NCBI GenBank assembly: GCA_013314715.1
Contig: JABUFC010000001.1
Span: forward strand, 100,511-164,510
Length of the DNA stretch: 64,000 bases
Source: Bacteroidales bacterium
GTDB taxonomy: Bacteria; Bacteroidota; Bacteroidia; Bacteroidales; GWA2-32-17
Direction: 5' to 3'
Part shown: positions 1 to 64,000 of the stretch, one piece after another
Numbering within the stretch: the stretch's first letter is position 1
Layout of the letters: each line of letters begins with the position of its first letter
Notes under the pieces: model-generated
Told to the model about the DNA's origin: nothing
Databases searched by the model: none
What the model saw: the letters and a program-made list of their open reading frames with translations, nothing else
Made by a program: the position numbers and the translations under genes

Positions 1-643
1 TTTCTTTTTTATCGACAGGTCGATAAATAATATCGCCGAAATTGAGTTTATCGTTCCAAACCCTATTTCTTCCATAACGGCGGCAAAGATCGTAATAACT
101 TTCGGCTTGGCGTTTTAGTGCAACGGTATCGCCTTCGGGAAAGTTAAAAACAACCATATCGTTGCGTTCTACTTTTCCGAAACCAGCAAGGCGTTTATAT
201 GGCCATTGAACCCATTCTACAAAAGATTTTGCAGTTTCGCTAAACGGCATAGTATGATGTACAAAAGGAAAAGAAAGTGGGGTGTTAGGAATTCTTGGTC
301 CATAGCTAACTTTGCTCACAAAAAGATAATCGCCGACCAATAATGTTTTTTCCATTGATGATGTTGGAATAGTAAAGGCTTCGATAAAAAATGTTCTAAT
401 AAGTGTAGCTGCTACTACTGCAAATATGATTGCATCAATCCATTCTACAAGTTTTGATGGTTTTTTACCACGTTTTTTCCAAAAGGTCCAATTAACTTTT
501 TTAGAGATGTATATATCATAAAAAATAGGTAACCCTAATAATAACCAGTAATTTCCAATCCATATTACCCATAAAATAAAAATGGTGGTTGCAAAACCAA
601 AACGAACCCATTTGTTTTTTAAAAATGCTTTTAATTTCTTCAT
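1..643 (-). CDS. lepB: signal peptidase I (start at 643; C-terminus runs off the window start)
   Basis: My translation of the minus strand from ATG 643-641 gives MKKLKAFLKNKWVRFGFATTIFILWVIW (N-terminal TM). It continues to IPTSSMEKTLLVGDYLFVSKVSYG (catalytic Ser box of SPase I) and NDMVVFNFPEGD. It is absent from the ORF track because no stop lies in the window. Confidence 0.85.
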   Translation of the reverse strand, partial: MKKLKAFLKNKWVRFGFATTIFILWVIWIGNYWLLLGLPIFYDIYISKKVNWTFWKKRGKKPSKLVEWIDAIIFAVVAATLIRTFFIEAFTIPTSSMEKTLLVGDYLFVSKVSYGPRIPNTPLSFPFVHHTMPFSETAKSFVEWVQWPYKRLAGFGKVERNDMVVFNFPEGDTVALKRQAESYYDLCRRYGRNRVWNDKLNFGDIIYRPVDKKE

Positions 644-646
644 ATA

Positions 647-1384
647 TTATTTTATTAAATTGTTCATAGTATAAATTCCTGCTGGTTGATTTATTAAATA
701 TTCTGCTGCCTTTATGGCTCCCAAAGCAAAACCGGTTCTGTTTTTAGCATTGTGAGTAAGGGTTATGCTGTCAACGTCGCTTTCAAATGTTAGTTTATGT
801 TCTCCTATTACAGAATCTTTTCGGTATGAATAAATAGGTAAAGTATGAGACAAAGAATGGTTTTGTACATCTTGGTTTAAATAATTTTCAATTTTATTAA
901 ATTGTTTCATTTGGTTCATGACTATATTTGATAGTGTGAGTGCTGTGCCACTTGGACTATCTTTTTTTTGAGTATGATGCGTTTCTTCTATGTAAATATG
1001 ATATTGTCCAATAAATTGATTCATGAGCTTTGTTGAATATTCGATTATTTTCATATAAAGATTGACCCCGATGCTAAAATTGGAGGCATAAAATAAGGTG
1101 CCATTATATTTTTTTTGCCATTGTTTTATAGTTGGCATATGTTCATACCAGCCTGTAGTACCACAAACAATAGGAATATTTTGTTCAAAACATATTTTTA
1201 TGTTATCGATAGCCGAAGTTGGTTGTGTAAATTCTATAGCTACGTCAGTATGTATTTTTTTTAATTGAAATATATCTTGATGATTTTGAATGTCTATAAT
1301 TTTGGTTACTTCTATTTGATTAGAATTTGCAAGGCGTTCAATTTCCTTGCCCATTTTTCCATATCCAATAATAGCGATTTTCAT
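647..1384 (-). CDS. dapB: 4-hydroxy-tetrahydrodipicolinate reductase
   Basis: 245 aa. N-terminal Rossmann motif MKIAIIGYGKMGK and DapB signature EETHHTQKKDSPSGTA. Confidence 0.93.
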   Translation of the reverse strand: MKIAIIGYGKMGKEIERLANSNQIEVTKIIDIQNHQDIFQLKKIHTDVAIEFTQPTSAIDNIKICFEQNIPIVCGTTGWYEHMPTIKQWQKKYNGTLFYASNFSIGVNLYMKIIEYSTKLMNQFIGQYHIYIEETHHTQKKDSPSGTALTLSNIVMNQMKQFNKIENYLNQDVQNHSLSHTLPIYSYRKDSVIGEHKLTFESDVDSITLTHNAKNRTGFALGAIKAAEYLINQPAGIYTMNNLIK

Positions 1385-1398
1385 TTTTGTTGTAAAAA

Positions 1399-1430
1399 TA
1401 TAAAAAAGGGAAGCATATCGGCTTCCCTTT
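1399..1430 (-). terminator. intrinsic terminator after rplT
   Basis: Stem aaagggaagc (1405-1414) pairs with gcttcccttt (1421-1430). On the minus strand it is followed by a T-run. Confidence 0.65.
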
Positions 1431-1451
1431 ATAAAATTTTGATAAAAAAAA

Positions 1452-1799
1452 TTACTTTTTAACAGTTTTTACAATTTCTGCAAAAGCACTAGGATTATTC
1501 ATAGCTAAATCTGCTAATGCTTTTCGATTGAGTTCGATACCATGTTTATGAATGGCACCCATAAATTCGGAATACGACATTCCGTGTTCGCGAGCAGCTG
1601 CATTAATACGTTGAATCCACAATGCTCTAAATTCAATTTTCTTTTTGCGACGATCGCGATAAGCATAAGTTTGACCTTTTTCCCATGAGTTTTTTGCAAC
1701 AGTCCAAACATTTTTGCGTGACAAAAAACTTCCTTTGGTTCTTTTTAAAATTTTCTTTCTTCTAGCTCTTGAAGCTACTGAATTTACTGAACGTGGCAT
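1452..1799 (-). CDS. rplT: 50S ribosomal protein L20
   Basis: 115 aa, [19 protein letters not shown]..., typical L20. It sits in the conserved infC-rpmI-rplT order. Confidence 0.97.
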
Positions 1800-1881
1800 A
1801 ACACATTTTTTTTGTGAATGTTTAGCGTTAGTTATTACACTAATCTTTCGGGCTAAAACATTCGGTTAAACATTAAATTAC

Positions 1882-2079
1882 TTATTTCATGCCTAATAAA
1901 AGCTTTGTACTTTCTAATCTTGCAGGTTCTACATCTGCAAAGTAACCAAGATTTCTTTTTCTTTTTTTCGATTTCTTGGTAAGAATGTGGCTTTTATAAG
2001 CATGTTTTCTTCTGATTTTACCGGTACCCGATATTTTAAATCTTTTTTTTGCACCGGAATTGGTTTTTACTTTTGGCAT
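1882..2079 (-). CDS. rpmI: 50S ribosomal protein L35
   Basis: 65 aa, [15 protein letters not shown]..., typical L35. Confidence 0.96.
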
Positions 2080-2112
2080 TGCCTTTTCCTCTTTATTTGG
2101 TTTGACATTAAG

Positions 2113-2673
2113 TTAATTTTTCTTTTTTGGTAAGGGGCTTATCATTAAAATCATTCGTTTACCTTCAAGTTTAGGTTCTTGTTCGAGTTTACCATATTCT
2201 TCTAAGTCTTTAACAAACCGGTCAAGTATTTCTTTACCTTGGTCTGCATAAAGAATAGAACGTCCCTTAAAAAAAACGAATGCTTTTACTTTATTCCCTT
2301 CTTGTAAAAAATTAATAGCATGTTTGAGCTTAAAGTTATAATCGTGGTCGTCGGTGTTAGGTCCAAAACGAATTTCTTTAACTACAACTTTGGCTGTTTT
2401 GGCTTTAATTTCTTTTTGTTTCTTTTTTTGTTGATATAAAAATTTTTGAAAATCAAGTATCTTACAAACAGGAGGTTGGGCATTGGGCGATATTTCAATT
2501 AAATCAAGTTCCATTTCTTGAGCAAGCTTAAGTGCTTCTTGAATTGATACGATACCAGGGTTAGGAATGTTGTCGCCAACTAAGCGAACCATCTTGGCTT
2601 TTATTTGCTCGTTAATTGAATACTGATATTCTAATTCATCTTTTTTGTTATGCATGTGTTGTCTATTTTGCAT
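2113..2673 (-). CDS. infC: translation initiation factor IF-3
   Basis: 186 aa, [16 protein letters not shown]...[19 protein letters not shown], typical IF-3. The exact start is uncertain because IF-3 genes often use atypical starts. Confidence 0.93.
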
Positions 2674-2693
2674 TTAAAAATTAAACCTCCTTT

Positions 2694-4643
2694 TTATTCA
2701 TTTATTTCTTTTAATGTTTCGTTGATTTCTGATTGAATAAAATGGGCAAAATCTGCAACAGTCATGGAGCCTTTGTCGCCTTCGCCTTGTTTTCGAACAG
2801 AAATAGTTTCTGTTTCTTCTTCTTTTTCTCCAACTATTAGCATAAATGGAATACGCTTTAATTCATTGTCGCGTATCTTTTTGCCTATTTTTTCGTTTCT
2901 ATCGTCAACGAGGGTGCGAATATCGTAATTATTTAGCAAATTTTCAACTTTTTTTGCATAATTGTTGAATTTTTCGCTTATAGGTAGTATTACAGCTTGT
3001 TCTGGAGTGAGCCATAATGGAAATTTTCCTGCAGTATGTTCAATTAAAACTGCTACAAATCGTTCCATAGAACCAAATGGGGCTCGATGTATCATAATAG
3101 GGCGGTGTTTTTGATTATCTTCACCGGTGTATTCTAAATCGAAACGTTCGGGTAGATTGTAGTCTACTTGAATGGTACCAAGTTGCCATTTTCTTCCGAT
3201 AGCATCTTTAACCATGAAGTCAAGCTTAGGACCATAGAAAGCTGCTTCGCCTATCTCAACCGTAGTTTCTAAACCGCGTTCTTTTGCTGCTTCTATAATA
3301 GCTTGTTCGGCTTTGTGCCAATTTTCGTCAGAACCAATATATTTTTCTTTGTTATTAGGGTCCCTCAGTGATATTTGAGCAGTAAATTTATCGAAGTTTA
3401 ATGTTTTAAAAATGTATAAAACAATATCGATAACTTTAACGAATTCGTCTTTTAATTGGTCAGGGCGACAGAAAATATGAGCATCATCTTGTGTAAATCC
3501 TCTAACGCGAGTAAGACCATGTAGTTCGCCACTTTGTTCGTAACGATACACCGTTCCAAATTCGGCTAAGCGAAGAGGTAAGTCTTTGTATGAGCGTGGT
3601 TTGTTTTTGTATATCTCGCAATGATGAGGGCAATTCATTGGTTTTAAAAGAAATTCTTCGCCTTCTTGTGGTGTATGTATGGGTTGGAAAGAATCTTTGC
3701 CATATTTTGCATAATGACCACTGGTAACATAAAGTTCTTTTTGTCCAATGTGAGGAGTAATTACTTGTTGATATCCGTATTTTTTTTGAATTTTCTTTAA
3801 AAATTGTTCTAGTCGTTCGCGTAGAGCAGCACCTTTAGGAAGCCAAATAGGCAAACCACTACCAACTGATTGCGAAAACATAAATAGTTCGAGCTCTTTA
3901 CCAATTTTTCGATGGTCGCGTTTTTTAGCTTCTTCGAGCATAGCTATATATTCGTCGAGCATTTTTTGTTTTGGAAAACTAATTCCATAAATACGGGTGA
4001 GTTGTTTGCGTTTCTCGTCGCCACGCCAATATGCACCAGCTAAGCTCATTATCTTTATGGCTTTAATGTATCCGGTGTTAGGTAAGTGTGGTCCACGACA
4101 AAGGTCTGTAAAATTACCTTGTTGGTATATGCTTATGGTACCATCTTCGAGTTCTGAAATAAGTTCAGTTTTTAAGTAATCGTTTTTTTTGTTAAAAAAG
4201 TCGAGTGCTTCTTGTTTTGAAATATTTTTACGTACAATATTTTCTTTGTGTTGAGCCAATTCTTTCATCTTGGCTTCTATTTTTGGTAAATCGGCATCGG
4301 TAATAACTACACCTTCGGGAAATTCGACATCGTAATAAAAACCTTGTTCAATGGCAGGTCCAATACCAAATTTGGTGTTGGGATATAGTTGTTCTATTGC
4401 TTCGGCCATAAGGTGAGCTGAGCTATGCCAAAAGGCATGTTTGCCTTCTTCGTCGTTCCATGTGTGAATTTTTATTGTAGCATCGGTTTCAATAGGGCGA
4501 GTTAAGTCCCATAATTCATTATTAACAGTAATCGCCAATGCATCTTCAGCTAAACTACGGCTAAGTGATTTAGCAATATCGAGCCCTGTAACTCCTTTGT
4601 CAAACTCCAAAACCCTTTGGTCGGGTAGTGTTATTTTTATCAT
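2694..4643 (-). CDS. thrS: threonine--tRNA ligase
   Basis: Class II ThrRS with a TGS-like N-terminus ([14 protein letters not shown]), the FWHSSAHL editing-domain motif and [11 protein letters not shown]. The ORF track starts at 4673, but the ATG at 4643 fits the usual N-terminus better. Confidence 0.95.
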
Positions 4644-4745
4644 AATTAAAAAATTTGGAGTGCAAAGGTACAAAATAATTTAATATTATGTATAAATACC
4701 ATATTTACATTAAGGTGAATTCTTTAAAAGGGGTTGTTTATAACG

Positions 4746-4776
4746 AAAAACGGCCATCAAAATGACAGCCGTTTTT
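4746..4776 (-). terminator. probable intrinsic terminator after the hydrogenase operon
   Basis: aaaaacggc (4746-4754) pairs with gccgttttt (4768-4776), just downstream of the hydC-like stop. The stem has only 4 GC pairs, so confidence is moderate. Confidence 0.5.
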
Positions 4777-4812
4777 AATCAAGAAACCATGAAACGAAAT
4801 TTAAAGAACGTT

Positions 4813-5289
4813 TTATTTATATTCTTCAAGAATTTCTTTAACTTGTTCGGGTGCAACCCGTCCGTATGTTTTTTCGCCAATCATAACGACTGGAGCAAGT
4901 CCACAAGCACCGACACAACGTAAGCAGTTGAGCGAAAATTTACCATCGGCAGTACTTTCTCCAACTTTAATATTCAATTGTTTTTTGAATTCGTCAAGTA
5001 CTTTTTCAGCACCGCGAACATAACATGCTGTTCCAAGGCAAATGGAAATGGGGTGCTCACCTTTGGGAGTCATGGTAAAAAAGGAGTAGAATGTAACAAT
5101 ACCATAAATTTTTGCTACTGATATTTTTAGTTCTTTGGCAATTATTTCTTGAACTTCGGCTGGTAGATAGCCAAATTCTCCTTGAACATTATGTAAGATA
5201 TTGATAAGTTCGCCTTCATCGTTGTTGAACTTTTTGCAGATTTCTTGAATCTTTTTTATTTTCGATTCTGATATTTTAATGCTTACCAT
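4813..5289 (-). CDS. NuoE-like [2Fe-2S] subunit of [FeFe]-hydrogenase (HydC-like)
   Basis: 158 aa with NuoE/HydC cysteine pattern CLGTACYVRG ... CLRCVGACGLAP. Last gene of the hydrogenase cluster. Confidence 0.88.
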   Translation of the reverse strand: MVSIKISESKIKKIQEICKKFNNDEGELINILHNVQGEFGYLPAEVQEIIAKELKISVAKIYGIVTFYSFFTMTPKGEHPISICLGTACYVRGAEKVLDEFKKQLNIKVGESTADGKFSLNCLRCVGACGLAPVVMIGEKTYGRVAPEQVKEILEEYK

Positions 5290-5300
5290 AGTTGTAAATT

Positions 5301-7076
5301 TTATTCTTCGTTTATAATGATTTCGTTCGCTTTTGAAAAATAATGAGTGTGTAAAAGATGATGTGATTTTTCGCTTAAAGGTTTACCCAGAAATTTTTCA
5401 TAAAGTTCTATGATGGCTGGGTTTTCGTGTGATTTGCGAATTGGTTTATTAGCATCTTCTTGATAAATAGCTTTTGCACGTTTTTGTATCACATCCATTT
5501 TACCATGATGATAAGGTTGACCACCGCCGCCAATACATCCACCGGGACAAGCCATTACTTCGATAGCGTGCAATTGTATGCTACCGTTGCGAACTTGGTC
5601 GAGTAGTTTACGAGCATTTCCTAATCCATGAGCAATGCCTATTTTTAATGTAAGTCCATTAAAATCAACATCGGCAATGCGAAGGTTTTCTAAGCCTCTC
5701 AACTGTGAGAATTCTATTTTGTCGAGTTTTTTTCCGGTATGTAGTTCGTAAGCTGTGCGGCAGGCTGCTTCGATAACGCCACCCGTATTACCAAAAATAA
5801 CACCGGCACCGGTTGATTCACCTAAGGGTAAATCAAATTCTTCGTCAGGCAATTCGAGGAAATTAATGTTCGATTGTTTGATAAGAGCTGCCAACTCTCG
5901 AGTTGATAGAGCATAATCAACATCGGGATTCCCATTAACTTTGAATTCATCGCGTTGACATTCATATTTTTTAGCTAAACAAGGCATAATTGAAACAACG
6001 ACCATTTTTTCTCTATCAATACCAAGTTTTTGAGCGAAGTATGATTTAGCAATGGCCCCAAACATTTGTTGTGGTGACTTTGCCGATGATGGAACATCTA
6101 ACAAATCGGGATAATATTCTTCGAAGAAATTGACCCATGCTGGACAGCAAGAAGTAAGGATAGGGAGTCGAACCGATTTATCGCCATTTAAGTAACGTGT
6201 TAGGCGATCGAGCAATTCAGCTCCTTCTTCCATAATGGTAAGGTCGGCAGCAAAATCGGTATCGAAAACATAATCAAATCCTAAACGCTTCAATGCAGCT
6301 ACAAGTTTACCGGTAACGAGTGTGCCAGGTTCGAGTCCAAATTCTTCGCCGAGGGCAGCTCGAACTGCTGGTGCTGTTTGAACAACGACCACTTTTTCGG
6401 GATTAGCCAAAGCTCTGATAACTTTATTGGTATCGTCAACTTCTGTTAATGCACCGGTTGGGCAGACTGCAACGCATTGACCGCAATAAGTACATGTGCT
6501 TTTTACTAAATCTTGCTCAAATGCGGGTGCTACTACTGCCATAAATCCTCTGTTTACTGCACTAAGAGCTCCTACCGTTTGCACTGTATTGCACATTGTT
6601 TCGCATCGACGGCACATGATACATTTATCTACATCGCGAATAATGGAGGGTGAAGTGTCTTTGCGATATGTAGATTGTTCGCCTTTATAGTGTATTTCGC
6701 GAATTCCAAGGTCTTGAGCCATTTTTTGTAAATCGCATTTGCCATTTTTTGCACAAACGAGACAATCGAATGGGTGATCAGATAAAATAAGTTCCATTAC
6801 AGTTTTTCGTGCATTTAATACACGAATGTTGCTTGTTTGAATTTCCATTCCATCGTTGCACTCGGTAGCACAAGCAGGTGCTAAGTTTTTTCTTCCTTTA
6901 ACTTCAACAACACAAATACGACAACCACCGGGTTTGTTTTCGATATTAAAATCGTCCAACTTCATGTAGCATAAAGTAGGAATATTGATATTGGCTTTTT
7001 TAGCTGCTTCAAGAATAGTAAGTCCTTTTTCAACAGCTATTTCTTTACCATCTATTTTAACTTTAATCTGTTCCAT
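5301..7076 (-). CDS. hydA: [FeFe]-hydrogenase catalytic subunit (HydA, multi-cluster type)
   Basis: 591 aa. It has an N-terminal 2Fe-2S fold (CYMKLDD...GGCRICVVEV) and two 4Fe-4S ferredoxin motifs (CIMCRRCETMC, CTYCGQCVAVCP). H-cluster motifs TSCCPAW, MPCLAKKYE and EVMACPGGCIGGGGQP are present. Confidence 0.95.
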   Translation of the reverse strand: MEQIKVKIDGKEIAVEKGLTILEAAKKANINIPTLCYMKLDDFNIENKPGGCRICVVEVKGRKNLAPACATECNDGMEIQTSNIRVLNARKTVMELILSDHPFDCLVCAKNGKCDLQKMAQDLGIREIHYKGEQSTYRKDTSPSIIRDVDKCIMCRRCETMCNTVQTVGALSAVNRGFMAVVAPAFEQDLVKSTCTYCGQCVAVCPTGALTEVDDTNKVIRALANPEKVVVVQTAPAVRAALGEEFGLEPGTLVTGKLVAALKRLGFDYVFDTDFAADLTIMEEGAELLDRLTRYLNGDKSVRLPILTSCCPAWVNFFEEYYPDLLDVPSSAKSPQQMFGAIAKSYFAQKLGIDREKMVVVSIMPCLAKKYECQRDEFKVNGNPDVDYALSTRELAALIKQSNINFLELPDEEFDLPLGESTGAGVIFGNTGGVIEAACRTAYELHTGKKLDKIEFSQLRGLENLRIADVDFNGLTLKIGIAHGLGNARKLLDQVRNGSIQLHAIEVMACPGGCIGGGGQPYHHGKMDVIQKRAKAIYQEDANKPIRKSHENPAIIELYEKFLGKPLSEKSHHLLHTHYFSKANEIIINEE

Positions 7077-7091
7077 ATTTTTTGTTCTTAA

Positions 7092-8573
7092 TTATTTAAC
7101 ATAAACAGCATTGAATTTGCATTTTTCGAGGCATGCTCCACATTTGATACAAATATCTTGGTTGATTTCATGAATTTGCTTGCGTTCGCCTTTAATGGCA
7201 TTAACAGGGCAATTGCGAGCACATGCTGTACAGCCAACACAGTTATCGGGATTGATATAATAATGAACCATGCTTTTACATTGTCCAGCTCTGCATTTAT
7301 GAACAGTTACATGTTCTAAATATTCGTCATTGAAGTTGTCTAAAGTAGATAATACGGGGTTAGGTGATGTTTGTCCTAAGCCACACAATGAGGTGTCTTT
7401 AATCACGTTGCTTAAGTTTCTCAATAGTTCTAAATCTTCTAAGGTACCTTCGCCTTTAACTATTTTATCTAATAATTCTGAGAGTCGTTTATTTCCAATT
7501 CTACAGGGAGAACATTTACCGCAGCTTTCTTCGACTGTAAAATCGAGATAAAATTTAGCTACCGAAACCATGCAATCGTCTTCGTCCATTACAATCATAC
7601 CACCCGAACCCATCATGGAACCGGCTTCTAAAAGTGTATCGTATTCAATAGGAGTATCTAAATGTTTTTCTGTTAAACAACCTCCTGAAGGTCCACCAGT
7701 TTGAACTGCTTTGAATTTTTTGCCATTTTTAATACCTCCACCGATTTCAAAAATTACTTCGCGTAAGGTAACTCCCATAGGGACTTCTATAAGTCCTACA
7801 TTATTAATTTTACCTGCTAATGCAAAAACTTTTGTGCCTTTACTTTTTTCAGTTCCGATGGATGCGAACCATTCAGCGCCTTTGTTTATTATTACAGGAA
7901 TATTAGCAAACGTTTCAACATTATTTACGTTGGTAGGCATTCCTTTATATCCGGCAACTGAAGGGAATGGGGGCTTAAATGTGGGTTCGCCTCTAAGACC
8001 TTCCATAGAGTGGATTAAAGCGGTTTCTTCGCCACAAACAAAAGCACCCGCACCATAGCGAAGTTCAATATCAAAATTAAAGTTGGTTCCAAAAATATTT
8101 TCGCCTAAAAATCCATATTCGCGTGCTTGATTAATAGCTATTTTTAATCTTTCAATTGCAAGTGGATATTCGGCTCTTATATATACAAGCCCCTTGGAAG
8201 CACCAATCGCATAGCCTGCTATTGCCATAGCTTCAATAACCGAATGTGGGTCGCCTTCAAGAATGGAACGGTCCATAAATGCACCGGGGTCGCCTTCGTC
8301 AGCATTGCATACTACATATTTTTGTTTTGCTTCTGATTTACGTGTAATTTCCCATTTTAAACCAGTTGGGAAACCTCCACCTCCACGTCCTCGTAAGCCA
8401 GATTTTTTAATGATATCAATGGTAGTTTGTGGATCGAGTTCAGTTAGTACTTTGGCTAAAGCCATATAACCATCATGGGCAATATATTCTTCAATATTTT
8501 GTGGGTCAATTATGCCACAATTTCTTAATGCTATTCTTAATTGTTTAACTTTATTGTTCATATTTATAATCAT
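7092..8573 (-). CDS. NuoF-like flavoprotein subunit of [FeFe]-hydrogenase (HydB-like)
   Basis: 493 aa with FMN/NAD site GRGGGGFPTGLKW and NuoF 4Fe-4S motif ESCGKCSPCR...SLCGLGQTSPNPV. The C-terminus has 2x[4Fe-4S] (CVGCTACARNCP, CIKCGACLEKC). The start overlaps the upstream stop (TAATG); an alternative ATG lies at 8561. Confidence 0.92.
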   Translation of the reverse strand: MIINMNNKVKQLRIALRNCGIIDPQNIEEYIAHDGYMALAKVLTELDPQTTIDIIKKSGLRGRGGGGFPTGLKWEITRKSEAKQKYVVCNADEGDPGAFMDRSILEGDPHSVIEAMAIAGYAIGASKGLVYIRAEYPLAIERLKIAINQAREYGFLGENIFGTNFNFDIELRYGAGAFVCGEETALIHSMEGLRGEPTFKPPFPSVAGYKGMPTNVNNVETFANIPVIINKGAEWFASIGTEKSKGTKVFALAGKINNVGLIEVPMGVTLREVIFEIGGGIKNGKKFKAVQTGGPSGGCLTEKHLDTPIEYDTLLEAGSMMGSGGMIVMDEDDCMVSVAKFYLDFTVEESCGKCSPCRIGNKRLSELLDKIVKGEGTLEDLELLRNLSNVIKDTSLCGLGQTSPNPVLSTLDNFNDEYLEHVTVHKCRAGQCKSMVHYYINPDNCVGCTACARNCPVNAIKGERKQIHEINQDICIKCGACLEKCKFNAVYVK

Positions 8574-8959
8574 TATAAATTGTTTACATTTATATAATTT
8601 TTTTCGATGACACCTTCTACTGGTTTATTATTGATAATATAATTTTCGATAATTTCATCTACTTTTTTTTGGTCGACAAATCCGAATATTATTCCATTAT
8701 CACCATTTTTAATAATTTCGACTGTGGGTTCAGCATAACAATACCCCATACAACCGGTTGATACTATTTGTGCATTAATATTTCTTTTTGCAAGCTCTTT
8801 TTCAAAATATTCTTTAATATTCCCTGCACCCGATGCTAAACCACATGTAGCCATTGCAATTCTAACTATGATGGGCTTTTCTTTGTTCAAATTAATTTTA
8901 TTAGTTTGAATTTTTTTTCTAAGCTCATTAAAATTACTTATGTTGTTTATTCGTTCCAT
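8573..8959 (-). CDS. small thioredoxin-like [2Fe-2S] ferredoxin subunit (HydD-like)
   Basis: 128 aa with Cys residues in ATCGLASGAG and TGCMGYCYAEP. It resembles the N-terminal domain that is part of longer HydB proteins. First gene of the cluster. Confidence 0.7.
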   Translation of the reverse strand: MERINNISNFNELRKKIQTNKINLNKEKPIIVRIAMATCGLASGAGNIKEYFEKELAKRNINAQIVSTGCMGYCYAEPTVEIIKNGDNGIIFGFVDQKKVDEIIENYIINNKPVEGVIEKNYINVNNL

Positions 8960-8979
8960 ATGATAGTTATTTTTATTTG

Positions 8980-8987
8980 CAAAGATA
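8980..8987 (-). promoter_or_regulatory. -7 box TAtcTTTG (minus strand) for the hydrogenase operon
   Basis: Plus-strand caaagata is the reverse complement of TATCTTTG. It matches the Bacteroidota TAnnTTTG consensus about 21 nt upstream of the ATG at 8959. Confidence 0.5.
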
Positions 8988-9084
8988 ATATTGTTTTATT
9001 TAGTCAAACAATGACAAATGTTAGTAAAATAACATTGTTAATAAAATAACAGAATTATGCAAATGTATGATAATTAGTTTAATA

Positions 9085-9092
9085 TATATTTG
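9085..9092 (+). promoter_or_regulatory. -7 box TAtaTTTG for the nitroreductase operon
   Basis: Exact TAnnTTTG match about 85 nt upstream of the ATG at 9176. Confidence 0.4.
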
Positions 9093-9175
9093 TATTATTA
9101 AAATATGTTGTAAAACATGTTTAATTTGTTTGCCATTTTTATTGTTCAATTTTTTGATTTAATTTGTGAAAAAAA

Positions 9176-9736
9176 ATGGAACTATTATTTGAAATAAGAG
9201 AAAGGCAAAGTCCACGTTCATTTTTGCCCAAACCTATTCAAAAAGAACATCTTAATTTAATTTTTGAAGCAGCACAATGGGCTCCGAGTGCGTTTAATAG
9301 TCAACCTTGGAGGTATTTTGTAGCAGATAAATTTGAGAATGAAGTGTTTTTCAATAAAATATTGGAAACAATGACTGAATTTAATCAAAAGTGGGCAAGT
9401 TTGGCACCGGTTTTAGTTGCTGTTACATGTCAAAAATACTATGAGCATAATCAGCAATTAAATTTAACTGCATGGTATGATTGTGGACTTTCGACTCAAA
9501 ATTTAATTATTCAGGCAATGCATTTAGGTATAAGTGCACATATTATGGGTGGATTTGATAGAGATAAATTGTCGAAAGAGTTAAATTTACCAGAATCGAT
9601 GGATTGTATTAGTATTATTGCGATCGGTTATCAAGGTAGTTTAGAACTTTTACCACAAGAAATCAGAAATATTGAAACAGATAAGAAAAGAATTCGTAAA
9701 AATTTAGATGAAATAATTTTTAATAAACCGCTATAA
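9176..9736 (+). CDS. nitroreductase family protein
   Basis: 186 aa. RQSPRSF...AAQWAPSAFNSQPWRY is typical of the NADH-oxidase/flavin-reductase nitroreductase fold. Confidence 0.85.
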   Translation: MELLFEIRERQSPRSFLPKPIQKEHLNLIFEAAQWAPSAFNSQPWRYFVADKFENEVFFNKILETMTEFNQKWASLAPVLVAVTCQKYYEHNQQLNLTAWYDCGLSTQNLIIQAMHLGISAHIMGGFDRDKLSKELNLPESMDCISIIAIGYQGSLELLPQEIRNIETDKKRIRKNLDEIIFNKPL

Positions 9737-9738
9737 AT

Positions 9739-10161
9739 ATGGAAAAGTTAGTAAAAAAATATACGAATGGTGAAATAACGGTTGTATGGAAACCTCATTT
9801 ATGCGATCACTCGGCTGTATGTATCAGAGAATTGCCCAAAGTATTTGATACTTTTTCGCGACCATGGATTAAAATGGACGCAGCTTCTTCTGAAGAAATA
9901 AAGAAAGTAGTTGACCGATGTCCAACCAAAGCATTAACATGGTTTAAAAATGGTGAAGAAAAAGAAATTAAAAATGAAGTGAGCAACGAAATAGAAAAAA
10001 CAACTATTACCATTGTAAAAAACGGTCCTATTCGAGTATCTGGTAATTTTTTATTAATAAATGAAGATAATGAGGCTGTTGCTTCAGAAGATAAAATATC
10101 GTTATGTAGGTGTGGAAAATCTAATAGAATGCCTTTTTGTGATGGGAGTCATAAATTATAA
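9739..10161 (+). CDS. divergent 4Fe-4S mono-cluster domain fused to a CDGSH iron-sulfur domain
   Basis: 140 aa. The N-terminus ITVVWKPHLCDHSAVCIRELPKVF...RCPTKAL is a DUF1271-like Fe-S domain. The C-terminus has CRCGKSNRMPFCDGSHK, the CDGSH motif. It starts 2 nt after the nitroreductase gene. Confidence 0.75.
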   Translation: MEKLVKKYTNGEITVVWKPHLCDHSAVCIRELPKVFDTFSRPWIKMDAASSEEIKKVVDRCPTKALTWFKNGEEKEIKNEVSNEIEKTTITIVKNGPIRVSGNFLLINEDNEAVASEDKISLCRCGKSNRMPFCDGSHKL

Positions 10162-10193
10162 ATAATTTTATAGCTTTACACCAAATTCGGAGT

Positions 10194-13100
10194 ATGAATT
10201 TGAAACTGATATATACTATTTTTTTGTTTAATATTTCATTTACGCTGTGTTCACAAGTAAACAAATATGGTTATCCTTTTTTAACAAATTATATATCAAG
10301 TGATTATAAATCGTCAAACGAAAATTGGTCGGTTGCTTTAAATAAAAATGGAATTATATATATTGGTAATACTTCTGGTGATATATTAGAATATGACGGT
10401 GTTACATGGAATAAAATAAAAACGATAAAAAACAAGATTATATATGCTTTAGCTACAGATTCTAATGGTATTGTTTATGTTGGTTCAGAGGGCGATTTTG
10501 GTTGTTTATTACCTAATAAACGTGGTGAGTTATTTTATCAATCGTTAGCCTCGGATATAAATGATTCCATTTTAAATGTTCAAACCTTTAGGCAAATATA
10601 CGTAACAAAGAAGCAAGAAGTATATTTTTGCTCCTCAAAATACATTTATGTATTTAGTAAGGGTAAAAAAATTTCTATAAAATTGCCAGAGAATTCTTTA
10701 TTTACATTTTATATTGATGGAAAATTTTATATTTCAAATGCTGACTATGGTTTATTAACATTAGGAAAAAATAATAAAATTGAAAAAATTAAAAATGTTG
10801 AAAGTCTTAAGGAGTCTTTTGTTTATTTGATGTTTAAGATTAAAAAAGACAAAATATTTATTAGTACTGGCGATCGTTTTTATTTTTTCGACCCACAAAA
10901 AAGTGAATTAAAACTTATAGAAGATAACAATTTTGTTAATAATTTTTTATTAAAATCGTTTCCTTATGCTATATCAGAAAGCGAAGAATTATTTTTTTGG
11001 GGAACCATAAAAAGTGGTTTAGCTATTACCAACTCAAAGCTTAATTTTATTCAAACAATAAGTGATTCTATTGGCTTACTTCATAATTCCATAAGTTCTG
11101 TTTTATATAATCCTAACGATCAAACGCTTTGGATTACTTCGTTGGGTGGAGTTAGTAAAATTGAATTAAATCCGTTTAACCGATTTGATGTAAAAAGTGG
11201 TTTAAAGGGAATAATATACAATATTAAACGTTTTAATGGTGTATTATATGTTGCTACCGATAATGGTTTATATAAGCAAATTTTAGAAAATAATTATTCA
11301 AGATTCATTAAAATTAACGATATAGGAAATTATATAACTTCAAGTTTATCAATTATATCTGAAAATAATAACGAAGTTTTATGGGTTGGAACTGAAAAAG
11401 GTTTGTTTGAATTTAATGATGGGAAATTTAAACTTTTATTAAAAGATGTAATAGTTGAAAGTGTTCTGCAATCGGCAAATAAAGATATTGTTTATTTAGG
11501 CACACAAAATGGTTTGGTCGTTGCCCAGCTTAAAAATAAACAATGGGAATTTAATAAAATTAAGGAATTAAAAATTTTCATTAATTCAATTGTTGAAGAT
11601 AATGAGGGGGCGTGTTGGTTCGGCTCAACTAATAATGGTGTATATTCCTTTAATGTGAATAATGGAATTTTAAAACATTATACAACTAAAGATGGCTTAC
11701 CTACATTAAATGATGTTTATATTTTTAAAGTAAACAAAGAAATACTTTTTGCTACATTATTTGGTATTTATTATTATGATCAAATAAAGCAAAAGTTTTT
11801 GCCATATTATAAATTTGGTCATAAGATTACTGAAAATAAACGTAAAGTTATTTTTGCCACTTCTGGTTATAATAATCAAGTATGGCTAAATATTGATAAT
11901 CGTTTATTTTTGTTAAAACCTCATTATAATGAATATCTTATTGATTCAATTAGTTTTAAAAAATTGCCAGAAATGACCATATATTCGCTCTATACAGAAC
12001 CGAATGGGATATGTTGGGTTGCTTCGAGTGAGGGGGTATTTTCATATAATCCTAATACACCCTTCCCGTTTAAAAAGCCTATATGTGTTTTACGACAAGT
12101 AAAGATAAATTCAATTGATTCTGTTATATTTGGTGGATATAATGGTATAAGTCAAAATAAATTAGTATTAGCATATAAACATAATAATTTAATGTTTTCG
12201 TTTGCTTGTCCCTATTTTGTTAATGAAAAACAAAATGAGTATTCGTATATTTTAGAAGGTTTTGATGAGCAATGGTCGATCTGGAGCCATGAAACAAAAG
12301 CTATTTATACCAATATTCCTGAAGGAGAATACGTGTTTAAAGTTAAGGCTCGCAATATTTATTTACAAGAAAGCAATGTGTTTGAATATAAATTTGAAAT
12401 AAGACCTCCATGGTATAGAACTATTTGGGCATACATTTCTTATTTAATTGTAGGCATTTTCTTAATAGTTATTATTATTAAATTATATACTCGTAAACTC
12501 GAAGCAGATAAAATAAGATTGGAAAAGATTGTAGAAGAACGAACGGCCGAAATTGTTAAACAAAAAAACGAAATTGAAGAGAAAAATAAAGTTATTGAAC
12601 AAAAAAATAAAGATATTACCGATAGTATTTATTATGCAAAAAGAATACAGGACTCTATTTTACCATCAATAGAAGCGGCAACAAATGCAGGCGTTGAATT
12701 AGGGGTTTATTTTAAACCTAAAGATATTGTAAGTGGCGATTTTTATTTTATTAGAAATATTAAACAAGCTAGTATTTTAATTGTTGCAGCGGCTGACTGT
12801 ACGGGGCATGGTGTTCCTGGTGCCTTTATGAGTATGTTAGGGTCAAGCTTATTAAACGAAATTATTACTAAACCAGAAATTAACCATACTGATTTAGTTT
12901 TAAATGAACTCAGAAATGGCATAATACAAGCACTTAATCAGGAAGGAAAAGACACTGCTACAAGAGATGGTATGGACATTGCTTTAATTGCTTACGATTA
13001 TAAAAATCAGATACTTGAATTTTCAGGTGCTAATAATCCGCTTTATTTGATTAGAAATAATGAATTAATTGAATATAAACCCGATAAAATGCCGGTAGGG

Positions 13101-13373
13101 TTATATGAAAGAGTGAAAGAATCGTTTTCAAGAATAGAAATAAATGTTGTCAAAAACGATGTGCTTTATATTTTTTCTGATGGTTTTGCCGACCAATTTG
13201 GTGGACCTAATGGAAAAAAATACATGTATAAACGCTTTAAAGATTTTTTATTGTCTATACATCATTTACCGATGAATGATCAAGCTAAACTCTTAGAAAA
13301 TGAAATTCTTCAATGGCGAGGAGCGATAGAACAAATAGATGATCATATTGTTATTGGTATTCGAATAGTATAG
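10194..13373 (+). CDS. periplasmic beta-propeller/Y_Y_Y sensor fused to a PP2C (SpoIIE-type) phosphatase
   Basis: 1059 aa. A signal peptide is followed by about 700 aa of repeated propeller-like units. Next come a Y_Y_Y-like segment (YSYILEGFDEQWS...GEYVFKVKARN) and one TM helix (IWAYISYLIVGIFLIVIIII). A coiled coil and a SpoIIE/PP2C domain (SGDFYF...AADCTGHGVPGA...SDGFADQFGG) complete it. Confidence 0.8.
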   Translation: MNLKLIYTIFLFNISFTLCSQVNKYGYPFLTNYISSDYKSSNENWSVALNKNGIIYIGNTSGDILEYDGVTWNKIKTIKNKIIYALATDSNGIVYVGSEGDFGCLLPNKRGELFYQSLASDINDSILNVQTFRQIYVTKKQEVYFCSSKYIYVFSKGKKISIKLPENSLFTFYIDGKFYISNADYGLLTLGKNNKIEKIKNVESLKESFVYLMFKIKKDKIFISTGDRFYFFDPQKSELKLIEDNNFVNNFLLKSFPYAISESEELFFWGTIKSGLAITNSKLNFIQTISDSIGLLHNSISSVLYNPNDQTLWITSLGGVSKIELNPFNRFDVKSGLKGIIYNIKRFNGVLYVATDNGLYKQILENNYSRFIKINDIGNYITSSLSIISENNNEVLWVGTEKGLFEFNDGKFKLLLKDVIVESVLQSANKDIVYLGTQNGLVVAQLKNKQWEFNKIKELKIFINSIVEDNEGACWFGSTNNGVYSFNVNNGILKHYTTKDGLPTLNDVYIFKVNKEILFATLFGIYYYDQIKQKFLPYYKFGHKITENKRKVIFATSGYNNQVWLNIDNRLFLLKPHYNEYLIDSISFKKLPEMTIYSLYTEPNGICWVASSEGVFSYNPNTPFPFKKPICVLRQVKINSIDSVIFGGYNGISQNKLVLAYKHNNLMFSFACPYFVNEKQNEYSYILEGFDEQWSIWSHETKAIYTNIPEGEYVFKVKARNIYLQESNVFEYKFEIRPPWYRTIWAYISYLIVGIFLIVIIIKLYTRKLEADKIRLEKIVEERTAEIVKQKNEIEEKNKVIEQKNKDITDSIYYAKRIQDSILPSIEAATNAGVELGVYFKPKDIVSGDFYFIRNIKQASILIVAAADCTGHGVPGAFMSMLGSSLLNEIITKPEINHTDLVLNELRNGIIQALNQEGKDTATRDGMDIALIAYDYKNQILEFSGANNPLYLIRNNELIEYKPDKMPVGLYERVKESFSRIEINVVKNDVLYIFSDGFADQFGGPNGKKYMYKRFKDFLLSIHHLPMNDQAKLLENEILQWRGAIEQIDDHIVIGIRIV

Positions 13374-13376
13374 CTT

Positions 13377-15422
13377 TTATTCAGGATAAGTAATCCGTGA
13401 ATGGTATATATTGCGAAGACGTTTCTTAAATATTTCCTTTGTTATACTGAGTTCTTGTAAAGTAATAGGTGCATTGTCGAGTTGATGTTCATTCAGTTTA
13501 TTTTCAATTATTGCATTTATTGTTTTTTCCAACGATTCATCGCTGAAATCTTTTAAACTATGTGAAGCAGCTTCGACCGAATCGGCTAACATAACTACTG
13601 CTGTTTCTTTAGTTGAAGGTATTTTTCCTTTATATTTAAAAGAATCTTGGTTAATAACTTCGCCAGGATGTTCAAGTTTATATGTTCTATAGAAGTAAAG
13701 CATTGTTGATGTTCCGTGATGTGTTTCAATAAAATCGATAATAACTTTTGGGAGTTTGTATTTTTTTGCAAATTCAACTCCATAATTAACATGTCCAGCT
13801 ATGATTTCAATACTTTTATCCATTTGTAAATCTTTATGAGGATTTGGAATATGATGTTGATTCTCAGTAAAGTACTGTGGTAAATAAATTTTACCAATAT
13901 CGTGATATAAGGCACCTGCTCTCACGAGTAAAGAATTTCCACCAATTTTTAAGATTACTTCTTCAGCTAAATTGGCAACCTGTAATGAGTGTTGAAAGGT
14001 GCCTGGCGCTTTTTCGGCTAAAAGTCGTAACAAAGGTTGATTCGTGTCTGATAATTCCATTAAAGTAACATCAGAAATAAAGCCAAATAGTTTCTCGAAA
14101 AGATAAATGAGTGGATAAGCCGATAAAATCATTAAACCATTACCGCCAAACCATGCAAAGGTATTCCAGTCTATTTGATTTATATTTTCAGCCTGAACAA
14201 TAGCAATACCAAAATAAATGATACTATATGTAATAAAAATTACAAAAGCTGCTAAAAACAACTGTCCTCTTCTACGTACATTTGCTAATACAAAAATTGA
14301 GGCTGTTCCTGCCATAAATTGCATAAAAAGAAACTCAAAACTATTGGGTAAAAAGTAAGCTATTATTAACATTGTGATATTATGAATGAATAGTGCTAAA
14401 CGTGAGTCATAAAACGATCGAATAATGATAGGCAGAAGCGTAAAGGGCACTAAATAAATATTAACAGTTTTCCAGCTAGCTACCTTTTCGGCTAACAGAA
14501 TAAATAAAATCATGAGCGAGAGTATAAATGAGGTTTTGGTAAAGTGGGATAGTATATCGCGTCTGAAATGATAAAGAAATAAAAAAATCATAATTAATCC
14601 TAATGCAACTGTTAAAAATTGTCCAATAATTAAATATGGATTGTATGTATTTTTTAGAATTTCATGTTGCATCGATTCTAATATTATATATTTTTTGTTT
14701 GATATGATTTCGCCGTTGCTTATTAGTAAATCACCCTTTTGAATCAAACCTTTTGATTTTGTTATATTTTCAATTTGTTGATTTATAATTTGATTGGTTA
14801 GGGCAGAGTTGTATATTACGTTTGGATTTATGTATTTATCGATATTTAGTTGATTTAGAATTTTGGCATATCTATCTTGTAATGATTGTATGTAACGTTG
14901 TTTAGCTTTTTCTTTCGTAAGAAATGATATATTTAAAAATTCTTCGGTTGAACTATCGGTTTGAATAAAAACAGTTCTTATTTTATTGGTAGGGTTTAAT
15001 AAACTATCATTATCGTTAATAATTCCAGGATGGTAGTACAATTCGAAGAGTTGAGCAAAAGCATTCGATATAAAAATATTTTTATCTTTATATGCTGAAT
15101 CGTTTATAAATAATGAACTAATATCTTTTTGTAATGTTTTTTGTGCTTTTTGAAAAACAATTGTGTCATAACTATAATATAAAGGTGAATTGTTTTTAAT
15201 ACTATCAATTTCTTTATCAATTTCGTTTTTTGTTTTTAATATTGGAAAATCAATGGGAGCGTATAAAGTTTCATACTTCCATGGTTCTCCTTTACGGAAT
15301 TCATATTTAAATCGACTTTGGTGAGGAATAATAAGCAATATTAAAAATATAGTAATAAGAAATAAAATAGTTATTACTACTCGCTTGTAGTTGCTTATGA
15401 TAAAACTAAAAAAGGTTTTCAT
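13377..15422 (-). CDS. 7TM-receptor HDIG-domain phosphohydrolase
   Basis: 681 aa with an extracellular N-terminal domain, a multi-TM core and a C-terminal HD domain (QHSLQVANLAEE...GALYHDIGK). Confidence 0.85.
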   Translation of the reverse strand: MKTFFSFIISNYKRVVITILFLITIFLILLIIPHQSRFKYEFRKGEPWKYETLYAPIDFPILKTKNEIDKEIDSIKNNSPLYYSYDTIVFQKAQKTLQKDISSLFINDSAYKDKNIFISNAFAQLFELYYHPGIINDNDSLLNPTNKIRTVFIQTDSSTEEFLNISFLTKEKAKQRYIQSLQDRYAKILNQLNIDKYINPNVIYNSALTNQIINQQIENITKSKGLIQKGDLLISNGEIISNKKYIILESMQHEILKNTYNPYLIIGQFLTVALGLIMIFLFLYHFRRDILSHFTKTSFILSLMILFILLAEKVASWKTVNIYLVPFTLLPIIIRSFYDSRLALFIHNITMLIIAYFLPNSFEFLFMQFMAGTASIFVLANVRRRGQLFLAAFVIFITYSIIYFGIAIVQAENINQIDWNTFAWFGGNGLMILSAYPLIYLFEKLFGFISDVTLMELSDTNQPLLRLLAEKAPGTFQHSLQVANLAEEVILKIGGNSLLVRAGALYHDIGKIYLPQYFTENQHHIPNPHKDLQMDKSIEIIAGHVNYGVEFAKKYKLPKVIIDFIETHHGTSTMLYFYRTYKLEHPGEVINQDSFKYKGKIPSTKETAVVMLADSVEAASHSLKDFSDESLEKTINAIIENKLNEHQLDNAPITLQELSITKEIFKKRLRNIYHSRITYPE

Positions 15423-15526
15423 TCATTTTGTGTATGATTCTAATGGCAAAGGTATAAAAAAGAATAATAATCTATTTACTCTTATAGACTTAATAAAATA
15501 ACATCTTTTTATCTTATTAAAAAAAA

Positions 15527-17587
15527 TTACTTGGTTTGGTGGAATTTTTGAAGTCCATCATCTAAAAATTGAATAAAAGCTTCAACATCTAGATTGTAAG
15601 CTCTTGGAGGAATAATAAGGTTTCCGGAAGTGTCAAGTAAAACATAGTAAGGTTGTGCATTAACATTAAAACGGGAAATCTGAAAGTCAGCAAATTTTTT
15701 TCCAATCGATGTTTTGGTTTTCCCATCTATTTTTGAAACGATCCAATCTTCTTTGGGTAATTCTGTTTTATCGTCAACATACAGGGCAACAACGATGTAA
15801 TTTTCGCGTAAACGTTTTAATACTCTAGGATCGCTCCATACATTGGCTTCCATTTCGCGGCAATTTACACAACCATGACCTGTAAAGTCGATAAATAAGG
15901 GTTTGTTTTGTTTTTTAGCGCACTGTAAAGCTTGTTCGTAATCGAAATAGCCTTTGAGACCATGCGGTAAATGCAGAAAATCGGCATATTTGGGTTTTTC
16001 GCATAATTCATTATCATGGTTTGAATTATTTATATGGGAAGAGGCATCTATAGTTTCGCGTACTATTTTTTCAAAATCAAAATCCAAGCTATTTTGTGGT
16101 GGTAAATAACCCGATAATGCCTTTAATGGTGCTCCCCACATTCCTGGCAACATGTAAATTACAAAAGAGAAGGTAATGATCGATAGTATTAAACGAGGTA
16201 CTCCAATATGGTTGACATCACTATCGTGTATAAATTTTATTTTTCCTAGTAAATAAAAACCCATAAGTGTAAAAATAACGATCCAGATAGCTAAATAAAT
16301 TTCTCTATCAAGTATTCCCCAGTGATAGGTCTGATCGGCAATACTTAAAAATTTTAAACCTAAAGCAAGTTCAAGAAATCCCAGAACAACTTTAACTGAA
16401 TTGAGCCAGCCTCCCGATTTGGGAAGTTTAGACATGAGTGATGGGAATAAAGCAAAAATAGTAAAAGGTAATGCAAAGGCAAGTGAAAATCCAAACATGC
16501 CAATAATGGGTTCTAATACTTGACCACCAGCCGATTTAACTAATATAGCACCAACAATAGGACCTGTACATGAGAATGAAACAAGTACTAACGTGAATGC
16601 CATAAAAAATGGTCCTAAAAGTCCACCTTTTTCAGCTTTTTGGTCTGACTTATTAACTAGCCATGAAGGAAGAACGATTTCGAACATGCCAAAAAAAGAA
16701 AAAGCAAAAATTAAAAAGATTAAGAAAAAGAAAACATTGGGCAACCAGTGAGTACTCAAAAAATTGGCAAAATTCGCTCCTAAAGTAATGGCTACAATGG
16801 TTCCAATTATGGTATATATTGAAATAATGCTTATTCCATATGCAATAGCTTGAAATTTTGCCTTTCTACGATTTGTGTCGTTGTGCATAAAAAACGAAAC
16901 CGTCATAGGTATCATGGGGAAAACACAAGGAGTTAAAATCGCTGCTAAGCCAGCAAGGAATGAAAATAAAAAAAACAACCAAAGCGAATCATTGTCAGAA
17001 TTTTGTTCATTTTGAACAGGGGTATTGTTATTTTCAATGGAGACGTTTTCTTGCTTCGAAGCTTCATTAGTGTCTATAGGACTAATATTAGAATCGTTAT
17101 TTAGAGCTATATTAGTAGTATCAATGTTAGTTTCATTTTTTTCGGGTTTTATAGGAATGCTAAAATCATATTCTTCCATCACACACATGCCATCTAATAA
17201 ACAGGCCTGGTATTCAATTGAAACGTCGATATTAAAAGCTTCATTGCTTTTTATTTCAATATTTTGGTTAAATATTGCTTCTTTTTCATGATAGCTGCGT
17301 TCTGATTCCATGAGTTCATCGTATTCAACTTTGGGTTTGGGCGACTCGCTTATTCTGCCTTTTAGGATATAGAAATTATTACGTTTAAAATTGAATAATA
17401 GTGGATTTAATTTATCTTTTAGAGTGTAAAAATGCCAGTCTTTTTCGGGTTTTGCTTTAAAAATAATTTGATATTCCTTTTCAGAAATTTTTTTGGTTTC
17501 GTATGTCCATGAAACATGTTTTTTTACTTGCCCATGAGCACTAAAAACTAAAAGAATTGATACAATAGCAAATATTAACGTTCTCAT
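15527..17587 (-). CDS. dsbD: thiol:disulfide interchange protein DsbD-like
   Basis: 686 aa. Signal peptide, N-terminal periplasmic domain and a TM core with CVFPMIP and a second Cys (SFSCTGP). The C-terminus is a thioredoxin fold with GHGCVNC. Confidence 0.88.
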   Translation of the reverse strand: MRTLIFAIVSILLVFSAHGQVKKHVSWTYETKKISEKEYQIIFKAKPEKDWHFYTLKDKLNPLLFNFKRNNFYILKGRISESPKPKVEYDELMESERSYHEKEAIFNQNIEIKSNEAFNIDVSIEYQACLLDGMCVMEEYDFSIPIKPEKNETNIDTTNIALNNDSNISPIDTNEASKQENVSIENNNTPVQNEQNSDNDSLWLFFLFSFLAGLAAILTPCVFPMIPMTVSFFMHNDTNRRKAKFQAIAYGISIISIYTIIGTIVAITLGANFANFLSTHWLPNVFFFLIFLIFAFSFFGMFEIVLPSWLVNKSDQKAEKGGLLGPFFMAFTLVLVSFSCTGPIVGAILVKSAGGQVLEPIIGMFGFSLAFALPFTIFALFPSLMSKLPKSGGWLNSVKVVLGFLELALGLKFLSIADQTYHWGILDREIYLAIWIVIFTLMGFYLLGKIKFIHDSDVNHIGVPRLILSIITFSFVIYMLPGMWGAPLKALSGYLPPQNSLDFDFEKIVRETIDASSHINNSNHDNELCEKPKYADFLHLPHGLKGYFDYEQALQCAKKQNKPLFIDFTGHGCVNCREMEANVWSDPRVLKRLRENYIVVALYVDDKTELPKEDWIVSKIDGKTKTSIGKKFADFQISRFNVNAQPYYVLLDTSGNLIIPPRAYNLDVEAFIQFLDDGLQKFHQTK

Positions 17588-17607
17588 GTATTATTTTTTT
17601 AAACATG

Positions 17608-17615
17608 CAAATATA
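17608..17615 (-). promoter_or_regulatory. -7 box TAtaTTTG (minus strand) for dsbD
   Basis: Plus-strand caaatata is the reverse complement of TATATTTG, about 21 nt upstream of the dsbD ATG at 17587. Confidence 0.45.
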
Positions 17616-17725
17616 TACATATTTTATCTTAAATCGTTTTAGGCGAATTAAAAAAAAAGTTAATTAGAACTTTTGAAGTTTCAAAAAAAATAATTAAAAA
17701 ATTTTGTATTTTCATCATATAAATA

Positions 17726-17733
17726 TATATTTG
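17726..17733 (+). promoter_or_regulatory. -7 box TAtaTTTG upstream of the adhesin gene
   Basis: Exact TAnnTTTG match. It implies a 5' leader of about 145 nt before the ATG at 17887. Confidence 0.4.
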
Positions 17734-17886
17734 TGCAAATATGTATAAATTAAACGGTATGAAATAGCCATGAGAATAAATTCACAGCAACCGAAAATGA
17801 AATTATCACTCACAAATAAGCCTTGCTCTTTATTCGAATGGCGTATTCCATGTGACCTTAATTTAAAAATTAAAAAATAATTACAC

Positions 17887-20800
17887 ATGAAAAAAAGCAT
17901 TTTTTTCTTATTATTGAATTTTACCTTTATGGTTTCTTACGCACAGTTTTCTATTTATAACATATCAACTGTTTCCAATCCTTCTAATGCTAATCAATTG
18001 GTTGACAAGTTAGTAGGCACTGGTGTTACTTATTCTAATGCCACATTTTCTGGAAGCACTGCAGGAACTCAATCGGGTAATGCTGGTTTTTTTAGTGGGG
18101 GAAGTTCTTCTATTGGGATATCAAATGGAATTGTTATTTCAACGGGTAATGTTGGAAGTACAACGTGGGATTATAATAATGGTGTTTGGATTCAGTATTT
18201 TAATAATGCAACAATAACTGGTTCAAATACATATTTTGGACTATCAACAGTAACAGGCACGGGTGATGATGCTACTTTGCATTCAATTGTTAATGCTAAT
18301 ACTTTTGATAAAGCTGTGTTAGAGTTTGATTTTGTGCCCGAATCAAATTATATTCAATTTCGATATGTTTTTGCTTCTGAAGAATATAATGAATGGGTAA
18401 ATAATATTTATAATGACGTTTTTGGTTTCTTTGTTACCAGTTTAGAGGCTGATGGTTATAATTATAGTAATAAAAATATAGCTATAGTTCCAGGAACACC
18501 TAATACTGCAGTAGCCATAAATACCATCAATAATGGACCTTGTCCTGATCCAAATAACCAACCATGGGGTAATTCTAATGGTACATGTACCAATTGTGCT
18601 TATTTTATTGATAATACTTATAATGTTAGACAAACTGAGTTTGATGGACTTACAACCGTATTAACAGCTTCATGTTATGTAACTCCATGTAAACAATATC
18701 ATATGAAAATTGCTATTGCTGATGTTACAGATCCTTATTATGATTCTGGTGTATTTTTAGAAGAAAATAGTTTTATTAGCCCTATTGTGAATCAAATATC
18801 ATACACTACCTCAAATCCAACGGCCGGTGGAGGGACCAATATGGTAGAAGGTTGCAGTAATGGTACGCTTACTTTTTCGTTAAGTTCTGCAACGCCAATG
18901 AACAGAAATGTGCCATTTACATTAGGTGGTAGTGCACAATTTGGAGTTGATTATTACACAATTCCCGATATATCGGGGTCATATACTCCGCCTAACAATT
19001 ATTATGTTACTATTCCTGCTGGACAACAAACAACTACGCTATCGATAGTACCGGTTCAAGATGGTAGTATTGAAGCCACTGAAAATATTGATTTCGGCAT
19101 TCAAACCAATTTATGCGGAACACCAATAATCAATTCGGGTACCGTTTATATTTTAGACAATTCTACACCTTTCTCCAGTTCGCTTCCACCAACGGTTGAT
19201 ATTTGCAATGGCAGTTCCACTACTTTAAATGCAACCATTAACGGTGGACAAACTCCTTTTACATATAGCTGGAACTCTGGACATACAACGAATCCTATAA
19301 ACGTAAACCCTGGCTCAACAACTACATATATGGTTACTATAACCGATGCTTGTGGTTTAACCACTACAGCATCTTCTACTGTGAATGTGAATCCTGTTCC
19401 GTCGGCAATTCCATCGGTTACTACACAATCTATTTGTAGTGGAACAGCCACTAACATTACTATAGGTTCTAATGTCTCTGGAGCTGATTTTTCATGGATA
19501 GCAACTCCTAGTGGGAATATTACAGGTTATGCCAATGGTACGGGCAGTTTAATACAACAAACACTTGTTAATAGTGATGCAACCGCGGGTACGGTTACAT
19601 ATTCTATTCAAGCTACGGCTAATGGTTGTACAGGAAGCACTGCTAACGTTGTTGTAACCGTCAATCCATCGCCCACAATTACTTCTGTTGATGTAGTAAA
19701 TAACTCTGTTTGTATTGGCACACCCGATGGACAAATAACTATTAATGCGAATGGTGGTACAGCTCCACTTAGCTATTCTTTGGATGGAGGAACTTTACAG
19801 GCTAATAATGTGTTTACACAAATTGGAACAGGTAGCCATAATGCATTGGTTCAAGATGCAAACGGTTGTCAAGCAACTTATAATAATATTCAAGTGAATG
19901 GAACAAGCGGACCGATAATAAATCAAGTTCAAACTACCGATCTTGCTTGTTATGGCATTAATACAGGTGTGATTACAATTGATGCAACCGGCGCTGTTCA
20001 GTACAGTATTGATAATGGTACAAATTGGCAAGTGTCAAATACATTTACTAATTTAGCTGCAGGAACTTATGCCATATTAGTTCAAGATGCTGGTCAATGT
20101 AATACTCCTTCATTAGCTGTAATACAATCACCTTCTGAAATTATGGCTAATTTTGTTAATCAAGATGAATTTTGTGGTACGCCTGGTAGTTCGCACATTG
20201 TAGTTAGTGGCGGAACACCGGGTTATTCTTATTTATGGTCAAATGGCTCAACACTTGATTCTATTTTTAATATAACTGGTGGTTCGTATTCAGTAACAGT
20301 TACTGATGCTAATAATTGTACCAAAGTATTTAATACAATAGTAGGTTCAGTTCCAGCTCCAATCATTAATGTAATCAATTCTACTAACGTATCTTGTTTT
20401 AATGGTGCCAATGGTTCAATAACAATACAAGCAACAGGTGCTCAATTTTATAGCATTGATAATGGTAATACATGGTCTTCTAACGCTGTTTTTAATAATT
20501 TACCTACTGGTACTTATCAAGTTATTGTGCGTGATGCCAATGGATGTACGGATTATGATGTTATTACCTTAACATCGCCATCAGCAATGACTGCTGAAAT
20601 AACTGCCGATCCTGAAGTCTGTGGTGCTCCCGGTGGTGCTTCTGTTAATATTACCGGTGGTACCGCTCCTTATACTTACTTATGGACAACAGGCGATACT
20701 ACTTCAGCTATTCATGGCATTTACCATGGAAACTATACCGTTACAGTAACGGATGCTAATGGTTGTACGGCTCAATTCAATGCAAACGTAGCATATCAAG

Positions 20801-21975
20801 GCGGAAATATTCAATTGAATTATACGACCACCAATGTAGCATGTAATGGTGATTCAACAGGTTCAATACAATTAAGTATTTTAAATATTACCCCACCATA
20901 TTTAGTTAATTGGTCGCATACATCCGATACAAGCCTTATTCAAAATCATTTACCAGCTGGGGCGTATAACGTAACGGTATCTGATACATATGGTTGCACA
21001 TCAGTGGCTACCATTCCTATAGCCGAACCTGCTGCTCTTAATTTAAATTTGAATATTACTCATCCTGCTTGTTATAACTCCAATGATGGTCAAATAACTG
21101 CAAATGTAAATGGAGGGGTAAGTCCTTATTCGTATAGTTGGTCGATAGGTGGTAGTGGAAGTACTATATCACCGCTGGCAGCTGGAGTATATCACCTCAC
21201 TATAACCGATGCCAATCAATGTAGTGTTGTTGCTAATGATATTCAGCTTTCTAATCCACCACAATTAATCGTCTCTACTCAAGCTCAAAATCCATTATGT
21301 TACAATGGTAACGAAGGAATTATAGTTGCTGTGGCTAATGGTGGCACGCCTCCGTATCAATACCAATGGATAGGTGGAGTTGATAATGACACATTAACAC
21401 AAGCAGCAAGCGGAACATATGTTGTAACCGTTGTAGATGCTCATTATTGTACCGCTACATCTAGTGCTACTTTATATAATCCTCCTGCCATGACTTTGAT
21501 GTCCCAAACTCAAGTTATAAATCATATTGGTAGTATAGATATTACAGTACAAGGAGGTTTATTACCCTACACTTATTTGTGGTCAAATGGTGCTACATCC
21601 GAAGATTTAACGAATTTAGGAGGCGGAACCTATATCGTTACTGTTTCGGATGCTCATCATTGTTTATTAGTTGATACTTTTTACATAGACATTCCGCTTG
21701 AAATACCTAATGTAATAACACCTAATAATGATGGTAAAAATGATGATTTTGAAATTATTGGGGTTCAAGGATATGAAAAAGTTTCTATTGAAATATATGG
21801 GCGTTGGGGTGATAAATTATTCGATTTTAAAGGCACTGGTTTAGAATATGTGAATAAATCTAATAGATGGAATGGTAAACATAATGGTAAAGACTTGCCA
21901 ATGGGCTCTTATATATATATTATTAAATTAAATGATGATGATCCTATAACGGGAGTTGTATCCATTGTAAGATAA
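17887..21975 (+). CDS. giant T9SS cell-surface protein with SprB-type repeats and a type-B C-terminal sorting domain
   Basis: 1362 aa. A signal peptide is followed by a choice-of-anchor-L-like N-terminal domain (QLVDKLVGTGVTYSNATFSG...). About 10 repeats follow of the form C.G..(D/N)G.I......GG..PY.Y.W......(Y.V.V.D..GC). The C-terminus is IPNVITPNNDGKNDDFEI...YGRWGDKLF...GKDLPMGSYIYII, the gliding-motility C-terminal domain. Confidence 0.88.
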   Translation: MKKSIFFLLLNFTFMVSYAQFSIYNISTVSNPSNANQLVDKLVGTGVTYSNATFSGSTAGTQSGNAGFFSGGSSSIGISNGIVISTGNVGSTTWDYNNGVWIQYFNNATITGSNTYFGLSTVTGTGDDATLHSIVNANTFDKAVLEFDFVPESNYIQFRYVFASEEYNEWVNNIYNDVFGFFVTSLEADGYNYSNKNIAIVPGTPNTAVAINTINNGPCPDPNNQPWGNSNGTCTNCAYFIDNTYNVRQTEFDGLTTVLTASCYVTPCKQYHMKIAIADVTDPYYDSGVFLEENSFISPIVNQISYTTSNPTAGGGTNMVEGCSNGTLTFSLSSATPMNRNVPFTLGGSAQFGVDYYTIPDISGSYTPPNNYYVTIPAGQQTTTLSIVPVQDGSIEATENIDFGIQTNLCGTPIINSGTVYILDNSTPFSSSLPPTVDICNGSSTTLNATINGGQTPFTYSWNSGHTTNPINVNPGSTTTYMVTITDACGLTTTASSTVNVNPVPSAIPSVTTQSICSGTATNITIGSNVSGADFSWIATPSGNITGYANGTGSLIQQTLVNSDATAGTVTYSIQATANGCTGSTANVVVTVNPSPTITSVDVVNNSVCIGTPDGQITINANGGTAPLSYSLDGGTLQANNVFTQIGTGSHNALVQDANGCQATYNNIQVNGTSGPIINQVQTTDLACYGINTGVITIDATGAVQYSIDNGTNWQVSNTFTNLAAGTYAILVQDAGQCNTPSLAVIQSPSEIMANFVNQDEFCGTPGSSHIVVSGGTPGYSYLWSNGSTLDSIFNITGGSYSVTVTDANNCTKVFNTIVGSVPAPIINVINSTNVSCFNGANGSITIQATGAQFYSIDNGNTWSSNAVFNNLPTGTYQVIVRDANGCTDYDVITLTSPSAMTAEITADPEVCGAPGGASVNITGGTAPYTYLWTTGDTTSAIHGIYHGNYTVTVTDANGCTAQFNANVAYQGGNIQLNYTTTNVACNGDSTGSIQLSILNITPPYLVNWSHTSDTSLIQNHLPAGAYNVTVSDTYGCTSVATIPIAEPAALNLNLNITHPACYNSNDGQITANVNGGVSPYSYSWSIGGSGSTISPLAAGVYHLTITDANQCSVVANDIQLSNPPQLIVSTQAQNPLCYNGNEGIIVAVANGGTPPYQYQWIGGVDNDTLTQAASGTYVVTVVDAHYCTATSSATLYNPPAMTLMSQTQVINHIGSIDITVQGGLLPYTYLWSNGATSEDLTNLGGGTYIVTVSDAHHCLLVDTFYIDIPLEIPNVITPNNDGKNDDFEIIGVQGYEKVSIEIYGRWGDKLFDFKGTGLEYVNKSNRWNGKHNGKDLPMGSYIYIIKLNDDDPITGVVSIVR
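19678..21697 (+). repeat. intragenic degenerate tandem modules (SprB-type repeats, about 70-80 codons each)
   Basis: The motifs GG(T/V)(A/P)PY(T/S)Y(L/S)W and VTV(T/S)DANGC recur at regular spacing in the translated ORF. Boundaries are approximate. Confidence 0.6.
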
Positions 21976-22004
21976 TTAAAATATGAACTTATAAAAATAA
22001 AAAT

Positions 22005-22913
22005 ATGAAAAGATTGATTTTCTTTTTGTTAGGAAGTTTTTGGTTTGCAGCAAATGCTCAACAGCTTCCTTTGTATTCTCAGTATATGATGAATGCTTTT
22101 TTGTTAAATCCTGCAATAGCTGGTAGTGTAGATTATTTTCCAGTACGTTTAACTGCTCGCCAACAATGGGTAGGTATTAATGATGCTCCTTCTACGCAAG
22201 CGTTAAGTGCTCATTATTTATTTGAATATCAAAAATTGGGTGTGGGTGGATATGTTTTTAACGATAAATTTGGTCCAATGAGCCGCATTGGTATACAGGC
22301 TTGTGCATCGTATCATTTACCACTTACAGGCATTAATTCAAAATTGGGGATTGGCTTAGCTTTAAAAGCATTTCAGTTTAAATTTGATGAATCGAAATTT
22401 AAAGCCATTGATGATGCAGATCCAGCATTGTCTTACTCTACAATAACAAAATTTGTTCCTGATGCTGATTTCGGAATCTATTTATACAACGACAAATATT
22501 TTGTTGGAGTTTCGGCCACACAATTAGTTCAACTTAATATTGATTTCGGCGATAGCAGTGTAGATAAAAATGCCATTATTCGTCATTACTATGCAATGGG
22601 AGGATATAAATTTGTATTAAACGATGATTTTGAAGTGGAGCCTTCCTTATTGTTTAAAGGCACTATGCAAACACCCTGGCAAATCGATTTTAATGTTAAA
22701 GGATATTATAAACGAATGTATTGGCTTGGTGTTTCATATCGTTCAAGTAAAGATATAGTGGCTATGCTTGGGGTAAAGGTAAAAAAATATTATTTGGGTT
22801 ATGCTTTTGATTATACTATGAGTAACATTAAACGTTATACCAGTGGTAGTCACGAAATTCTTATCGGTATTAATATTACAGAAGGCAAAAACCGAGGTTC
22901 TAAATTGTTATAA
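22005..22913 (+). CDS. PorP/SprF-family T9SS outer-membrane protein
   Basis: 302 aa. A signal peptide is followed by QQLPLYSQYMMNAFLLNPAIAG, the characteristic PorP/SprF N-terminus. It lies directly downstream of a type-B CTD cargo gene, the usual pairing. Confidence 0.9.
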   Translation: MKRLIFFLLGSFWFAANAQQLPLYSQYMMNAFLLNPAIAGSVDYFPVRLTARQQWVGINDAPSTQALSAHYLFEYQKLGVGGYVFNDKFGPMSRIGIQACASYHLPLTGINSKLGIGLALKAFQFKFDESKFKAIDDADPALSYSTITKFVPDADFGIYLYNDKYFVGVSATQLVQLNIDFGDSSVDKNAIIRHYYAMGGYKFVLNDDFEVEPSLLFKGTMQTPWQIDFNVKGYYKRMYWLGVSYRSSKDIVAMLGVKVKKYYLGYAFDYTMSNIKRYTSGSHEILIGINITEGKNRGSKLL

Positions 22914-22931
22914 TGCATAGAAAATAATATT

Positions 22932-22966
22932 AAAGGCTGTCATTTGAATCGACAGCCTTTTTTTTT
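22932..22966 (+). terminator. intrinsic terminator after the adhesin-porP/sprF pair
   Basis: aaaggctgtc (22932-22941) pairs with gacagccttt (22951-22960), followed by a T-run to 22966. Confidence 0.75.
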
Positions 22967-22977
22967 ACCTTTACGGC

Positions 22978-23814
22978 ATGAATAGCATACAAGGTCCCAT
23001 AGGTGTTTTTGATTCCGGTTATGGGGGGTTAACGGTTTTAAAATCGTTTAAACAATTTTTACCTCAATATGATTTTATCTATTTGGGCGATAATGCTCGT
23101 GCACCTTATGGAAGTCGTTCGTTTGAAGTTATTTTAGAATATTCACTCGAAGCCGTATTATGGCTTTTTAAACAAGGTTGTCCGCTTATTATTTTTGCTT
23201 GTAATACCGCATCGGCAAAAGCTTTACGAACCATTCAACAACGGTATCTGCCTCAAATAGATAATACCAAACGCGTGTTAGGTGTTATTCGTCCAACGGT
23301 TGAAGCGATTGGAAATTATACACAAACAAAAAAAGTCGGGATTTTAGGTACCATTGGTACCATAGTATCAGAATCTTATCCAATTGAAATTAAAAAGTTA
23401 TATCCAGAAATTACAACCTACCAACATGCCTGTCCTTTATGGGTGCCAATTGTAGAACACGAGGAAATGAATACGCCCGGTGCCGATTATTTTATCGAAA
23501 AAGATATTCGAGCCTTATTAAGTCAAGATAGCGGTATAGATACCATTATTTTGGGATGTACACATTATCCTTTATTACTACCTACTATTGAACGTTTTGT
23601 TCCCGAAGGAGTAAAAATTATTTCTCAAGATGTTATTGTTGCTCAAAGCTTGAAAGATTATTTGAAACGTCATCCCGAAATAGAGACACGTTGTACAAAA
23701 ACTGGAACAACTACTTTTTATACTACTGATAACGAAGAATTATTTAATAAAAGAGCTAATATTTTTTTTGGCGAAGAAGTAAATGCTCAAAAGGTTATTC
23801 ATTTAAATATATAA
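22978..23814 (+). CDS. murI: glutamate racemase
   Basis: 278 aa with GVFDSGYGGLTV, ACNTAS and GCTHYP motifs. Confidence 0.94.
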   Translation: MNSIQGPIGVFDSGYGGLTVLKSFKQFLPQYDFIYLGDNARAPYGSRSFEVILEYSLEAVLWLFKQGCPLIIFACNTASAKALRTIQQRYLPQIDNTKRVLGVIRPTVEAIGNYTQTKKVGILGTIGTIVSESYPIEIKKLYPEITTYQHACPLWVPIVEHEEMNTPGADYFIEKDIRALLSQDSGIDTIILGCTHYPLLLPTIERFVPEGVKIISQDVIVAQSLKDYLKRHPEIETRCTKTGTTTFYTTDNEELFNKRANIFFGEEVNAQKVIHLNI

Positions 23815-23878
23815 AATTTGACCCATAATTTAAAGCTTTTATATACAATTCGTCTTTTATACTTTAAACTTTTTCTGT

Positions 23879-23886
23879 TATCTTTG
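23879..23886 (+). promoter_or_regulatory. -7 box TAtcTTTG for purL
   Basis: Exact TAnnTTTG match 22 nt upstream of the ATG at 23908. Confidence 0.5.
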
Positions 23887-23907
23887 TAAAAGAAAAAAAA
23901 CACCACC

Positions 23908-26130
23908 ATGAATCAACAAGTAAATATAGAAACTGCAAAAGAATTAGGTATTTTACCCGAAGAGTTTGAAATGATAAAAAAAGTTTTAGGTAGAGTTCCA
24001 AACTTTACTGAATTAAGTATATATTCTGTAATGTGGTCAGAACATGCATCCTATAAGAACTCTATAAAATGGTTAAAAACATTACCTCGTAAGGGCGAGT
24101 ATTTATTAGCTGAAGCAGGAAGCGAAAATGCAGGCTTGGTAAATTTAGGTAATGGCTTGGCTTGTGCTTTTAAAATAGAATCACATAATCATCCATCGGC
24201 TGTTGAACCCTATCAGGGAGCAGCAACTGGAGTAGGTGGCATCAATCGTGATATTTTTACAATGGGAGCTCGACCCATTGCTCAATTAAACTCTTTGCGT
24301 TTTGGAAACTTAAAACTTGATCGAACCAAATGGTTGTTAAAAGGAGTAGTAAAAGGAATTGGCGATTATGGAAATTCTTTTGGCGTGCCCGTAGTTGGAG
24401 GCGAAGTATATTTTGATGAATGCTACAATTACAATCCATTAGTAAATGCCATGTCGGTTGGTATTGTTGAAACTAATAAAATTATATCGGCAACAGCCAA
24501 AGGCGTAGGAAACCCTGTATACATTGTTGGCTCTTCTACAGGTAAAGATGGGATACACGGTGCTACTTTTGCAAGTGCTGATTTGCATGAGAAATCTGCT
24601 GACGATATTCCAAGTGTACAAGTTGGCGACCCCTTTATGGAAAAACTTTTATTAGAAGCCACACTCGAACTTAATGAAAATGGTTTAATTGTTGGTATGC
24701 AAGACATGGGCGCTGCTGGTATTATTTGCTCCACATCGGAAATGTCGGCTCGTGGTAAGTGTGGTATGAAAATAGATCTATCTAAAGTGCCACTTCGTCA
24801 ACAAAATATGGAACCATGGGAAATACTTCTTTCAGAATCGCAAGAACGAATGTTAGTTGTTGTTGAAAAGGGCAACGAAGCTAAAGTAGAGCAAATACTT
24901 CAAAAATGGGATTTACATTATGCTATTATTGGTGAGGTAATTGATGAAGATAAATTGTATTTTTATTTCAATAACCAACTAGTGGCAGAAGTACCAGCAG
25001 AATCGCTTGTTCTAGGAGGTGGCGCCCCGGTATATGATAGAGCGTACAAAGAACCAGATTACTTAAAACAATTAAGTAGTTTTAATATTGATGATATTGA
25101 TATACCAGAAAATTTAGTTGAAGTGGCTAAACAAATAACTCAAATTCCTACTATAGCTTCAAAACGCTGGATATACGAACAATACGATACCATGGTTAGG
25201 ACCGTAAATATGACGACTAACTTACCTGCTGATGCTGGAATCGTTAATATTAAAGGTACCAATATCGCATTGACATTGACGGTTGATTGTAACTCTCGAT
25301 ATGTATATGCTAATCCGCAAGAGGGAACGGCTATGGCAGTGGCCGAAGCTGCCCGAAATATTGTATGCGCTGGTGGAAAACCTATCGCTATTACAAATTG
25401 TTTAAACTTTGGTAATCCTTATAATCCCGAAGTATATTGGCAATTTGTCGAAGCTATCAAAGGAATGTCTAAAGCTTGTAAAAAGTTTGAAACTCCCGTT
25501 ACAGGTGGAAATGTTAGTTTCTATAATCAAACTGCTATCGACGGTAAAATAGAACCCATATTCCCAACTCCGGTTATTGGTATGCTGGGAGTTATGGATA
25601 AGAAAAACCAGATGTCGTTAGCATTTGAGCGTAAAGGCGATATGATATACCTAATAGGCCCTTCGAAAAACGATATTGCATCGTCGCAATATTTAATTCA
25701 TTATCATGGAGTAGAAAAATCGCCTGCACCTTATTTTGACATTGAAGAAGAATATAAGTTGCAACAAATTATAATGGAATTAATTGAACATAGAATGATA
25801 TGTTCGGCTCACGATGTTTCAGAAGGAGGATTATTTATTACATTACTTGAATCGTCTATTCCCAATCAATTAGGTTTTGATATAACTACAGATAGCGAAA
25901 TTCGCGAAGATGCCTTTTTATTTGGTGAAAGTCAAAGCAGGGTAGTCGTATCGGTTTGTCCATCGCGTGAAGATGCTTTTATCGATTTTATGGTAAAACA
26001 AAATTTCCCCTTTATCACTCTTGGGCATGTTACAAAAGGTGAATTGCGTATTGACGATGTATCGTACGGATTTATCAAAGATTATACACAATTATATAAT
26101 AATGCAATTGAGAAAATCATGAACGCATAG
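23908..26130 (+). CDS. purL: phosphoribosylformylglycinamidine synthase subunit PurL
   Basis: 740 aa with [11 protein letters not shown] and [21 protein letters not shown]. This is the small (PurL/PurQ/PurS-type) form. Confidence 0.95.
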
Positions 26131-26132
26131 CC

Positions 26133-26831
26133 ATGATGCTCGATAAATCGAACGAAAAAATTGGAGCTATGTTTGATAATATAGCCCCAACTTACGATAC
26201 GCTGAATCATATCTTATCATTTAATGCAGATAAAAAATGGCGAAAAAAAGCAGTAGATGAGCTATTGTCTAATAGACCTACTACAATATTAGATGTAGCA
26301 ACTGGTACAGGCGATATGATTATAGAAATAGCTAACAGAGGCAATTTTAACATAATAGGAATTGATATATCTACGAAGATGCTAGCCATAGCAAAAGAAA
26401 AACATCAATTTTTACAATTAAAGAATATACAATATATAGAATCGGCTGCTGAATCAATTCCTATTAGCGATGCTTATTTTGATGCAGCAAGTGTCGCTTT
26501 TGGCGTTCGAAATTTTGAAAATTTACCCAAAGGATTAGCCGAAATTTATCGAGTGTTGCGTGTTGGTGGAGTATTGGTTGTATTGGAGTTTATTAAGCCC
26601 AATAACAAATTAACACGTGTCTTTTTGAGGTGGTATTTAAAATATATATTGCCTTTTATAGCTTATCTTATTTCAAAAAATCGCGATGCTTATAAATATT
26701 TAGCACAGAGTATCGATGAGTTTTATACTAAAGACAATTTTCAGCAAATATGCCAACATGCTGGTTTTAAAATTTTAAAAACAAAAGTATTGTTTATGGG
26801 TTTAGTTGCTATTTTTGTATTAAAAAAATAA
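26133..26831 (+). CDS. ubiE: demethylmenaquinone / ubiquinone-type C-methyltransferase
   Basis: 232 aa with FDNIAPTYDTLNHILSF and SAM-binding LDVATGTGD. Confidence 0.9.
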   Translation: MMLDKSNEKIGAMFDNIAPTYDTLNHILSFNADKKWRKKAVDELLSNRPTTILDVATGTGDMIIEIANRGNFNIIGIDISTKMLAIAKEKHQFLQLKNIQYIESAAESIPISDAYFDAASVAFGVRNFENLPKGLAEIYRVLRVGGVLVVLEFIKPNNKLTRVFLRWYLKYILPFIAYLISKNRDAYKYLAQSIDEFYTKDNFQQICQHAGFKILKTKVLFMGLVAIFVLKK

Positions 26832-26857
26832 AAAGATATTTTTCCCGTTATAGGAGC

Positions 26858-27616
26858 ATGAAATTTAAATTATTACTCATATTATTTATATTTTGTTTAA
26901 TACATATATCTGTTAAGTCGCAAAAAGAATCGACAGCACCTACTAATTTGCCCAAATATGATGTAATTCCATTGCATTTTGGCATGTCTTTAGGTTTTAA
27001 TTATATGGATTTTACTATTCACAATTCTTCTGCTTTTTGGTTACTCGATTCTGTTTATTCAGTAGAAAATATCCCTCAAGTTGGTTTAAATATAAATATT
27101 GTATCGAATTATAATATTCCATTTTCAAATTTTTCGATTCGTTTTTTGCCTGGACTTAATTTAGGTCAGCGAAATTTAGAATATTGGGTTAAAAAAGATA
27201 CAACATTTTACACACATACTATGAAAATAGAATCAACCTTTCTCGATTTCCCTTTATTGTTAGAATATAAAGGTGCGCGTATAAATAATTTTCGTCCTTA
27301 TTTAATAGCTGGTGGAAGTATAAAAGTAGATTTGGCATCGCAAAAACGTATTCGCGATGATGAGCGACCCAAGATTAGACTTGGTCGCTGGAGCTATTAT
27401 TATGAATTAGGCTTTGGCACAGATTTTTTTTTAGAATACTTTAAGTTTGCAATGGAACTTAAGTATGTGGTTGGTTTAAATAATGTTCTTGTACCTGATA
27501 ATACGCAGTTTACAAAGGCTATTGAACGTATGAATAGCAAAATGCTTATGCTTTCGTTTACATTTGAAGGTAGCGATATTCGGATATTTAAATTTGGAAA
27601 ACGTAAAGGAAAATAA
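26858..27616 (+). CDS. porT: PorT-family outer-membrane beta-barrel protein
   Basis: 252 aa with a signal peptide and alternating beta-strand pattern. From memory, a location directly after ubiE is the common Bacteroidota position for porT. The call rests on context and general resemblance. Confidence 0.65.
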   Translation: MKFKLLLILFIFCLIHISVKSQKESTAPTNLPKYDVIPLHFGMSLGFNYMDFTIHNSSAFWLLDSVYSVENIPQVGLNINIVSNYNIPFSNFSIRFLPGLNLGQRNLEYWVKKDTTFYTHTMKIESTFLDFPLLLEYKGARINNFRPYLIAGGSIKVDLASQKRIRDDERPKIRLGRWSYYYELGFGTDFFLEYFKFAMELKYVVGLNNVLVPDNTQFTKAIERMNSKMLMLSFTFEGSDIRIFKFGKRKGK

Positions 27617-27622
27617 TTTAAC

Positions 27623-29170
27623 TTGATTCAAAAAGTTACCATAATTATTTCGCCCGCTGATGCTAAAAACGATAATAAAATAATAAATTATTTAGCTCAG
27701 CAATTGAAAATAAATTCTAAACGAATTGTTTTTATACAATTGATTAAGCGTTCGATTGATGCTCGCAATGCACAGGTAAAATTACAGTTAACCTATTTAG
27801 TTCATATCGATAAGTTTGAGGTCATAAAAGAAAATGAAGCTTTTATACCTCAAAAATTAAAAAAAGATAAATCGGTTATAATAATAGGCTCGGGACCTGC
27901 TGGTTTGTTTGCTGCTTTGCGTTTAATTATGTTAGGAATTAAGCCCATTGTTTTTGAACAAGGAAACGATGTGCATCAACGCAAACGCGATATTGCTCAA
28001 ATGTATCGGATCAATGAAGTAAATGAGCAATCGAATTATTGTTTTGGTGAGGGTGGAGCTGGGACTTTTTCAGATGGAAAGCTTTATACTCGTTCGTCAA
28101 AGCGTGGAGATATTGAATGGTTTTTAAAATTGTTGATACAAGCTGGTGCTTCGACTAATATTGCTATCGATGCTCATCCACATATTGGTAGTGATAAATT
28201 GCCGGCAATTGTAGAAAATCTTCGCAAATGGATAATACAATCGGGTGGGGAAGTACATTTTGCCTCAAAAGTTAATCGACTCATTGTTAATAATGGTATT
28301 TGCAAGGGTGTTGAAGTTAATGGTGATGAAACTATTTATGCCAATGCTGTTATACTAGCAACGGGGCATTCGTCGCATGACGTATATAAAATGCTTGATG
28401 AATTAGGAGTTGAGCTTTTGCCAAAAGGTTTTGCTTTAGGGGTTCGTATTGAACATCCACAAAAATTGATAAATACGATTCAATATCATGATGAAAAATA
28501 TATAAAGTATTTACCTGCTGCAGAATATAAAGTTGTAGAACAGGTAAATGAGCGAGGCGTTTATTCTTTTTGTATGTGCCCAGGGGGTATGGTTGTTCCT
28601 GCTTCAACTCAAAAAGGGTTGACGGTAGTAAATGGAATGTCGGCTTCGCATAGAGGTTCGCCATTTGCTAATAGCGGTTTTGTTGTAGAAATACGTCCAG
28701 AAGATATTGCTAAACAGGCTACTGCGGCTGATATGTTAGCATTTCAGTTGGCAATTGAAAAAAAAGCTTATCAAATGGTTGAAAATGGCTTAAAAGCCCC
28801 AGCACAGCGAATAGTCGATTTTATGCAAGGCAGAGTATCTGATCATTTGCCGACTACATCGTATATTCCGGGTCTAGTTTCATCGCCTATGCACCAATGG
28901 CTCCCTATTTTTATAGTAGAACGATTAAAGGGAGCATTCAAGAAATTGCAATACCGAATGAAAGGATTTATTGATGCTGAAGCTATTATGATTGGTGTAG
29001 AAAGTCGTACCAGTTCGCCTGTTCGTATTCCACGAAATCTTGATACTTATGAACAATTGCAAATAAAAGGCTTATACCCTTGTGGCGAAGGAGCCGGTTA
29101 TGCAGGAGGAATTACGTCGTCTGCTTTTGATGGGGTAGCTGTTGCTGAAGTTATTGCACAAAAATGGTGA
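27623..29170 (+). CDS. FAD-dependent oxidoreductase (COG2509-like)
   Basis: 515 aa with dinucleotide-binding IIIGSGPAGLFAA and a conserved C-terminus CGEGAGYAGGI. The ORF-track start is a TTG and no earlier in-frame ATG exists. Confidence 0.82.
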   Translation: MIQKVTIIISPADAKNDNKIINYLAQQLKINSKRIVFIQLIKRSIDARNAQVKLQLTYLVHIDKFEVIKENEAFIPQKLKKDKSVIIIGSGPAGLFAALRLIMLGIKPIVFEQGNDVHQRKRDIAQMYRINEVNEQSNYCFGEGGAGTFSDGKLYTRSSKRGDIEWFLKLLIQAGASTNIAIDAHPHIGSDKLPAIVENLRKWIIQSGGEVHFASKVNRLIVNNGICKGVEVNGDETIYANAVILATGHSSHDVYKMLDELGVELLPKGFALGVRIEHPQKLINTIQYHDEKYIKYLPAAEYKVVEQVNERGVYSFCMCPGGMVVPASTQKGLTVVNGMSASHRGSPFANSGFVVEIRPEDIAKQATAADMLAFQLAIEKKAYQMVENGLKAPAQRIVDFMQGRVSDHLPTTSYIPGLVSSPMHQWLPIFIVERLKGAFKKLQYRMKGFIDAEAIMIGVESRTSSPVRIPRNLDTYEQLQIKGLYPCGEGAGYAGGITSSAFDGVAVAEVIAQKW

Positions 29171-29816
29171 ATCCAATTATCTAAAATTAATAATTTAAAG
29201 AACGTTGCAAAAATCCAAACATTTAAAAAATTACAGAGGAAAAATAATAAAAAACTTATTTGCTGTTTATTGAAATTTGTTTTATTTTTGTATAGTTAAC
29301 ATCTGTAATGCTTTTCAGGTATTATATACAAGCTCTTTTTAGCTTACAAAAACTGTAAGTGAAAGGGCGGAGCTGTAGAATAAAATGAGCAAAAATAGTT
29401 TACAAAAAATTAAATCGCCTTTTAATGATTTGTAATTTATCTTTTATATTTGTAAAAAAATAAAACGCTACATTATAGCGCTTATACATCCAAATATGGA
29501 AATAAGGCGCAATAAAGTAGCGCATATAAACGAGTTATATTTCATTGCTCGTATTCACAAGTATTAGTGTTTCATATTAGCTGAGTTTATTTTTTTAGCA
29601 TATCATAAAATTATCACCTCAGAAGCTTTTTCGAGCAAAAATACTTTTCACACGCTTTGTCATGAAATTTGTACGGGCATGAAAACAAAAAAATGGGCAA
29701 CAAAATAAACGTTCTACGAAATAAACCACTTTATTGAGCTTATTGGAGAAAGGGAGCAATACAAATTTCCATGCCAAAGCTTACTTAACAGCATACTTCG
29801 CAACACAAACATAACA

Positions 29817-29920
29817 GCCGCTTGGTAGCATTTTTTAGTTTATTTTCAATAACACTTGGATATTATAAATAAATGTTTTAACTTTGTCGAGCAACGTTCA
29901 TAAAAACGCTACCAAGCGGC
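29817..29920. repeat. 13-bp perfect inverted repeat with a 78-nt AT-rich spacer
   Basis: gccgcttggtagc (29817-29829) and gctaccaagcggc (29908-29920) are exact reverse complements. The match extends to 19 of 20 positions if the adjacent T/A run is included. Confidence 0.85.
29856..29886 (+). promoter_or_regulatory. candidate promoter of the metal-efflux operon (-33 TTG, -7 TAacTTTG)
   Basis: TTG at 29856-29858 and TAACTTTG at 29879-29886 are 20 nt apart, matching the Bacteroidota promoter architecture. The promoter lies inside the spacer of the inverted repeat. Confidence 0.5.
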
Positions 29921-30046
29921 GGAACGTTGGCAGCAATGGTAACGGACGACACTACCAAGACCAAACGGACAGAAAAAACGAGCAGACAATGACACAAGAC
30001 AAAGATTTAATTTTTGCCCAACACACATTTTTTTGTTTTTCTGCCA

Positions 30047-30122
30047 CCGCACAAGTGGCACATTTGGTTTTGCCCGACACACAACGCCAACGCTTCGCAA
30101 AACCAAAAGAGCCACTTTTTCC
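30047..30122 (+). repeat. C/A-rich block cluster, left copy (partner at 38325-38434)
   Basis: The left copy contains, in order, ccgcacaag, gcacatttg, cgacacacaa, acgcttcgcaaaa, caaaagagc and ctttttcc. All six recur in the same orientation at 38325-38434. Confidence 0.6.
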
Positions 30123-30171
30123 CTATCGAACTTAGACAGCGTTTTAAATTTTTAAGTATCTTTACCAGCGA

Positions 30172-30483
30172 ATGAAGTGTTTTTTAATCATATTCAGTGT
30201 TTATTTCTTGGCATTATCGCTAATGCCTTGTACTGATGCACTCGGTATGAATGCCCCCAATACTTCAAAAACAGAAATTACTAAAACGCACAATGGCGAT
30301 GCAGAACATAACGATTTTTGCAGTCCGTTTTGTATTTGTAGTTGTTGTAATACCCCTGTTAATATAACCTTTGATTCGTTTAGCATAAAGGTAAATAAAC
30401 CTGTCGCAACTTCACTTAAAATACCCGTTTTTAATTTCTTTTTCGCTTCCAATTACTACGGAAGCATTTGGCAACCGCCATAA
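30172..30483 (+). CDS. small Cys-rich membrane-anchored or secreted protein (DUF6660-like)
   Basis: 103 aa with a hydrophobic N-terminus MKCFLIIFSVYFLALSLMPCTDA, the Cys cluster CSPFCICSCC and the C-terminal GSIWQPP. From memory, this family is annotated DUF6660 and typically precedes czcA in Bacteroidota. Confidence 0.7.
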   Translation: MKCFLIIFSVYFLALSLMPCTDALGMNAPNTSKTEITKTHNGDAEHNDFCSPFCICSCCNTPVNITFDSFSIKVNKPVATSLKIPVFNFFFASNYYGSIWQPP

Positions 30484-30586
30484 ATCAGTTAATGAATTTA
30501 TGATGTTCTGTAACGCAGAACAAAACAGAATTATTTACGGTGCTTACGCACCGCAAATAATCGTGTATTCATTCATTAAACTGATT
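30483..30586 (+). promoter_or_regulatory. 104-nt three-stem structured element between the DUF6660-like gene and czcA
   Basis: The outer stem pairs 30483-30497 with 30571-30586 (15 bp, one bulged A). It encloses hairpins gttctg/cagaac (30505-30521) and cggtgc/gcaccg (30538-30553). The element ends 8 nt before the czcA ATG. Confidence 0.5.
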
Positions 30587-30593
30587 AAAAATA

Positions 30594-33500
30594 ATGTTAG
30601 ATAAAATCATAAAATTTAGTATTCAAAACAAGCTTGTTATTGGTATAATGACCTTGTTGCTTATCATTTGGGGAGTGTGGAGTGCCACAAAGCTTCCCAT
30701 TGATGCCGTACCTGATATTACCAACAATCAGGTTCAGATTATTACCGTTTGTCCTACGCTTGCGGCACAGGAAGTGGAACAGTTGGTGACATTTCCTATT
30801 GAACAAAGCATTGCCAACCTGCCCGATTTAGAAGAAACCCGAAGTATTTCACGGTTTGGGCTTTCGGTTATTACGGTTGTATTTGATGATAATGTGGATA
30901 TATATTTTGCCCGACAGCTTGTCAATGAAAAACTGAAAGAAGCCGAAGAAAAAATCCCAAAAGGCATTGGCACACCCGAACTTGCACCTGTAAGCACAGG
31001 TTTGGGCGAAGTGTACCAATACATCATACACCCCAAAAAAGGGAGTGAACATAAATACAATGCCAAAGACTTGCGTACTATGCAGGATTGGATTGTTGCC
31101 CGACAGCTAAACGGAACAAAAGGCATAGCCGAAGTAAACAGTTTTGGTGGCGAACTGAAACAATATGAAGTAGCCGTAAATCCCAACCGCTTAAAGGCAA
31201 TGGGTGTAAGTGTTACCGATATTTTCAATGCTCTTGAAAAGAACAATCAGAATACAGGTGGTGCATACATTGACAAAAAACCAAATGCTTACTTCATTCG
31301 GGGTATTGGTTTGGTTACTTCGTTGGAAGATGTAAAAAACATAGCTGTAAAAAACACTAACGGCAGTATTCCGATTTTTATAAAAGATGTTGCAGAAGTT
31401 CGTTTTGGTAATGCGGTTCGCTACGGAGCATTAACCTACAATGGCGAAGTAGATGCCGTTGGCGGTGTGGTAATGATGCTCAAAGGCGAAAACAGCAACG
31501 AAGTAGTAAAACGTATCAAAGAAAAATTGCCTGTCATTCAGAAATCTTTGCCCGATGATATTGTCATTGAGCCTTATTTGGACAGAACAGATTTAGTTGG
31601 CAGAGCAATCAGCACCGTAGAAAAGAATTTAATTGAGGGAGCGTTGATTGTCATTTTCGTGTTGGTGCTGTTTTTGGGAAATTTAAGAGCAGGTTTAATT
31701 GTGGCTTCCGCTATTCCGTTGTCAATGCTGTTTGCTTTGGGAATGATGAATGTTTTCGGAGTAAGTGCCAATTTAATGAGTTTAGGAGCTATTGACTTTG
31801 GTTTGATTGTGGACGGTGCAGTTATTATTGTAGAAGCCACTTTGCACCATTTGGGTTTGCGAAAATCAATGAACAAGCTGACACAGCAGGAAATGGACAA
31901 CGAAGTTTTTGTGTCCGCTTCCAAAATCAGAAACAGTGCAGCGTTTGGCGAAATCATTATTTTAATCGTGTACATTCCTATTCTCACATTGGTAGGCGTT
32001 GAGGGCAAAATGTTTACACCAATGGCTAAAACAGTAGGATTTGCCATTTTGGGAGCATTTATTTTGTCGCTTACTTATATACCAATGATGTGTGCTTTGT
32101 TTTTGTCAAAAAAAAGTTTCACACAAAGAAACCATTTCAGACAAGATGATGAACTACCTGCAAAGCATTTACCAACCGCTTTTGCAGAAAGCCGTAAAAA
32201 TAAAATATTGGATTGTTGCTTCGACCGCTCTACTCTTTGCCTTTTCCCTTTTGCTCTTTAAAAATTTAGGTGGCGAATTTATACCACAATTACAAGAGGG
32301 CGATTTTGCGTTTCATTGCATATTGCCACAAGGCAGTTCGTTGAGCCAAAGTATTGAAACTTCAATGCAGGCATCAAGAATTATCAAGGAATTTGATGAA
32401 GTAAAAATGGTAGTCGGCAAAACAGGGGCTGCCGAAGTACCTACCGACCCGATGCCACCTGAAGCCACAGATTTAATGGTAATACTTAAACCAAAAAAGG
32501 AATGGAAAGAACAGAAAAGCTATAACCAGCTAGCTGATGAAATCAATGAAGCTTTGGAGGTTATACCGGGTGTATTCTTTGAAAAAAATCAGCCTATACA
32601 AATGCGTTTCAACGAATTGATGACAGGGATTCGGCAGGATGTGGCGGTTAAGATTTTCGGGGAAAATTTAGACAGTCTTGCCATTTATGCAGATAAGGTA
32701 AGTAAGGTTATTCAAACAGTAAACGGAGCGACTTCGCCACAGGTAGAACGGGTTAGCCGATTGCCACTAATCAATGTAGAATACGATAGAACACGACTTG
32801 CCAATTACGGTATCAATGTAGAAGATGTAAACAATGTAGTAAGCACCGCATTTGCAGGAAAAAGTGCAGGACAGGTTTTTGAAAACGAAAGGCGTTTTGA
32901 TTTAGTGGTACGATTAGACAGTACATACAGAACGGACATAGACGATGTAAGCAATTTGATGATACCTACCAACACAGGTAATCAGATACCACTATCACAA
33001 GTAGCTAATATTAGCTACAAGTTGGGACCAGCACAAATCAGCCGGGAAGCAAGCAAAAGAAGAATTGTTATCGGCTTCAACGTATCGGGCAGAGATGTAC
33101 AAAGTGTGGTTGAAGATATTCAGCAGAAATTAAGCGAGCAGATAAAATTGCCCACAGGCTATTACTTTACTTATGGCGGACAGTTTGAGAATTTACAGAA
33201 AGCAAGTAAACGCCTGATGATAGCTGTTCCAATTTCGCTGTTCCTTATTTTTTCGTTGCTATACTTTACGTTCCGTTCGGTCAAACAGGCAAGCCTGATT
33301 TTTACCGCAATCCCAATGAGTGCCATAGGTGGCGTGTTTGCGTTGCTGTTGCGTGGTATGCCGTTCAGCATTTCGGCAGGTATCGGCTTTATTGCTTTGT
33401 TTGGTGTAGCAGTATTAAACGGAATTGTCTTAATCGGAACTTTCAACCAATTAGAAAAAGACGGAGTTAAAGACATTTTCAAACGAGTATTTGACGGCAC

Positions 33501-34962
33501 AAAGGAAAGGTTGCGACCTGTACTAATGACGGCAACCGTAGCAAGTTTGGGCTTTTTGCCTATGGCATTAAGCACAGGTGCAGGAGCAGAAGTACAAAAA
33601 CCATTGGCAACCGTTGTTATTGGCGGATTGATTACGGCTACTTTCCTTACGCTGTTTGTACTGCCTTTGCTGTATATCATTTTCAATTCAAAAATCAACA
33701 TCAGAAAAAAAGGAAAAATGAAATCCGTTACAACCGTAATTGTGTTGTTGCTTTCTGTTTTAAGTTTCAATGCAAATGCTCAAAACAAAAAAATAATTGG
33801 TGTAGATGAATCGATAAACATTGCATTGCAAAACAACGGAAATATAAAAGCGAAAGATTTTGAAATAAAATCGGCTCAAAGTCTGAAAAGAACATCGGGC
33901 GAATTACCGAAATTAGATTTTAATGCACAGTTGGGACAATACAACAGTATAAAGTTTGACCAATCTTTTCAAGTAGCACAAACGATACCGTTTCCGACTT
34001 TGTTCGGTGCTAAAAAACAACTGATAAATGCCGAAGTAAAAGGCAAAGAATTACAAAGTGAAATAACCGTATTGGAGTTAAAAAATCAAGTGCGTACTTA
34101 TTTCTATCAAATTCAGTATTTGCAGAATAATCAAAAGCAGTTGTTGTATTTGGATAGTTTGTACAATGATTTTATCAAAGTGGCAGAACTGCGTTACAAA
34201 ACAGGCGACACCAAAAAAGTAGAAATCAGTACAGCACAAGCCAAGCAAGGCGAAATCAATTTATTGCTGAAACAAAATGGAGTTTATCTCAATAATGCTT
34301 ATCAAAATTTACAGGCATTGATGAATACAAAAGAACCGTTTGAAGTTGCCAATGATACAGATTTTAAGCCTTTGCAGGTAAGCACTTTGTTAGACAGCAC
34401 AGCCATTGCAAACCACCCGACAATTAAGGCGTTGTATCAAGATATAATCATTGCAGAACAAACAAAAAAGGTAGAGAAAGCACAGGGTTTGCCCGATTTT
34501 ACGATTGGTTACACTAATCAGTCTTTAATAGGTTTTCAAACTATAAACGGACAGGAGCAGTATTTTAATTCGGGCAATCGGTTCAGTTATGTAAGCGTTG
34601 GTGTTTCTATTCCTTTGACTTTCGGAGCTACAAAAGCAAGGATAAAATCTTTGGACTATCAAAAACAAGCCATTGAAGCCAACACCAAGCAACAGCAAAT
34701 TTTGTTGGAAACACAGTTTCAAAATGCCATACAGCAGTATCAGCAGGATTTGCAGGAGTTCAATTACTATCAGCAACAAGCCTTGCCTAATGCAAACGAT
34801 ATTGTTTCATCGGCTCAATTAGGTTATCGCACAGGCGATATAAGCTATGTGGAGTATTTGTATGCTTTGCAAACGGCAACAGACATTCAGTTGAATTACC
34901 TAAAAAGTATTCAGCAGGTCAATCAATCGGTCATCAATATTTATTCAATAATCAATCAATAA
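30594..34962 (+). pseudogene. czcA: CzcA/CusA-family heavy-metal RND pump fused in frame to a TolC-like outer-membrane factor, interrupted by a frameshift
   Basis: ORF 30594..32261 gives the CzcA N-terminal half (MLDKIIKFSIQNKLVIG...). ORF 32092..34962 in the +1 frame continues it (VSHKETISDKMMNYLQSIYQPLL...). That ORF runs without a stop into a TolC-like module beginning MKSVTTVIVLLLSVLSFNANAQ at 33718. The frames join at the A8 tract at 32108-32115. Confidence 0.85.
32108..32115 (+). other. A8 homopolymer at the czcA frameshift site
   Basis: Frame 0 reads TCA AAA AAA AGT (SKKS...) and terminates 49 codons later. With A7 or A10 the reading would be S K K (K) V S H K E, which is continuous CzcA sequence. 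Confidence 0.9.
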
Positions 34963-34968
34963 TTCGGT

Positions 34969-36258
34969 ATGAAATTCAAAATAAAAAATTCAATCGTTTT
35001 TCCTTTGGCACTATGCACTTTGCTTGTGATAAGCAGTTGCGGTAGCAAAGACAATCATTCGCATAATGACGAAAATACAAAAGAAACAGGTACTTCTGAC
35101 GGACACAACCACGAAGAAGAAACGCCAACCATTGTCACGCTTACACAAGAGCAGATAAAAGCCGTTGGCATCACGTTGGGCAAAGTAGAAAACAAGGAAC
35201 TCACAGCCACTATAAAGGTAAATGGTATGCTTAAAGTTCCAAACAACAACAAAGCAATTGCCACTTCTTTGTATGGTGGAGTTATCAAAACGCTGAATGT
35301 GCAAATTGGCGATTATGTAAAGAAAGGACAGGTAATTGCTACGATTGCCAATCCGCAGTTTATACAGTTGCAGGAAGAATATTTGACTATTGGCAGTAAA
35401 ATCACTTTTGCAGAACAGGAAGTACAACGCCAAAATGAACTCAATGCAGGAAACGCAGGAGCTTTGAAAAATCTGCAATACGCAACGGCAGAACTCAATA
35501 CGCTTCGCACCCGAAAAGCATCATTGCAACAGCAAATACAGCTAATGGGCATCAATCCAAATTCGGTATCAAACAGCAACTTGAAATCTACATTGGTAGT
35601 TACAAGTCCGTTGAATGGAACAATAAGCAATTTGTTTGCAAAGATTGGCAGTTATGTAGATATTTCTTCGCCTGTTGCCGAAATCGTAGATAACAGTTCA
35701 TTGCATTTGGATTTACAAGTGTTTGAAAAAGATTTACCGCTTTTGAAAATCGGGCAAACCATTCATTTTACCTTAACCAATAATCCTACTAATGAATACG
35801 ATGCAAAAGTGTTTAGCATTGGTTCATCATTTGAAAACGAGAGCAAAACCATTGCCGTGCATTGCACCGTTACAGGAAACAAAATAGGTTTGATTGACGG
35901 AATGAACATTACAGGAATTGTGAGTTTGAGCAATGCCCTAACACCTGCCGTACCCAATGAAGCCATTGTAAACGCAGACGGAAAAGACTACATTTTTGTT
36001 GTTACTGATAAAAAAGCGGAAGAACACCACGAAGAAGAAAGCGAAGAACACAACCACGAAAGTGAAGACCGTAAACACAGCAATGAAGAAAACGGCAACA
36101 TCAATTTTGAAAAAATAGAAGTTGTAAAAGGCGTTTCCAATATGGGCTACACCGCAATAACTTTTGTACAGGACATTCCTGCCAATGCTCAAATTGTAAT
36201 CAAAGGAGCATTTTTTGTCAATGCCAAATTATCTAACACAGGAGGACACAATCATTAA
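34969..36258 (+). CDS. czcB: efflux RND periplasmic adaptor subunit (CzcB/HlyD family), His-rich termini
   Basis: 429 aa with lipoprotein-like N-terminus LVISSCGS and a biotinyl-lipoyl-like fold (GDYVKKGQVIATIANP). His/Glu-rich tracts are HSHNDEN..DGHNHEEE and EEHHEEESEEHNHESEDRKH, and the protein ends GGHNH. Confidence 0.88.
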   Translation: MKFKIKNSIVFPLALCTLLVISSCGSKDNHSHNDENTKETGTSDGHNHEEETPTIVTLTQEQIKAVGITLGKVENKELTATIKVNGMLKVPNNNKAIATSLYGGVIKTLNVQIGDYVKKGQVIATIANPQFIQLQEEYLTIGSKITFAEQEVQRQNELNAGNAGALKNLQYATAELNTLRTRKASLQQQIQLMGINPNSVSNSNLKSTLVVTSPLNGTISNLFAKIGSYVDISSPVAEIVDNSSLHLDLQVFEKDLPLLKIGQTIHFTLTNNPTNEYDAKVFSIGSSFENESKTIAVHCTVTGNKIGLIDGMNITGIVSLSNALTPAVPNEAIVNADGKDYIFVVTDKKAEEHHEEESEEHNHESEDRKHSNEENGNINFEKIEVVKGVSNMGYTAITFVQDIPANAQIVIKGAFFVNAKLSNTGGHNH

Positions 36259-36270
36259 AAATTAAAAGCA

Positions 36271-38304
36271 ATGATAAATACAGATAAAAATCACAAGCAT
36301 ATTTACAATGTACAAGGTAAGCAGCTTTGTTGCACACAGGAAGAAAAAATTTACACCAATGCAGGTGCAAAAGAGTTGATAAAAGAAAAGCATCAACACG
36401 ACCATAGCGATGATGACGGACACGACCACAGCCACAGTGATAGCAACCTTTTCAAAGTGTTTTTGCCAAGCATTATTTCATTGGTGCTATTGCTTGTTGC
36501 CGTTTATTTAGACAATTTCCTAAAACCAGAATGGTTTACAGGTTTGGTAAGGATTGTTTGGTATGTGGTGGCTTATATTCCTGTTGGGTTTCCTGTAATC
36601 AAAGAAGCCGTTGAAAGCATTGCCAAAGGCGAGATATTTTCCGAATTTCTGTTGATGAGCATTGCCACAATCGGAGCGTTTGCCATTGGCGAATATCCGG
36701 AGGGCGTAGCCGTAATGTTGTTTTATGCTGTTGGCGAAGTGTTTCAGACATTGGCGGTAAAAAGAGCAAAAGCAAATATCAAATCTTTGCTTGACCAAAG
36801 ACCCGATGAAGTAACCGTTTTGCGAAACAACCAACCCCAAACCGTAAAGGCAGAAAGCGTAAACATTGGCGAAATCATACAATTAAAATCGGGCGAAAAA
36901 TTGGGATTAGACGGAGTTTTGTTATCCGAAACAGCATCATTTAACACCGCAGCTTTAACAGGCGAAAGCAAACCCGATACCAAAGCCAAAGGCGAAACAG
37001 TTTTGGCAGGAATGATAAACCTAAACACCGTTGCACAGATAGAAGTTACCACAGCATACACCGATAGTAAGTTGAGTAAAATTTTAGAATTGGTACAAAA
37101 TGCCACTTCACAAAAAGCACCGACAGAATTATTCATTAGAAAGTTTGCAAAAATATACACACCGATAGTTGTACTGTTAGCTATTCTAATTACAGCATTG
37201 CCCTACTTCTTTGTAGAAAATTATGTGTTCAGCCAATGGTTGTATCGTGCTTTGGTATTCCTTGTTATCTCTTGCCCTTGTGCATTGGTAATAAGTATTC
37301 CTTTAGGCTACTTTGGCGGAATTGGGGCAGCGAGTAAAAATGGAATATTGGTTAAGGGAAGCAACTTTTTGGATGTTCTTGCCAGCATACAAAATGTAGT
37401 AATGGATAAGACAGGTACAATGACGGAGGGCGTATTTAAAGTTCAGGAAGTTGTATTTGACAAGGCATTTGATGAGAAAGAAATTTTAGAAATGGTCAAT
37501 GCTTTGGAAAGCCATAGTAGCCACCCCGTAGCAACTGCCATTCAAGAATATGTAGGCGATGTAAACCACAATATCCCATTAGAAAATATAGAGGAAATTG
37601 CAGGACACGGACTAAAGGCTAATGTAAATGGGAAAGAATTATTGGTAGGGAATTTTAAGCTGATGGATAAATTTTCTATTACTTATGACATAGACCCGAA
37701 CAGCATTGTCTACACGGTAATCGCAGTGGCTTATGATAGAAAGTTTGTTGGTTACATTACCATTGCGGACAGCATAAAAGAAGACGCACAGGAAACCATA
37801 AATCTATTGCATAAGCTCAATGTTAAAGCTACTATGCTTAGCGGAGATAAAAGTACGGTTGTAAAGTATGTAGCGGAACAGTTGGGGATAGATAATGCTT
37901 TCGGAGATTTATTGCCTGAAGATAAAGTAAACAGAGTTAAAGAAATCAAAGCCAAAAATGAAACCGTTGCCTTTGTCGGAGACGGTGTAAATGATGCACC
38001 TGTTGTAGCGTTAAGTGATGTCGGTATTGCAATGGGCGGTTTAGGTAGCGATGCCACCATTGAAACAGCAGACGTAGTAATACAAGACGACAAGCCGAGT
38101 AAAATACCTATGGCAATCAATATCGGTAAACAGACAAAGAAAATTGTTTGGCAAAATATCACATTGGCATTTGTAGTAAAAGGAATTGTTTTAATACTTG
38201 GTGCAGGTGGCTTGGCAACAATGTGGGAAGCCGTTTTTGCCGATGTAGGTGTAGCATTATTGGCAATCTTAAACGCAGTACGAATACAACGAATGAAATT
38301 TTGA
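36271..38304 (+). CDS. heavy-metal translocating P1B-type ATPase (Zn/Cd/Co-type)
   Basis: 677 aa with SCPCAL (CPC), DKTGTMT, SSHPV and GDGVNDAP motifs. The N-terminus is the His-rich tract HQHDHSDDDGHDHSHSD rather than a CxxC HMA domain. Confidence 0.92.
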   Translation: MINTDKNHKHIYNVQGKQLCCTQEEKIYTNAGAKELIKEKHQHDHSDDDGHDHSHSDSNLFKVFLPSIISLVLLLVAVYLDNFLKPEWFTGLVRIVWYVVAYIPVGFPVIKEAVESIAKGEIFSEFLLMSIATIGAFAIGEYPEGVAVMLFYAVGEVFQTLAVKRAKANIKSLLDQRPDEVTVLRNNQPQTVKAESVNIGEIIQLKSGEKLGLDGVLLSETASFNTAALTGESKPDTKAKGETVLAGMINLNTVAQIEVTTAYTDSKLSKILELVQNATSQKAPTELFIRKFAKIYTPIVVLLAILITALPYFFVENYVFSQWLYRALVFLVISCPCALVISIPLGYFGGIGAASKNGILVKGSNFLDVLASIQNVVMDKTGTMTEGVFKVQEVVFDKAFDEKEILEMVNALESHSSHPVATAIQEYVGDVNHNIPLENIEEIAGHGLKANVNGKELLVGNFKLMDKFSITYDIDPNSIVYTVIAVAYDRKFVGYITIADSIKEDAQETINLLHKLNVKATMLSGDKSTVVKYVAEQLGIDNAFGDLLPEDKVNRVKEIKAKNETVAFVGDGVNDAPVVALSDVGIAMGGLGSDATIETADVVIQDDKPSKIPMAINIGKQTKKIVWQNITLAFVVKGIVLILGAGGLATMWEAVFADVGVALLAILNAVRIQRMKF

Positions 38305-38324
38305 CAAACCAACGCTAAAAGCAA

Positions 38325-38434
38325 GCACATTTGCAAACCGCACAAGGCGACACACAAGCCAAAGTTTGCAAAAGAGCTTGCTTTTTCCAACGCACGACAG
38401 AAAAAACAAAAAAATCTTTCCACGCTTCGCAAAA
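38325..38434 (+). repeat. C/A-rich block cluster, right copy (partner at 30047-30122)
   Basis: Contains gcacatttg 38325-38333, ccgcacaag 38338-38346, cgacacacaa 38348-38357, caaaagagc 38369-38377, ctttttcc 38381-38388 and acgcttcgcaaaa 38422-38434. The cluster starts 21 nt after the ATPase stop. Confidence 0.6.
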
Positions 38435-38539
38435 AATTAAATCTGCCGACACACCAAACCTGACAGACAAATACGAACGGACGGAAAAAACCACAGCTGC
38501 CAACATCGGTTTGGCGTTATGGCGGCTGACGTGCATAAT

Positions 38540-38960
38540 TTGAGCTTAGTGCTACTATTAAACTTTTGTGCTAAATTTGGGCTGATGTTCCCTGATTGCC
38601 GCCACAAACGCCAAGCCGTGAACCGATAGAGAGCAATACGCTTCGCTTTACGGTTTTTCCATTTAAAATTTCTGTGATATGTAGAAGTTTTAAAGCGGGT
38701 TGAAGGTTCTAACTTTTTTGAGCATGAGCAAGAGATTGGTGAGAAATTTCTAAATTCTCAAAACCTATTGCTCTCTCCCGAATACTCGGGACGGCTTCGG
38801 AAATAATCGAGCTCTGGATAACGTTCTTTGTTCGATGCCTATTCCCGCATGAAGCGTACAGCTTCTATCACGAGAGTTACCTTCTGTGAGAAGGTCTTGT
38901 CAAAATTTTTGACGAGACCATTTAGCCCTTAGTTCTATTGCGTTGTTTAAGAAAAAAAAC
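38540..38960 (+). other. ORF-free, hairpin-dense region (candidate structured 3'UTR or ncRNA)
   Basis: An 11-bp perfect long-range pairing joins agagagcaata (38628-38638) and tattgctctct (38766-38776). Local hairpins lie at 38777-38790, 38851-38865, 38879-38895 and 38894-38918. No credible ORF is present and strand is inferred only. Confidence 0.35.
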
Positions 38961-38963
38961 TAT

Positions 38964-39001
38964 AAAAAAGAGGCTGCCCTTTTGAGGCAGCCTCTTTTTT
39001 T
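38964..39001. terminator. bidirectional intrinsic terminator (ppdK on minus; metal operon read-through on plus)
   Basis: gaggctgcc (38970-38978) pairs with ggcagcctc (38986-38994). It is flanked by an A-run upstream and a T-run downstream, so it works on both strands. Confidence 0.8.
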
Positions 39002-39018
39002 ATTACATTTTAAATCAA

Positions 39019-41817
39019 TTATTTTTTCTTGTTTTTTGCTTTATTTGAACTACTTTTTTTAGTAGATTTCTTATTGGGAAAGCGAACAGCAGCCTGAGCA
39101 GCAGCTAAGCGAGCTATAGGAACACGGAACGGAGAGCAGCTAACGTAGCTTAAGCCAAGCATATGGCAGAATTCGATAGAACTGGGTTCGCCACCATGTT
39201 CGCCACAGATACCGAGTTTTATGTCTTTGCGGGTAGAGCGACCTTTTTCGCATGCAATACGCATTAATTCGCCAACGCTATCGCGGTCAATTTGTTGGAA
39301 TGGGTCAACAGGTAAAATTTTCTTTTCGAGGTATTCGGGTAAGAAACTTCCAATATCGTCACGAGAGAAGCCAAAGGTCATTTGTGTTAAGTCGTTGGTG
39401 CCAAATGAGAAGAATTGAGCATATTCGGCAATTTTATCGGCTGTTAATGCTGCTCGAGGAATTTCTATCATGGTACCAACTAAATGTGGTATTTCTTTTA
39501 ATTTGAATTTTGCTAAAACTTCGGAGTAAACTTTTTGTATAAGTTCGTATTGGTGTTTTAACTCTGTAAATACAGAAGTTACAGGAATCATGATTTCGGG
39601 ATAAGGATTCTTCTTTTCTTTGATGAGTTCGGCAGCTGCTTCAAAAATGGCTCTAACTTGCATTTCAGTAATTTCGGGGTAGGTAATGCCAAGACGAACA
39701 CCACGGTGTCCCATCATGGGGTTGTTTTCGTGGAGTGAGTCGGCACGTTTATTAAATTCTTCTGAAGAAATATTTAAGCTATTGGCAAGTTTTTCGCGTT
39801 CTTCTTTAATATGAGGTACGAATTCGTTTAGAGGAGGGTCGAGGGTACGGAAGGTTACAGGTAGTCCGTCCATGGCTTCTAAGGTGCCTTTAACATCTTT
39901 TTTTACATATGGGAATAATTCATCTAAAGCAGCACGACGTTCTTTTTCGGTAGTAGAAACAATCATTTTGCGAAGTAAGAATAAAGGTTTTTCGCTACCC
40001 ACACCATAAAACATATGTTCTGTGCGGAATAAACCAATACCTTCGGCTCCAAATGAGCGAGCTTTAGCTGCATCTTCTGGTGTATCGGCGTTGGTTCTGA
40101 TTTTTAAAGTACGAATATTATCGCATAATTTCATGAACTTTACAAAATCTTTGTTTTCTTCGGCTGCTTTAATCATAGGTAGTTCGCCAAGATAAACGAT
40201 ACCTTTAGAGCCGTTGAGTGTAATCCAATCGCCTTCTTTTAAGATAGTACCATCGGCACATTTAATTGTTTTCTCGTTAACATCTATATTAAGGTTGCTA
40301 GCGCCAACAATACAGCATTTTCCCCATCCTCTTGCTACTAAGGCAGCATGGCTGGTCATACCACCTCTACCTGTAAGAATAGCTTCGGCAGCTCTCATAC
40401 CGTCTATATCTTCGGGGTTTGTTTCTTCGCGAACCAAAATAACTTTTTTACCTTTTTTTGCCCATTCAACGGCATCGGCAGAATTGAATACTATTTGACC
40501 AGTAGCGCCACCAGGACCAGCAGGTAAACCGCTTCCTATTTTTTTAGCAGCTTTTTCCTTTTTGGGGTCGATAATGGGATGTAATAATTCGTCTAATTGC
40601 GATGGGCTAACTCTTAATACAGCTTCTTCTTTGGTAATAAGTTTTTCGTCTAGCATATCGAGTGCCATTCTAACTGCAGCAGGTCCATTACGTTTACCAA
40701 CGCGACACTGGAGCATATAAAGTTTTTCTTCTTGAATGGTAAACTCAATATCGAGCATGTCGCGGTAATGCTTTTCGAGTTTCTTTTGAATAGCATCCAA
40801 TTGTTTGTATGCTTTAGGCATTGCAGTTTCGAGTGAAGGTAAGTGCTTATTGTGTTCAGATTTTCCTACTTCGTTGATAGGGTTGGGCGTACGAATACCA
40901 GCTACAACATCTTCGCCTTGAGCATTGGGTAGCCATTCGCCGTAGAAGTATTTTTCGCCGGTAGCGGGGTTGCGGGTAAAGGCTACACCGGTAGCCGATG
41001 TTTCGCCCATGTTACCAAATACCATTGATTGAACATTAACAGCAGTGCCCCACCAGTCGGGTATACCTTCAATTTTACGATATGATATAGCGCGTTTACC
41101 ATTCCAGCTTTGGAATACAGCTGCAATAGCTCCCCATAATTGGTCTTTAGCATCTTCGGGGAAGGGTTTGCCTAAAACTTCTTTAACTTTCTTTTTATAA
41201 ATAACAATGAGTTCTTTTAAATCGTCTGCACTGAGTTCGGTTTCATGTTTTACACCTTTTTTGTGCATAAGTTTTTCCATTTCTTTTTCGAGTTGCTGGC
41301 GAACGCCCATACCGTCGGCGGGTTCAATGCCAGCAGCTTTTTCCATTACTACGTCGGCATACATTTGTATGAGACGGCGTTGAGAATCGTAAACGAAACG
41401 AGGATTTTTGGTCTTTTTTATGAGTCCTTCGCGAGTGGTATCGTTTAAACCAACATTTAAAACGGTATCCATCATACCCGGCATAGATGCTCTTGCACCT
41501 GAACGAACCGAAACCAATAACGGATTATTTTTGTCGCCAAATTTCATTCCCATTATTTTTTCAACTCGTGCAAGAGCTTTTTCTACTTGTTTTTCAAGTT
41601 CTTTGGGATAAGTTTTGTTGTGTTGGTAATAATAAGTACAAACTTCGGTTGTAATGGTAAAACCAGCAGGAACCGGAAGCCCAATGCTATCCATTTCGGC
41701 TAAATTAGCTCCTTTGCCACCTAGTAGTTCTTTCATGTCGGCTTTGCCTTCGGCTTCGCCATTACCAAAGAAATAAACGTATTTCTTTTCTTTTTCAGTT
41801 TTCTTTTTTGTTGCCAT
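39019..41817 (-). CDS. ppdK: pyruvate, phosphate dikinase
   Basis: 932 aa with GGKGANLAEM, the phosphohistidine region GGMTSHAALVARGWGK and the PEP-utilising C-terminal domain. Both termini carry Lys-rich extensions. Confidence 0.96.
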   Translation of the reverse strand: MATKKKTEKEKKYVYFFGNGEAEGKADMKELLGGKGANLAEMDSIGLPVPAGFTITTEVCTYYYQHNKTYPKELEKQVEKALARVEKIMGMKFGDKNNPLLVSVRSGARASMPGMMDTVLNVGLNDTTREGLIKKTKNPRFVYDSQRRLIQMYADVVMEKAAGIEPADGMGVRQQLEKEMEKLMHKKGVKHETELSADDLKELIVIYKKKVKEVLGKPFPEDAKDQLWGAIAAVFQSWNGKRAISYRKIEGIPDWWGTAVNVQSMVFGNMGETSATGVAFTRNPATGEKYFYGEWLPNAQGEDVVAGIRTPNPINEVGKSEHNKHLPSLETAMPKAYKQLDAIQKKLEKHYRDMLDIEFTIQEEKLYMLQCRVGKRNGPAAVRMALDMLDEKLITKEEAVLRVSPSQLDELLHPIIDPKKEKAAKKIGSGLPAGPGGATGQIVFNSADAVEWAKKGKKVILVREETNPEDIDGMRAAEAILTGRGGMTSHAALVARGWGKCCIVGASNLNIDVNEKTIKCADGTILKEGDWITLNGSKGIVYLGELPMIKAAEENKDFVKFMKLCDNIRTLKIRTNADTPEDAAKARSFGAEGIGLFRTEHMFYGVGSEKPLFLLRKMIVSTTEKERRAALDELFPYVKKDVKGTLEAMDGLPVTFRTLDPPLNEFVPHIKEEREKLANSLNISSEEFNKRADSLHENNPMMGHRGVRLGITYPEITEMQVRAIFEAAAELIKEKKNPYPEIMIPVTSVFTELKHQYELIQKVYSEVLAKFKLKEIPHLVGTMIEIPRAALTADKIAEYAQFFSFGTNDLTQMTFGFSRDDIGSFLPEYLEKKILPVDPFQQIDRDSVGELMRIACEKGRSTRKDIKLGICGEHGGEPSSIEFCHMLGLSYVSCSPFRVPIARLAAAQAAVRFPNKKSTKKSSSNKAKNKKK

Positions 41818-42044
41818 GTATCTTAATGGTTTAGTTAAACAATCTTTTTGCGAATTTAACTATAATTTGAATTTTAATTGCAAAAACCTTAAAATTTTTT
41901 TTTGCTTTTTAAACAACTTGTTAATAGATAGCGAATTAAGAATATGGTATTTTAATTTTTTTTAATAAATCTAAAAACGCTTTATGAATGATTATTTGGC
42001 TTTAAAAACTATTAAAAAAAATAGGCTATTTTAAAGTAAAATAT

Positions 42045-42052
42045 TAACTTTG
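42045..42052 (+). promoter_or_regulatory. -7 box TAacTTTG for the rrf2-patatin operon
   Basis: Exact TAnnTTTG match 22 nt upstream of the ATG at 42074. Confidence 0.5.
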
Positions 42053-42073
42053 TTGCAATAAATCTAAGGATAA

Positions 42074-42514
42074 ATGTTGACAAAAAAAGCCCAATATGCT
42101 TTGTATGCTTTAAGATACTTAGCTTTTAAAAAGGCAAATGGTCCTGTTTTAATAAAAGAAATGGTTGAAGCTGAAAAACTACCCCAAAAGTTCATTGAGG
42201 CTATATTAGTCGATTTAAAGAATGCAGGTTTTGTAAATAGCAAAAAAGGCAAAAACGGCGGTTATTATTTGATAAAGGAACCGAAAGAAATAAATTTTGC
42301 CGATATTATTCGTGTTTTCGACGGTGCTATTGCCTTGTTGCCTTGTGCCACTTATAAGTATTACGAAAAATGCGAAAAGTGTGAGAATGATGACGATTGT
42401 GGTTTGCGTAATGTAGTAAAAGAAATTCGCGATAAGACTGTAGCTATTATGAAAGAGCTAACCCTTCAGGATGTGATTGATAGAGATAAAACCGGACGTT
42501 TTAATATGTTATGA
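42074..42514 (+). CDS. Rrf2-family transcriptional regulator with a 4-Cys motif
   Basis: 146 aa. MLTKKAQYALYALRYLA is a typical Rrf2 winged-helix N-terminus. The Cys pattern C-x8-C-x2-C-x5-C lies in LLPCATYKYYEKCEKCENDDDCG. Confidence 0.88.
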   Translation: MLTKKAQYALYALRYLAFKKANGPVLIKEMVEAEKLPQKFIEAILVDLKNAGFVNSKKGKNGGYYLIKEPKEINFADIIRVFDGAIALLPCATYKYYEKCEKCENDDDCGLRNVVKEIRDKTVAIMKELTLQDVIDRDKTGRFNML

Positions 42515-44802
42515 CTCGCAAATTGCTTATAATATGGGCTTTATTTTTATTATTAACGAATTTTTTATTTAGTCAGCGTGTTGGCTTAGTATTGAGCGGA
42601 GGTGGGGCAAAAGGTTTAGCTCATATTGGTGTAATTAAAGCATTAGAAGAAAATGGTATTCCCATCGACTACATTACGGGTACTTCAATGGGTGCAATTG
42701 TAGGTTCGCTTTATGCGGCTGGTTATTCGCCTCAGGAGATGGAAAAAATTGTAACAGACCCTGAATTTCAAAACTGGGCATGGGGCAAAATACCCGACGA
42801 TTATGTCTATTATTTTAAGCGTAAAGAAGACGATGCTTCATGGCTCGATTTAAAGTTTAAATACGATTCTGTTATTTCTCCTAGCTTGCCTACCAATGTA
42901 GTTCCACCTCATTCAATGGATCTCGCTTTTATGCAATTGTTAGCCTCTGCATCGGCAAAGGCAAATTATAATTTCGATAGCCTTTTTGTGCCTTTTCGTT
43001 GTGTAGCAAGCGATGTTTATGCTAATGAACCAATTATTTTCAAAGAGGGCGATTTAGGTTCGGCTGTACGTGCTTCAATGACTTTTCCGTTTTATTTTAA
43101 ACCCATTTCTATTAAAGGGCGTTTGCTCTTTGATGGTGGTATTTATAACAATTTCCCGATTGATATAATGCAAAATGATTTTAAACCCGATTTTATTATC
43201 GGAAGTTGTGTTGCTTCTAATGCCATGCCTCCATCGGACGATAATATTTTATTGCAAATAGAAAATATGATTGTTTCGAATTCTAATTATACTGTACCCG
43301 ACTCAAATGGTATTATGATTAAGCCCGATGTTAAAATGATAAAACTTATGGATTTTCATCTTGCAAAAGAGCTTATTAAAATTGGATATGGAGCTGCTAT
43401 GGCTCAAATGAATTATATTAAGCAATTAATTCCAATTAGAATAGATACCCATAATGTAAGTATTCGAAGAAACAATTTTAATTCTGAAAAAAAAGAATTG
43501 CTATTTAAAAATATATATATATCGGGATTGACTTATTCGCAAAGTTTATATTTATTAAAAAATTTTTTAAAAAATAAAGAGACACTTAATTTTAATAATT
43601 TTAAGAAAGAATATTATAAGCTTATTGCGGATGATCAAATAGAAAGTATATTTCCGCGTGCTAAATACAACGAAAATTCAGGATTTTATAATCTTTTTCT
43701 AAATGTCAAACGCGAAAAACCTTTTGTAGCTCGAATAGGGGGGTTAATATCATCCGATAACTTAAACGAAGGCTTTTTAGCGATGGAGTATAAGTATTTA
43801 TCGAAGGTGGCTACTTCGCTATATGGTAATATTTATTTTGGAAAATTTTACACTAGTTTGTATGGACGAATAAGGATTGATAATTTAACCAAGTTGCCTT
43901 TCTATTGGCAATCGTATGTTGCCATGAACAATTTCGATTTTTATCGAGGCAGCAGTTTTATTTTTTATGAAGATAATCGTCCTTTGTATATTATACAACG
44001 AGAACGTCTTTTTGGTAGCGAACTAGTATTACCGATCAGAAATCAGGCTCGTTTTAATTTGGGTGCTGTTTTTAACGATTTTGGTTATCAATATTATCAA
44101 ACTTCTTCATTTAGCATAAAAGATACAACCGATAAAACATCTTTTTATGGATATACACCATATATGATTTATGAGCGAAACACTTTAAATAATAAAAATT
44201 ATGCTTATAAGGGTCATATGTTAAAACTTGAACTGCGTTATTATCATGGCATAGAGAGTTATAAACCTGGCTCAACTTCAACTATAAAGCAAATGCTGAA
44301 GCATCATCACGAATGGTTTTATATTAATATAAAATCAGCCGATTATTTATCGATTAGTAAGCGAATTAATTGGGGAATATCATCCAACTTAGTGTGGTCG
44401 AACCAACCACTTTTTAGCAATTATTCAGCTACTTTATTGATGAGCCCTTTTTATACACCTACCATACATGCTAAAACAATATACATCGAACCTCTCCGAA
44501 ATGCCTCATTTACAGCTGGTGGAATTGATTTTATATATCTTTTTTCTGATAATTTTCATGCTCGTTTATCTTCTTACATTTATGCTCCAATAAATCCTGT
44601 TATTAAAGACGAATCAGGTAATATTAAGCAAAATGCTCGAATAATTGGAAATTTATATCAATTATATAGTGGGGCATTGGTATTTTCTTCTCCTATTGCC
44701 AACGTATCTTTAAGTATTAATTATTACCCTTGGCATACTCAAGGTTGGTTTGGACAATTTAATATAGGTTTTCTTATTTTTAATAAAACGATGCATCCAT
44801 AA
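42511..44802 (+). CDS. secreted patatin-like phospholipase with a large C-terminal domain
   Basis: 763 aa. After a signal peptide come the patatin motifs LSGGGAKG and GTSMG and the catalytic Asp box FDGGIYNNFP. The roughly 450-aa C-terminal region is aromatic-rich and may be a beta-barrel. Confidence 0.85.
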   Translation: MTRKLLIIWALFLLLTNFLFSQRVGLVLSGGGAKGLAHIGVIKALEENGIPIDYITGTSMGAIVGSLYAAGYSPQEMEKIVTDPEFQNWAWGKIPDDYVYYFKRKEDDASWLDLKFKYDSVISPSLPTNVVPPHSMDLAFMQLLASASAKANYNFDSLFVPFRCVASDVYANEPIIFKEGDLGSAVRASMTFPFYFKPISIKGRLLFDGGIYNNFPIDIMQNDFKPDFIIGSCVASNAMPPSDDNILLQIENMIVSNSNYTVPDSNGIMIKPDVKMIKLMDFHLAKELIKIGYGAAMAQMNYIKQLIPIRIDTHNVSIRRNNFNSEKKELLFKNIYISGLTYSQSLYLLKNFLKNKETLNFNNFKKEYYKLIADDQIESIFPRAKYNENSGFYNLFLNVKREKPFVARIGGLISSDNLNEGFLAMEYKYLSKVATSLYGNIYFGKFYTSLYGRIRIDNLTKLPFYWQSYVAMNNFDFYRGSSFIFYEDNRPLYIIQRERLFGSELVLPIRNQARFNLGAVFNDFGYQYYQTSSFSIKDTTDKTSFYGYTPYMIYERNTLNNKNYAYKGHMLKLELRYYHGIESYKPGSTSTIKQMLKHHHEWFYINIKSADYLSISKRINWGISSNLVWSNQPLFSNYSATLLMSPFYTPTIHAKTIYIEPLRNASFTAGGIDFIYLFSDNFHARLSSYIYAPINPVIKDESGNIKQNARIIGNLYQLYSGALVFSSPIANVSLSINYYPWHTQGWFGQFNIGFLIFNKTMHP

Positions 44803-44857
44803 AATTTTTTTACTTAAAACATATTGCTTATTTTTACAACACCAATGAGTAAAAGTT

Positions 44858-45502
44858 ATGGCAAAATTTTTTTTACCCTTAATTTTACTTTTGTTAACTG
44901 CTTGGATAATTGTAGGCGTTCAACAAGAGTATGAAAAAAATAGTTTATATAATCCTGTTACTTACGATTCGTTGATAAAAATAGCTCAGAGTGAATATTA
45001 TATTGATTCATTAAAATTAGAAAAGTATAAAGATTTTAAGCTAATAACATACAAAGGAATTGCTTATTTAATACCTAATTCATTTTATGAAAGCAGTTTA
45101 ACAACCGAAGAAGATGCAATTTTTCAATTTGAACGTTATTTGCCACCACTAAAATTTATTTTATATAGCGATTTAAAATCAACCGATTCTACTGCTTATA
45201 ATTTTTCACTCGATAACTATATTGTTTCTACTATAAATGCTAATAAAAACAATGCTTCGTGGTTTAAAATGGAAGATTCGTTAGTATTTAATTTAGGTAC
45301 CGGACAAAAAGCGGTTATGACTTCATATATAAGAACAAAAACCTATGAAGATGGTACTTCTAATACTTTACATATTTCTTTTTTAGCAACAGCAGATACT
45401 GCAAGTTTATATATGTTGTTCTTTTATTGCGATACTGCCGATTATTCTAAAAATATAGAAGATATTCATAAAATATATACATCAACAGGTATATTTAATT
45501 AG
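44858..45502 (+). CDS. hypothetical protein with an N-terminal signal/anchor
   Basis: 214-aa ORF with hydrophobic N-terminus FFLPLILLLLTAWIIVG. I recognise no motif. Coding status is supported only by length and tight spacing with neighbours. Confidence 0.55.
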   Translation: MAKFFLPLILLLLTAWIIVGVQQEYEKNSLYNPVTYDSLIKIAQSEYYIDSLKLEKYKDFKLITYKGIAYLIPNSFYESSLTTEEDAIFQFERYLPPLKFILYSDLKSTDSTAYNFSLDNYIVSTINANKNNASWFKMEDSLVFNLGTGQKAVMTSYIRTKTYEDGTSNTLHISFLATADTASLYMLFFYCDTADYSKNIEDIHKIYTSTGIFN

Positions 45503-45503
45503 T

Positions 45504-46736
45504 ATGGTTTTAAATTACATTTGGATAGGCTTAATTGTTATAGGTTTTCTTTTTGCTGTAATTTCTTCTTTAATCACCGGCAATGTAAGTGTTTTTCCTT
45601 CGATGATGAATGCAGCTTTCGATATGGCTAAGACCGGTTTTGAACTTTCGTTAGGATTAACGGGTGTAATGACCTTATGGCTGGGGATGATGAAAATTGC
45701 CGAAAAATCGGGTATGGTGCAAGTTTTAGCAAGGTTAGTAAGTCCGTTGTTTTCGAAACTTTTTCCCGAAATTCCGTCAAAGCACCCGGTACATGGCTCT
45801 ATTATGATGAACGTTGCTGCCAATATGCTTGGACTCGACAATGCTGCAACACCACTTGGATTAAAGGCTATGAATGAGTTGCAAGAACTTAATCCAAAGA
45901 AAGATCAGGCATCGAATGCTCAGATTATGTTTATGGTTCTAAATGCTTCTGGGTTAACTATTATACCTATTAGCATAATGGTTTATCGTACACAAATGGG
46001 GGCAGCTAATCCGGCCGATGTCTTTATCCCTATTTTAATTGCAACATTTATAGCAACTTTAACCGGTATTATTGCTGTTGGTATTGTTCAGAAAATCAAT
46101 CTTTTTCAGCGTTATATTCTGCTATATTTAGGAGGTTTTTCGTTACTCCTTGCTTGGCTTATTTGGTATTTTACAACCATACCCGTTGAGAAATTGCAAA
46201 CTGTTTCTACTGTTGCATCAAATTTCTTAATTTTACTGGTATTGGTTAGCTTTGTTTTTGTGGGCTTTATAAAAAAAATTAATGTGTACGATACGTTTAT
46301 TGAAGGTGCTAAAGATGGTTTTCAGGTAGCTGTTAAAATTATTCCTTTTTTGATAGCGATTTTAGTGGCTATTGGTATTTTTCGCGAATCGGGTGCTTTA
46401 CCTATGCTAGTAGAGGGCTTGCGTAAACTTATTATAGCTATGGGGCTGAATACCGATTTTGTAGATGCCATACCTACAGCTCTGATGAAGCCGCTGAGTG
46501 GAAGTGGCGCACGTGGAATGATGATAGATACGATGAAAACTTTTGGTGTTGACTCTTTTGCAGGTCGCTTGTCGTGTGTATTTCAAGGAGCTACCGATAC
46601 TACTTTTTATATCATTGCTGTTTATTTTGGTTCTGTTGGAATTAAAAATACCCGTCATGCTATAGGGTGTGCTCTTATTGCAGACTTAGCGGGTGTGATA
46701 GCTGCAATTTTAGTTTCGTATTTATTTTTTCACTAA
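45504..46736 (+). CDS. nucleoside-recognition-domain membrane protein (fused SpmA/SpmB-like)
   Basis: 410 aa, polytopic, with MVLNYIWIGLIVIGF...AFDMAKTGFELSLGLTGVMTLWLGMMKIAE typical of SpmA/SpmB-type proteins. Confidence 0.75.
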   Translation: MVLNYIWIGLIVIGFLFAVISSLITGNVSVFPSMMNAAFDMAKTGFELSLGLTGVMTLWLGMMKIAEKSGMVQVLARLVSPLFSKLFPEIPSKHPVHGSIMMNVAANMLGLDNAATPLGLKAMNELQELNPKKDQASNAQIMFMVLNASGLTIIPISIMVYRTQMGAANPADVFIPILIATFIATLTGIIAVGIVQKINLFQRYILLYLGGFSLLLAWLIWYFTTIPVEKLQTVSTVASNFLILLVLVSFVFVGFIKKINVYDTFIEGAKDGFQVAVKIIPFLIAILVAIGIFRESGALPMLVEGLRKLIIAMGLNTDFVDAIPTALMKPLSGSGARGMMIDTMKTFGVDSFAGRLSCVFQGATDTTFYIIAVYFGSVGIKNTRHAIGCALIADLAGVIAAILVSYLFFH

Positions 46737-46749
46737 GCCATATAATAGC

Positions 46750-47970
46750 TTAAAACTCGTGTTGATATTTGTTCAAAAACTTGGCAAGTCCTCCCTCGGA
46801 GGTTTCGCGGTATATTTTGGGCAAATCGTGCCCTGTTCGTTTCATGGTTTCTACAACGGTATCGAAGCTTATTCTGTGCCGGCCATCGCCTAAAATGGCA
46901 AAAGCATTGTTGTCTAATGCTCGTGCTGCAGCAAAAGCATTTCGTTCTATGCAGGGTATTTGCACCAACCCGGCAACGGGGTCGCAGGTTAAGCCTAAAT
47001 GATGTTCCAATCCCATTTCGGCACTGGTTTCGATTTGAAAAATTGAACCACCAAAAAGTTGTGTTGTGGCAGCCGATGCCATTGCACATGCAGTGCCTAC
47101 TTCGCCTTGGCAACCTACTTCGGCACCTGAGATACTTGCATTTTTTTTAATAATTAGCCCGATAATGCCTGCTGTGGCTAAGGCCCTCAAGATTTTTTTA
47201 TCTGAAAAACCATGTTCTGTTTTAAGATAATACAGAACCGAAGGGATTACTCCACTGCTTCCACAGGTCGGTGCGGTAACAACTTTACCACCACAAGCAT
47301 TTTCCTCAGAAACAGCCAAAGCATAGGAGTATAACAAAGCTCGTTTTCGCATTGAACTCGTAAAACCATTTGCTTTAATATGAAAATTGGCTGCTTTACG
47401 TGGAAGTTTTAATACACCCGGTATAACACCTTCGTTTTCAAGCCCCCGTTGAATACACTCTTGCATAACAGCCCAAACTTCTGCTAAGTAATCCCAAATC
47501 TCATTGCTTTCAAACTGATCTACCATTTCCCAAATTTGAAGTCCGTTTTCGTGGCAATATTTTAAGATTGCATTCAAATTTTTAAAAGGATAAATATGGT
47601 TTATACTTTCAGCATCATCTTCTTCGCCCATAATGCTTCCACCGCCAATGCTATAGGCTTTCCATTGAACGACAGGTTCGTTGGTCTCGTTTAACGCTTC
47701 AAATTCCATAGCATTAGGATGTTTTTTTAAAAAAACGTCGGCACGCCAAACAATTTCGATAGGTTTACCTTTTTCGTCGAAAACATTTTTTATGGCAACA
47801 TCGGTAAGGTGTCCCTTGCCAGTTGCTGCAAGACTTCCGTATAAGGTAACTCGATAGGCAGTGTAATTGGGATGTTTTTGAATAAATTGTTCGGCAGCTT
47901 TTCTGGGACCCATGGTATGGCTACTCGATGGACCATAACCAATTTTATAAATGGTTTTAATGCTTTCCAT
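46750..47970 (-). CDS. sdaA: L-serine ammonia-lyase (iron-sulfur dependent, single chain)
   Basis: 406 aa with KIGYGPSSSHTMGP at the N-terminus and TAPTCGSSGVIPS. Confidence 0.92.
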   Translation of the reverse strand: MESIKTIYKIGYGPSSSHTMGPRKAAEQFIQKHPNYTAYRVTLYGSLAATGKGHLTDVAIKNVFDEKGKPIEIVWRADVFLKKHPNAMEFEALNETNEPVVQWKAYSIGGGSIMGEEDDAESINHIYPFKNLNAILKYCHENGLQIWEMVDQFESNEIWDYLAEVWAVMQECIQRGLENEGVIPGVLKLPRKAANFHIKANGFTSSMRKRALLYSYALAVSEENACGGKVVTAPTCGSSGVIPSVLYYLKTEHGFSDKKILRALATAGIIGLIIKKNASISGAEVGCQGEVGTACAMASAATTQLFGGSIFQIETSAEMGLEHHLGLTCDPVAGLVQIPCIERNAFAAARALDNNAFAILGDGRHRISFDTVVETMKRTGHDLPKIYRETSEGGLAKFLNKYQHEF

Positions 47971-48041
47971 AAGGACTTGTTTTGAACAAAGCTAAGTAAA
48001 TTAAAAGTAAAAACAAAACCGAAAAAAGTGAAGTTATATTT

Positions 48042-50048
48042 TTATTTTTTGACAATCATAAATTCTGTACGGCGATTAAGTGAACGTCCGGCTTCGGTAT
48101 CGTTGGAGGCAACGGGTTTGGTCTCGCCAAAGCCTTTTGTAGCAGTGATGCGTTTGGGGTCTAAGCCATTTAAGATTAAATATTCGGCAACGGCTTTGGC
48201 TCTTTTTTCGGAAAGAATTAAGTTGCTGTTATCATCTCCTACATTGTCGGTATGTCCATGAATTTCAAAGCATACCGTTGGATTTTCGTTGAGGAATTCG
48301 AGAAAATTGTCCAATACCACTAAACTCGATTTTTCGAAAACTGCTGAATTGCTAGCAAAGTATATGTTGTTAATTTTTACAGTTTTACCTTCTTCAATGG
48401 GTTTTACTTCAAAGTTTACTTCAACGGGTTTATCTCTTTTGAGTTCATCGGCTTTTATGTAATTGGATGTAAAGGCATAGTCTTTTTTCTTAACCATCAA
48501 AATAAAATCGTCATTCGGTTTTTCAACGGGAATAACTACGGCATATTTACCGGTTAATTTATCGACCATTGCTTCGCTGGTTCGTTGTTCAGTAACATTT
48601 TTTATTACGACTTTAGCATCTTCGAGTGGATTACCTTCTTCGTCTTTTACCTGACCTTTATAGAAAACCACTTCGGTAGGACGAGCTTCGTTGTACAAGT
48701 CGAACGAATAAATATCATATCCTTTGGAATCGTTGAGTTTATTGGAAGAAAAGTATGCTTTTTTGCCATTAGTGCTGACAATAAAACCTATTTCGTCGTT
48801 TTCGGTATTGATAGGGTAGCCAATATTTTTAGGTTCTGACCATTTCCCATTGGGAAGCATTTTAGAGTAATAGATGTCGTATCCACCAACTCCGTAATGC
48901 CCATCCGATGAAAAATAGAGTGTTTTGGAGTCGCTATGAATATAAGGGCTTTTTTCGTTCCCGGGTGTGTTTATAATAGGTCCTAAATTTTTGGCAGGTA
49001 GCCAATTACCATTAGCATCTTGTTGAGACATCCATATATCGCTGGTTTGTGTTTCAGGGTTATCTAATTCAAAGCCAATATTGCCCGGACGGATGCTTGC
49101 AAAAAAGAGCATTTTACCGTCAGATGATATTGAAGGTTGACTTTCCCACGAACGACGTCCATTTATAGAAGCACCTAAATTGCGTAATTGACTCCAGCTA
49201 CCGTCTTCGTAATCAGAAACCCAAATATCGCAATTGGGACCTTCGCAAATAGTAACATAAAGGTGGTTGTTGTCGATGGTGATGCTAACAGCTCCTTGGT
49301 TGTTGTTGGTATTTTGATTAAATGGTGCAGGCATGGGTTGGTTTGCCGAAAAAACTTCTTTGTTTTTGTCGCGAGTGGCTACTGTAAAAACATCGAATTT
49401 TTGAGTAGTACCAAGCTCGTTTACTTTATTTATGCGGTGGGTATAAAACATGAGTTCATCGTCGGGGCTTATGAGTGGCAGAAATTCATCATCGGGTCCG
49501 CTTACACCTTCTACTTTAATAGGATTAAAGGGAACTGGATGATTGATAAGGTCTAAATATACATCGATATGTTTCTTCATGTTTTGGGCTTCGGTTATTT
49601 GAGGAGAATTTTTGGCATTTGCTATAAATTTTTCGAGGTAAGGCTTAGCTTTATCGTATTTTTTTTCGTGGTAATAATAATATGCCGCTTCATAGCAGGC
49701 ACGATAGTTGTCAATCGATGGGCACGCATCGGCAGCTTTAACATAATAATTGATAGCATTGTTTTTGTATTGGAGAGCAGAGTTACCATTTGTGGCTTGA
49801 TTGCTTCGTTGCACATTAACATCGGCTAATATAAGATAGGCTTTGGCAAAGTTAGGGTCTTCGCGAACTGCTTCGGTCAATAGTTTATAGGCAAGCTCCG
49901 GATTCCTTTTTTGATAAGCTTCTTGCGATTGTTCAAAAAGCTTTTGGGCTTTTTTTTCGGGTTCGGGGCATTCTTGCGAAAAGCTTTTAAGCGTGCAAAG
50001 CAATGATATTACTACAACAATATTTGCAAGTTTTATTTTTTTTATCAT
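48042..50048 (-). CDS. OmpA-family protein with TPR and TolB-like (PD40) repeats
   Basis: 668 aa. A signal peptide and TPR-like N-terminus precede repeated WS.P.N(L/I)G..IN...E..P PD40-like units. The C-terminal OmpA domain is HGHTDNVGDDNSNLILSEKRAKAV...NRRTEF. Confidence 0.88.
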   Translation of the reverse strand: MIKKIKLANIVVVISLLCTLKSFSQECPEPEKKAQKLFEQSQEAYQKRNPELAYKLLTEAVREDPNFAKAYLILADVNVQRSNQATNGNSALQYKNNAINYYVKAADACPSIDNYRACYEAAYYYYHEKKYDKAKPYLEKFIANAKNSPQITEAQNMKKHIDVYLDLINHPVPFNPIKVEGVSGPDDEFLPLISPDDELMFYTHRINKVNELGTTQKFDVFTVATRDKNKEVFSANQPMPAPFNQNTNNNQGAVSITIDNNHLYVTICEGPNCDIWVSDYEDGSWSQLRNLGASINGRRSWESQPSISSDGKMLFFASIRPGNIGFELDNPETQTSDIWMSQQDANGNWLPAKNLGPIINTPGNEKSPYIHSDSKTLYFSSDGHYGVGGYDIYYSKMLPNGKWSEPKNIGYPINTENDEIGFIVSTNGKKAYFSSNKLNDSKGYDIYSFDLYNEARPTEVVFYKGQVKDEEGNPLEDAKVVIKNVTEQRTSEAMVDKLTGKYAVVIPVEKPNDDFILMVKKKDYAFTSNYIKADELKRDKPVEVNFEVKPIEEGKTVKINNIYFASNSAVFEKSSLVVLDNFLEFLNENPTVCFEIHGHTDNVGDDNSNLILSEKRAKAVAEYLILNGLDPKRITATKGFGETKPVASNDTEAGRSLNRRTEFMIVKK

Positions 50049-50050
50049 TT

Positions 50051-52921
50051 TTATTTCTTTTTTGCTTCTTCAATCAGCTTGTCGCCTTTTTGTTTAGCTT
50101 CGTTTCTGATTTTGTCGGCTTCGGCTTTTGCTTGATTTACTTTGTTTTGCGATTCTTGTTGTGCTTTGGTTTCTATGTCCGAAGCTTTTTTGTCGGTTTC
50201 TTTGCGTATTTTATCTGCCGATTCTTTGGCTATTTTTTTAGCAATGGGACCTTTGCCTTCAGCTTCTTTTTCCAATTGTGCAGCTTTATCGTAGCCTTCT
50301 TTGCGAACTTGATCGGCAGTTGTTTTAGCTGTTTGAGTTATTTGATTGGCTGCATTTTGAGCTGCATTAACTAACTGAGTTGCTTTGGCATCGGCTTCTT
50401 TATATAATTTGTCGGCTTGTTCTTGAGCCTTACGAATTGCTTCGGCTTTAGCTTTATCTACTTCTTCGTTGATTTTTTGTGTAACTGCTTCTTTGACTGT
50501 TTCTACAGTATTTTGTGCCATGTCTTTTAAATTGAGTTTTATTTCGGGTTTGGTTAGGGTGCCGCCAATAAGACCTTTAACGGGAATTATATCGGGAGTT
50601 TTCAGATTTACGCCGTTTTGCTTTGCTAAACCCATCCATTGCCCAATAATTTCGTTGGCTTGACTGCCAAGTGCTTGTTTGGGAACGTTCATGAGCATAT
50701 TGTAATGAAGTGTTTGGTCGAGGTTTTGGCTACCACTAAATTCAACAGGAATATTGCCCATTTTGGTTTTTACAGGTTCTATGGTAATATTGCCTTTTTC
50801 TATCTTGAATTGGATATTTAGGTTATCTAAGGTGAATTTTTCGTATTGTTTATTTTTCAAAAATTCAGCTATTTTTTGTCCTAAATCGCTGTTTTCAACC
50901 GTGATGTTTTTGGTACTTAATGTTCCTTCGGCATCTACGGTGTTCAGCATCGGATCCATAGTTTTGCTCATATTCAGGTGCATATCAATTCCCATAGATA
51001 CTTTTCCCGAACATTTTTCGGCTATGGGAACCATCTTTTTAACGATGGTAAATGTGTTGTAGGTTTGTTTAATATCAATGTTGTCAATCTTTAGATTCAT
51101 TTTAACATCGGGAAGAACATCGGTATAAGCATATTGGGCTGACATAGCCATAGAACCATCTAAGGTGTTGAATTTTAGATTTTCTAAGTTTAAGATACCT
51201 TCTTTCATGGTTATTTTACCAAGTGTTTGGGCGAGTTCTAAATTATCATAGAGCAATTGTTGGATAGTGGCTTGAAATGCAAAATCGATGTTTTTAGGAA
51301 TAGAAGGAGCTTCTAATGCGGCAGTGTCGGCGGGCGTGGGAGTGGAAGTCGGAGCTTCGTCTGAACTTAAAAACTGATTGATGTTTAATGTTTTTGAATT
51401 GAGTTCAAACGAGCCTTTTAAAAGTTGGTCTTTGAATAAGTAAGCCATAAAGTTTTCGATTTTGCCTTTTAAATTTATGTCGCTTTGACCGATTTGCATT
51501 TGAAGGTTTTTCAAGTCGAAATATTTAGGCGATACTTCTGTTTGCATATCGGGTATAGCAACGGTATAGGGTAAATCGCTTGCTTTGTATTCAAAGTTTT
51601 GGAGTTTAAGGTAACCAAGTGCTTTAATGTCTTCGTATTTTTCGGCTTCTACTTGTGCCATATTGGTCTGGTATTCTATATCTATATCGGCAATTCCTTT
51701 CATGGTAACTCCTTGCATGGGGTAGAAGTTTTGAACCTGAGCTAAATCGAGTTTCCCCTTGATTGTTCCTTTTAAGTTGGCGTTTGATATGGGAGTGGAA
51801 ACATAGAGAACTGCATCGAACGGATTGTTTGCCATATTCATATGGAATTTTTTCAAATCAATAATGGTGTGATCGGGGTTGCCATCTTTGTTGTCAACCG
51901 AGAGTTTAATGTTAATATCGTTTACCGAAGCAGGAAGGCTTGGATATTTAAAGCTTCCGTTGTCAACTTGTAAGTTTAAGTTGAAGCCGGGCATAAGGCT
52001 ATCGTTGTATATACCTTTAACTTTTCCGTCGAATTTAACATTTCCGGTTGTTTTTACTTCTTTGAAATCTTGTAAATAAATAGCAGGAACCAACGATAAT
52101 AGGGTTTTGAAATCGGTCTTTTCGGCAGCATAACGAATGTCGATGTCGATATCGTCTTTGGGCATGGCAACTTTACCATCGATTAAGAGTTTAAAATCGT
52201 TGATCGACAGTTCGTTTTTAGAGAAAGTAAATACGAAATTAGCAAGATCGGCATCTATTTCTGAAACAATTTTTACAACTGCTTTTTTTAAGTAGCTTAT
52301 TCCATCGAAAGTAAAGTAAGAAGAGTCTATACTTGTTTCGGTTTTAAGTGTGGTGCGTTCATCGGTTAAATCGCCTTTGAGAAGAAAATGGAGATTTTGT
52401 GCAACAAACTTCATATTCATCGATTCGTCGTTGTAATTGATATTGGCTTCGTTTAACTCAACCTTTTTTAATGCTAAAGCAAAATGCGAGGTGGTGGTAT
52501 CTTCGGTTTGTGTTGTATCGGTTGTTTCTTTAGCGATATCCCAGTTGGCTTTGCCATTTTTTAGTACAAGCAGATTTAACAAAGGTTGGTTAAGCACTAT
52601 GCTTTTTATTTTAATTTGATCGCCAAAAACACTTATAAGGTCGAGCGAGGCGGTAAACTCGGGAAAATATGCCAGTGTGTCGCCTTCAAACTCGTTGGTG
52701 CCGACAACCGAAAGTTGATCAAGCTCAATGTATAAATTTGGAAATGTTTTGAAAATACCTATGCTGTAGTCTTTGAAATCTACTTTTGCATTTAAGTTGT
52801 TGTTTATTTCGTCTTTTACAAACTGAAGAATCTTATCCTTAAATATAAAGGGTAATACTATTATTAAAATAAGAAAAATCAGAAAACTGATTCCGCTGAT
52901 TTTTAAGATTTTCTTTAACAT
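50051..52921 (-). CDS. AsmA-family protein with a Lys/Ala/Glu-rich C-terminal tail
   Basis: 956 aa with an N-terminal anchor (ISGISFLIFLILIIVLPFIF) and a long beta-rich AsmA-like body. The last 150 aa or so are low-complexity helical repeats (KAEAIRKAQEQADKLYKEADAKA...). Confidence 0.8.
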   Translation of the reverse strand: MLKKILKISGISFLIFLILIIVLPFIFKDKILQFVKDEINNNLNAKVDFKDYSIGIFKTFPNLYIELDQLSVVGTNEFEGDTLAYFPEFTASLDLISVFGDQIKIKSIVLNQPLLNLLVLKNGKANWDIAKETTDTTQTEDTTTSHFALALKKVELNEANINYNDESMNMKFVAQNLHFLLKGDLTDERTTLKTETSIDSSYFTFDGISYLKKAVVKIVSEIDADLANFVFTFSKNELSINDFKLLIDGKVAMPKDDIDIDIRYAAEKTDFKTLLSLVPAIYLQDFKEVKTTGNVKFDGKVKGIYNDSLMPGFNLNLQVDNGSFKYPSLPASVNDINIKLSVDNKDGNPDHTIIDLKKFHMNMANNPFDAVLYVSTPISNANLKGTIKGKLDLAQVQNFYPMQGVTMKGIADIDIEYQTNMAQVEAEKYEDIKALGYLKLQNFEYKASDLPYTVAIPDMQTEVSPKYFDLKNLQMQIGQSDINLKGKIENFMAYLFKDQLLKGSFELNSKTLNINQFLSSDEAPTSTPTPADTAALEAPSIPKNIDFAFQATIQQLLYDNLELAQTLGKITMKEGILNLENLKFNTLDGSMAMSAQYAYTDVLPDVKMNLKIDNIDIKQTYNTFTIVKKMVPIAEKCSGKVSMGIDMHLNMSKTMDPMLNTVDAEGTLSTKNITVENSDLGQKIAEFLKNKQYEKFTLDNLNIQFKIEKGNITIEPVKTKMGNIPVEFSGSQNLDQTLHYNMLMNVPKQALGSQANEIIGQWMGLAKQNGVNLKTPDIIPVKGLIGGTLTKPEIKLNLKDMAQNTVETVKEAVTQKINEEVDKAKAEAIRKAQEQADKLYKEADAKATQLVNAAQNAANQITQTAKTTADQVRKEGYDKAAQLEKEAEGKGPIAKKIAKESADKIRKETDKKASDIETKAQQESQNKVNQAKAEADKIRNEAKQKGDKLIEEAKKK

Positions 52922-53231
52922 AAGTCTCTGTTTATTTTTAAAGCGTAAAATTAACGAAAAAAATATGATTTTAGTTGGTGGGCTTGTTTAAATAATTTAA
53001 AAACTATGAGAAAATTTTCAACTTTAGTATGTAAAAATATTTGCTTGTTTATCGAAAATACACTCCTATAATACATTTGAAAATTGATTAAGTCTATATA
53101 GTATGTTAATGTAATGTATTGATAAACAAATATATGTTATATTAAATATGTAGTGTTGATATGGTTTTTAAAAAGTTTCTAATCTTTTTTCAGTTTTTTT
53201 TCATACCTTTAAGGCTACTAAAAAAAATGCT

Positions 53232-53681
53232 ATGATATTGAAAATTGGCGATAAGGCACCTCATTTCGAGGGTATTGACCAAAATGGACAAACTATAACA
53301 CTCGAACAATTTAAAGGCAAAAAACTAGTATTGTATTTTTATCCTAAAGATAATACACCGGGATGTACAGCCGAAGCCTGTAACCTTCGCGATAATTACA
53401 AAACATTTTTAGCCCAAGGTTATGCAGTTATTGGTGTAAGTGCCGATAGCATAAAATCGCATCTAAATTTTGCTCAGAAATACCAATTACCTTTTCCGCT
53501 TATTTCAGATCCCGATAAAAAAATATTAACAGCTTATCAAGCTTATGGCGAAAAGAAAATGTATGGTAAAGTAGTAATGGGTACTATTCGCAAAACATAC
53601 ATTATTGACGAAAATGGTATTATACAAGACATTATTGAAAAAGTAGATACTAAAAATCATTCTGAACAAATATTAAAATAA
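53232..53681 (+). CDS. bcp: thioredoxin-dependent thiol peroxidase (Bcp/PrxQ)
   Basis: 149 aa with [17 protein letters not shown], the peroxidatic Cys motif. Confidence 0.93.
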
Positions 53682-53688
53682 ACATATT

Positions 53689-54711
53689 ATGGAAAAAAAA
53701 GAAAAGCAAGAAAAACAAGAGAACTTAAAAGAAAAATTAAAAGCGTTACAGGCTACACTCGATAAAATTGAAAAAGATTATGGCAAAGGCTCTATTATGA
53801 AATTAGGTGATGAGAGCTTTGTTGCTGTCGATGTAATTCCTACAGGTAGCATTGGACTCGATGCCGCTTTAGGTATAGGTGGATATCCGAAGGGAAGAGT
53901 TGTTGAAATTTTTGGACCCGAATCATCTGGGAAAACTACCTTAGCCATTCATGCCATTGCTGAAGCCCAAAAATTGGGTGGCATAGCTGCTTATATTGAT
54001 GCCGAACATGCTTTTGACCGAACTTATGCCGAAAAATTAGGCGTCGATTTAGATAATCTTTATATATCGCAGCCCGATAATGGTGAACAAGCTCTCGAAA
54101 TAGCCGATAGCCTTATTCGAAGTGGTGCTATCGATATTATTGTAATAGATTCGGTTGCAGCACTTACACCCAAAGCTGAAATTGAAGGCGATATGGGCGA
54201 TAGCAAAATGGGACTTCAGGCTCGTTTAATGTCGCAAGCATTGCGTAAATTAACCGCCAATATTAGCAAAACCAATACATGTTGCATTTTTATCAATCAA
54301 TTACGCGATAAAATTGGCGTTATGTTTGGTAATCCCGAAACTACTACAGGTGGAAATGCTCTTAAATTTTATGCTTCTGTTCGTTTAGATATTCGTAAAA
54401 TTAGCCAATTAAAAGAAGGCGAAGATGCTACGGGTAACCGTGTAAAAGTAAAAGTTGTTAAAAACAAAGTAGCTCCTCCATTTAAAAAAGCTGAGTTTGA
54501 TATTATTTTTGGCGAAGGAATATCGCGTATCGGCGAAATAATCGACATCGGTGTTGAAAATAATATCATTAAGAAAAGTGGCTCATGGTTCTCGTATAAC
54601 GATATTAAACTAGGTCAGGGACGTGATGCGGTTAAGCAGATTTTAACCGACAATACAGAATTAATGAACGAAATATCGGCTAAGATTAAAGAAATACTTA
54701 CTGCCAAATAG
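53689..54711 (+). CDS. recA: recombinase RecA
   Basis: 340 aa with Walker [10 protein letters not shown], the [10 protein letters not shown] segment and [28 protein letters not shown]. Confidence 0.98.
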
Positions 54712-54734
54712 AACTTTTTTCAATTTATTAACGA

Positions 54735-55760
54735 ATGCGTAAAACTCAAAAAATGAGGGAAATAATTTATTTTCTTTTGATAAATCTATTAGTGTGGGAA
54801 TGTACAAACAATGGTAATAAGTCTATTGACAAAAGCAATAAAGATACTCTAGGACTTATTGAGATATCACAGAAAATTCGCAAAAACCCTTTAAATGCTG
54901 AGTTATTTAACAAGCGAGCAGGTATTTATTGGCAATTACAACTTACCGATAGTGCCATAAACGATGCTAATATTGCATTGCGTTTAGATTCGATGAACGA
55001 TGATTATGCCTTACAACTTGCTGAATATTATTTTAAGTCACTCAAAATTAACGAAGCAAGTGCTGTATTGCAAAATTTTTTAAAACGTAAGCCCGAAAGT
55101 TTAAAAGTACTTACTCGTATAGGTAAATATTATAGTTATTTAAAAGATTATAAAAAAGCTAAAGAATATATTGACAAAGCTTTGACTATTGACCCTCAAT
55201 ATGCCGATGCACATTTTATTAAAGGAGTTATACTTACTGAAACAAACCAGCCCAAAGAAGCTATTAAAGCGTTTATGGATGTTATTCAATTTAACCCCGA
55301 TGATGCAGAAGCATATATGATGTTAGGCTTGTTAAATCAAGAACTTAACGATTCAATTGCATTGCAATATTACAGAACTGTTACTCGAATGCGTCCTAAC
55401 GATCCCCAAGCATATTATAACATTGGTTTTTATTATCAAGAAAATAAAAATTATACAAAAGCACTCGAAACATATAATTATATTTTAAGGAACATTGATA
55501 AAAAATATTCTAATGCCTTTTTCAATCAAGGTTATATTTACATGATGTACTTAAAAGATTATGGTAAGGCAATGGCATACTTCGATTCTGTTATGCAATT
55601 GGAACCCAACAGGGTAGAAGCTGTATATAATAAAGGCTATTGTTATGAGTCGATTCACGATTATACTTCTGCACGTAGTATGTATATTAAAGCAAAATCA
55701 TTGGTTCCAAATTACGAATTAGCTGTTGAAGCTTTAAATCGATTAGATCAAAAAAAATAA
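54735..55760 (+). CDS. tetratricopeptide (TPR) repeat protein
   Basis: 341 aa with repeated 34-residue A..Y...G.......A...(F/Y)..A(L/I)..(D/N)P patterns. The true start may be the ATG at 54753. Confidence 0.8.
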   Translation: MRKTQKMREIIYFLLINLLVWECTNNGNKSIDKSNKDTLGLIEISQKIRKNPLNAELFNKRAGIYWQLQLTDSAINDANIALRLDSMNDDYALQLAEYYFKSLKINEASAVLQNFLKRKPESLKVLTRIGKYYSYLKDYKKAKEYIDKALTIDPQYADAHFIKGVILTETNQPKEAIKAFMDVIQFNPDDAEAYMMLGLLNQELNDSIALQYYRTVTRMRPNDPQAYYNIGFYYQENKNYTKALETYNYILRNIDKKYSNAFFNQGYIYMMYLKDYGKAMAYFDSVMQLEPNRVEAVYNKGYCYESIHDYTSARSMYIKAKSLVPNYELAVEALNRLDQKK

Positions 55761-55770
55761 TAAAAAAGTT

Positions 55771-57891
55771 ATGAAAGCAGCATTATTTTTCTGTAGTTTA
55801 TTATTAATGAGTTGGAGTTGTAACAAGCCTCAACCTTCAGAAGAAAAGTCATCTTCAACACAGGTGAATCTTTTTGATTCGTTGGCAAATCAAACGATCA
55901 ACGAAACGAAGGTAACCCCAGAATTATTATGGAAATTTGGTCGTATTGGCGAATTTGATATATCGCCCGATGGCCAATGGGTAGTATATTCGGTAACACG
56001 CTATTCTATAGCGGCTAATAAAGGTTTTACCGATTTATTCGTTACAAATATAAATGGCGGTGAATCAAAACATCTAACTACTTTTGTCGGCAGTGAAATG
56101 AATCCTCGTTGGCGTCCCGATGGCAAAAAAATCGGTTTTATTGCAACTGAAAGCGGAAGCCCTCAAATGTGGGAAATTAACCCAGATGGTAGCGATGCAA
56201 AGCAAATATCAAATATTGCCGATGGTATCAATTCATTTGAATATAGCCCTAAAGGAGATAAAATTTACTATACCAAAGACGTCCAAATTAAGCCAACTTT
56301 ACAAGAAATGTATCCCGACCTACCCAAAGCAAACGTATATATCGCGAATGAATTGATGTATAGGCATTGGGATCATTGGGAGGATGGGGCCTATAGCCAC
56401 ATATTTATTGCAGATAGAGTGGGTGATAGCTTAACCAATATGGTAGATATTATGAAGGGTGAACCATATGATAGCCCATTGTCGCCATATTTTGAAGCAA
56501 ACGAAATATCGTGGAGTACCGATGGAAGTATGATTGCCTATACTTGTAAAAAACTTTCAGGTAAAGAATATGCAATTTCTACCAATAGTGATATTTATTT
56601 GTATAATTTGCAAACTAAAACTACTGTTAATTTGACCGAAGGAATGCCTGGTTATGATAAATATCCGGTTTTTTCACATAATGGTAAGTATTTAGCATGG
56701 ATGAGCATGGCAACACCAGGTTATGAATCGGATAAAATGCGATTATTTGTTTATAATTTTAATACAAAAGAGAAAAAAGAACTTACTATTCAATTTGACC
56801 AGAATGCTACTGAATATCAATGGTCTTCTGACGATAAACAAATTTATTTTATTTCAGATATAAGAGGTACAAAACAAATTTATGTAGTTAATTTAGAAAA
56901 TAGTTTTATTAAGCCCTTAACCTCGGGCATGCACGATATTACTGCCTTTAAGTTAGTAGCCAATACTTTAGTTGCGGCTAAAATGTCGCATCAAATGGCA
57001 ACCGAATTATATAAAGTAAAAACCGAAAACGGTGCTTTACAAGCTTTAACTCAAGTAAATAAAAATATTTACGATAAAGTAGCGATGGGTGAATCGCGTG
57101 AGCATTGGGTAAAAACAGTAGATGGAAAGCAAATGTTAGTTTGGTTAATTTATCCTCCTCATTTTGATTCTACTAAAAAGTACCCGGCTATTCTTTATTG
57201 TCAAGGTGGACCTCAAAGCATGGTAAGCCAATTTTTTAGCTATCGTTGGAATTTTCAAATTATGGCAGCCAACGATTATATTATTGTAGCTCCTAACCGT
57301 CGTGGTTTACCAGGGTTTGGACAAGAATGGAATGCACAAATTTCAGGCGATTATGGTGGTTTAAATATGCAGGATTATTTATCGGCTATCGACGATGCTA
57401 AAAAATTGCCTTATGTCGATGCTGAACATTTAGGATGTGTAGGTGCTAGTTATGGTGGATTTTCGGTATATTGGTTAGCCGGACATCATCAAAAACGCTT
57501 TAAAGCATTTATAGCTCATTGCGGTATGTTTAATCTCGAAAGTCAATATGCAGAAACTGAGGAAGTATTTTTTACTAATCATGATTTAGGTGGACCATTT
57601 TGGGACAAAAACAATAAAATAGCTCAAAAATCGTATGCGAATAGTCCACATCGATTTGTACAAAACTGGGATACACCTATTATGATTATTTCAGGCGAAA
57701 ACGATTTTAGAATTCCTTATACCGAAAGTTTGCAGGCTTTTAATACTGCACAATTACTTAATATACCAAGTAAATTATTAATCTTTCCCGAAGAGTCGCA
57801 TTTTGTTTTAAAACCACAAAATAGTATTTTGTGGCAACGCGAATTTTTTGCTTGGCTCGACCAATGGCTTAAACCTAAAACGGTTCAATAA
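55771..57891 (+). CDS. S9-family serine peptidase (prolyl oligopeptidase / acylaminoacyl-peptidase type)
   Basis: 706 aa with a signal peptide and an N-terminal beta-propeller. The C-terminal alpha/beta hydrolase domain has the nucleophile elbow GASYGG and the acid and His regions (GENDFRIP, EESHFV). Confidence 0.92.
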   Translation: MKAALFFCSLLLMSWSCNKPQPSEEKSSSTQVNLFDSLANQTINETKVTPELLWKFGRIGEFDISPDGQWVVYSVTRYSIAANKGFTDLFVTNINGGESKHLTTFVGSEMNPRWRPDGKKIGFIATESGSPQMWEINPDGSDAKQISNIADGINSFEYSPKGDKIYYTKDVQIKPTLQEMYPDLPKANVYIANELMYRHWDHWEDGAYSHIFIADRVGDSLTNMVDIMKGEPYDSPLSPYFEANEISWSTDGSMIAYTCKKLSGKEYAISTNSDIYLYNLQTKTTVNLTEGMPGYDKYPVFSHNGKYLAWMSMATPGYESDKMRLFVYNFNTKEKKELTIQFDQNATEYQWSSDDKQIYFISDIRGTKQIYVVNLENSFIKPLTSGMHDITAFKLVANTLVAAKMSHQMATELYKVKTENGALQALTQVNKNIYDKVAMGESREHWVKTVDGKQMLVWLIYPPHFDSTKKYPAILYCQGGPQSMVSQFFSYRWNFQIMAANDYIIVAPNRRGLPGFGQEWNAQISGDYGGLNMQDYLSAIDDAKKLPYVDAEHLGCVGASYGGFSVYWLAGHHQKRFKAFIAHCGMFNLESQYAETEEVFFTNHDLGGPFWDKNNKIAQKSYANSPHRFVQNWDTPIMIISGENDFRIPYTESLQAFNTAQLLNIPSKLLIFPEESHFVLKPQNSILWQREFFAWLDQWLKPKTVQ

Positions 57892-57900
57892 GGAGCAATA

Positions 57901-57935
57901 AAAAAGCCCCTTAATAGGGGCTTTTTTATTTTTTG
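57901..57935. terminator. bidirectional intrinsic terminator between convergent genes
   Basis: agcccc (57905-57910) pairs with ggggct (57917-57922). An A-run precedes it and T-runs follow. Confidence 0.75.
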
Positions 57936-57946
57936 CAAGTGCAAGA

Positions 57947-58186
57947 TTATTTTTTCTTACCACCTTTTTTAGCTTCAGCAGCAGCGATAGAATCAGCTTG
58001 AGCTTTAGCAATGCTGTCTAAACGAGCTTGTTCAGCTTGAGCTTTAGCAATAGAATCTTTCATTAAAGAATCTTTCTTTAAAGAATCTAAACGAGCTTGT
58101 TCAGCAGCTTGTTCTTCTGCACTTGGGCCGCAGGCTACGAATGACATCATACCTGCAATCATTAAAAGACCAAATAACTTTTTCAT
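57947..58186 (-). CDS. small repeat-containing lipoprotein
   Basis: 79 aa with lipobox SFVAC. Internal repeats are AEQARLDS(L/I) x2 and IAKAQA x2, and the tail is Lys-rich. Confidence 0.6.
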   Translation of the reverse strand: MKKLFGLLMIAGMMSFVACGPSAEEQAAEQARLDSLKKDSLMKDSIAKAQAEQARLDSIAKAQADSIAAAEAKKGGKKK

Positions 58187-58296
58187 AGGGTTTTAATTAT
58201 TTTTAAAATTAATCGATGCAAAAATATATAGCTTTTTGATACAGTGTACACTTTCTTTAAAAAAAAATAAAAAAAATATTAACCATTGATTGTTAA

Positions 58297-59331
58297 TTAC
58301 TTAATAATATAATTTTCCCATTTTTGAATTAAATTTTTGAAGTCTGAGGGTAATTCTTTTTCAAAAAAAAGCATTTTTTTTGTCTTTGGATGAATAAAAC
58401 CTAACGATTGAGCATGTAATGCAATACGCGGCATTATTTCAAAGCAGTTTTCAATGAATTGTTTAAATTTTGGACTATTACCAGATTTTATTATTTTATC
58501 GCCACCGTATTTGCTATCATTAAACAAAGGATGTTTAATATATTCGAAATGTGCACGTATTTGATGAGTTCTACCTGTTTCGAGTTTACATTCAATTAGG
58601 CTTACGTAGGTATAATCTTTTATGACTTTATAATGTGTAATAGCAGGTTTTCCATGGCTTTCATCAGTAAACACTGCCATTTTTTTACGATCTTTTAGCG
58701 ACCTCCCAATATGACCCACAATCGTACCCTGAGCTTGATCGAATGTGCCCCATACCATAGCGATGTATGTTCGTTGTGTAGTTTTATCAAAAAACTGTTT
58801 GGCTAAATATGCATGAGCATAATCATTTTTAGCAACAACTAAAATTCCACTGGTATCTTTGTCTATACGATGAACTAAACCGGGACGAATGCTTTCGTTG
58901 TTGCTGAGTTCTTTGAAATGATATAATAAAGCATTAACTAATGTTCCATAATAATTGCCTTTTGCAGGATGAACGACCATTCCAGCTGGCTTATTGACCA
59001 CTAAAAGGTCGTCGTCTTCATAAAGAATCTCTAAGGGAATATTTTCAGGAATAAGTTCATATTCGTTGGGCGGATAAGGTAATACAATCGAAATTTGATC
59101 ATTGGGTTTTACTTTATAATTCGATTTTACAGGCTTGTTGTTTACTAAAATACAATTAGCTTCAGCAGCTTGTTGTATTCGGTTTCGCGATACTTGATTA
59201 AGACGATTGACTAAAAATTTATCTATTCTTAAAGGCGTTTGACCTTTATCTACTTGAATTCGATGATGTTCGTATAGATCGGTACTTTCTTCGTTTTCGC
59301 TTAAATCCAAATCGAGTTCTTCGTCAATCAT
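58297..59331 (-). CDS. rluD: RluA-family 23S rRNA pseudouridine synthase (RluD-like)
   Basis: 344 aa with an S4-like N-terminal domain and the catalytic motif HRIDKDTSG. Confidence 0.93.
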   Translation of the reverse strand: MIDEELDLDLSENEESTDLYEHHRIQVDKGQTPLRIDKFLVNRLNQVSRNRIQQAAEANCILVNNKPVKSNYKVKPNDQISIVLPYPPNEYELIPENIPLEILYEDDDLLVVNKPAGMVVHPAKGNYYGTLVNALLYHFKELSNNESIRPGLVHRIDKDTSGILVVAKNDYAHAYLAKQFFDKTTQRTYIAMVWGTFDQAQGTIVGHIGRSLKDRKKMAVFTDESHGKPAITHYKVIKDYTYVSLIECKLETGRTHQIRAHFEYIKHPLFNDSKYGGDKIIKSGNSPKFKQFIENCFEIMPRIALHAQSLGFIHPKTKKMLFFEKELPSDFKNLIQKWENYIIK

Positions 59332-61445
59332 GGATGTTGAATTATTATTTTATGTGAGCTTGTTTGTTTATTATGGAATATCTGTAAAATATAAATGCCA
59401 TTTTCGAGTGGACTTGTATCAATGCTTTGCGAAAAGCCTTGTAGTATTATTTTGCCTGTAATATCATATAAAATGTAGGAGCAAATATGCTCATCGCATA
59501 AAAATATCTTGTTATTAGCAGGGTTAGGATATGGAATGAAGGTCAAAGGCATATATTCTTCCTCTACGTTAATTATTTGAGACTTGCTAAAAACAGGTCT
59601 TATCATAGGGGTACCATTAAATGGTAATTTTGTCCATGAACCATTTAAATTATAAAAAACATTAGAAGAATAATCGTAATTTAGGTCGAACCCAAGATTT
59701 AACAAATCGGTAGAAGTTTGAGTCCAACCAATAAATATTGAATCGGTAACATATATGGTTGTGTCTAAACTATAACGATGAAATTCGTTTATACCAGCAT
59801 ACTCGGGTTTAAATCCAGTTTTTTTGTAAATGATATGGTTGGGTTTACCTTTATTTACAGTCCATATAGTTAAATAGAAATATTTTTGACTTGCATTATT
59901 GAGTGTCCGATTGAAAAACATATCTACTGCTCTCAATGTATCGGGAGTTAAGGTTTTGAAAAGCATGGCAAATTGACCATTTTGTGAGCCTTCTCCTGAT
60001 AAACCAACGCCATATTCTGCCGAGCCATCATCAATGGCATAATAATATTCAAAATTTTGAAAAAATCGTAGTGTATCATTCCAAGTGAATATGCTTTGCG
60101 ATGATAATGTGGGAGCTGTTATATTAAGCAAAACTTCAAATGTACATTTATTTAAATTGTTGTCTGGGAAGTAATTTGGTTGGGTCTTTTGTTTAAATTG
60201 AAATGTCTCAAAAGGACCTATATTGTCATTGCCTAAAGAGTCGAAGCGGAGTTGTTGATGATTAGTAATATTATTAATCGTTAAAAAGCGTTTTACATTT
60301 ACTAAAGAACTATATAGATTGTAATAGTTAAATCGTAAAGTATCAATTTGAAGCGTATCTAAAATTTTATAGTGTTCCCACGGAATAGATGTATAAGGTG
60401 GTTCTACTAATGAGCGAATAGGTTCTTTAAAACATATGTCGGGATAAATACTATCGTTTACTCGTTGGCCGGTATTTAAATATACATAGTCTAAATTCCA
60501 ATAATCAACATTGCTTGCAAAACTTGGGTAATTTAAATTTCCAAAACTAGCATAATTGTAAAATCTAAATTGAAAACCTTTAACTAAATATATACTATCT
60601 AATGGAATTACAACTTTATGAAAAATAGTATCTGAAAAGCCAGGCGATGACCAAATGTGTTTCCAGTCAGAAAGTGGAGTTTTAAATTCTAACACTAACG
60701 AGTCGTTGCTTTCAGGTGCATTACCTCCTAAACCTTGAGGTTGAAAATAAAAGCTTAGATAAATAGAGTCTGTTAATGAGTAATATGATGTTGTATATCG
60801 TACTATATGAACATACTGAGAAGTTAGCGTGTCATAATAATATAAAGAGTCGCTAACATCTATGAGCGAAACAGAACCATAATAAACATGCATGGTTGGT
60901 GTAAAAGTTCCAGGTTGAACAACACAGTTTAAAAGATAAGGTCCTGAATAGTAATAAAGTGAGTCTGCCGGTCGATATATACCTGTGGCAGATTCGTAAT
61001 AAAAAAGAATGTTAGTTGGATAAGAAAAAGAGTTATAAGTAATAAAATAAGATAAATTGATAGGTTTAGATGTTAAATAATCGGCAATAAAAGTGTTTGA
61101 TGAAGCATGGGAGTATATTTGCCCTGCCATATTTAATATGTCAAAAGTAGCAACACCAATACTAGGGGGATGAATACCAAAATTTTGATTTACATATACA
61201 TTATTGTCTAACCAAAGCGAATTATCGGGATAAACTCCTGTTTTTGAAAAATCATCAAAAAAAGGAATGGGCAAAGTGTCATCGTTTGATTTTAGACTGA
61301 TGTGTTTTGAATAAGCATCGGCTATTGTTGCATTAAAAAAAGGTCGAGTTAAAACAGGCTGAGCTGTGAGCTCAGATATTAAAAATAATAAGAATAAAAC
61401 TAATAATTGAAAAAAGGAAATATGGTTAAAAGTAAATTTTTTCAT
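59328..61445 (-). CDS. T9SS type-A C-terminal-domain cargo protein of unknown function
   Basis: 705 aa with a signal peptide. The C-terminus PYPNPANNKIFL...YDITGKIILQG...LENGIYILQI...HKIII matches the Por secretion tail. I recognise nothing in the body. Confidence 0.8.
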   Translation of the reverse strand: MKKFTFNHISFFQLLVLFLLFLISELTAQPVLTRPFFNATIADAYSKHISLKSNDDTLPIPFFDDFSKTGVYPDNSLWLDNNVYVNQNFGIHPPSIGVATFDILNMAGQIYSHASSNTFIADYLTSKPINLSYFITYNSFSYPTNILFYYESATGIYRPADSLYYYSGPYLLNCVVQPGTFTPTMHVYYGSVSLIDVSDSLYYYDTLTSQYVHIVRYTTSYYSLTDSIYLSFYFQPQGLGGNAPESNDSLVLEFKTPLSDWKHIWSSPGFSDTIFHKVVIPLDSIYLVKGFQFRFYNYASFGNLNYPSFASNVDYWNLDYVYLNTGQRVNDSIYPDICFKEPIRSLVEPPYTSIPWEHYKILDTLQIDTLRFNYYNLYSSLVNVKRFLTINNITNHQQLRFDSLGNDNIGPFETFQFKQKTQPNYFPDNNLNKCTFEVLLNITAPTLSSQSIFTWNDTLRFFQNFEYYYAIDDGSAEYGVGLSGEGSQNGQFAMLFKTLTPDTLRAVDMFFNRTLNNASQKYFYLTIWTVNKGKPNHIIYKKTGFKPEYAGINEFHRYSLDTTIYVTDSIFIGWTQTSTDLLNLGFDLNYDYSSNVFYNLNGSWTKLPFNGTPMIRPVFSKSQIINVEEEYMPLTFIPYPNPANNKIFLCDEHICSYILYDITGKIILQGFSQSIDTSPLENGIYILQIFHNKQTSSHKIIIQHP

Positions 61446-61450
61446 ATAAA

Positions 61451-62263
61451 TTAAAAATTAATTTCGTTTGTCTCATTTGTTTCTGGCAGTAAGTCTTTAT
61501 CAAGTGTTATCCATAAGTCAATATAACTACCTAAACTTATTGCATTGTTGTTATTGCAACTAGGTGATTGTTTCCAAATAAAAGCTCTGATAGAGTCTTT
61601 AGCATTTTTTATGGTGGCATCTTTAGTAACTGTTCCAATGTTGAGCGATGCAGCCGATAATAAAGTATTGGCTTCTTCTAATGTTTTACCCACTACGCAG
61701 ACGATTTCTGTTTTTTCGTTACTTTCGCCTTTGCCGACTACTAAATCGATAGTAGAACCAACAGGTATCATCGTTTGAGGCTCAATTTCTTTTCCTTTAT
61801 ATAGTTGTTTTAAAACTGTTGTCGATATGTCAGGTACATAGGTCAATTTTCCAATTTTTAATCCAAAAAGTTCAGCATCGGCAGTAGCTTGACGTAGCGA
61901 TATCCCTCTTAAATCGGGCATAGCAATTTTTTCATTGTTAAAACCATTGATTATTAGATAAATGGTGCGTTCGGGTTTTACTTTTGATTTAGGCGCTGGT
62001 ACTTGCGAGATCACTACGCCTTTAGGTTTATTTAAAAAATGAACCGAATCAGAAAGAACGACTTTTAAATCGTGTAATTCTGCAGTGTGCTCTGCTTCTT
62101 CAAAAGTCATATTAGATAAATCGGGAACGTCAATGCTTTCGCCGTGAAATGTATACGAACTTAACCAAAAATAAATAAAAGTTAGAATAATAACTACAAT
62201 ACCGATTTGAATACCGATATGCTTCCAAATAGCCTTTGATTTGATGATGTTTAAAAAACTCAT
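61451..62263 (-). CDS. PASTA-domain protein (membrane anchored, three PASTA repeats, no kinase or PBP domain)
   Basis: 270 aa with an N-terminal TM helix followed by three repeats of the VPDL.G....A...L...L type. Confidence 0.82.
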   Translation of the reverse strand: MSFLNIIKSKAIWKHIGIQIGIVVIILTFIYFWLSSYTFHGESIDVPDLSNMTFEEAEHTAELHDLKVVLSDSVHFLNKPKGVVISQVPAPKSKVKPERTIYLIINGFNNEKIAMPDLRGISLRQATADAELFGLKIGKLTYVPDISTTVLKQLYKGKEIEPQTMIPVGSTIDLVVGKGESNEKTEIVCVVGKTLEEANTLLSAASLNIGTVTKDATIKNAKDSIRAFIWKQSPSCNNNNAISLGSYIDLWITLDKDLLPETNETNEINF

Positions 62264-62285
62264 AATCTTTTGTATAACGCAAGTG

Positions 62286-62293
62286 CAAAGATA
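62286..62293 (-). promoter_or_regulatory. -7 box TAtcTTTG (minus strand) for the PASTA operon
   Basis: Plus-strand caaagata is the reverse complement of TATCTTTG, about 23 nt upstream of the ATG at 62263. Confidence 0.5.
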
Positions 62294-62335
62294 AAATTAT
62301 ATTTCCGTTTATTAAAATTGATTTTTGTGTTTGAA

Positions 62336-63706
62336 TTATATTCGCATAAATTTACGAATGAGTTGGAGCTTTTTATCAGAATAAGGTGAATATTTAAAGT
62401 TAGGTTCAAAAAATGTCGGTTTGCTTAAAATGCTTTTATAGTGCGTAAAAGCATCGAATCCTGCTTTGCCATGGTAACTGCCAATACCACTATTGCCAAC
62501 ACCACCAAACGGTAAACGACTGTTGGTAATGTGCATTATAGAATCGTTAATAGCTCCACCTCCAAACGATAGCTGATGGATAATGTTTTTTGCTGTTTTT
62601 TTGTTTTCGGTATAGACATAACACGAAAGAGGATGTGGACGTTGTTTTATTTCGTTGATAATAGCTTGCAAATCGTTGAAAACAATAACGGGTAAAATAG
62701 GACCAAATATCTCATCTTGCATTGAAATATGGTTGAAATCAACATCGCAAAGAATAGTAGGCTCTATAATTCGTTTTTCAGCTTGATAAATCCCCCCATA
62801 AAATATTTTTTCTTTGTCGATAAGATTTATCAAGCGATTGAAATTTCGTTCGTTAATAATTTGTACATAATTGCCGGCATCGATGGAGTACTTCGCTTGC
62901 TTTATTTCATCTACAAGGTAAGCTAAAAACTTGTCTTTAATTTGTTGATGCACCAGCAAATAATCGGGTGCAATACACGTTTGTCCGGCATTTAAAAATT
63001 TTGCCCAAGCAATGCGTTTGGCGGCAATCTTTAGGTTGGCATCGGGTAAAATAAGGGTGGGGCTTTTTCCGCCTAATTCAAGGGTTACCGGTGTTAATTG
63101 TTGGGCTGCTGCCTGATAAACAATTTTACCAACAGGCACACTCCCAGTAAAGAAAATTTTATCAAATTTATTTTCTAATAAAAGAGTGGTTTCTTCAACT
63201 CCTCCTTCAATAACAGTGAAATAGCTCGGTTCGAATGTGTCTTTTATAATTTGAGCAATAACGCTGCTGGTGTTTGACGATAATTCACTTGGCTTAAGAA
63301 TAATTGTATTGCCAGCAGCTATAGCTGCAATGGCAGGAGCAAGAGAGAGTTGAATGGGATAATTCCATGCACCAATAATTAAGCAAACACCCAAGGGTTC
63401 TGGAACAATAAAGCTTTTTGCCGGAAAATTGATAAGGTTGGTGCGTACTTTTTTTGTTTTTGCCCAGTGGGGAAGTTTTTTTAATGCTTCGCGAATATCT
63501 AAATACAATAGTGCTAACTCATTGGTAAATGTGTCAAATTTCGATTTTTTAAAATCGGCGTATATGGCTTGTTCTAATATGTGTTCATTTTTTCGTAATG
63601 CGTCTCTAAGTAAAAGCAATTGTTTTTTTCTAAAATCGATGCTTTTAGTTTGGTTTGTATAAAAAAACAAACGTTGTTTTTCAATTATTTCAGTATATCG
63701 ATTCAT
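62336..63706 (-). CDS. aldehyde dehydrogenase (class-3-like)
   Basis: 456 aa with ELGGKSP and the catalytic Cys region NAGQTCIAPDY. Confidence 0.92.
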   Translation of the reverse strand: MNRYTEIIEKQRLFFYTNQTKSIDFRKKQLLLLRDALRKNEHILEQAIYADFKKSKFDTFTNELALLYLDIREALKKLPHWAKTKKVRTNLINFPAKSFIVPEPLGVCLIIGAWNYPIQLSLAPAIAAIAAGNTIILKPSELSSNTSSVIAQIIKDTFEPSYFTVIEGGVEETTLLLENKFDKIFFTGSVPVGKIVYQAAAQQLTPVTLELGGKSPTLILPDANLKIAAKRIAWAKFLNAGQTCIAPDYLLVHQQIKDKFLAYLVDEIKQAKYSIDAGNYVQIINERNFNRLINLIDKEKIFYGGIYQAEKRIIEPTILCDVDFNHISMQDEIFGPILPVIVFNDLQAIINEIKQRPHPLSCYVYTENKKTAKNIIHQLSFGGGAINDSIMHITNSRLPFGGVGNSGIGSYHGKAGFDAFTHYKSILSKPTFFEPNFKYSPYSDKKLQLIRKFMRI

Positions 63707-63787
63707 ATTTAAATTAGTTTTGCTTGTTGTAAAAATGCTCTAAAGCTTTTTGTAAAGATAGTGTAAATTTTTTTTAATGTTAAAAAC

Positions 63788-64000
63788 TTAAAAGTTAAGA
63801 TATTTTTGTAAAGCAGCGATAAAAGCTTGAGGATTTTGAGCATGAAGCCAATGCCCGGACTGGGGAATTACTTCTATTTGTGCAGCAGGAAATATTTGCT
63901 CGATGAGTGGAATATCATTAGGTGTAATATAATCAGATTGTTCGCCTTTTAGAAATAAAACAGGGAACCCTGTTATTGTAGCTTGTTGCCAATCATTATC
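63788..64000 (-). CDS. alpha/beta-fold hydrolase, C-terminal fragment (N-terminus beyond the window end)
   Basis: My translation gives ...PVLFLKGEQSDYITPNDIPLIEQIFPAAQIEVIPQSGHWLHAQNPQAFIAALQKYLNF, then a stop at 63790-63788. The GHW(L/V)H..P pattern is the typical catalytic-His region. Confidence 0.6.
   Translation of the reverse strand, partial: DNDWQQATITGFPVLFLKGEQSDYITPNDIPLIEQIFPAAQIEVIPQSGHWLHAQNPQAFIAALQKYLNF

Follow-up and report, generated by a model that had tools for sequence, protein, structure and literature searches.

The segment at about 29171-38960, inserted as a whole between an FAD-oxidoreductase gene and ppdK in a Bacteroidales chromosome, is in all likelihood (probability about 0.8) a degenerate integron-like platform holding an 8.7-kb, four-gene metal-efflux cassette. 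All coordinates refer to the window, the 64,000-nucleotide stretch of DNA that we analysed. From left to right, the platform would comprise a recombinase relic, an attI-like site, an ORF-less cassette, the metal-efflux cassette and a cassette remnant (Table 1). The initial annotation had outlined a single island at 29640-38960, set between ORF-free flanks and of unexplained mobility. These coordinates mix three units, the mobile unit proper being cassette 2 alone, and the flanks are far from bare, with two attC-like sites, a motif resembling attI, the relic of a recombinase gene and a cassette remnant in them. The mobility finds an explanation because the block is bounded by attC-like sites and the platform still has its attI-like motif and the tail (3' end) of a recombinase gene.

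Table 1. Features of the inserted array and of its right-hand border, in window coordinates
Feature	Coordinates	Strand	Remarks
Tyrosine recombinase gene 3'-end relic, last 27 codons	29352..29435	+	One internal stop; ends at the family's natural stop codon
attI-like primary site TATAAACGAGTTA	29525..29537	+	Presumed crossover between G29534 and T29535
Cassette 1, ORF-less, AT-rich, 392 nt	29535..29926	+	Ends with site 1
attC-like site 1	29798..29938	+	Covariance model R1, 60.7 bits, E 1.9e-12 (site is in the training set)
Cassette 2, mobile metal-efflux unit, 8,699 nt	29927..38625	+	Identical ends in L001-L008 and L010
Cassette 2 leader	29927..30171	+	Class-wide 5' motif GTTGGCAGCAATGGTAACGGACGACAC, C/A-rich tract, hairpin 30053-30117, then T-run
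DUF6660 small Cys/His-rich protein, N-terminal hydrophobic segment	30172..30483	+	Pfam PF20365, E 1.7e-11
CusA/CzcA-family RND pump fused in frame to outer-membrane factor	30594..34962	+	Pfam: ACR_tran halves and OEP
Periplasmic adaptor, CzcB-like, His-rich N- and C-terminal stretches	34969..36258	+	HlyD_D23, E 2.9e-29
P1B-2 (Zn/Cd/Pb-type) P-type ATPase	36271..38304	+	TIGR01512, 491 bits (cut-off 313.5)
Terminator-like hairpin, then T-run	38317..38385	+	Folding z = -4.6
attC-like site 2, ~139-nt hairpin	38487..38637	+	R1, 99 bits, E 1.5e-21 (L004 copy is in the training set)
Cassette 3 remnant	38626..38960	+	Starts ATAGAGAGCAAT; without 3' site
Host bidirectional terminator of ppdK and the FAD-oxidoreductase gene	38964..39000	.	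Terminator scan

At least six unrelated contexts contain cassette 2, each time with ends precise to the base. Its copies in L001-L008 and L010 are 96.7-99.9% identical and have unrelated flanks, and the contig collection has the exact ATPase protein in 53 blocks, the 10 contigs shown differing in their neighbour genes. The first six nucleotides of the cassette past GTT, GGCAGC, are the reverse complement of the six nucleotides 5' of the AAC of its own 3' site (6/6), and this complementarity between cassette start and R'' box is the signature of a circular cassette. A synteny comparison, proposed by the initial annotation, revealed the empty state of the locus: in the same-genus relative L011, the FAD-oxidoreductase gene and ppdK are adjacent, ~110 bp apart, with neither site nor insertion, and the genes around the locus are 93-94% identical to those of the window. 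The host terminator sets the right-hand limit of the insertion, and a homologous hairpin lies in the ~110-bp intergenic region of L011. The horizontal acquisition that had been proposed from composition is thus upheld by evidence beyond composition, namely the recurrence with base-precise ends and the empty site.

Composition itself gave a mixed picture. The hand-counted G+C contrast of the initial annotation proved overstated: total G+C is only modestly raised (0.382 in the island genes, compared with 0.338, sd 0.038, in the 35 other genes), and four native genes, among them ppdK at 0.405, are equally high. Synonymous positions and codon usage, on the other hand, are foreign. GC3 is 0.356 in the island and 0.247 in native genes (Mann-Whitney p = 2e-5), and no native gene reaches the island mean. 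The codon-usage distance to the native pool is 0.108-0.136 for the four long island genes, each exceeding every native gene of at least 400 codons (0.049-0.107). The reported burst of antisense ORFs was also recovered, with seven ORFs of at least 120 aa opposite island genes and three overlapping ones in the other 55 kb. A vertically inherited operon, differing in composition for functional reasons such as membrane proteins or expression level, could accommodate a total G+C within the native range, shared with ppdK and several other genes; its probability is negligible given the outlying GC3 and codon usage, the 99.9%-identity copies in unrelated contexts and the empty site.

The boundaries of the cassettes belong to a class of sites found across many loci. 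Each cassette ends in an imperfect inverted repeat of ~139 nt. Its R'' box (..YAAC) is followed by a stem whose mismatches are conserved, a loop of some 85 nt, the return stem and finally AAC-GTT, and crossover would fall at G/TT. Across 89 diverse sites, stem positions pair in 91.1% of cells, compared with 67.9% in shuffles and 33-49% when partners were slid. The same alignment holds 340 double changes (132 in shuffles), and its covariation score of 0.493 (0.126 in shuffles) was equalled in 0/500 shuffles. The YAAC of the R'' box is conserved despite its absence from the search pattern. Of 28 consecutive site pairs, 16 enclose a cassette whose first bases are a perfect (6/6) reverse complement of its own R'', compared with 1.6% for random pairing and 2.6% for pairing across the junction. 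These sites delimit arrays of 3-10 units in many contigs, with a median unit of 1.06 kb, against which cassette 2 is unusually large.

Within the window, R1 matched two sites only, and both site 1 and site 2, the latter in its L004 copy, were among the 89 training rows of the model. Site 1 is a weak match, with R'' AAC at 29813-29815, stem arms of 19 nt at 29817-29835 and 29902-29920 (95% complementarity) and R' GTT at 29926-28. Site 2 comprises the R'' box GCTGCCAAC at 38496-38504, stems L'' and L', and a last G at 38625. Cassette 1 begins with ATATTT after GTT, where the reverse complement of the six nucleotides before its own site's AAC is ATGTTT (5/6); we found no similarity to this cassette in other loci. 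At the last junction, opening the cassette 3 remnant, R' reads GAT, not GTT. The first 103 nt of the remnant are 90% identical to positions 105-3 of L193, where this start sequence stands behind a different site, again as AACC-GAT-AGAGAGC.

These junctions bear on two further explanations. First, the assembly of a genome from metagenomic reads could have misjoined a multi-copy cassette to a chromosomal contig. The window has the look of a metagenome assembly, in which the placement of a multi-copy cassette could be an artefact, cassette 2 is present in many samples, and an independent assembly of the same sequence, L019, matches window 17867-29378 at 100% identity and breaks off at 29378, short of the cassette. 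However, that break lies 550 nt ahead of the cassette rather than at its edge, the junctions are coherent (site 1 on the left and, on the right, a cassette start also seen in L193), and the window context alone has the relic, the attI-like motif and cassette 1, so we regard a misjoin as quite improbable. Second, we give a slim chance, slightly smaller still, to a transposon, ICE or IS-mediated island, whether a composite element or conjugative-element cargo. Elsewhere, cassette 2 lies near defence and resistance genes, and some arrays contain IS fragments (InsA, IS91, IS110). Yet transposases, conjugation genes and tRNAs are absent from the window, neither terminal inverted repeats nor target duplications were found, the ends are hairpin sites in every context with sequence, and the IS91-type elements represent insertion events of their own, in R'' boxes.

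The platform reading draws further on the traces of a recombinase upstream of cassette 1. The initial annotation had reported no integrase, transposase or tRNA. Indeed, the window has no tRNA gene and no intact recombinase or transposase: Pfam revealed neither among its 37 long ORFs, and the remaining three long ORFs (59328-63706) did not match recombinase probes. A relic nevertheless persists, translating as TVSERAEL, a stop, NKMSKNSLQKIKSPFNDL and the terminal stop. It aligned with positions 352-378 of 378 in a profile of 120 family members at E 3.4e-5 (six frames, 500 nt), and tblastn gave E 1e-4 in a local search and 0.011 over the entire window; the match is short (27 codons), and the E-value hinges on a small search space picked after the fact. 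At the nucleotide level (blastn), the relic is 71-83% identical to the recombinase 3' ends of L261, L262, L144, L263 and L264.

In other Bacteroidota, arrays of this kind are headed by intact homologues of the relic. These enzymes resemble XerA and IntI, their best solved relatives being XerA (E 1e-42), IntI4 (5e-36) and XerD (2e-28), and in most examples the gene precedes the array and shares its orientation. In four contigs found through their sites, the recombinase stands at the array head, beside core genes. In a reciprocal test, four homologues chosen only for their long contigs led to five loci. In four of them (L260-L263), sites followed the gene on its own strand; none were seen in L264, where just 2.2 kb of sequence lies beyond the gene. 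The consensus TATAARYAAGTTR occurs 62-116 nt past the recombinase stop codon in L144, L184 and L261-L264, and L260 has a close variant at the equivalent position. L263 and L264 have the recombinase and all upstream genes in common and diverge directly past AAGTTA. The window motif lies 90 nt past the relic's stop, a spacing that fits this pattern; its 12/13 match is at chance level taken alone, and its weight is its position relative to the relic.

Array-head recombinases score 191-208 bits against TIGR02249, under the integron-integrase cut-off of 265, and lack the IntI-specific domain, a hallmark of classical integron integrases; this additional domain is the defining feature of IntI (Messier & Roy 2001, as cited in PMC9668308). 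The block could instead be an ordinary integron cassette, with attC sites served by a classical IntI encoded elsewhere in these genomes and the XerA-like enzymes as bystanders. The site architecture and G/TT logic are those of attC, and a low frequency of integrons has been reported for Bacteroidota (PMC8618304, PMC9024848). We nevertheless consider this scenario unlikely: the IntI1-like matches in 568 kb of site-bearing contigs all lack the insertion and none is a classical IntI, the recombinase heads the array in contigs reached through sites as well as in loci fetched through the recombinase, a conserved motif marks the point of cassette divergence beside it in six loci (and as a variant in a seventh), and the window relic belongs to this same family.

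The cargo functions read by the initial annotation were borne out by Pfam and NCBIfam, every family assignment exceeding its curated cut-off, but a frameshift that splits the pump ORF had been missed. The ORF is broken in two (30594-32261 and 32092-34962) because a homopolymer at 32108-32115 has one A too many (A8, compared with A7 in eight other copies), giving a +1 frameshift. The A8 run could be an assembly or sequencing artefact; as sequenced, the ATPase arm is the only intact efflux arm in this genome. The intact L004 pump (1455 aa) scores 1221 bits against TIGR00914 (cut-off 701), and the pump-OMF ORF has an internal ATG at 33718 followed by a signal-peptide-like segment. The adaptor scores 130 bits against TIGR01730 (cut-off 94.9). 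The ATPase carries TGES, CPC, DKTGT, HP, GDGxND and ADVG motifs, an N-terminal CCTQE and a His-rich stretch. Judging by family membership, the ATPase would move Zn/Cd/Pb from cytoplasm to periplasm, the CzcA-OMF pump with its CzcB adaptor would carry metal out across the outer membrane, and the DUF6660 product is probably a small Cys/His-rich accessory protein. The DUF6660 segment is swapped for a diverged 108-aa version in L002, L005, L007 and L009, and the corresponding stretch of L001 is likewise unalignable.

As the initial annotation had observed, cassette 2 contains no metal-responsive regulator; Rfam gave no riboswitch match in its leader. ACGAC occurs 10-60 nt past GTT in 34 of 140 cassette starts, compared with 4 of 140 further in. 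The leader hairpin (folding z = -3.8) is a paralogue of the one at 38317-38385, and in the L004 copy the first ~150 nt of the leader are replaced. The hairpin motif GCACATTTG..CAAAAGAGC also occurs in 14 loci without cassette 2, lying 55-190 nt 5' of a site where its position was checked.

From these sequence patterns we infer the crossover position, the strand and the identity of the recombinase that would move the cassettes. Cassette 2 may have been excised elsewhere as a circle, which would carry the junction ...GCCGTGAACCG joined to TTGGCAGCAATGG, and then inserted at a resident site. No intact recombinase lies near the window copy, and the enzyme may have acted in trans or been a local copy before its deletion.

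The system shares with integrons a promoter-distal imperfect palindromic site with R''-L''...L'-R' layout and AAC / GTT triplets, cassette first bases that complement their own R'' and thereby indicate crossover at G/TT, tandem co-oriented arrays of mostly single-gene units of about 1 kb, and a tyrosine recombinase at one end beside a simple primary site. As in sedentary chromosomal integrons, the arrays lie in chromosomes beside core genes, and the window, with sites but no intact integrase, is CALIN-like. Unlike in integrons, the recombinase, devoid of the IntI-specific domain, has an extra ~100-aa N-terminal extension, its gene is co-directional with the cassettes in most platforms, and the attI-like site follows its stop codon (by 62-116 nt) instead of preceding its start. 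The sites are uniform (~139 nt), with conserved 1x1 mismatches instead of obvious single-base bulges and an asymmetric spacer (1 nt beside R'', 5 nt beside R'), and cassette 2 stands apart with its 8.7 kb, four genes, 245-nt leader and own terminator-like hairpins. Its cargo resembles czcCBA HME-RND systems combined with a ZntA/CadA P1B-2 ATPase: pump, adaptor and outer-membrane factor lie beside a Zn/Cd/Pb-type ATPase, matching the usual two-step export from cytoplasm to periplasm to outside. However, pump and outer-membrane factor form a single ORF, frameshifted in the window copy, whose junction contains a signal-peptide-like segment, a DUF6660 gene leads the operon, and czcRS, czcD and MerR/ZntR or ArsR regulators are missing. 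Xer-dependent modules (pdif modules, IMEXs) likewise combine a recombinase that is Xer-like by sequence with discrete modules carrying resistance genes, but Xer sites are 28-bp, double-strand, dif-like sequences with two half-sites, whereas here directional, tandem units with a dedicated recombinase at the array head end in ~139-nt hairpins with covarying stems. Finally, tRNA-integrase genomic islands likewise have a foreign composition at synonymous sites, carry accessory resistance cargo and are missing from a close relative, but in place of a tRNA target, an intact integrase and direct-repeat att sites, the unit boundaries here are hairpin sites.

The four metal-efflux genes form a discrete unit that recurs, with the same ends, in unrelated surroundings. 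The exact 677-aa ATPase was present in 53 blocks of the contig collection, and ten ATPase-bearing contigs had dissimilar neighbours, including an MmeI-type restriction system, beta-lactamases, ArsR with MerT, SprB/T9SS cargo and LanC-like genes. When the window was compared with these loci by blastn, the shared sequence always began at 29926 (GTTGGCAGCAATGG...) and stopped at 38625 (...CGCCAAGCCGTGAACCG), with unrelated flanks on either side; the nearest copies differed from the window at 7-8 positions across 8.7 kb. A Bacteroidales MAG without the insertion (L011) has neighbouring proteins that are 93-94% identical, in the order OMP barrel, FAD-oxidoreductase, ppdK, Rrf2. There, the gap between the FAD-oxidoreductase gene and ppdK is about 110 bp and contains only the shared terminator hairpin, and no attC-like site was found in this locus. 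Horizontal acquisition, as proposed in the initial annotation, is thus supported independently of composition, because copies with identical ends exist elsewhere and the locus of the relative is empty; the synteny comparison proposed there likewise places the FAD-oxidoreductase gene next to ppdK in the relative. The FAD-oxidoreductase itself is only 70% identical to its L011 counterpart (668-2209 of that locus), against the 93-94% of the OMP-barrel protein, ppdK and Rrf2, which suggests that the allele was replaced, or has diverged faster, next to the insertion.

Copies of the unit were 96.7-99.9% identical outside a variable 5' part, save for one diverged stretch in L009. Within that part, one copy (L004 3755-3815, compared with 29926-30086 of the window) carries a different first ~56 nt (GTTGTGTGC...), joined within the leader hairpin, and positions 30240-30588 of the window have no alignable counterpart in five copies (L001, L002, L005, L007 and L009), four of which are annotated with a diverged 108-aa DUF6660. 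The plasmid collection did not contain the unit and gave only 81% matches to the ATPase gene, in Flavobacterium and Ornithobacterium plasmids. Exact protein look-ups found no record for ppdK and, for the FAD-oxidoreductase, only L019, a contig from an independent assembly of the same genome that stops at 29378, before the unit begins. The window may itself be a metagenome assembly, which would bear on both the placement of the unit and the frameshift described next.

The surrounding DNA is chromosomal, low in GC (about 0.34) and from an anaerobic Bacteroidales-like organism, with core genes such as dapB, infC, thrS, FeFe-hydrogenase and T9SS genes, purL, ubiE, ppdK, an Rrf2 regulator and recA. 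Pfam and NCBIfam searches bore out the functions first assigned to the four cargo genes, with the exception that the pump gene, described there as a CzcA-OMF fusion, is split in two by an A8 run at 32108-32115. Eight other copies have A7 at this position and encode an intact pump protein, of 1455 aa in most. As sequenced, the pump gene of the window genome is predicted to be inactive; the A8 run could be a sequencing error, on/off switching by slippage, or the mark of a genuine pseudogene. The pump and adaptor scored well above the heavy-metal RND cut-offs (TIGR00914, 1221 bits with a cut-off of 701; TIGR01730, 130 bits with a cut-off of 94.9), and the fused outer-membrane domain matched Pfam OEP at E 1.5e-36. 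At the junction between pump and OEP domain (33660-33790), an in-frame ATG at 33718 has an A-rich tract before it and a signal-peptide-like segment (MKSVTTVIVLLLSVLSFNANA, then Q) after it, and because of these two features the "fusion" may yield a separate outer-membrane factor, by internal initiation or cleavage. P1B-2 (Zn/Cd/Pb) ATPases are recognized by CPC in TM6, DxG in the last TM helix, and the DKTGT, TGES and GDGxND motifs. The ATPase scored 491 bits against TIGR01512 (cut-off 313.5) and carries TGES, CPC, DKTGT, HP, GDGxND and a terminal ADVG, together with an N-terminal CCTQE and a His-rich stretch. Owing to this motif set, family knowledge points to a Zn/Cd/Pb exporter that would deliver these metals to the periplasm, from which the RND pump, adaptor and outer-membrane domain would remove them. 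The DUF6660 product is a small, Cys/His-rich protein.

Features of the insertion and its neighbours in the window
Feature	Position	Strand	Details
FAD-dependent oxidoreductase gene	27623-29170	+	Left neighbour of the insertion
Putative recombinase relic	29352-29435	+	Translates to TVSERAEL, stop, NKMSKNSLQKIKSPFNDL, stop; last 27 profile positions with the natural stop
attI-like motif TATAAACGAGTTA	29525-29537		90 nt past the relic; 12/13 match, at chance level taken alone, at the expected distance from the relic
Cassette 1	29535-29926		Runs from between G and TT (29534/29535) to site 1; ORF-less; start ATATTT matches its own R'' at 5/6
Site 1	29798-29938	+	attC-like, closes cassette 1
Cassette 2 (metal efflux)	29927-38625		Closed by site 2
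Leader hairpin with T-run	30053-30117		z = -3.8
DUF6660 gene	30172-30483
CusA/CzcA-family RND pump fused to OEP domain	30594-32261 and 32092-34962		Reading frame split
RND adaptor gene	34969-36258
Cd/Zn-type P1B ATPase gene	36271-38304		677 aa
Paralogous hairpin with T-run	38317-38385		Directly past the ATPase gene; z = -4.6
Site 2	38493-38628	+	Last ~139 nt of the block; R'' GCTGCCAAC; arm GGTTTGGCGTTATGGCGGC; ~70-nt loop; return arm GCCGCCACAAACGCCAAGCC; GTGAACC
Cassette 3, truncated	after G38625		ATAGAGAGCAAT...; no 3' site; runs into the host terminator at 38964-39000
ppdK	39019-41817	-	Right neighbour of the insertion

The mobility of the block, previously regarded as unexplained, becomes readable from its ends, which are bounded by attC-like sites and point to an integron-like mechanism. 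In other contexts the GTGAACC of site 2 is followed by G/TT, and sequences preceding the block elsewhere end in a like structure (...CGCMAAGCnnnnnAAC/GTT); site 2 and five other sites fold into hairpins. A metagenome search with a pattern that contained only the two stem arms and AACGTT matched at least 120 contigs. Though outside the pattern, an R'' box recurred at a fixed distance, with AAC at columns 20-22 in 88 of the 89 non-redundant sites among the matches listed. GTT was followed by R (88/89), K and M, and the resulting consensus, nnMYAAC / GTTRKM, is close but not identical to the textbook integron attC cores RYYYAAC / GTTRRRY. Across the 89 sites, 12 of the 17 stem pairs had compensatory changes (one pair, for example, was GC in 39, CG in 31, AU in 5 and UA in 3), and 91.1% of the cells were paired, versus 67.9% in shuffles and 33-49% with slid partners. 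The covariation score was 0.493 versus 0.126, and none of 500 shuffles scored as high. A first, loose site pattern had yielded single chance matches on viral contigs and was dropped.

A home-made covariance model, whose E-values are rough, detected exactly two sites in the window, both on the + strand: site 2 (38487-38637) with 99 bits and site 1, a weak match, with 60.7 bits, these two scores being partly by construction since the training set of 89 included site 1 and a copy of site 2. The sites have conserved mismatches at columns 29/145, 35/139 and 38/136 instead of clear bulges. The bottom strand folds slightly better than the top strand, by 1.2 kcal/mol on average (-22.5 vs -21.3 kcal/mol; 59/89 sites, p = 1e-5), a preference that agrees with single-strand recombination as in integrons, short of proof. 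Three attC-like sites (L175 ~560, L194 ~1907 and L215 ~2636) are abutted by IS91-family elements, which encode an accessory tyrosine recombinase and Y2_Tnp/Zn_Tnp_IS91. The element end, CCGAAGGTTTAGTTC, is identical at all three and immediately adjoins the R''-box AAC, as would be expected if the element targeted this box; GTTC is a known IS91 target.

The internal logic of the arrays also follows that of integrons, in which crossover occurs in the R' core, and the opening bases of each cassette are consequently complementary to the R'' of the site at its own 3' end. We compared the hexamer after GTT with the reverse complement of the hexamer that precedes AAC in the following site; across 28 consecutive site pairs, the two were identical in 16. 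A 6/6 match arose in 1.6% of random pairings and in 2.6% when a site was paired with the bases after its own GTT; among the non-matching pairs, an intermediate site had mostly been overlooked by the regular expression. The metal cassette of the window scores 6/6 (GGCAGC) and cassette 1 scores 5/6. Related contigs contain arrays of three to ten units with co-oriented ORFs. Over 100 units, the median length was 1.06 kb (interquartile range 0.73-1.75 kb, 90th percentile 2.9 kb), making the 8.7-kb metal cassette about eight times the typical size. In L001, a copy of the metal cassette is followed by a unit of about 7 kb of defence genes (9068-16120), encoding an MmeI-type restriction enzyme, an M78 peptidase/HTH protein, a DUF4411 protein and a caspase-like protease. 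Other cassettes lying beside the metal cassette (L005 8872-10310; L002 12367-15029 and 530-2030) comprise an ArsR and MerT/HMA mercury unit, two beta-lactamase units, and an RQC/HRDC protein with a PIN toxin pair. Among 140 cassette starts on the site-bearing contigs (L140-L259; first 60 nt after GTT), we observed a common motif, GTTRKMnGCAAT..TAAAAGACGACA, and A/C-rich, G-poor leaders (G 0.12-0.15), with ACGAC at +10 to +60 in 34 of the 140 starts versus 4 of 140 further in.

Using an IntI1 sequence as a probe, we searched 568 kb of site-bearing contigs and found seven tyrosine recombinases. Four of these (L144, L147, L154 and L184) stand at array heads, beside core genes such as groEL and transketolase, and a fifth (L218) lies beside a single site in divergent orientation. 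The remaining two (L175 and L194) were rejected as candidates for the cassette enzyme, being accessory integrases of IS91-family elements, with Y2_Tnp/Zn_Tnp_IS91 adjacent, inserted at R'' boxes. NCBIfam profiles, which are independent of the IntI1 probe, placed the array-head proteins nearest to NF040815 (XerA / 'integron integrase'; 199-226 bits). They scored 191-208 bits against TIGR02249, under its cut-off of 265, in two matching stretches that omit profile positions ~180-254. Aligned to the IntI1 sequence, they miss more than 30 residues of the IntI-specific insertion and carry an extra N-terminal extension of ~100 residues; the IntI-specific additional domain around patch III is absent. 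The best solved relatives were XerA (E 1e-42), Vibrio IntI4 (5e-36, in two stretches) and XerD (2e-28). At E <= 1e-30 the family has at least 7,997 proteins, from sources that include Cyclobacteriaceae, Chitinophagales, Lentimicrobium, Flavobacterium and other Bacteroidia, and PGAP names some of them 'site-specific tyrosine recombinase/integron integrase'.

In a reciprocal test, four homologues picked solely for their long contigs gave five loci (L260-L264). In four of these (L260-L263), the model detects sites downstream of the recombinase and on its strand, with one weak match only (25.6 bits) upstream; L264 has no site in its 2.2 kb of downstream sequence. L263 and L264 share the recombinase and the upstream genes and have different downstream genes, diverging right after ...ATATAAGTAAGTTA. 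Six platforms carry the motif TATAARYAAGTTR 62-116 nt past the recombinase stop codon, L260 has a closely similar version at the equivalent position, and from its position we interpret the motif as the functional analogue of attI. Examples of organisms whose platform is intact are that of GCA_965284565.1 and Flavobacterium enshiense. One sample, SRR24079483, yields both a contig with the metal cassette (L010) and one with an intact family recombinase (L263), a co-occurrence in the sample and not a linkage.

With the recombinase and attI-like platform as a template, the upstream flank of the block, which had been described as ORF-free, also becomes readable. It contains a relic of the 3' end of the recombinase gene, the attI-like motif, and the ORF-less cassette 1 with site 1. 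The relic matched a profile of 120 family members with E 3.4e-5 (six frames of 500 nt); by tblastn the match, which is short, reached 1e-4 locally and 0.011 over the whole window. At the nucleotide level, it is similar to five recombinase 3' ends. On the right, the junction reads GAT, and the first 103 nt after the last G of the metal cassette (38625) are 90% identical to a sequence that follows another site in L193, again as ...AACC GAT AGAGAGC. Since the same GAT start follows a different site there, we assign GAT to a third cassette and reject its origin as a new point mutation at the junction; this appears to confirm that exchange takes place 5' of the TT/AT dinucleotide. The probable layout is recombinase relic, attI-like site, cassette 1, cassette 2 with the metal-efflux genes, and truncated cassette 3. 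Like a CALIN, defined by at least two attC sites with no integrase nearby, the window has sites 1 and 2 and only the 27-codon relic. IntegronFinder clusters attC sites within 4 kb by default, a distance that the 8.7-kb spacing in the window exceeds.

From these sequences we infer all of the recombination steps. The metal cassette would have been excised as a circle in another cell or array, with a predicted junction of GCCGTGAACCG joined to TTGGCAGCAATGG, and the circle would then have been inserted at the resident site 1 by a recombinase of this XerA/IntI-related family. That enzyme may have been encoded by the local gene, which later lost most of its sequence, or by a copy elsewhere in the genome. 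We also considered a tRNA-integrase genomic island or a composite transposon and rejected both, as the window has no tRNA gene, no intact integrase or transposase ORF among those scanned, and no terminal repeats; the lack of a tRNA, an integrase and a transposase had been correctly read from the sequence at the outset. Flank-to-flank direct or inverted repeats that could serve as transposon ends were weak matches only (best E about 1e-3).

Composition agrees with a foreign origin, chiefly at synonymous sites. The contrast in total G+C reported by the initial annotation is real but was overstated: the island is raised (0.382; 35 other genes average 0.338 with sd 0.038), and ppdK and three more native genes match it. 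GC3 was 0.356 in the island versus 0.247 in native genes, none of which reached the island mean (Mann-Whitney p = 2e-5). Codon-usage distance from the native pool was 0.108-0.136 for the four long island genes and 0.049-0.107 for native genes of at least 400 codons. The block is thus clearly foreign at synonymous sites. The burst of long antisense ORFs first seen in the six-frame track was confirmed by counts of those 120 aa or longer: the 8.7-kb block has seven and the other 55 kb three. Within the window, positive AT skew peaks in the island (34000-37000, 0.14-0.21) and is probably the cause of these long stop-free antisense frames.

As noted from the start, the cassette contains no regulator gene, metal-responsive or other, and the 245-nt leader gave no Rfam riboswitch match at E <= 1. 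Rfam at gathering thresholds had no match in the whole window, and the sub-threshold matches in 38900-39050 all fell on the ppdK terminator. A sigma-70 promoter and terminator scan, unsuited to Bacteroidota, gave counts near expectation and was set aside. The leader hairpin and its paralogue past the ATPase gene differ by compensatory changes in the stem and share the motif GCACATTTG..(30-60 nt)..CAAAAGAGC followed by a T-run. The same motif occurred in 14 loci without the metal cassette (L161, L163, L166, L190, L201, L207, L212, L217, L220, L237, L239, L241, L253 and L260), 55-190 nt upstream of an attC-like site where the position was checked. Because of this recurrence, we regard the hairpin not as a metal sensor but as a module of the cassette system, putatively a terminator/insulator or a binding site for an accessory protein.

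For the window, the "unexplained island" becomes a dated, mechanistically readable insertion. More broadly, we give roughly even odds (about 0.5) to the reading that Bacteroidota carry a widespread integron-like gene-capture system, missed by IntI-based definitions and capable of transferring entire operons of 7-9 kb. It would consist of a XerA/IntI-related recombinase that lacks the IntI-specific domain, an attI-like site just past the recombinase stop, and uniform attC-like sites of ~139 nt; the operons moved would include the Zn/Cd efflux cassette and the 7-kb restriction/defence cassette. If the arrays are active, a major phylum possesses machinery of its own for cassette capture, with a simpler recombinase at its core, which has a bearing on the evolution of IntI from Xer-like ancestors and on the real need for the extra domain. 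Cassette systems would then also move complete multi-gene resistance operons, beyond single promoterless genes. The arrays contain beta-lactamase, mercury and phage-defence cassettes as well, and would be relevant to tracking the co-selection of metal and antibiotic resistance in Bacteroidota of the environment and the gut.

Bacteroidetes are considered to lack integrons almost entirely. The IntegronFinder 2.0 paper reported at first only In0 elements and then one complete integron, in Salinibacter ruber (PMC9024848); elsewhere, Bacteroidota are named only among the phyla with sporadic integrons (PMC8618304, PMC9668308), and integron recombination is taken to require the IntI-specific domain (PMC9668308). 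In the literature searched, of which our coverage was incomplete, we found no account of such a platform in Bacteroidota, an absence of evidence only. At the level of the sites, the system resembles integrons in its attC-type architecture, AAC/GTT cores, crossover logic, arrays, and a primary site beside a tyrosine recombinase. It differs from them in that the recombinase lacks the additional domain that defines IntI, the platform gene is often co-oriented with the cassettes, the attI-like site lies past the stop codon, and the sites are uniform, with a different type of conserved mismatch. Because of these differences in domain content, platform geometry, site uniformity and mismatch type, we file the system as an integron-like variant and not as a classical integron, and the array in the window as CALIN-like.

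Follow-up and report, generated by a model that had tools for sequence, protein, structure and literature searches.

What does the structured segment between a DUF6660 gene and a czcA gene do in the 64-kb stretch of DNA analysed here (hereafter the window)? The two genes are co-oriented and 101 nt apart, and Pfam matches agree with their original description as a DUF6660-like gene followed by a CzcA-type RND gene from position 30594. The original prediction had placed between them a three-stem RNA-like element, and offered as explanations a metal-responsive cis-acting RNA, a uORF or translational-coupling device, an mRNA processing or stability element, and a MITE-like insertion. The features concerned are as follows.

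30172-30483, plus strand: DUF6660 gene as read in the window, 103 aa (Pfam PF20365, E = 1.7e-11; homologues P0001-P0007).
30448-30480, plus strand: codons of the C-terminal motif S-N-Y-Y-G-S-I-W-Q-P-P, the two proline codons being 30475-30480.
30481-30483, plus strand: premature, derived stop codon, TAA in the window and AAA (Lys) in all relatives.
30490-30492, plus strand: ancestral DUF6660 stop codon TAA, as judged from relatives, within the 5' arm of the closing helix.
30483-30497, plus strand: 5' arm of the closing (outer) helix, AATCAGTTAATGAAT, in the MFE and centroid structures.
30504-30522, plus strand: hairpin 1, 8 bp with loop AAC (core 30505-30521, extended in the fold to 30504-30511/30515-30522).
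30525-30566, plus strand: hairpin 2, of 3 + 7 + 6 bp, interrupted by an A.C mismatch (30537/30554) and capped by the UNAC-type tetraloop UUAC.
30571-30586, plus strand: 3' arm of the closing helix, 30571-30577 and 30579-30586 paired and A bulged at 30578, corresponding to czcA -23 to -8.
30587-30596, plus strand: unpaired A-rich tract (AAAAATA) and czcA ATG, with A at -3 and -6.
30594-34962, plus strand: czcA fused to an outer-membrane-factor (OEP) domain (Pfam ACR_tran at positions 1-503 and 503-1020, plus OEP).

The 104-base element (30483-30586) consists, when folded, of two hairpins enclosed by a 15-bp outer stem, and all stem and hairpin positions given for it originally match the sequence. 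The core of hairpin 2 (30538-30553) is extended by seven pairs (30530-30536/30555-30561) and three pairs (30525-30527/30564-30566), and the 3' end of the element lies 7 nt from the czcA ATG at 30594. The MFE of -37.8 kcal/mol compares with -14.9 +/- 2.7 kcal/mol in 200 dinucleotide shuffles, none of which folded as well (z = -8.5, 0/200); the reverse strand folds at least equally well (-42.2 kcal/mol, z = -8.9). As had been proposed, the element is not a simple terminator: AAAAATA, with no U-run, follows the outer stem, and a consensus scan found no intrinsic terminator on the plus strand of 30483-30593.

The further claim that the element begins at the DUF6660 stop codon is correct for the window, where TAA stands at 30481-30483, but that stop is premature and derived. 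Relatives end in ...WQPPKIS*, and L001, L004 and L005 read ccaAAAatcagttaa at the position of the premature stop. L014 (99.5% identity to the window across 3 kb) was a 100% match, from residue 1 to residue 106, to a 106-aa query that includes Lys-Ile-Ser. Since relatives end at the TAA equivalent to 30490-30492, the ancestral 5' arm lies inside the last three codons and stop of DUF6660, not downstream of the gene. The encoded protein has a hydrophobic N-terminal segment that ends in PC.D, followed by the cluster CSPFCICSCC and the C-terminus ...SNYYGSIWQPP. Its homologues, mostly of 88-112 aa with a few up to 132 aa, retain the N-terminal hydrophobic segment, and in 62 distinct homologues S-N-[FY]-Y-G-[SN]-I-W-Q-P-P-[KQ] is kept, at a fixed 51-55 residues past the CSPFC cluster. 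Because its codons vary synonymously, this motif is constrained as amino acids, and the conservation of the Cys/His cluster suggests that DUF6660 is a functional mature protein. A literature search for DUF6660 found no papers.

DUF6660-czcA junctions were collected from 80 genome loci (more than 547 relatives), 13 assembly loci and 51 metagenome loci, and 63 distinct spacers from many Bacteroidota families were compared. The closing helix, scored as present when at least 6 MFE pairs joined the stop region to the last 32 nt before the czcA start, was found in 84% of the 63 spacers against 30% of 3150 dinucleotide shuffles and 38% of 24 other co-directional spacers, with typically 12-20 pairs against 3.7. 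It couples -8 to +7 around the DUF6660 stop with about -23 to -6 of czcA, and is kept despite unrelated clade sequences (AATCAGTTAATGAAT, AAATCTAAATTTTA, CATAATGA/TCATTATA, GATTAATA..., GTTTAGATTG/CAACCTAAAC). Whether the protein has 1, 2, 3 or 5 residues beyond PP, the 5' arm consistently begins at +1 to +3 of the Lys/Gln codon next to that motif. The 3' arm mostly ends 0-10 nt ahead of the czcA start (typically about 6 nt in the 63 spacers), and still ends a few nt from it in long spacers of 180-250 nt (L044, L040, L074). Each spacer class has 1 to 3 inner hairpins, and structure fills the entire spacer. Among the roughly 16% of spacers lacking the closing helix are several long ones and the L006/L032/L033/L038 class, in which the stop codon is covered by a local hairpin. 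Where DUF6660 precedes a gene other than czcA (L091), the helix is merely weak (z = -1.1).

Homologous operons had been named as the place to look for covariation, and structure proved to be conserved there with covariation. In a 31-sequence class alignment, 91.6% of cells are paired (96.8% in the 5' arm) against 24-43% in slid controls, a value equalled by 0/500 shuffles, and 8 pairs are changed on both sides, four of them in hairpin 2. Hairpin 1 covaries between CG and UA at alignment columns 29/39 (9 sequences), and is replaced by ttccgc/gcggaa in L002 and L003 and by tttcgc/gcgaaa in L029, while the stop-codon helix of Flavobacterium switches from TAATGA/TCATTA to TAACGT/ACGTTA. In four classes, 76-97% of pairs also show higher conservation in the spacer than at the synonymous third positions of czcA; the window spacer is 90-91% identical to those of L052 and L075, compared with 37-52% at czcA synonymous sites. 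On these comparisons, the element represents, at this locus, a structured DUF6660-czcA intercistronic segment that is conserved across Bacteroidota and whose helix ties the DUF6660 stop codon to the czcA initiation region. This type of spacer is widespread, occurring in hundreds of species of Flavobacteriales, Sphingobacteriales, Chitinophagales, Cytophagales and Saprospirales, and DUF6660, an uncharacterised family of small Cys-rich proteins, is thereby linked functionally to heavy-metal RND pumps.

The reading that we tentatively favour is translational coupling, in which the intercistronic mRNA structure would mask the upstream part of the czcA initiation region and be melted by ribosomes finishing DUF6660. 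Initiation in Bacteroidetes relies on low structure from -20 to +20 and A at -3, -6, -12 and -13, with Kozak-like determinants (PMC6847099). Across the DUF6660-czcA junctions, A occupies czcA -3 in 30/42 clusters, and GTG or TTG serves as the czcA start in one third of clusters. Ribosomes of this phylum, working without Shine-Dalgarno pairing, would need an unstructured A-rich initiation region, so that in such a group the masked part would be the A-rich -25 to -6 segment and not a Shine-Dalgarno sequence. The closing helix is the defining feature: its 5' arm consists of the last 1-5 codons of DUF6660 and the stop of that gene, just past ...IWQPP(K/Q), and its 3' arm of about -25 to -6 of czcA. 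In the folded mRNA, the helix would thus hold the upstream half of the czcA initiation region and independent initiation would be poor. A ribosome translating the last DUF6660 codons and terminating would have to melt the 5' arm, freeing the 3' arm for initiation at czcA or for re-initiation by the same ribosome; the latter is proposed because the helix brings stop and start side by side. Dwelling of the ribosome on the Pro-Pro codons would lengthen the open state. Synthesis of the pump would in this way be coupled to that of a small membrane or periplasmic partner.

Several results are in line with coupling. Pairing of the czcA initiation region with the DUF6660 end, which coupling calls for, is what the 84% of spacers (against 30% of shuffles) display. 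In silico, czcA -25 to -5 in the window has a mean pairing probability of 0.73, compared with 0.27 and 0.22 at the neighbouring czcB and ATPase starts, and a simulated ribosome footprint lowers it to 0.33 at the ancestral stop and to 0.29 at the stop of the window. Over 62 loci, the same footprint reduced mean pairing from 0.62 to 0.47, with little or no change in the Flavobacterium class, where predicted accessibility is no higher with the 5' arm masked. The czcA start codon and -1 to -6 are unpaired even when the RNA is folded, so occlusion is perhaps only partial. A compact structured module taking up the whole spacer would also adjoin both genes whatever its function.

The RNA-unfolding model of coupling has been described for rpmI-rplT at +52 nt spacing and for phage f1 genes VII-IX (PMC12548453). 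As in E. coli rpmI-rplT, phage f1 VII-IX and MS2 coat-lysis/replicase, the downstream initiation region is paired with the end of the upstream ORF (PMC12548453), and ribosomes finishing that ORF are predicted here, too, to have to open the pairing. The spacing, like the +52 nt of rpmI-rplT, is predicted to let a second ribosome load while the first keeps the helix open (PMC12548453). Unlike in those systems, the spacer here is 85-112 nt long and forms a closed multi-hairpin domain, and the czcA start is unpaired, coupling itself being a prediction. Since Bacteroidota ribosomes ignore Shine-Dalgarno sequences, the initiation and proportioning of internal cistrons in their operons are poorly understood, and this spacer offers a widespread and easily tested case.

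Intercistronic stabiliser hairpins are a well-established type of element, and a stable multi-hairpin spacer could instead serve mRNA processing, stability or insulation, which we regard as rather unlikely. It might block 3' exonucleases that would otherwise degrade the upstream DUF6660 part of a cleaved transcript, be the site at which RNase III or RNase E cuts, or keep Rho off the untranslated gap, any of which implies different steady-state levels of the DUF6660 and czcA cistrons. Very stable helices (about 94% Watson-Crick), occupation of the whole spacer by structure, purifying selection on the spacers and the absence of a U-run, hence of a full terminator, are all consistent with such a role. 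The malE-malF REP and the Rhodobacter puf hairpins resemble the element in being stable structures without a U-run between operon cistrons, but here the closing helix takes in the DUF6660 stop and reaches close to the czcA start, both at conserved distances, and there is no repeated family. A stabiliser also leaves unexplained why the 5' arm begins inside the DUF6660 ORF, always equally far from the PP(K/Q) codons, and why the 3' arm ends near the czcA start even in spacers of 180-250 nt. A stabilising role is compatible with coupling and does not exclude it.

A more specific possibility, which we consider quite unlikely, is that DUF6660, besides any role as a mature protein, is a regulatory nascent peptide that switches on CzcA translation. 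By analogy with known arrest peptides, the ribosome would pause or arrest at the invariant I-W-Q-P-P-(K/Q), 1-5 codons ahead of the stop, when the Cys/His cluster 51-55 residues upstream would have just left the exit tunnel. The state of that cluster, metal-bound or free, exported or not, would then set the residence time of the ribosome, and a stalled ribosome would prevent the closing helix from re-forming, thereby turning on CzcA pump translation. Criteria 2-5 of a published search for arrest peptides are an ORF of 80-200 aa whose product has a topogenic signal at its N-terminus, then a hydrophilic region, and a conserved segment at its C-terminus (PMC7897499), and DUF6660 has all of these features, its N-terminus being assigned a probable topogenic role from its sequence. 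The likeness to secM-secA, mifM-yidC2, vemP-secDF2 and apcA/apdA/apdP thus extends from the small upstream ORF (about 105 aa in DUF6660) with a topogenic N-terminus and a hydrophilic middle to a C-terminal motif that is conserved as amino acids, contains Pro-Pro and lies few codons from the stop, and to an intergenic helix running from the ORF end to the initiation region of the next gene (PMC7897499). I-W-Q-P-P also resembles the selected staller FxxYxIWPPP = WPPP (PMC7897499; bioRxiv 10.1101/2024.02.28.582505). In contrast to the known systems, the gene downstream of DUF6660 encodes a CzcA-OEP heavy-metal RND pump and no Sec or YidC component, and its motif differs from every proven arrest sequence; the arrest is putative. 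Should ribosomes indeed stall at Pro-Pro, the locus would represent a metal-responsive translational switch of a new type. It would be the metal-responsive counterpart of SecM-secA in a phylum whose ribosomes initiate without Shine-Dalgarno sequences.

That the spacer is a riboswitch-like or protein-binding RNA, controlling czcA by sensing metal or a regulatory protein, appears improbable. Its position in a metal-efflux operon and its multi-stem junction speak for such a sensor, and recall NiCo (czcD) and other metal riboswitches, which likewise lie upstream of a metal-efflux gene and have a multi-helix junction. Primary sequence, loops and linkers included, is also strongly kept within a class, as in the 90-91% identity of the window spacer to L052 and L075. 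Unlike those riboswitches, the spacer lies between two cistrons and not in a 5' leader, and it has no Rfam match. At the gathering threshold of Rfam 15, no match was found in the window and 20 related loci gave one tRNA only, and at E <= 10 there were chance-level matches only. A covariance model of the window class (R1) detected no other spacer class, indicating that no sequence or structure core is common to the clades, and with 1 to 3 inner hairpins neither the nucleotides nor the junction geometry are shared. To our knowledge, the known riboswitch classes retain an invariant ligand-binding core; none was found across distant members in the 63-spacer comparison. A metal riboswitch is therefore unlikely, given the lack of both an Rfam match and a core common to the clades.

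It is very improbable that the constraint acts off the sense mRNA, either on a DNA palindrome (cruciform, protein site or mobile-element relic) or on a minus-strand RNA such as a cis-antisense RNA ending at hairpin 2, whose minus strand was flagged as terminator-like and followed by CTGTTTTGTT. In helices predicted on both strands, G.U and A.C numbered 17 and 13 with one representative per cluster, and 98 and 93, about 1:1 in each of three ways of counting, and the helices are nearly all Watson-Crick. The substitution pattern therefore does not prove the strand, and the RNA nature rests on operon context. A-richness of unpaired positions, as a mark of the sense strand, was not seen. In the window class, folding is stronger on the minus strand, up to -48.8 against -37.9 kcal/mol in L062, and spacer similarity to the window is discordant with that of the flanking genes, spacer and czcA being 71% and 88% identical in L002 and 90% and 79% in L052. 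Against this stand the single-copy, strictly syntenic occurrence of the element and the helix covariation, which argues against a fixed protein-binding site. The minus-strand tail, the sole U-rich tail in the element, is limited to the window class, and the Bacteroidetes-type promoter motif TAnnTTTG occurs on neither strand of 29900-31000, weak negative evidence on which an antisense RNA was set aside. The two co-oriented genes being 101 nt apart, a sense RNA carrying the element would be made whenever the operon is transcribed.

Hardly credible is control of czcA by a translated uORF overlapping its start, since the 34-codon ORF at 30500-30604, which does exist mechanically as had been noted, is confined to the sequence type of the window and L001 (L001, L004, L005 and L014), whereas spacers about 90% identical have ORFs of 3-20 codons in different frames, shifting in frame and length because the hairpin-1 loop has indels, those of L002 and L003 have ORFs of 4-6 codons, and many clades lack any ATG.

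The MITE-like insertion was likewise rejected. The element shares with MITE and REP-like palindromic repeats its length of about 100 nt, its 15-bp terminal inverted repeats and its nested, near-perfect Watson-Crick palindromes, but each genome region has one copy, invariably between DUF6660 and czcA, the 5' arm encodes the conserved end of DUF6660 (K-I-S-stop), and the two arms covary between clades. The check for other copies proposed originally yielded no second one, either in the 64-kb window or with R1 over 633 kb. When metagenomes were searched with the terminal inverted repeats as pattern, all 51 matches (51/51) lay at the DUF6660-czcA junction, syntenic and one per contig. No empty site occurs among the 63 distinct junctions, each of which holds a structured spacer of at least 68 nt. 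Of the explanations offered at the outset, the cis-acting RNA, coupling and processing or stability fit the comparative data, and the uORF and the MITE do not.

Three other candidates were discarded. For a programmed -1 frameshift at CCA-AAA-A into the spacer frame, no X XXY YYZ heptamer of the canonical form is present, and sequence types other than that of the window have no open -1 frame. Against a translational bypass or shunt that would fuse CzcA to DUF6660, the window's take-off/landing match AAA-ATC is missing from other classes; Flavobacterium, for example, has CAA-ATA versus AAA-ATT. An integron attC-like site would have its GTT/AAC cores wrongly oriented, and the site is syntenic.

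The window copy of the locus carries both a premature DUF6660 stop and a czcA frameshift. An extra A in the homopolymer at 32108-32115 (A8 in the window, A7 in L001 and L014) splits czcA into ORFs 30594-32261 and 32092-34962, and the intact czcA of L001 and L002 encodes 1454-1455 aa. Separately, some DUF6660-czcA operons are moving between genera on mobile DNA.

The DUF6660-czcA junction at 30483-30586 contains a real, conserved and previously undescribed structured intercistronic element. The original prediction had described an outer stem enclosing two hairpins, and both the sequence of these stems and the identities of the neighboring genes were borne out as follows (window positions, forward strand):

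30172-30483, forward: DUF6660 gene (PF20365), 5' of the element
30483-30497 with 30571-30577 and 30579-30586, forward: outer stem, 15 bp, one bulged A; its 3' arm lies at -23 to -8 of czcA
30504-30522, forward: hairpin 1, inside the outer stem
30525-30566, forward: hairpin 2, inside the outer stem
from 30594, forward: CzcA-type RND gene fused to an outer-membrane-factor domain, split in the window by a frameshift (30594-32261 and 32092-34962)
34969-36258, forward: CusB/HlyD-type adaptor gene
36271-38304, forward: P-type ATPase gene

Folding with ViennaRNA gave the element an MFE of -37.8 kcal/mol, against -14.9 +/- 2.7 in dinucleotide shuffles (z = -8.5, 0/200), and when the flanks were added both the MFE and the centroid kept the structure. 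Slightly greater stability was predicted for the reverse complement (-42.2 kcal/mol).

The element had been placed at the DUF6660 stop codon. Its coordinates hold, but that stop is derived: 30481-30483 reads TAA in the window and AAA (Lys) in every relative, including the 99.5% identical MAG contig L014. Homologues of the small protein all terminate in IWQPPKIS or a variant thereof, and the window copy, cut short by the premature TAA, lacks the final three (KIS). Ancestrally the gene stopped at the TAA of 30490-30492; the outer stem's 5' arm therefore corresponds to the last three DUF6660 codons plus the stop, rather than lying downstream of the gene. One additional A in a homopolymer run (A8 at 32108-32115 vs A7 in L014 and a second homologous locus, L001) causes the split of czcA. 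L014 (Cyclobacteriaceae bacterium KatS3mg032), compared over 3 kb, carries neither lesion. The two lesions reflect errors of assembly or else decay that is very recent, and they leave the comparative argument unaffected. The CzcA and OEP/TolC-like domains form one polypeptide of ~1450 aa (window 30594-34962; L001, L002, L006 and L009), which appears to be the standard form beside DUF6660.

In species-representative genomes, the DUF6660 alignment picked up over 547 relatives, of which the best 80 were fetched; these include Flavobacterium, Chryseobacterium, Kaistella, Riemerella, Sphingobacterium and Pedobacter as well as Chitinophagaceae, Saprospiraceae, Cyclobacteriaceae, Spirosomataceae, Sporocytophaga and others. 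In nearly all 80 the next gene is czcA (MLDKII...). Spacer lengths cluster at 85-112 nt, some classes reaching 120-280 nt, and spacer sequences are unrelated from clade to clade. The MFE structure nearly always pairs the stop-codon region with the last ~30 nt before the czcA start, forming a closing helix that is far more frequent in the 63 distinct spacers compared than in controls.

Table. Spacers with a closing helix (at least 6 pairs; at least 8 pairs)
63 real spacers: 84%; 79%
3150 dinucleotide shuffles: 30%; 22%
24 other co-directional spacers of 70-200 nt (crude gene calls): 38%; 29%

Typically the 5' arm runs from -8 to +7 relative to the first nucleotide of the stop codon. The 3' arm stops short of the czcA start by 0-10 nt (typically ~6), a position kept even in spacers of 180-250 nt (L074, L040 and L044). 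Pairing begins at +1 to +3 of the Lys/Gln codon that follows Pro-Pro, regardless of whether 1, 2, 3 or 5 residues come next. The variable DUF6660 tail (IS, IA, I, LS, INA, ITTSC and others) effectively forms the helix's coding face. Two further spacer types were observed. In the class of L006, L032, L033 and L038 (tails PPKxxxxC), TTAATGATTAA/TTAATCATTAA occurs three times, at the stop codon, in mid-spacer and before the start; mutually exclusive pairings are therefore possible, and these spacers may form a switch instead of a single closing helix. The long spacers of L080 and L082 (234-259 nt) hold an extra conserved ORF of 46-47 aa with a hydrophobic segment and M.SKGKSKKPK...IALCSIILLAAIAER....

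Paired changes, which the original prediction had named as a check on homologous spacers, were found in both the window class (spacers of the window's own type) and the Flavobacterium class. Among 31 distinct window-class sequences scored on a 40-pair structure, standard pairs occupied 91.6% of cells vs 24-43% with slid partners, and eight pairs changed on both sides; 0/500 shuffles matched the observed values. Hairpin 1, for instance, varies as gttctg/cagaac, ttccgc/gcggaa and tttcgc/gcgaaa. In the Flavobacterium class the stop-codon helix alternates between TAATGA/TCATTA and TAACGT/ACGTTA, and two inner hairpins covary too. Spacer conservation exceeded that of czcA synonymous third positions in 76-97% of pairs in four classes. 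Window-class identity was 84-91% for the spacer, 37-52% for czcA synonymous sites and ~60% for the DUF6660 coding sequence, indicating that primary sequence is also constrained within the class. L002 and L003 are nearest to the window by DUF6660 and czcA, yet their spacers are just 67-71% identical to it, whereas relatives distant by flanking genes (L052, L062, L075 and L078) share 84-91% spacer identity. This discordance indicates episodic turnover or recombination.

Within helices predicted on both strands, the substitution pattern favors neither: with one representative per cluster, G.U numbered 17 and A.C 13, beside 15 other mismatches and 732 Watson-Crick pairs (a share of ~94%), and a looser count gave 98 vs 93. 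A-richness of unpaired positions was not seen, nor was a Bacteroidetes-type promoter motif nearby on either strand. Conserved A.C mismatches in hairpin 2 favor the minus strand in the window class. On the minus strand of the window this hairpin (30529-30562) is a stem of 15 bp, G.U pairs included, with CTGTTTTGTT directly after it, and was flagged as terminator-like; the U-rich tail is kept in the window class only, and several other classes favor the plus strand. We infer that the functional molecule is the sense mRNA because both genes point the same way within one operon and because a helix anchored to stop and start codons would be meaningful only in mRNA.

Bacteroidetes initiate translation without SD pairing; low structure over -20 to +20, together with A at -3, -6, -12 and -13, tunes the process (PMC6847099). 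Translational coupling by RNA unfolding is established for rpmI-rplT (+52 nt) and f1 VII-IX (PMC12548453). Predicted accessibility was taken as mean pairing probability over -25 to -5 of each start.

Table. Mean pairing probability over -25 to -5
czcA, window, free mRNA: 0.73
czcA, window, ribosome footprint on ancestral stop: 0.33
czcA, window, ribosome footprint on premature stop: 0.29
DUF6660 start: 0.39
czcB start: 0.27
ATPase start: 0.22
czcA, 62 loci, free mRNA: 0.62
czcA, 62 loci, footprint on stop: 0.47

The footprint gives no predicted gain in the Flavobacterium class. In one third of clusters czcA starts with GTG or TTG. By kind, the element falls among the known intercistronic mRNA structures through which translation is coordinated, a function that is predicted for it here. 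Our best explanation, tentatively held, is coupling: unfolding of the closing helix would make czcA translation depend on that of DUF6660, and the terminating ribosome might be handed over across the helix base to the czcA start. The main rival, a processing or stability role, is compatible with such coupling and rather doubtful. A ligand sensor, proposed earlier as a metal-responsive RNA, is unlikely because the classes share no core. The known RNA families in Rfam 15 were rejected: neither in the window nor in 20 related loci did any match reach the gathering threshold, and E <= 10 brought noise only. The proposed 34-codon uORF failed on spacer comparison, being restricted to the window/L001 sequence type; ~90% identical spacers hold ORFs of 3-20 codons in different frames, and other clades hold none. 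A MITE-like insertion was discarded, since no part of the element recurs in the window, a metagenome pattern of both closing-helix arms with a free interior matched 51 contigs once each (47 with DUF6660 and czcA both verified; four with one flanking motif undetected, among them L117, which stops 27 nt past the element), and R1, a covariance model of the window-class element, matched only these junctions in the window plus 86 loci (633 kb).

DUF6660, of which the literature searched made no mention, begins with a conserved hydrophobic segment that closes in PC.D; a His-rich stretch then precedes a CSPFCxCxCC cluster, and near the C-terminus stands the motif S-N-[FY]-Y-G-[SN]-I-W-Q-P-P-[KQ], whose amino acids are kept while synonymous codons vary freely. 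A fixed 51-55 residues of variable sequence separate the initial Cys of CSPFC from the leading Pro of PP(K/Q) in the L001-L093 homologues. The locus layout, with its small ORF, putatively topogenic N-terminus, conserved Pro-Pro a few codons ahead of the stop and intergenic helix from there, agrees with the search criteria by which SecM-like monitoring substrates were identified (PMC7897499), and IWQPP recalls the selected staller FxxYxIWPPP (WPPP). By this analogy, SecM-like ribosome stalling at IWQPP would be conceivable, though quite improbable.

A further small ORF lies just 5' of DUF6660 (window 29989-30135; L001 ~195-380; L004 2819-3004), encoding 48 aa in both the window and L014; in L001, L004 and L005 it is longer (61 aa) and overlaps DUF6660 by ATGA. 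All four sequences compared agree exactly over the initial ~130 nt of this ORF, although across a broader stretch L004/L005 match the window at just ~94%. The interval 29171-29988 (~800 nt), which separates the operon from the gene for the FAD-dependent protein, has no long ORF or Rfam match, and no TAnnTTTG motif in its last 90 nt. The DUF6660-czcA region (4.2-5.3 kb) is 97-99.98% identical between different genera in L017-L026 (Pedobacter, Chryseobacterium, Sphingobacterium, Sediminibacterium, Kaistella and Weeksellaceae), indicating that the operon moves horizontally, presumably on a conjugative element. This operon, of Bacteroidota type, also occurs on two contigs labelled as Bifidobacterium MAGs (L035 and L065), labels that are probably binning errors.
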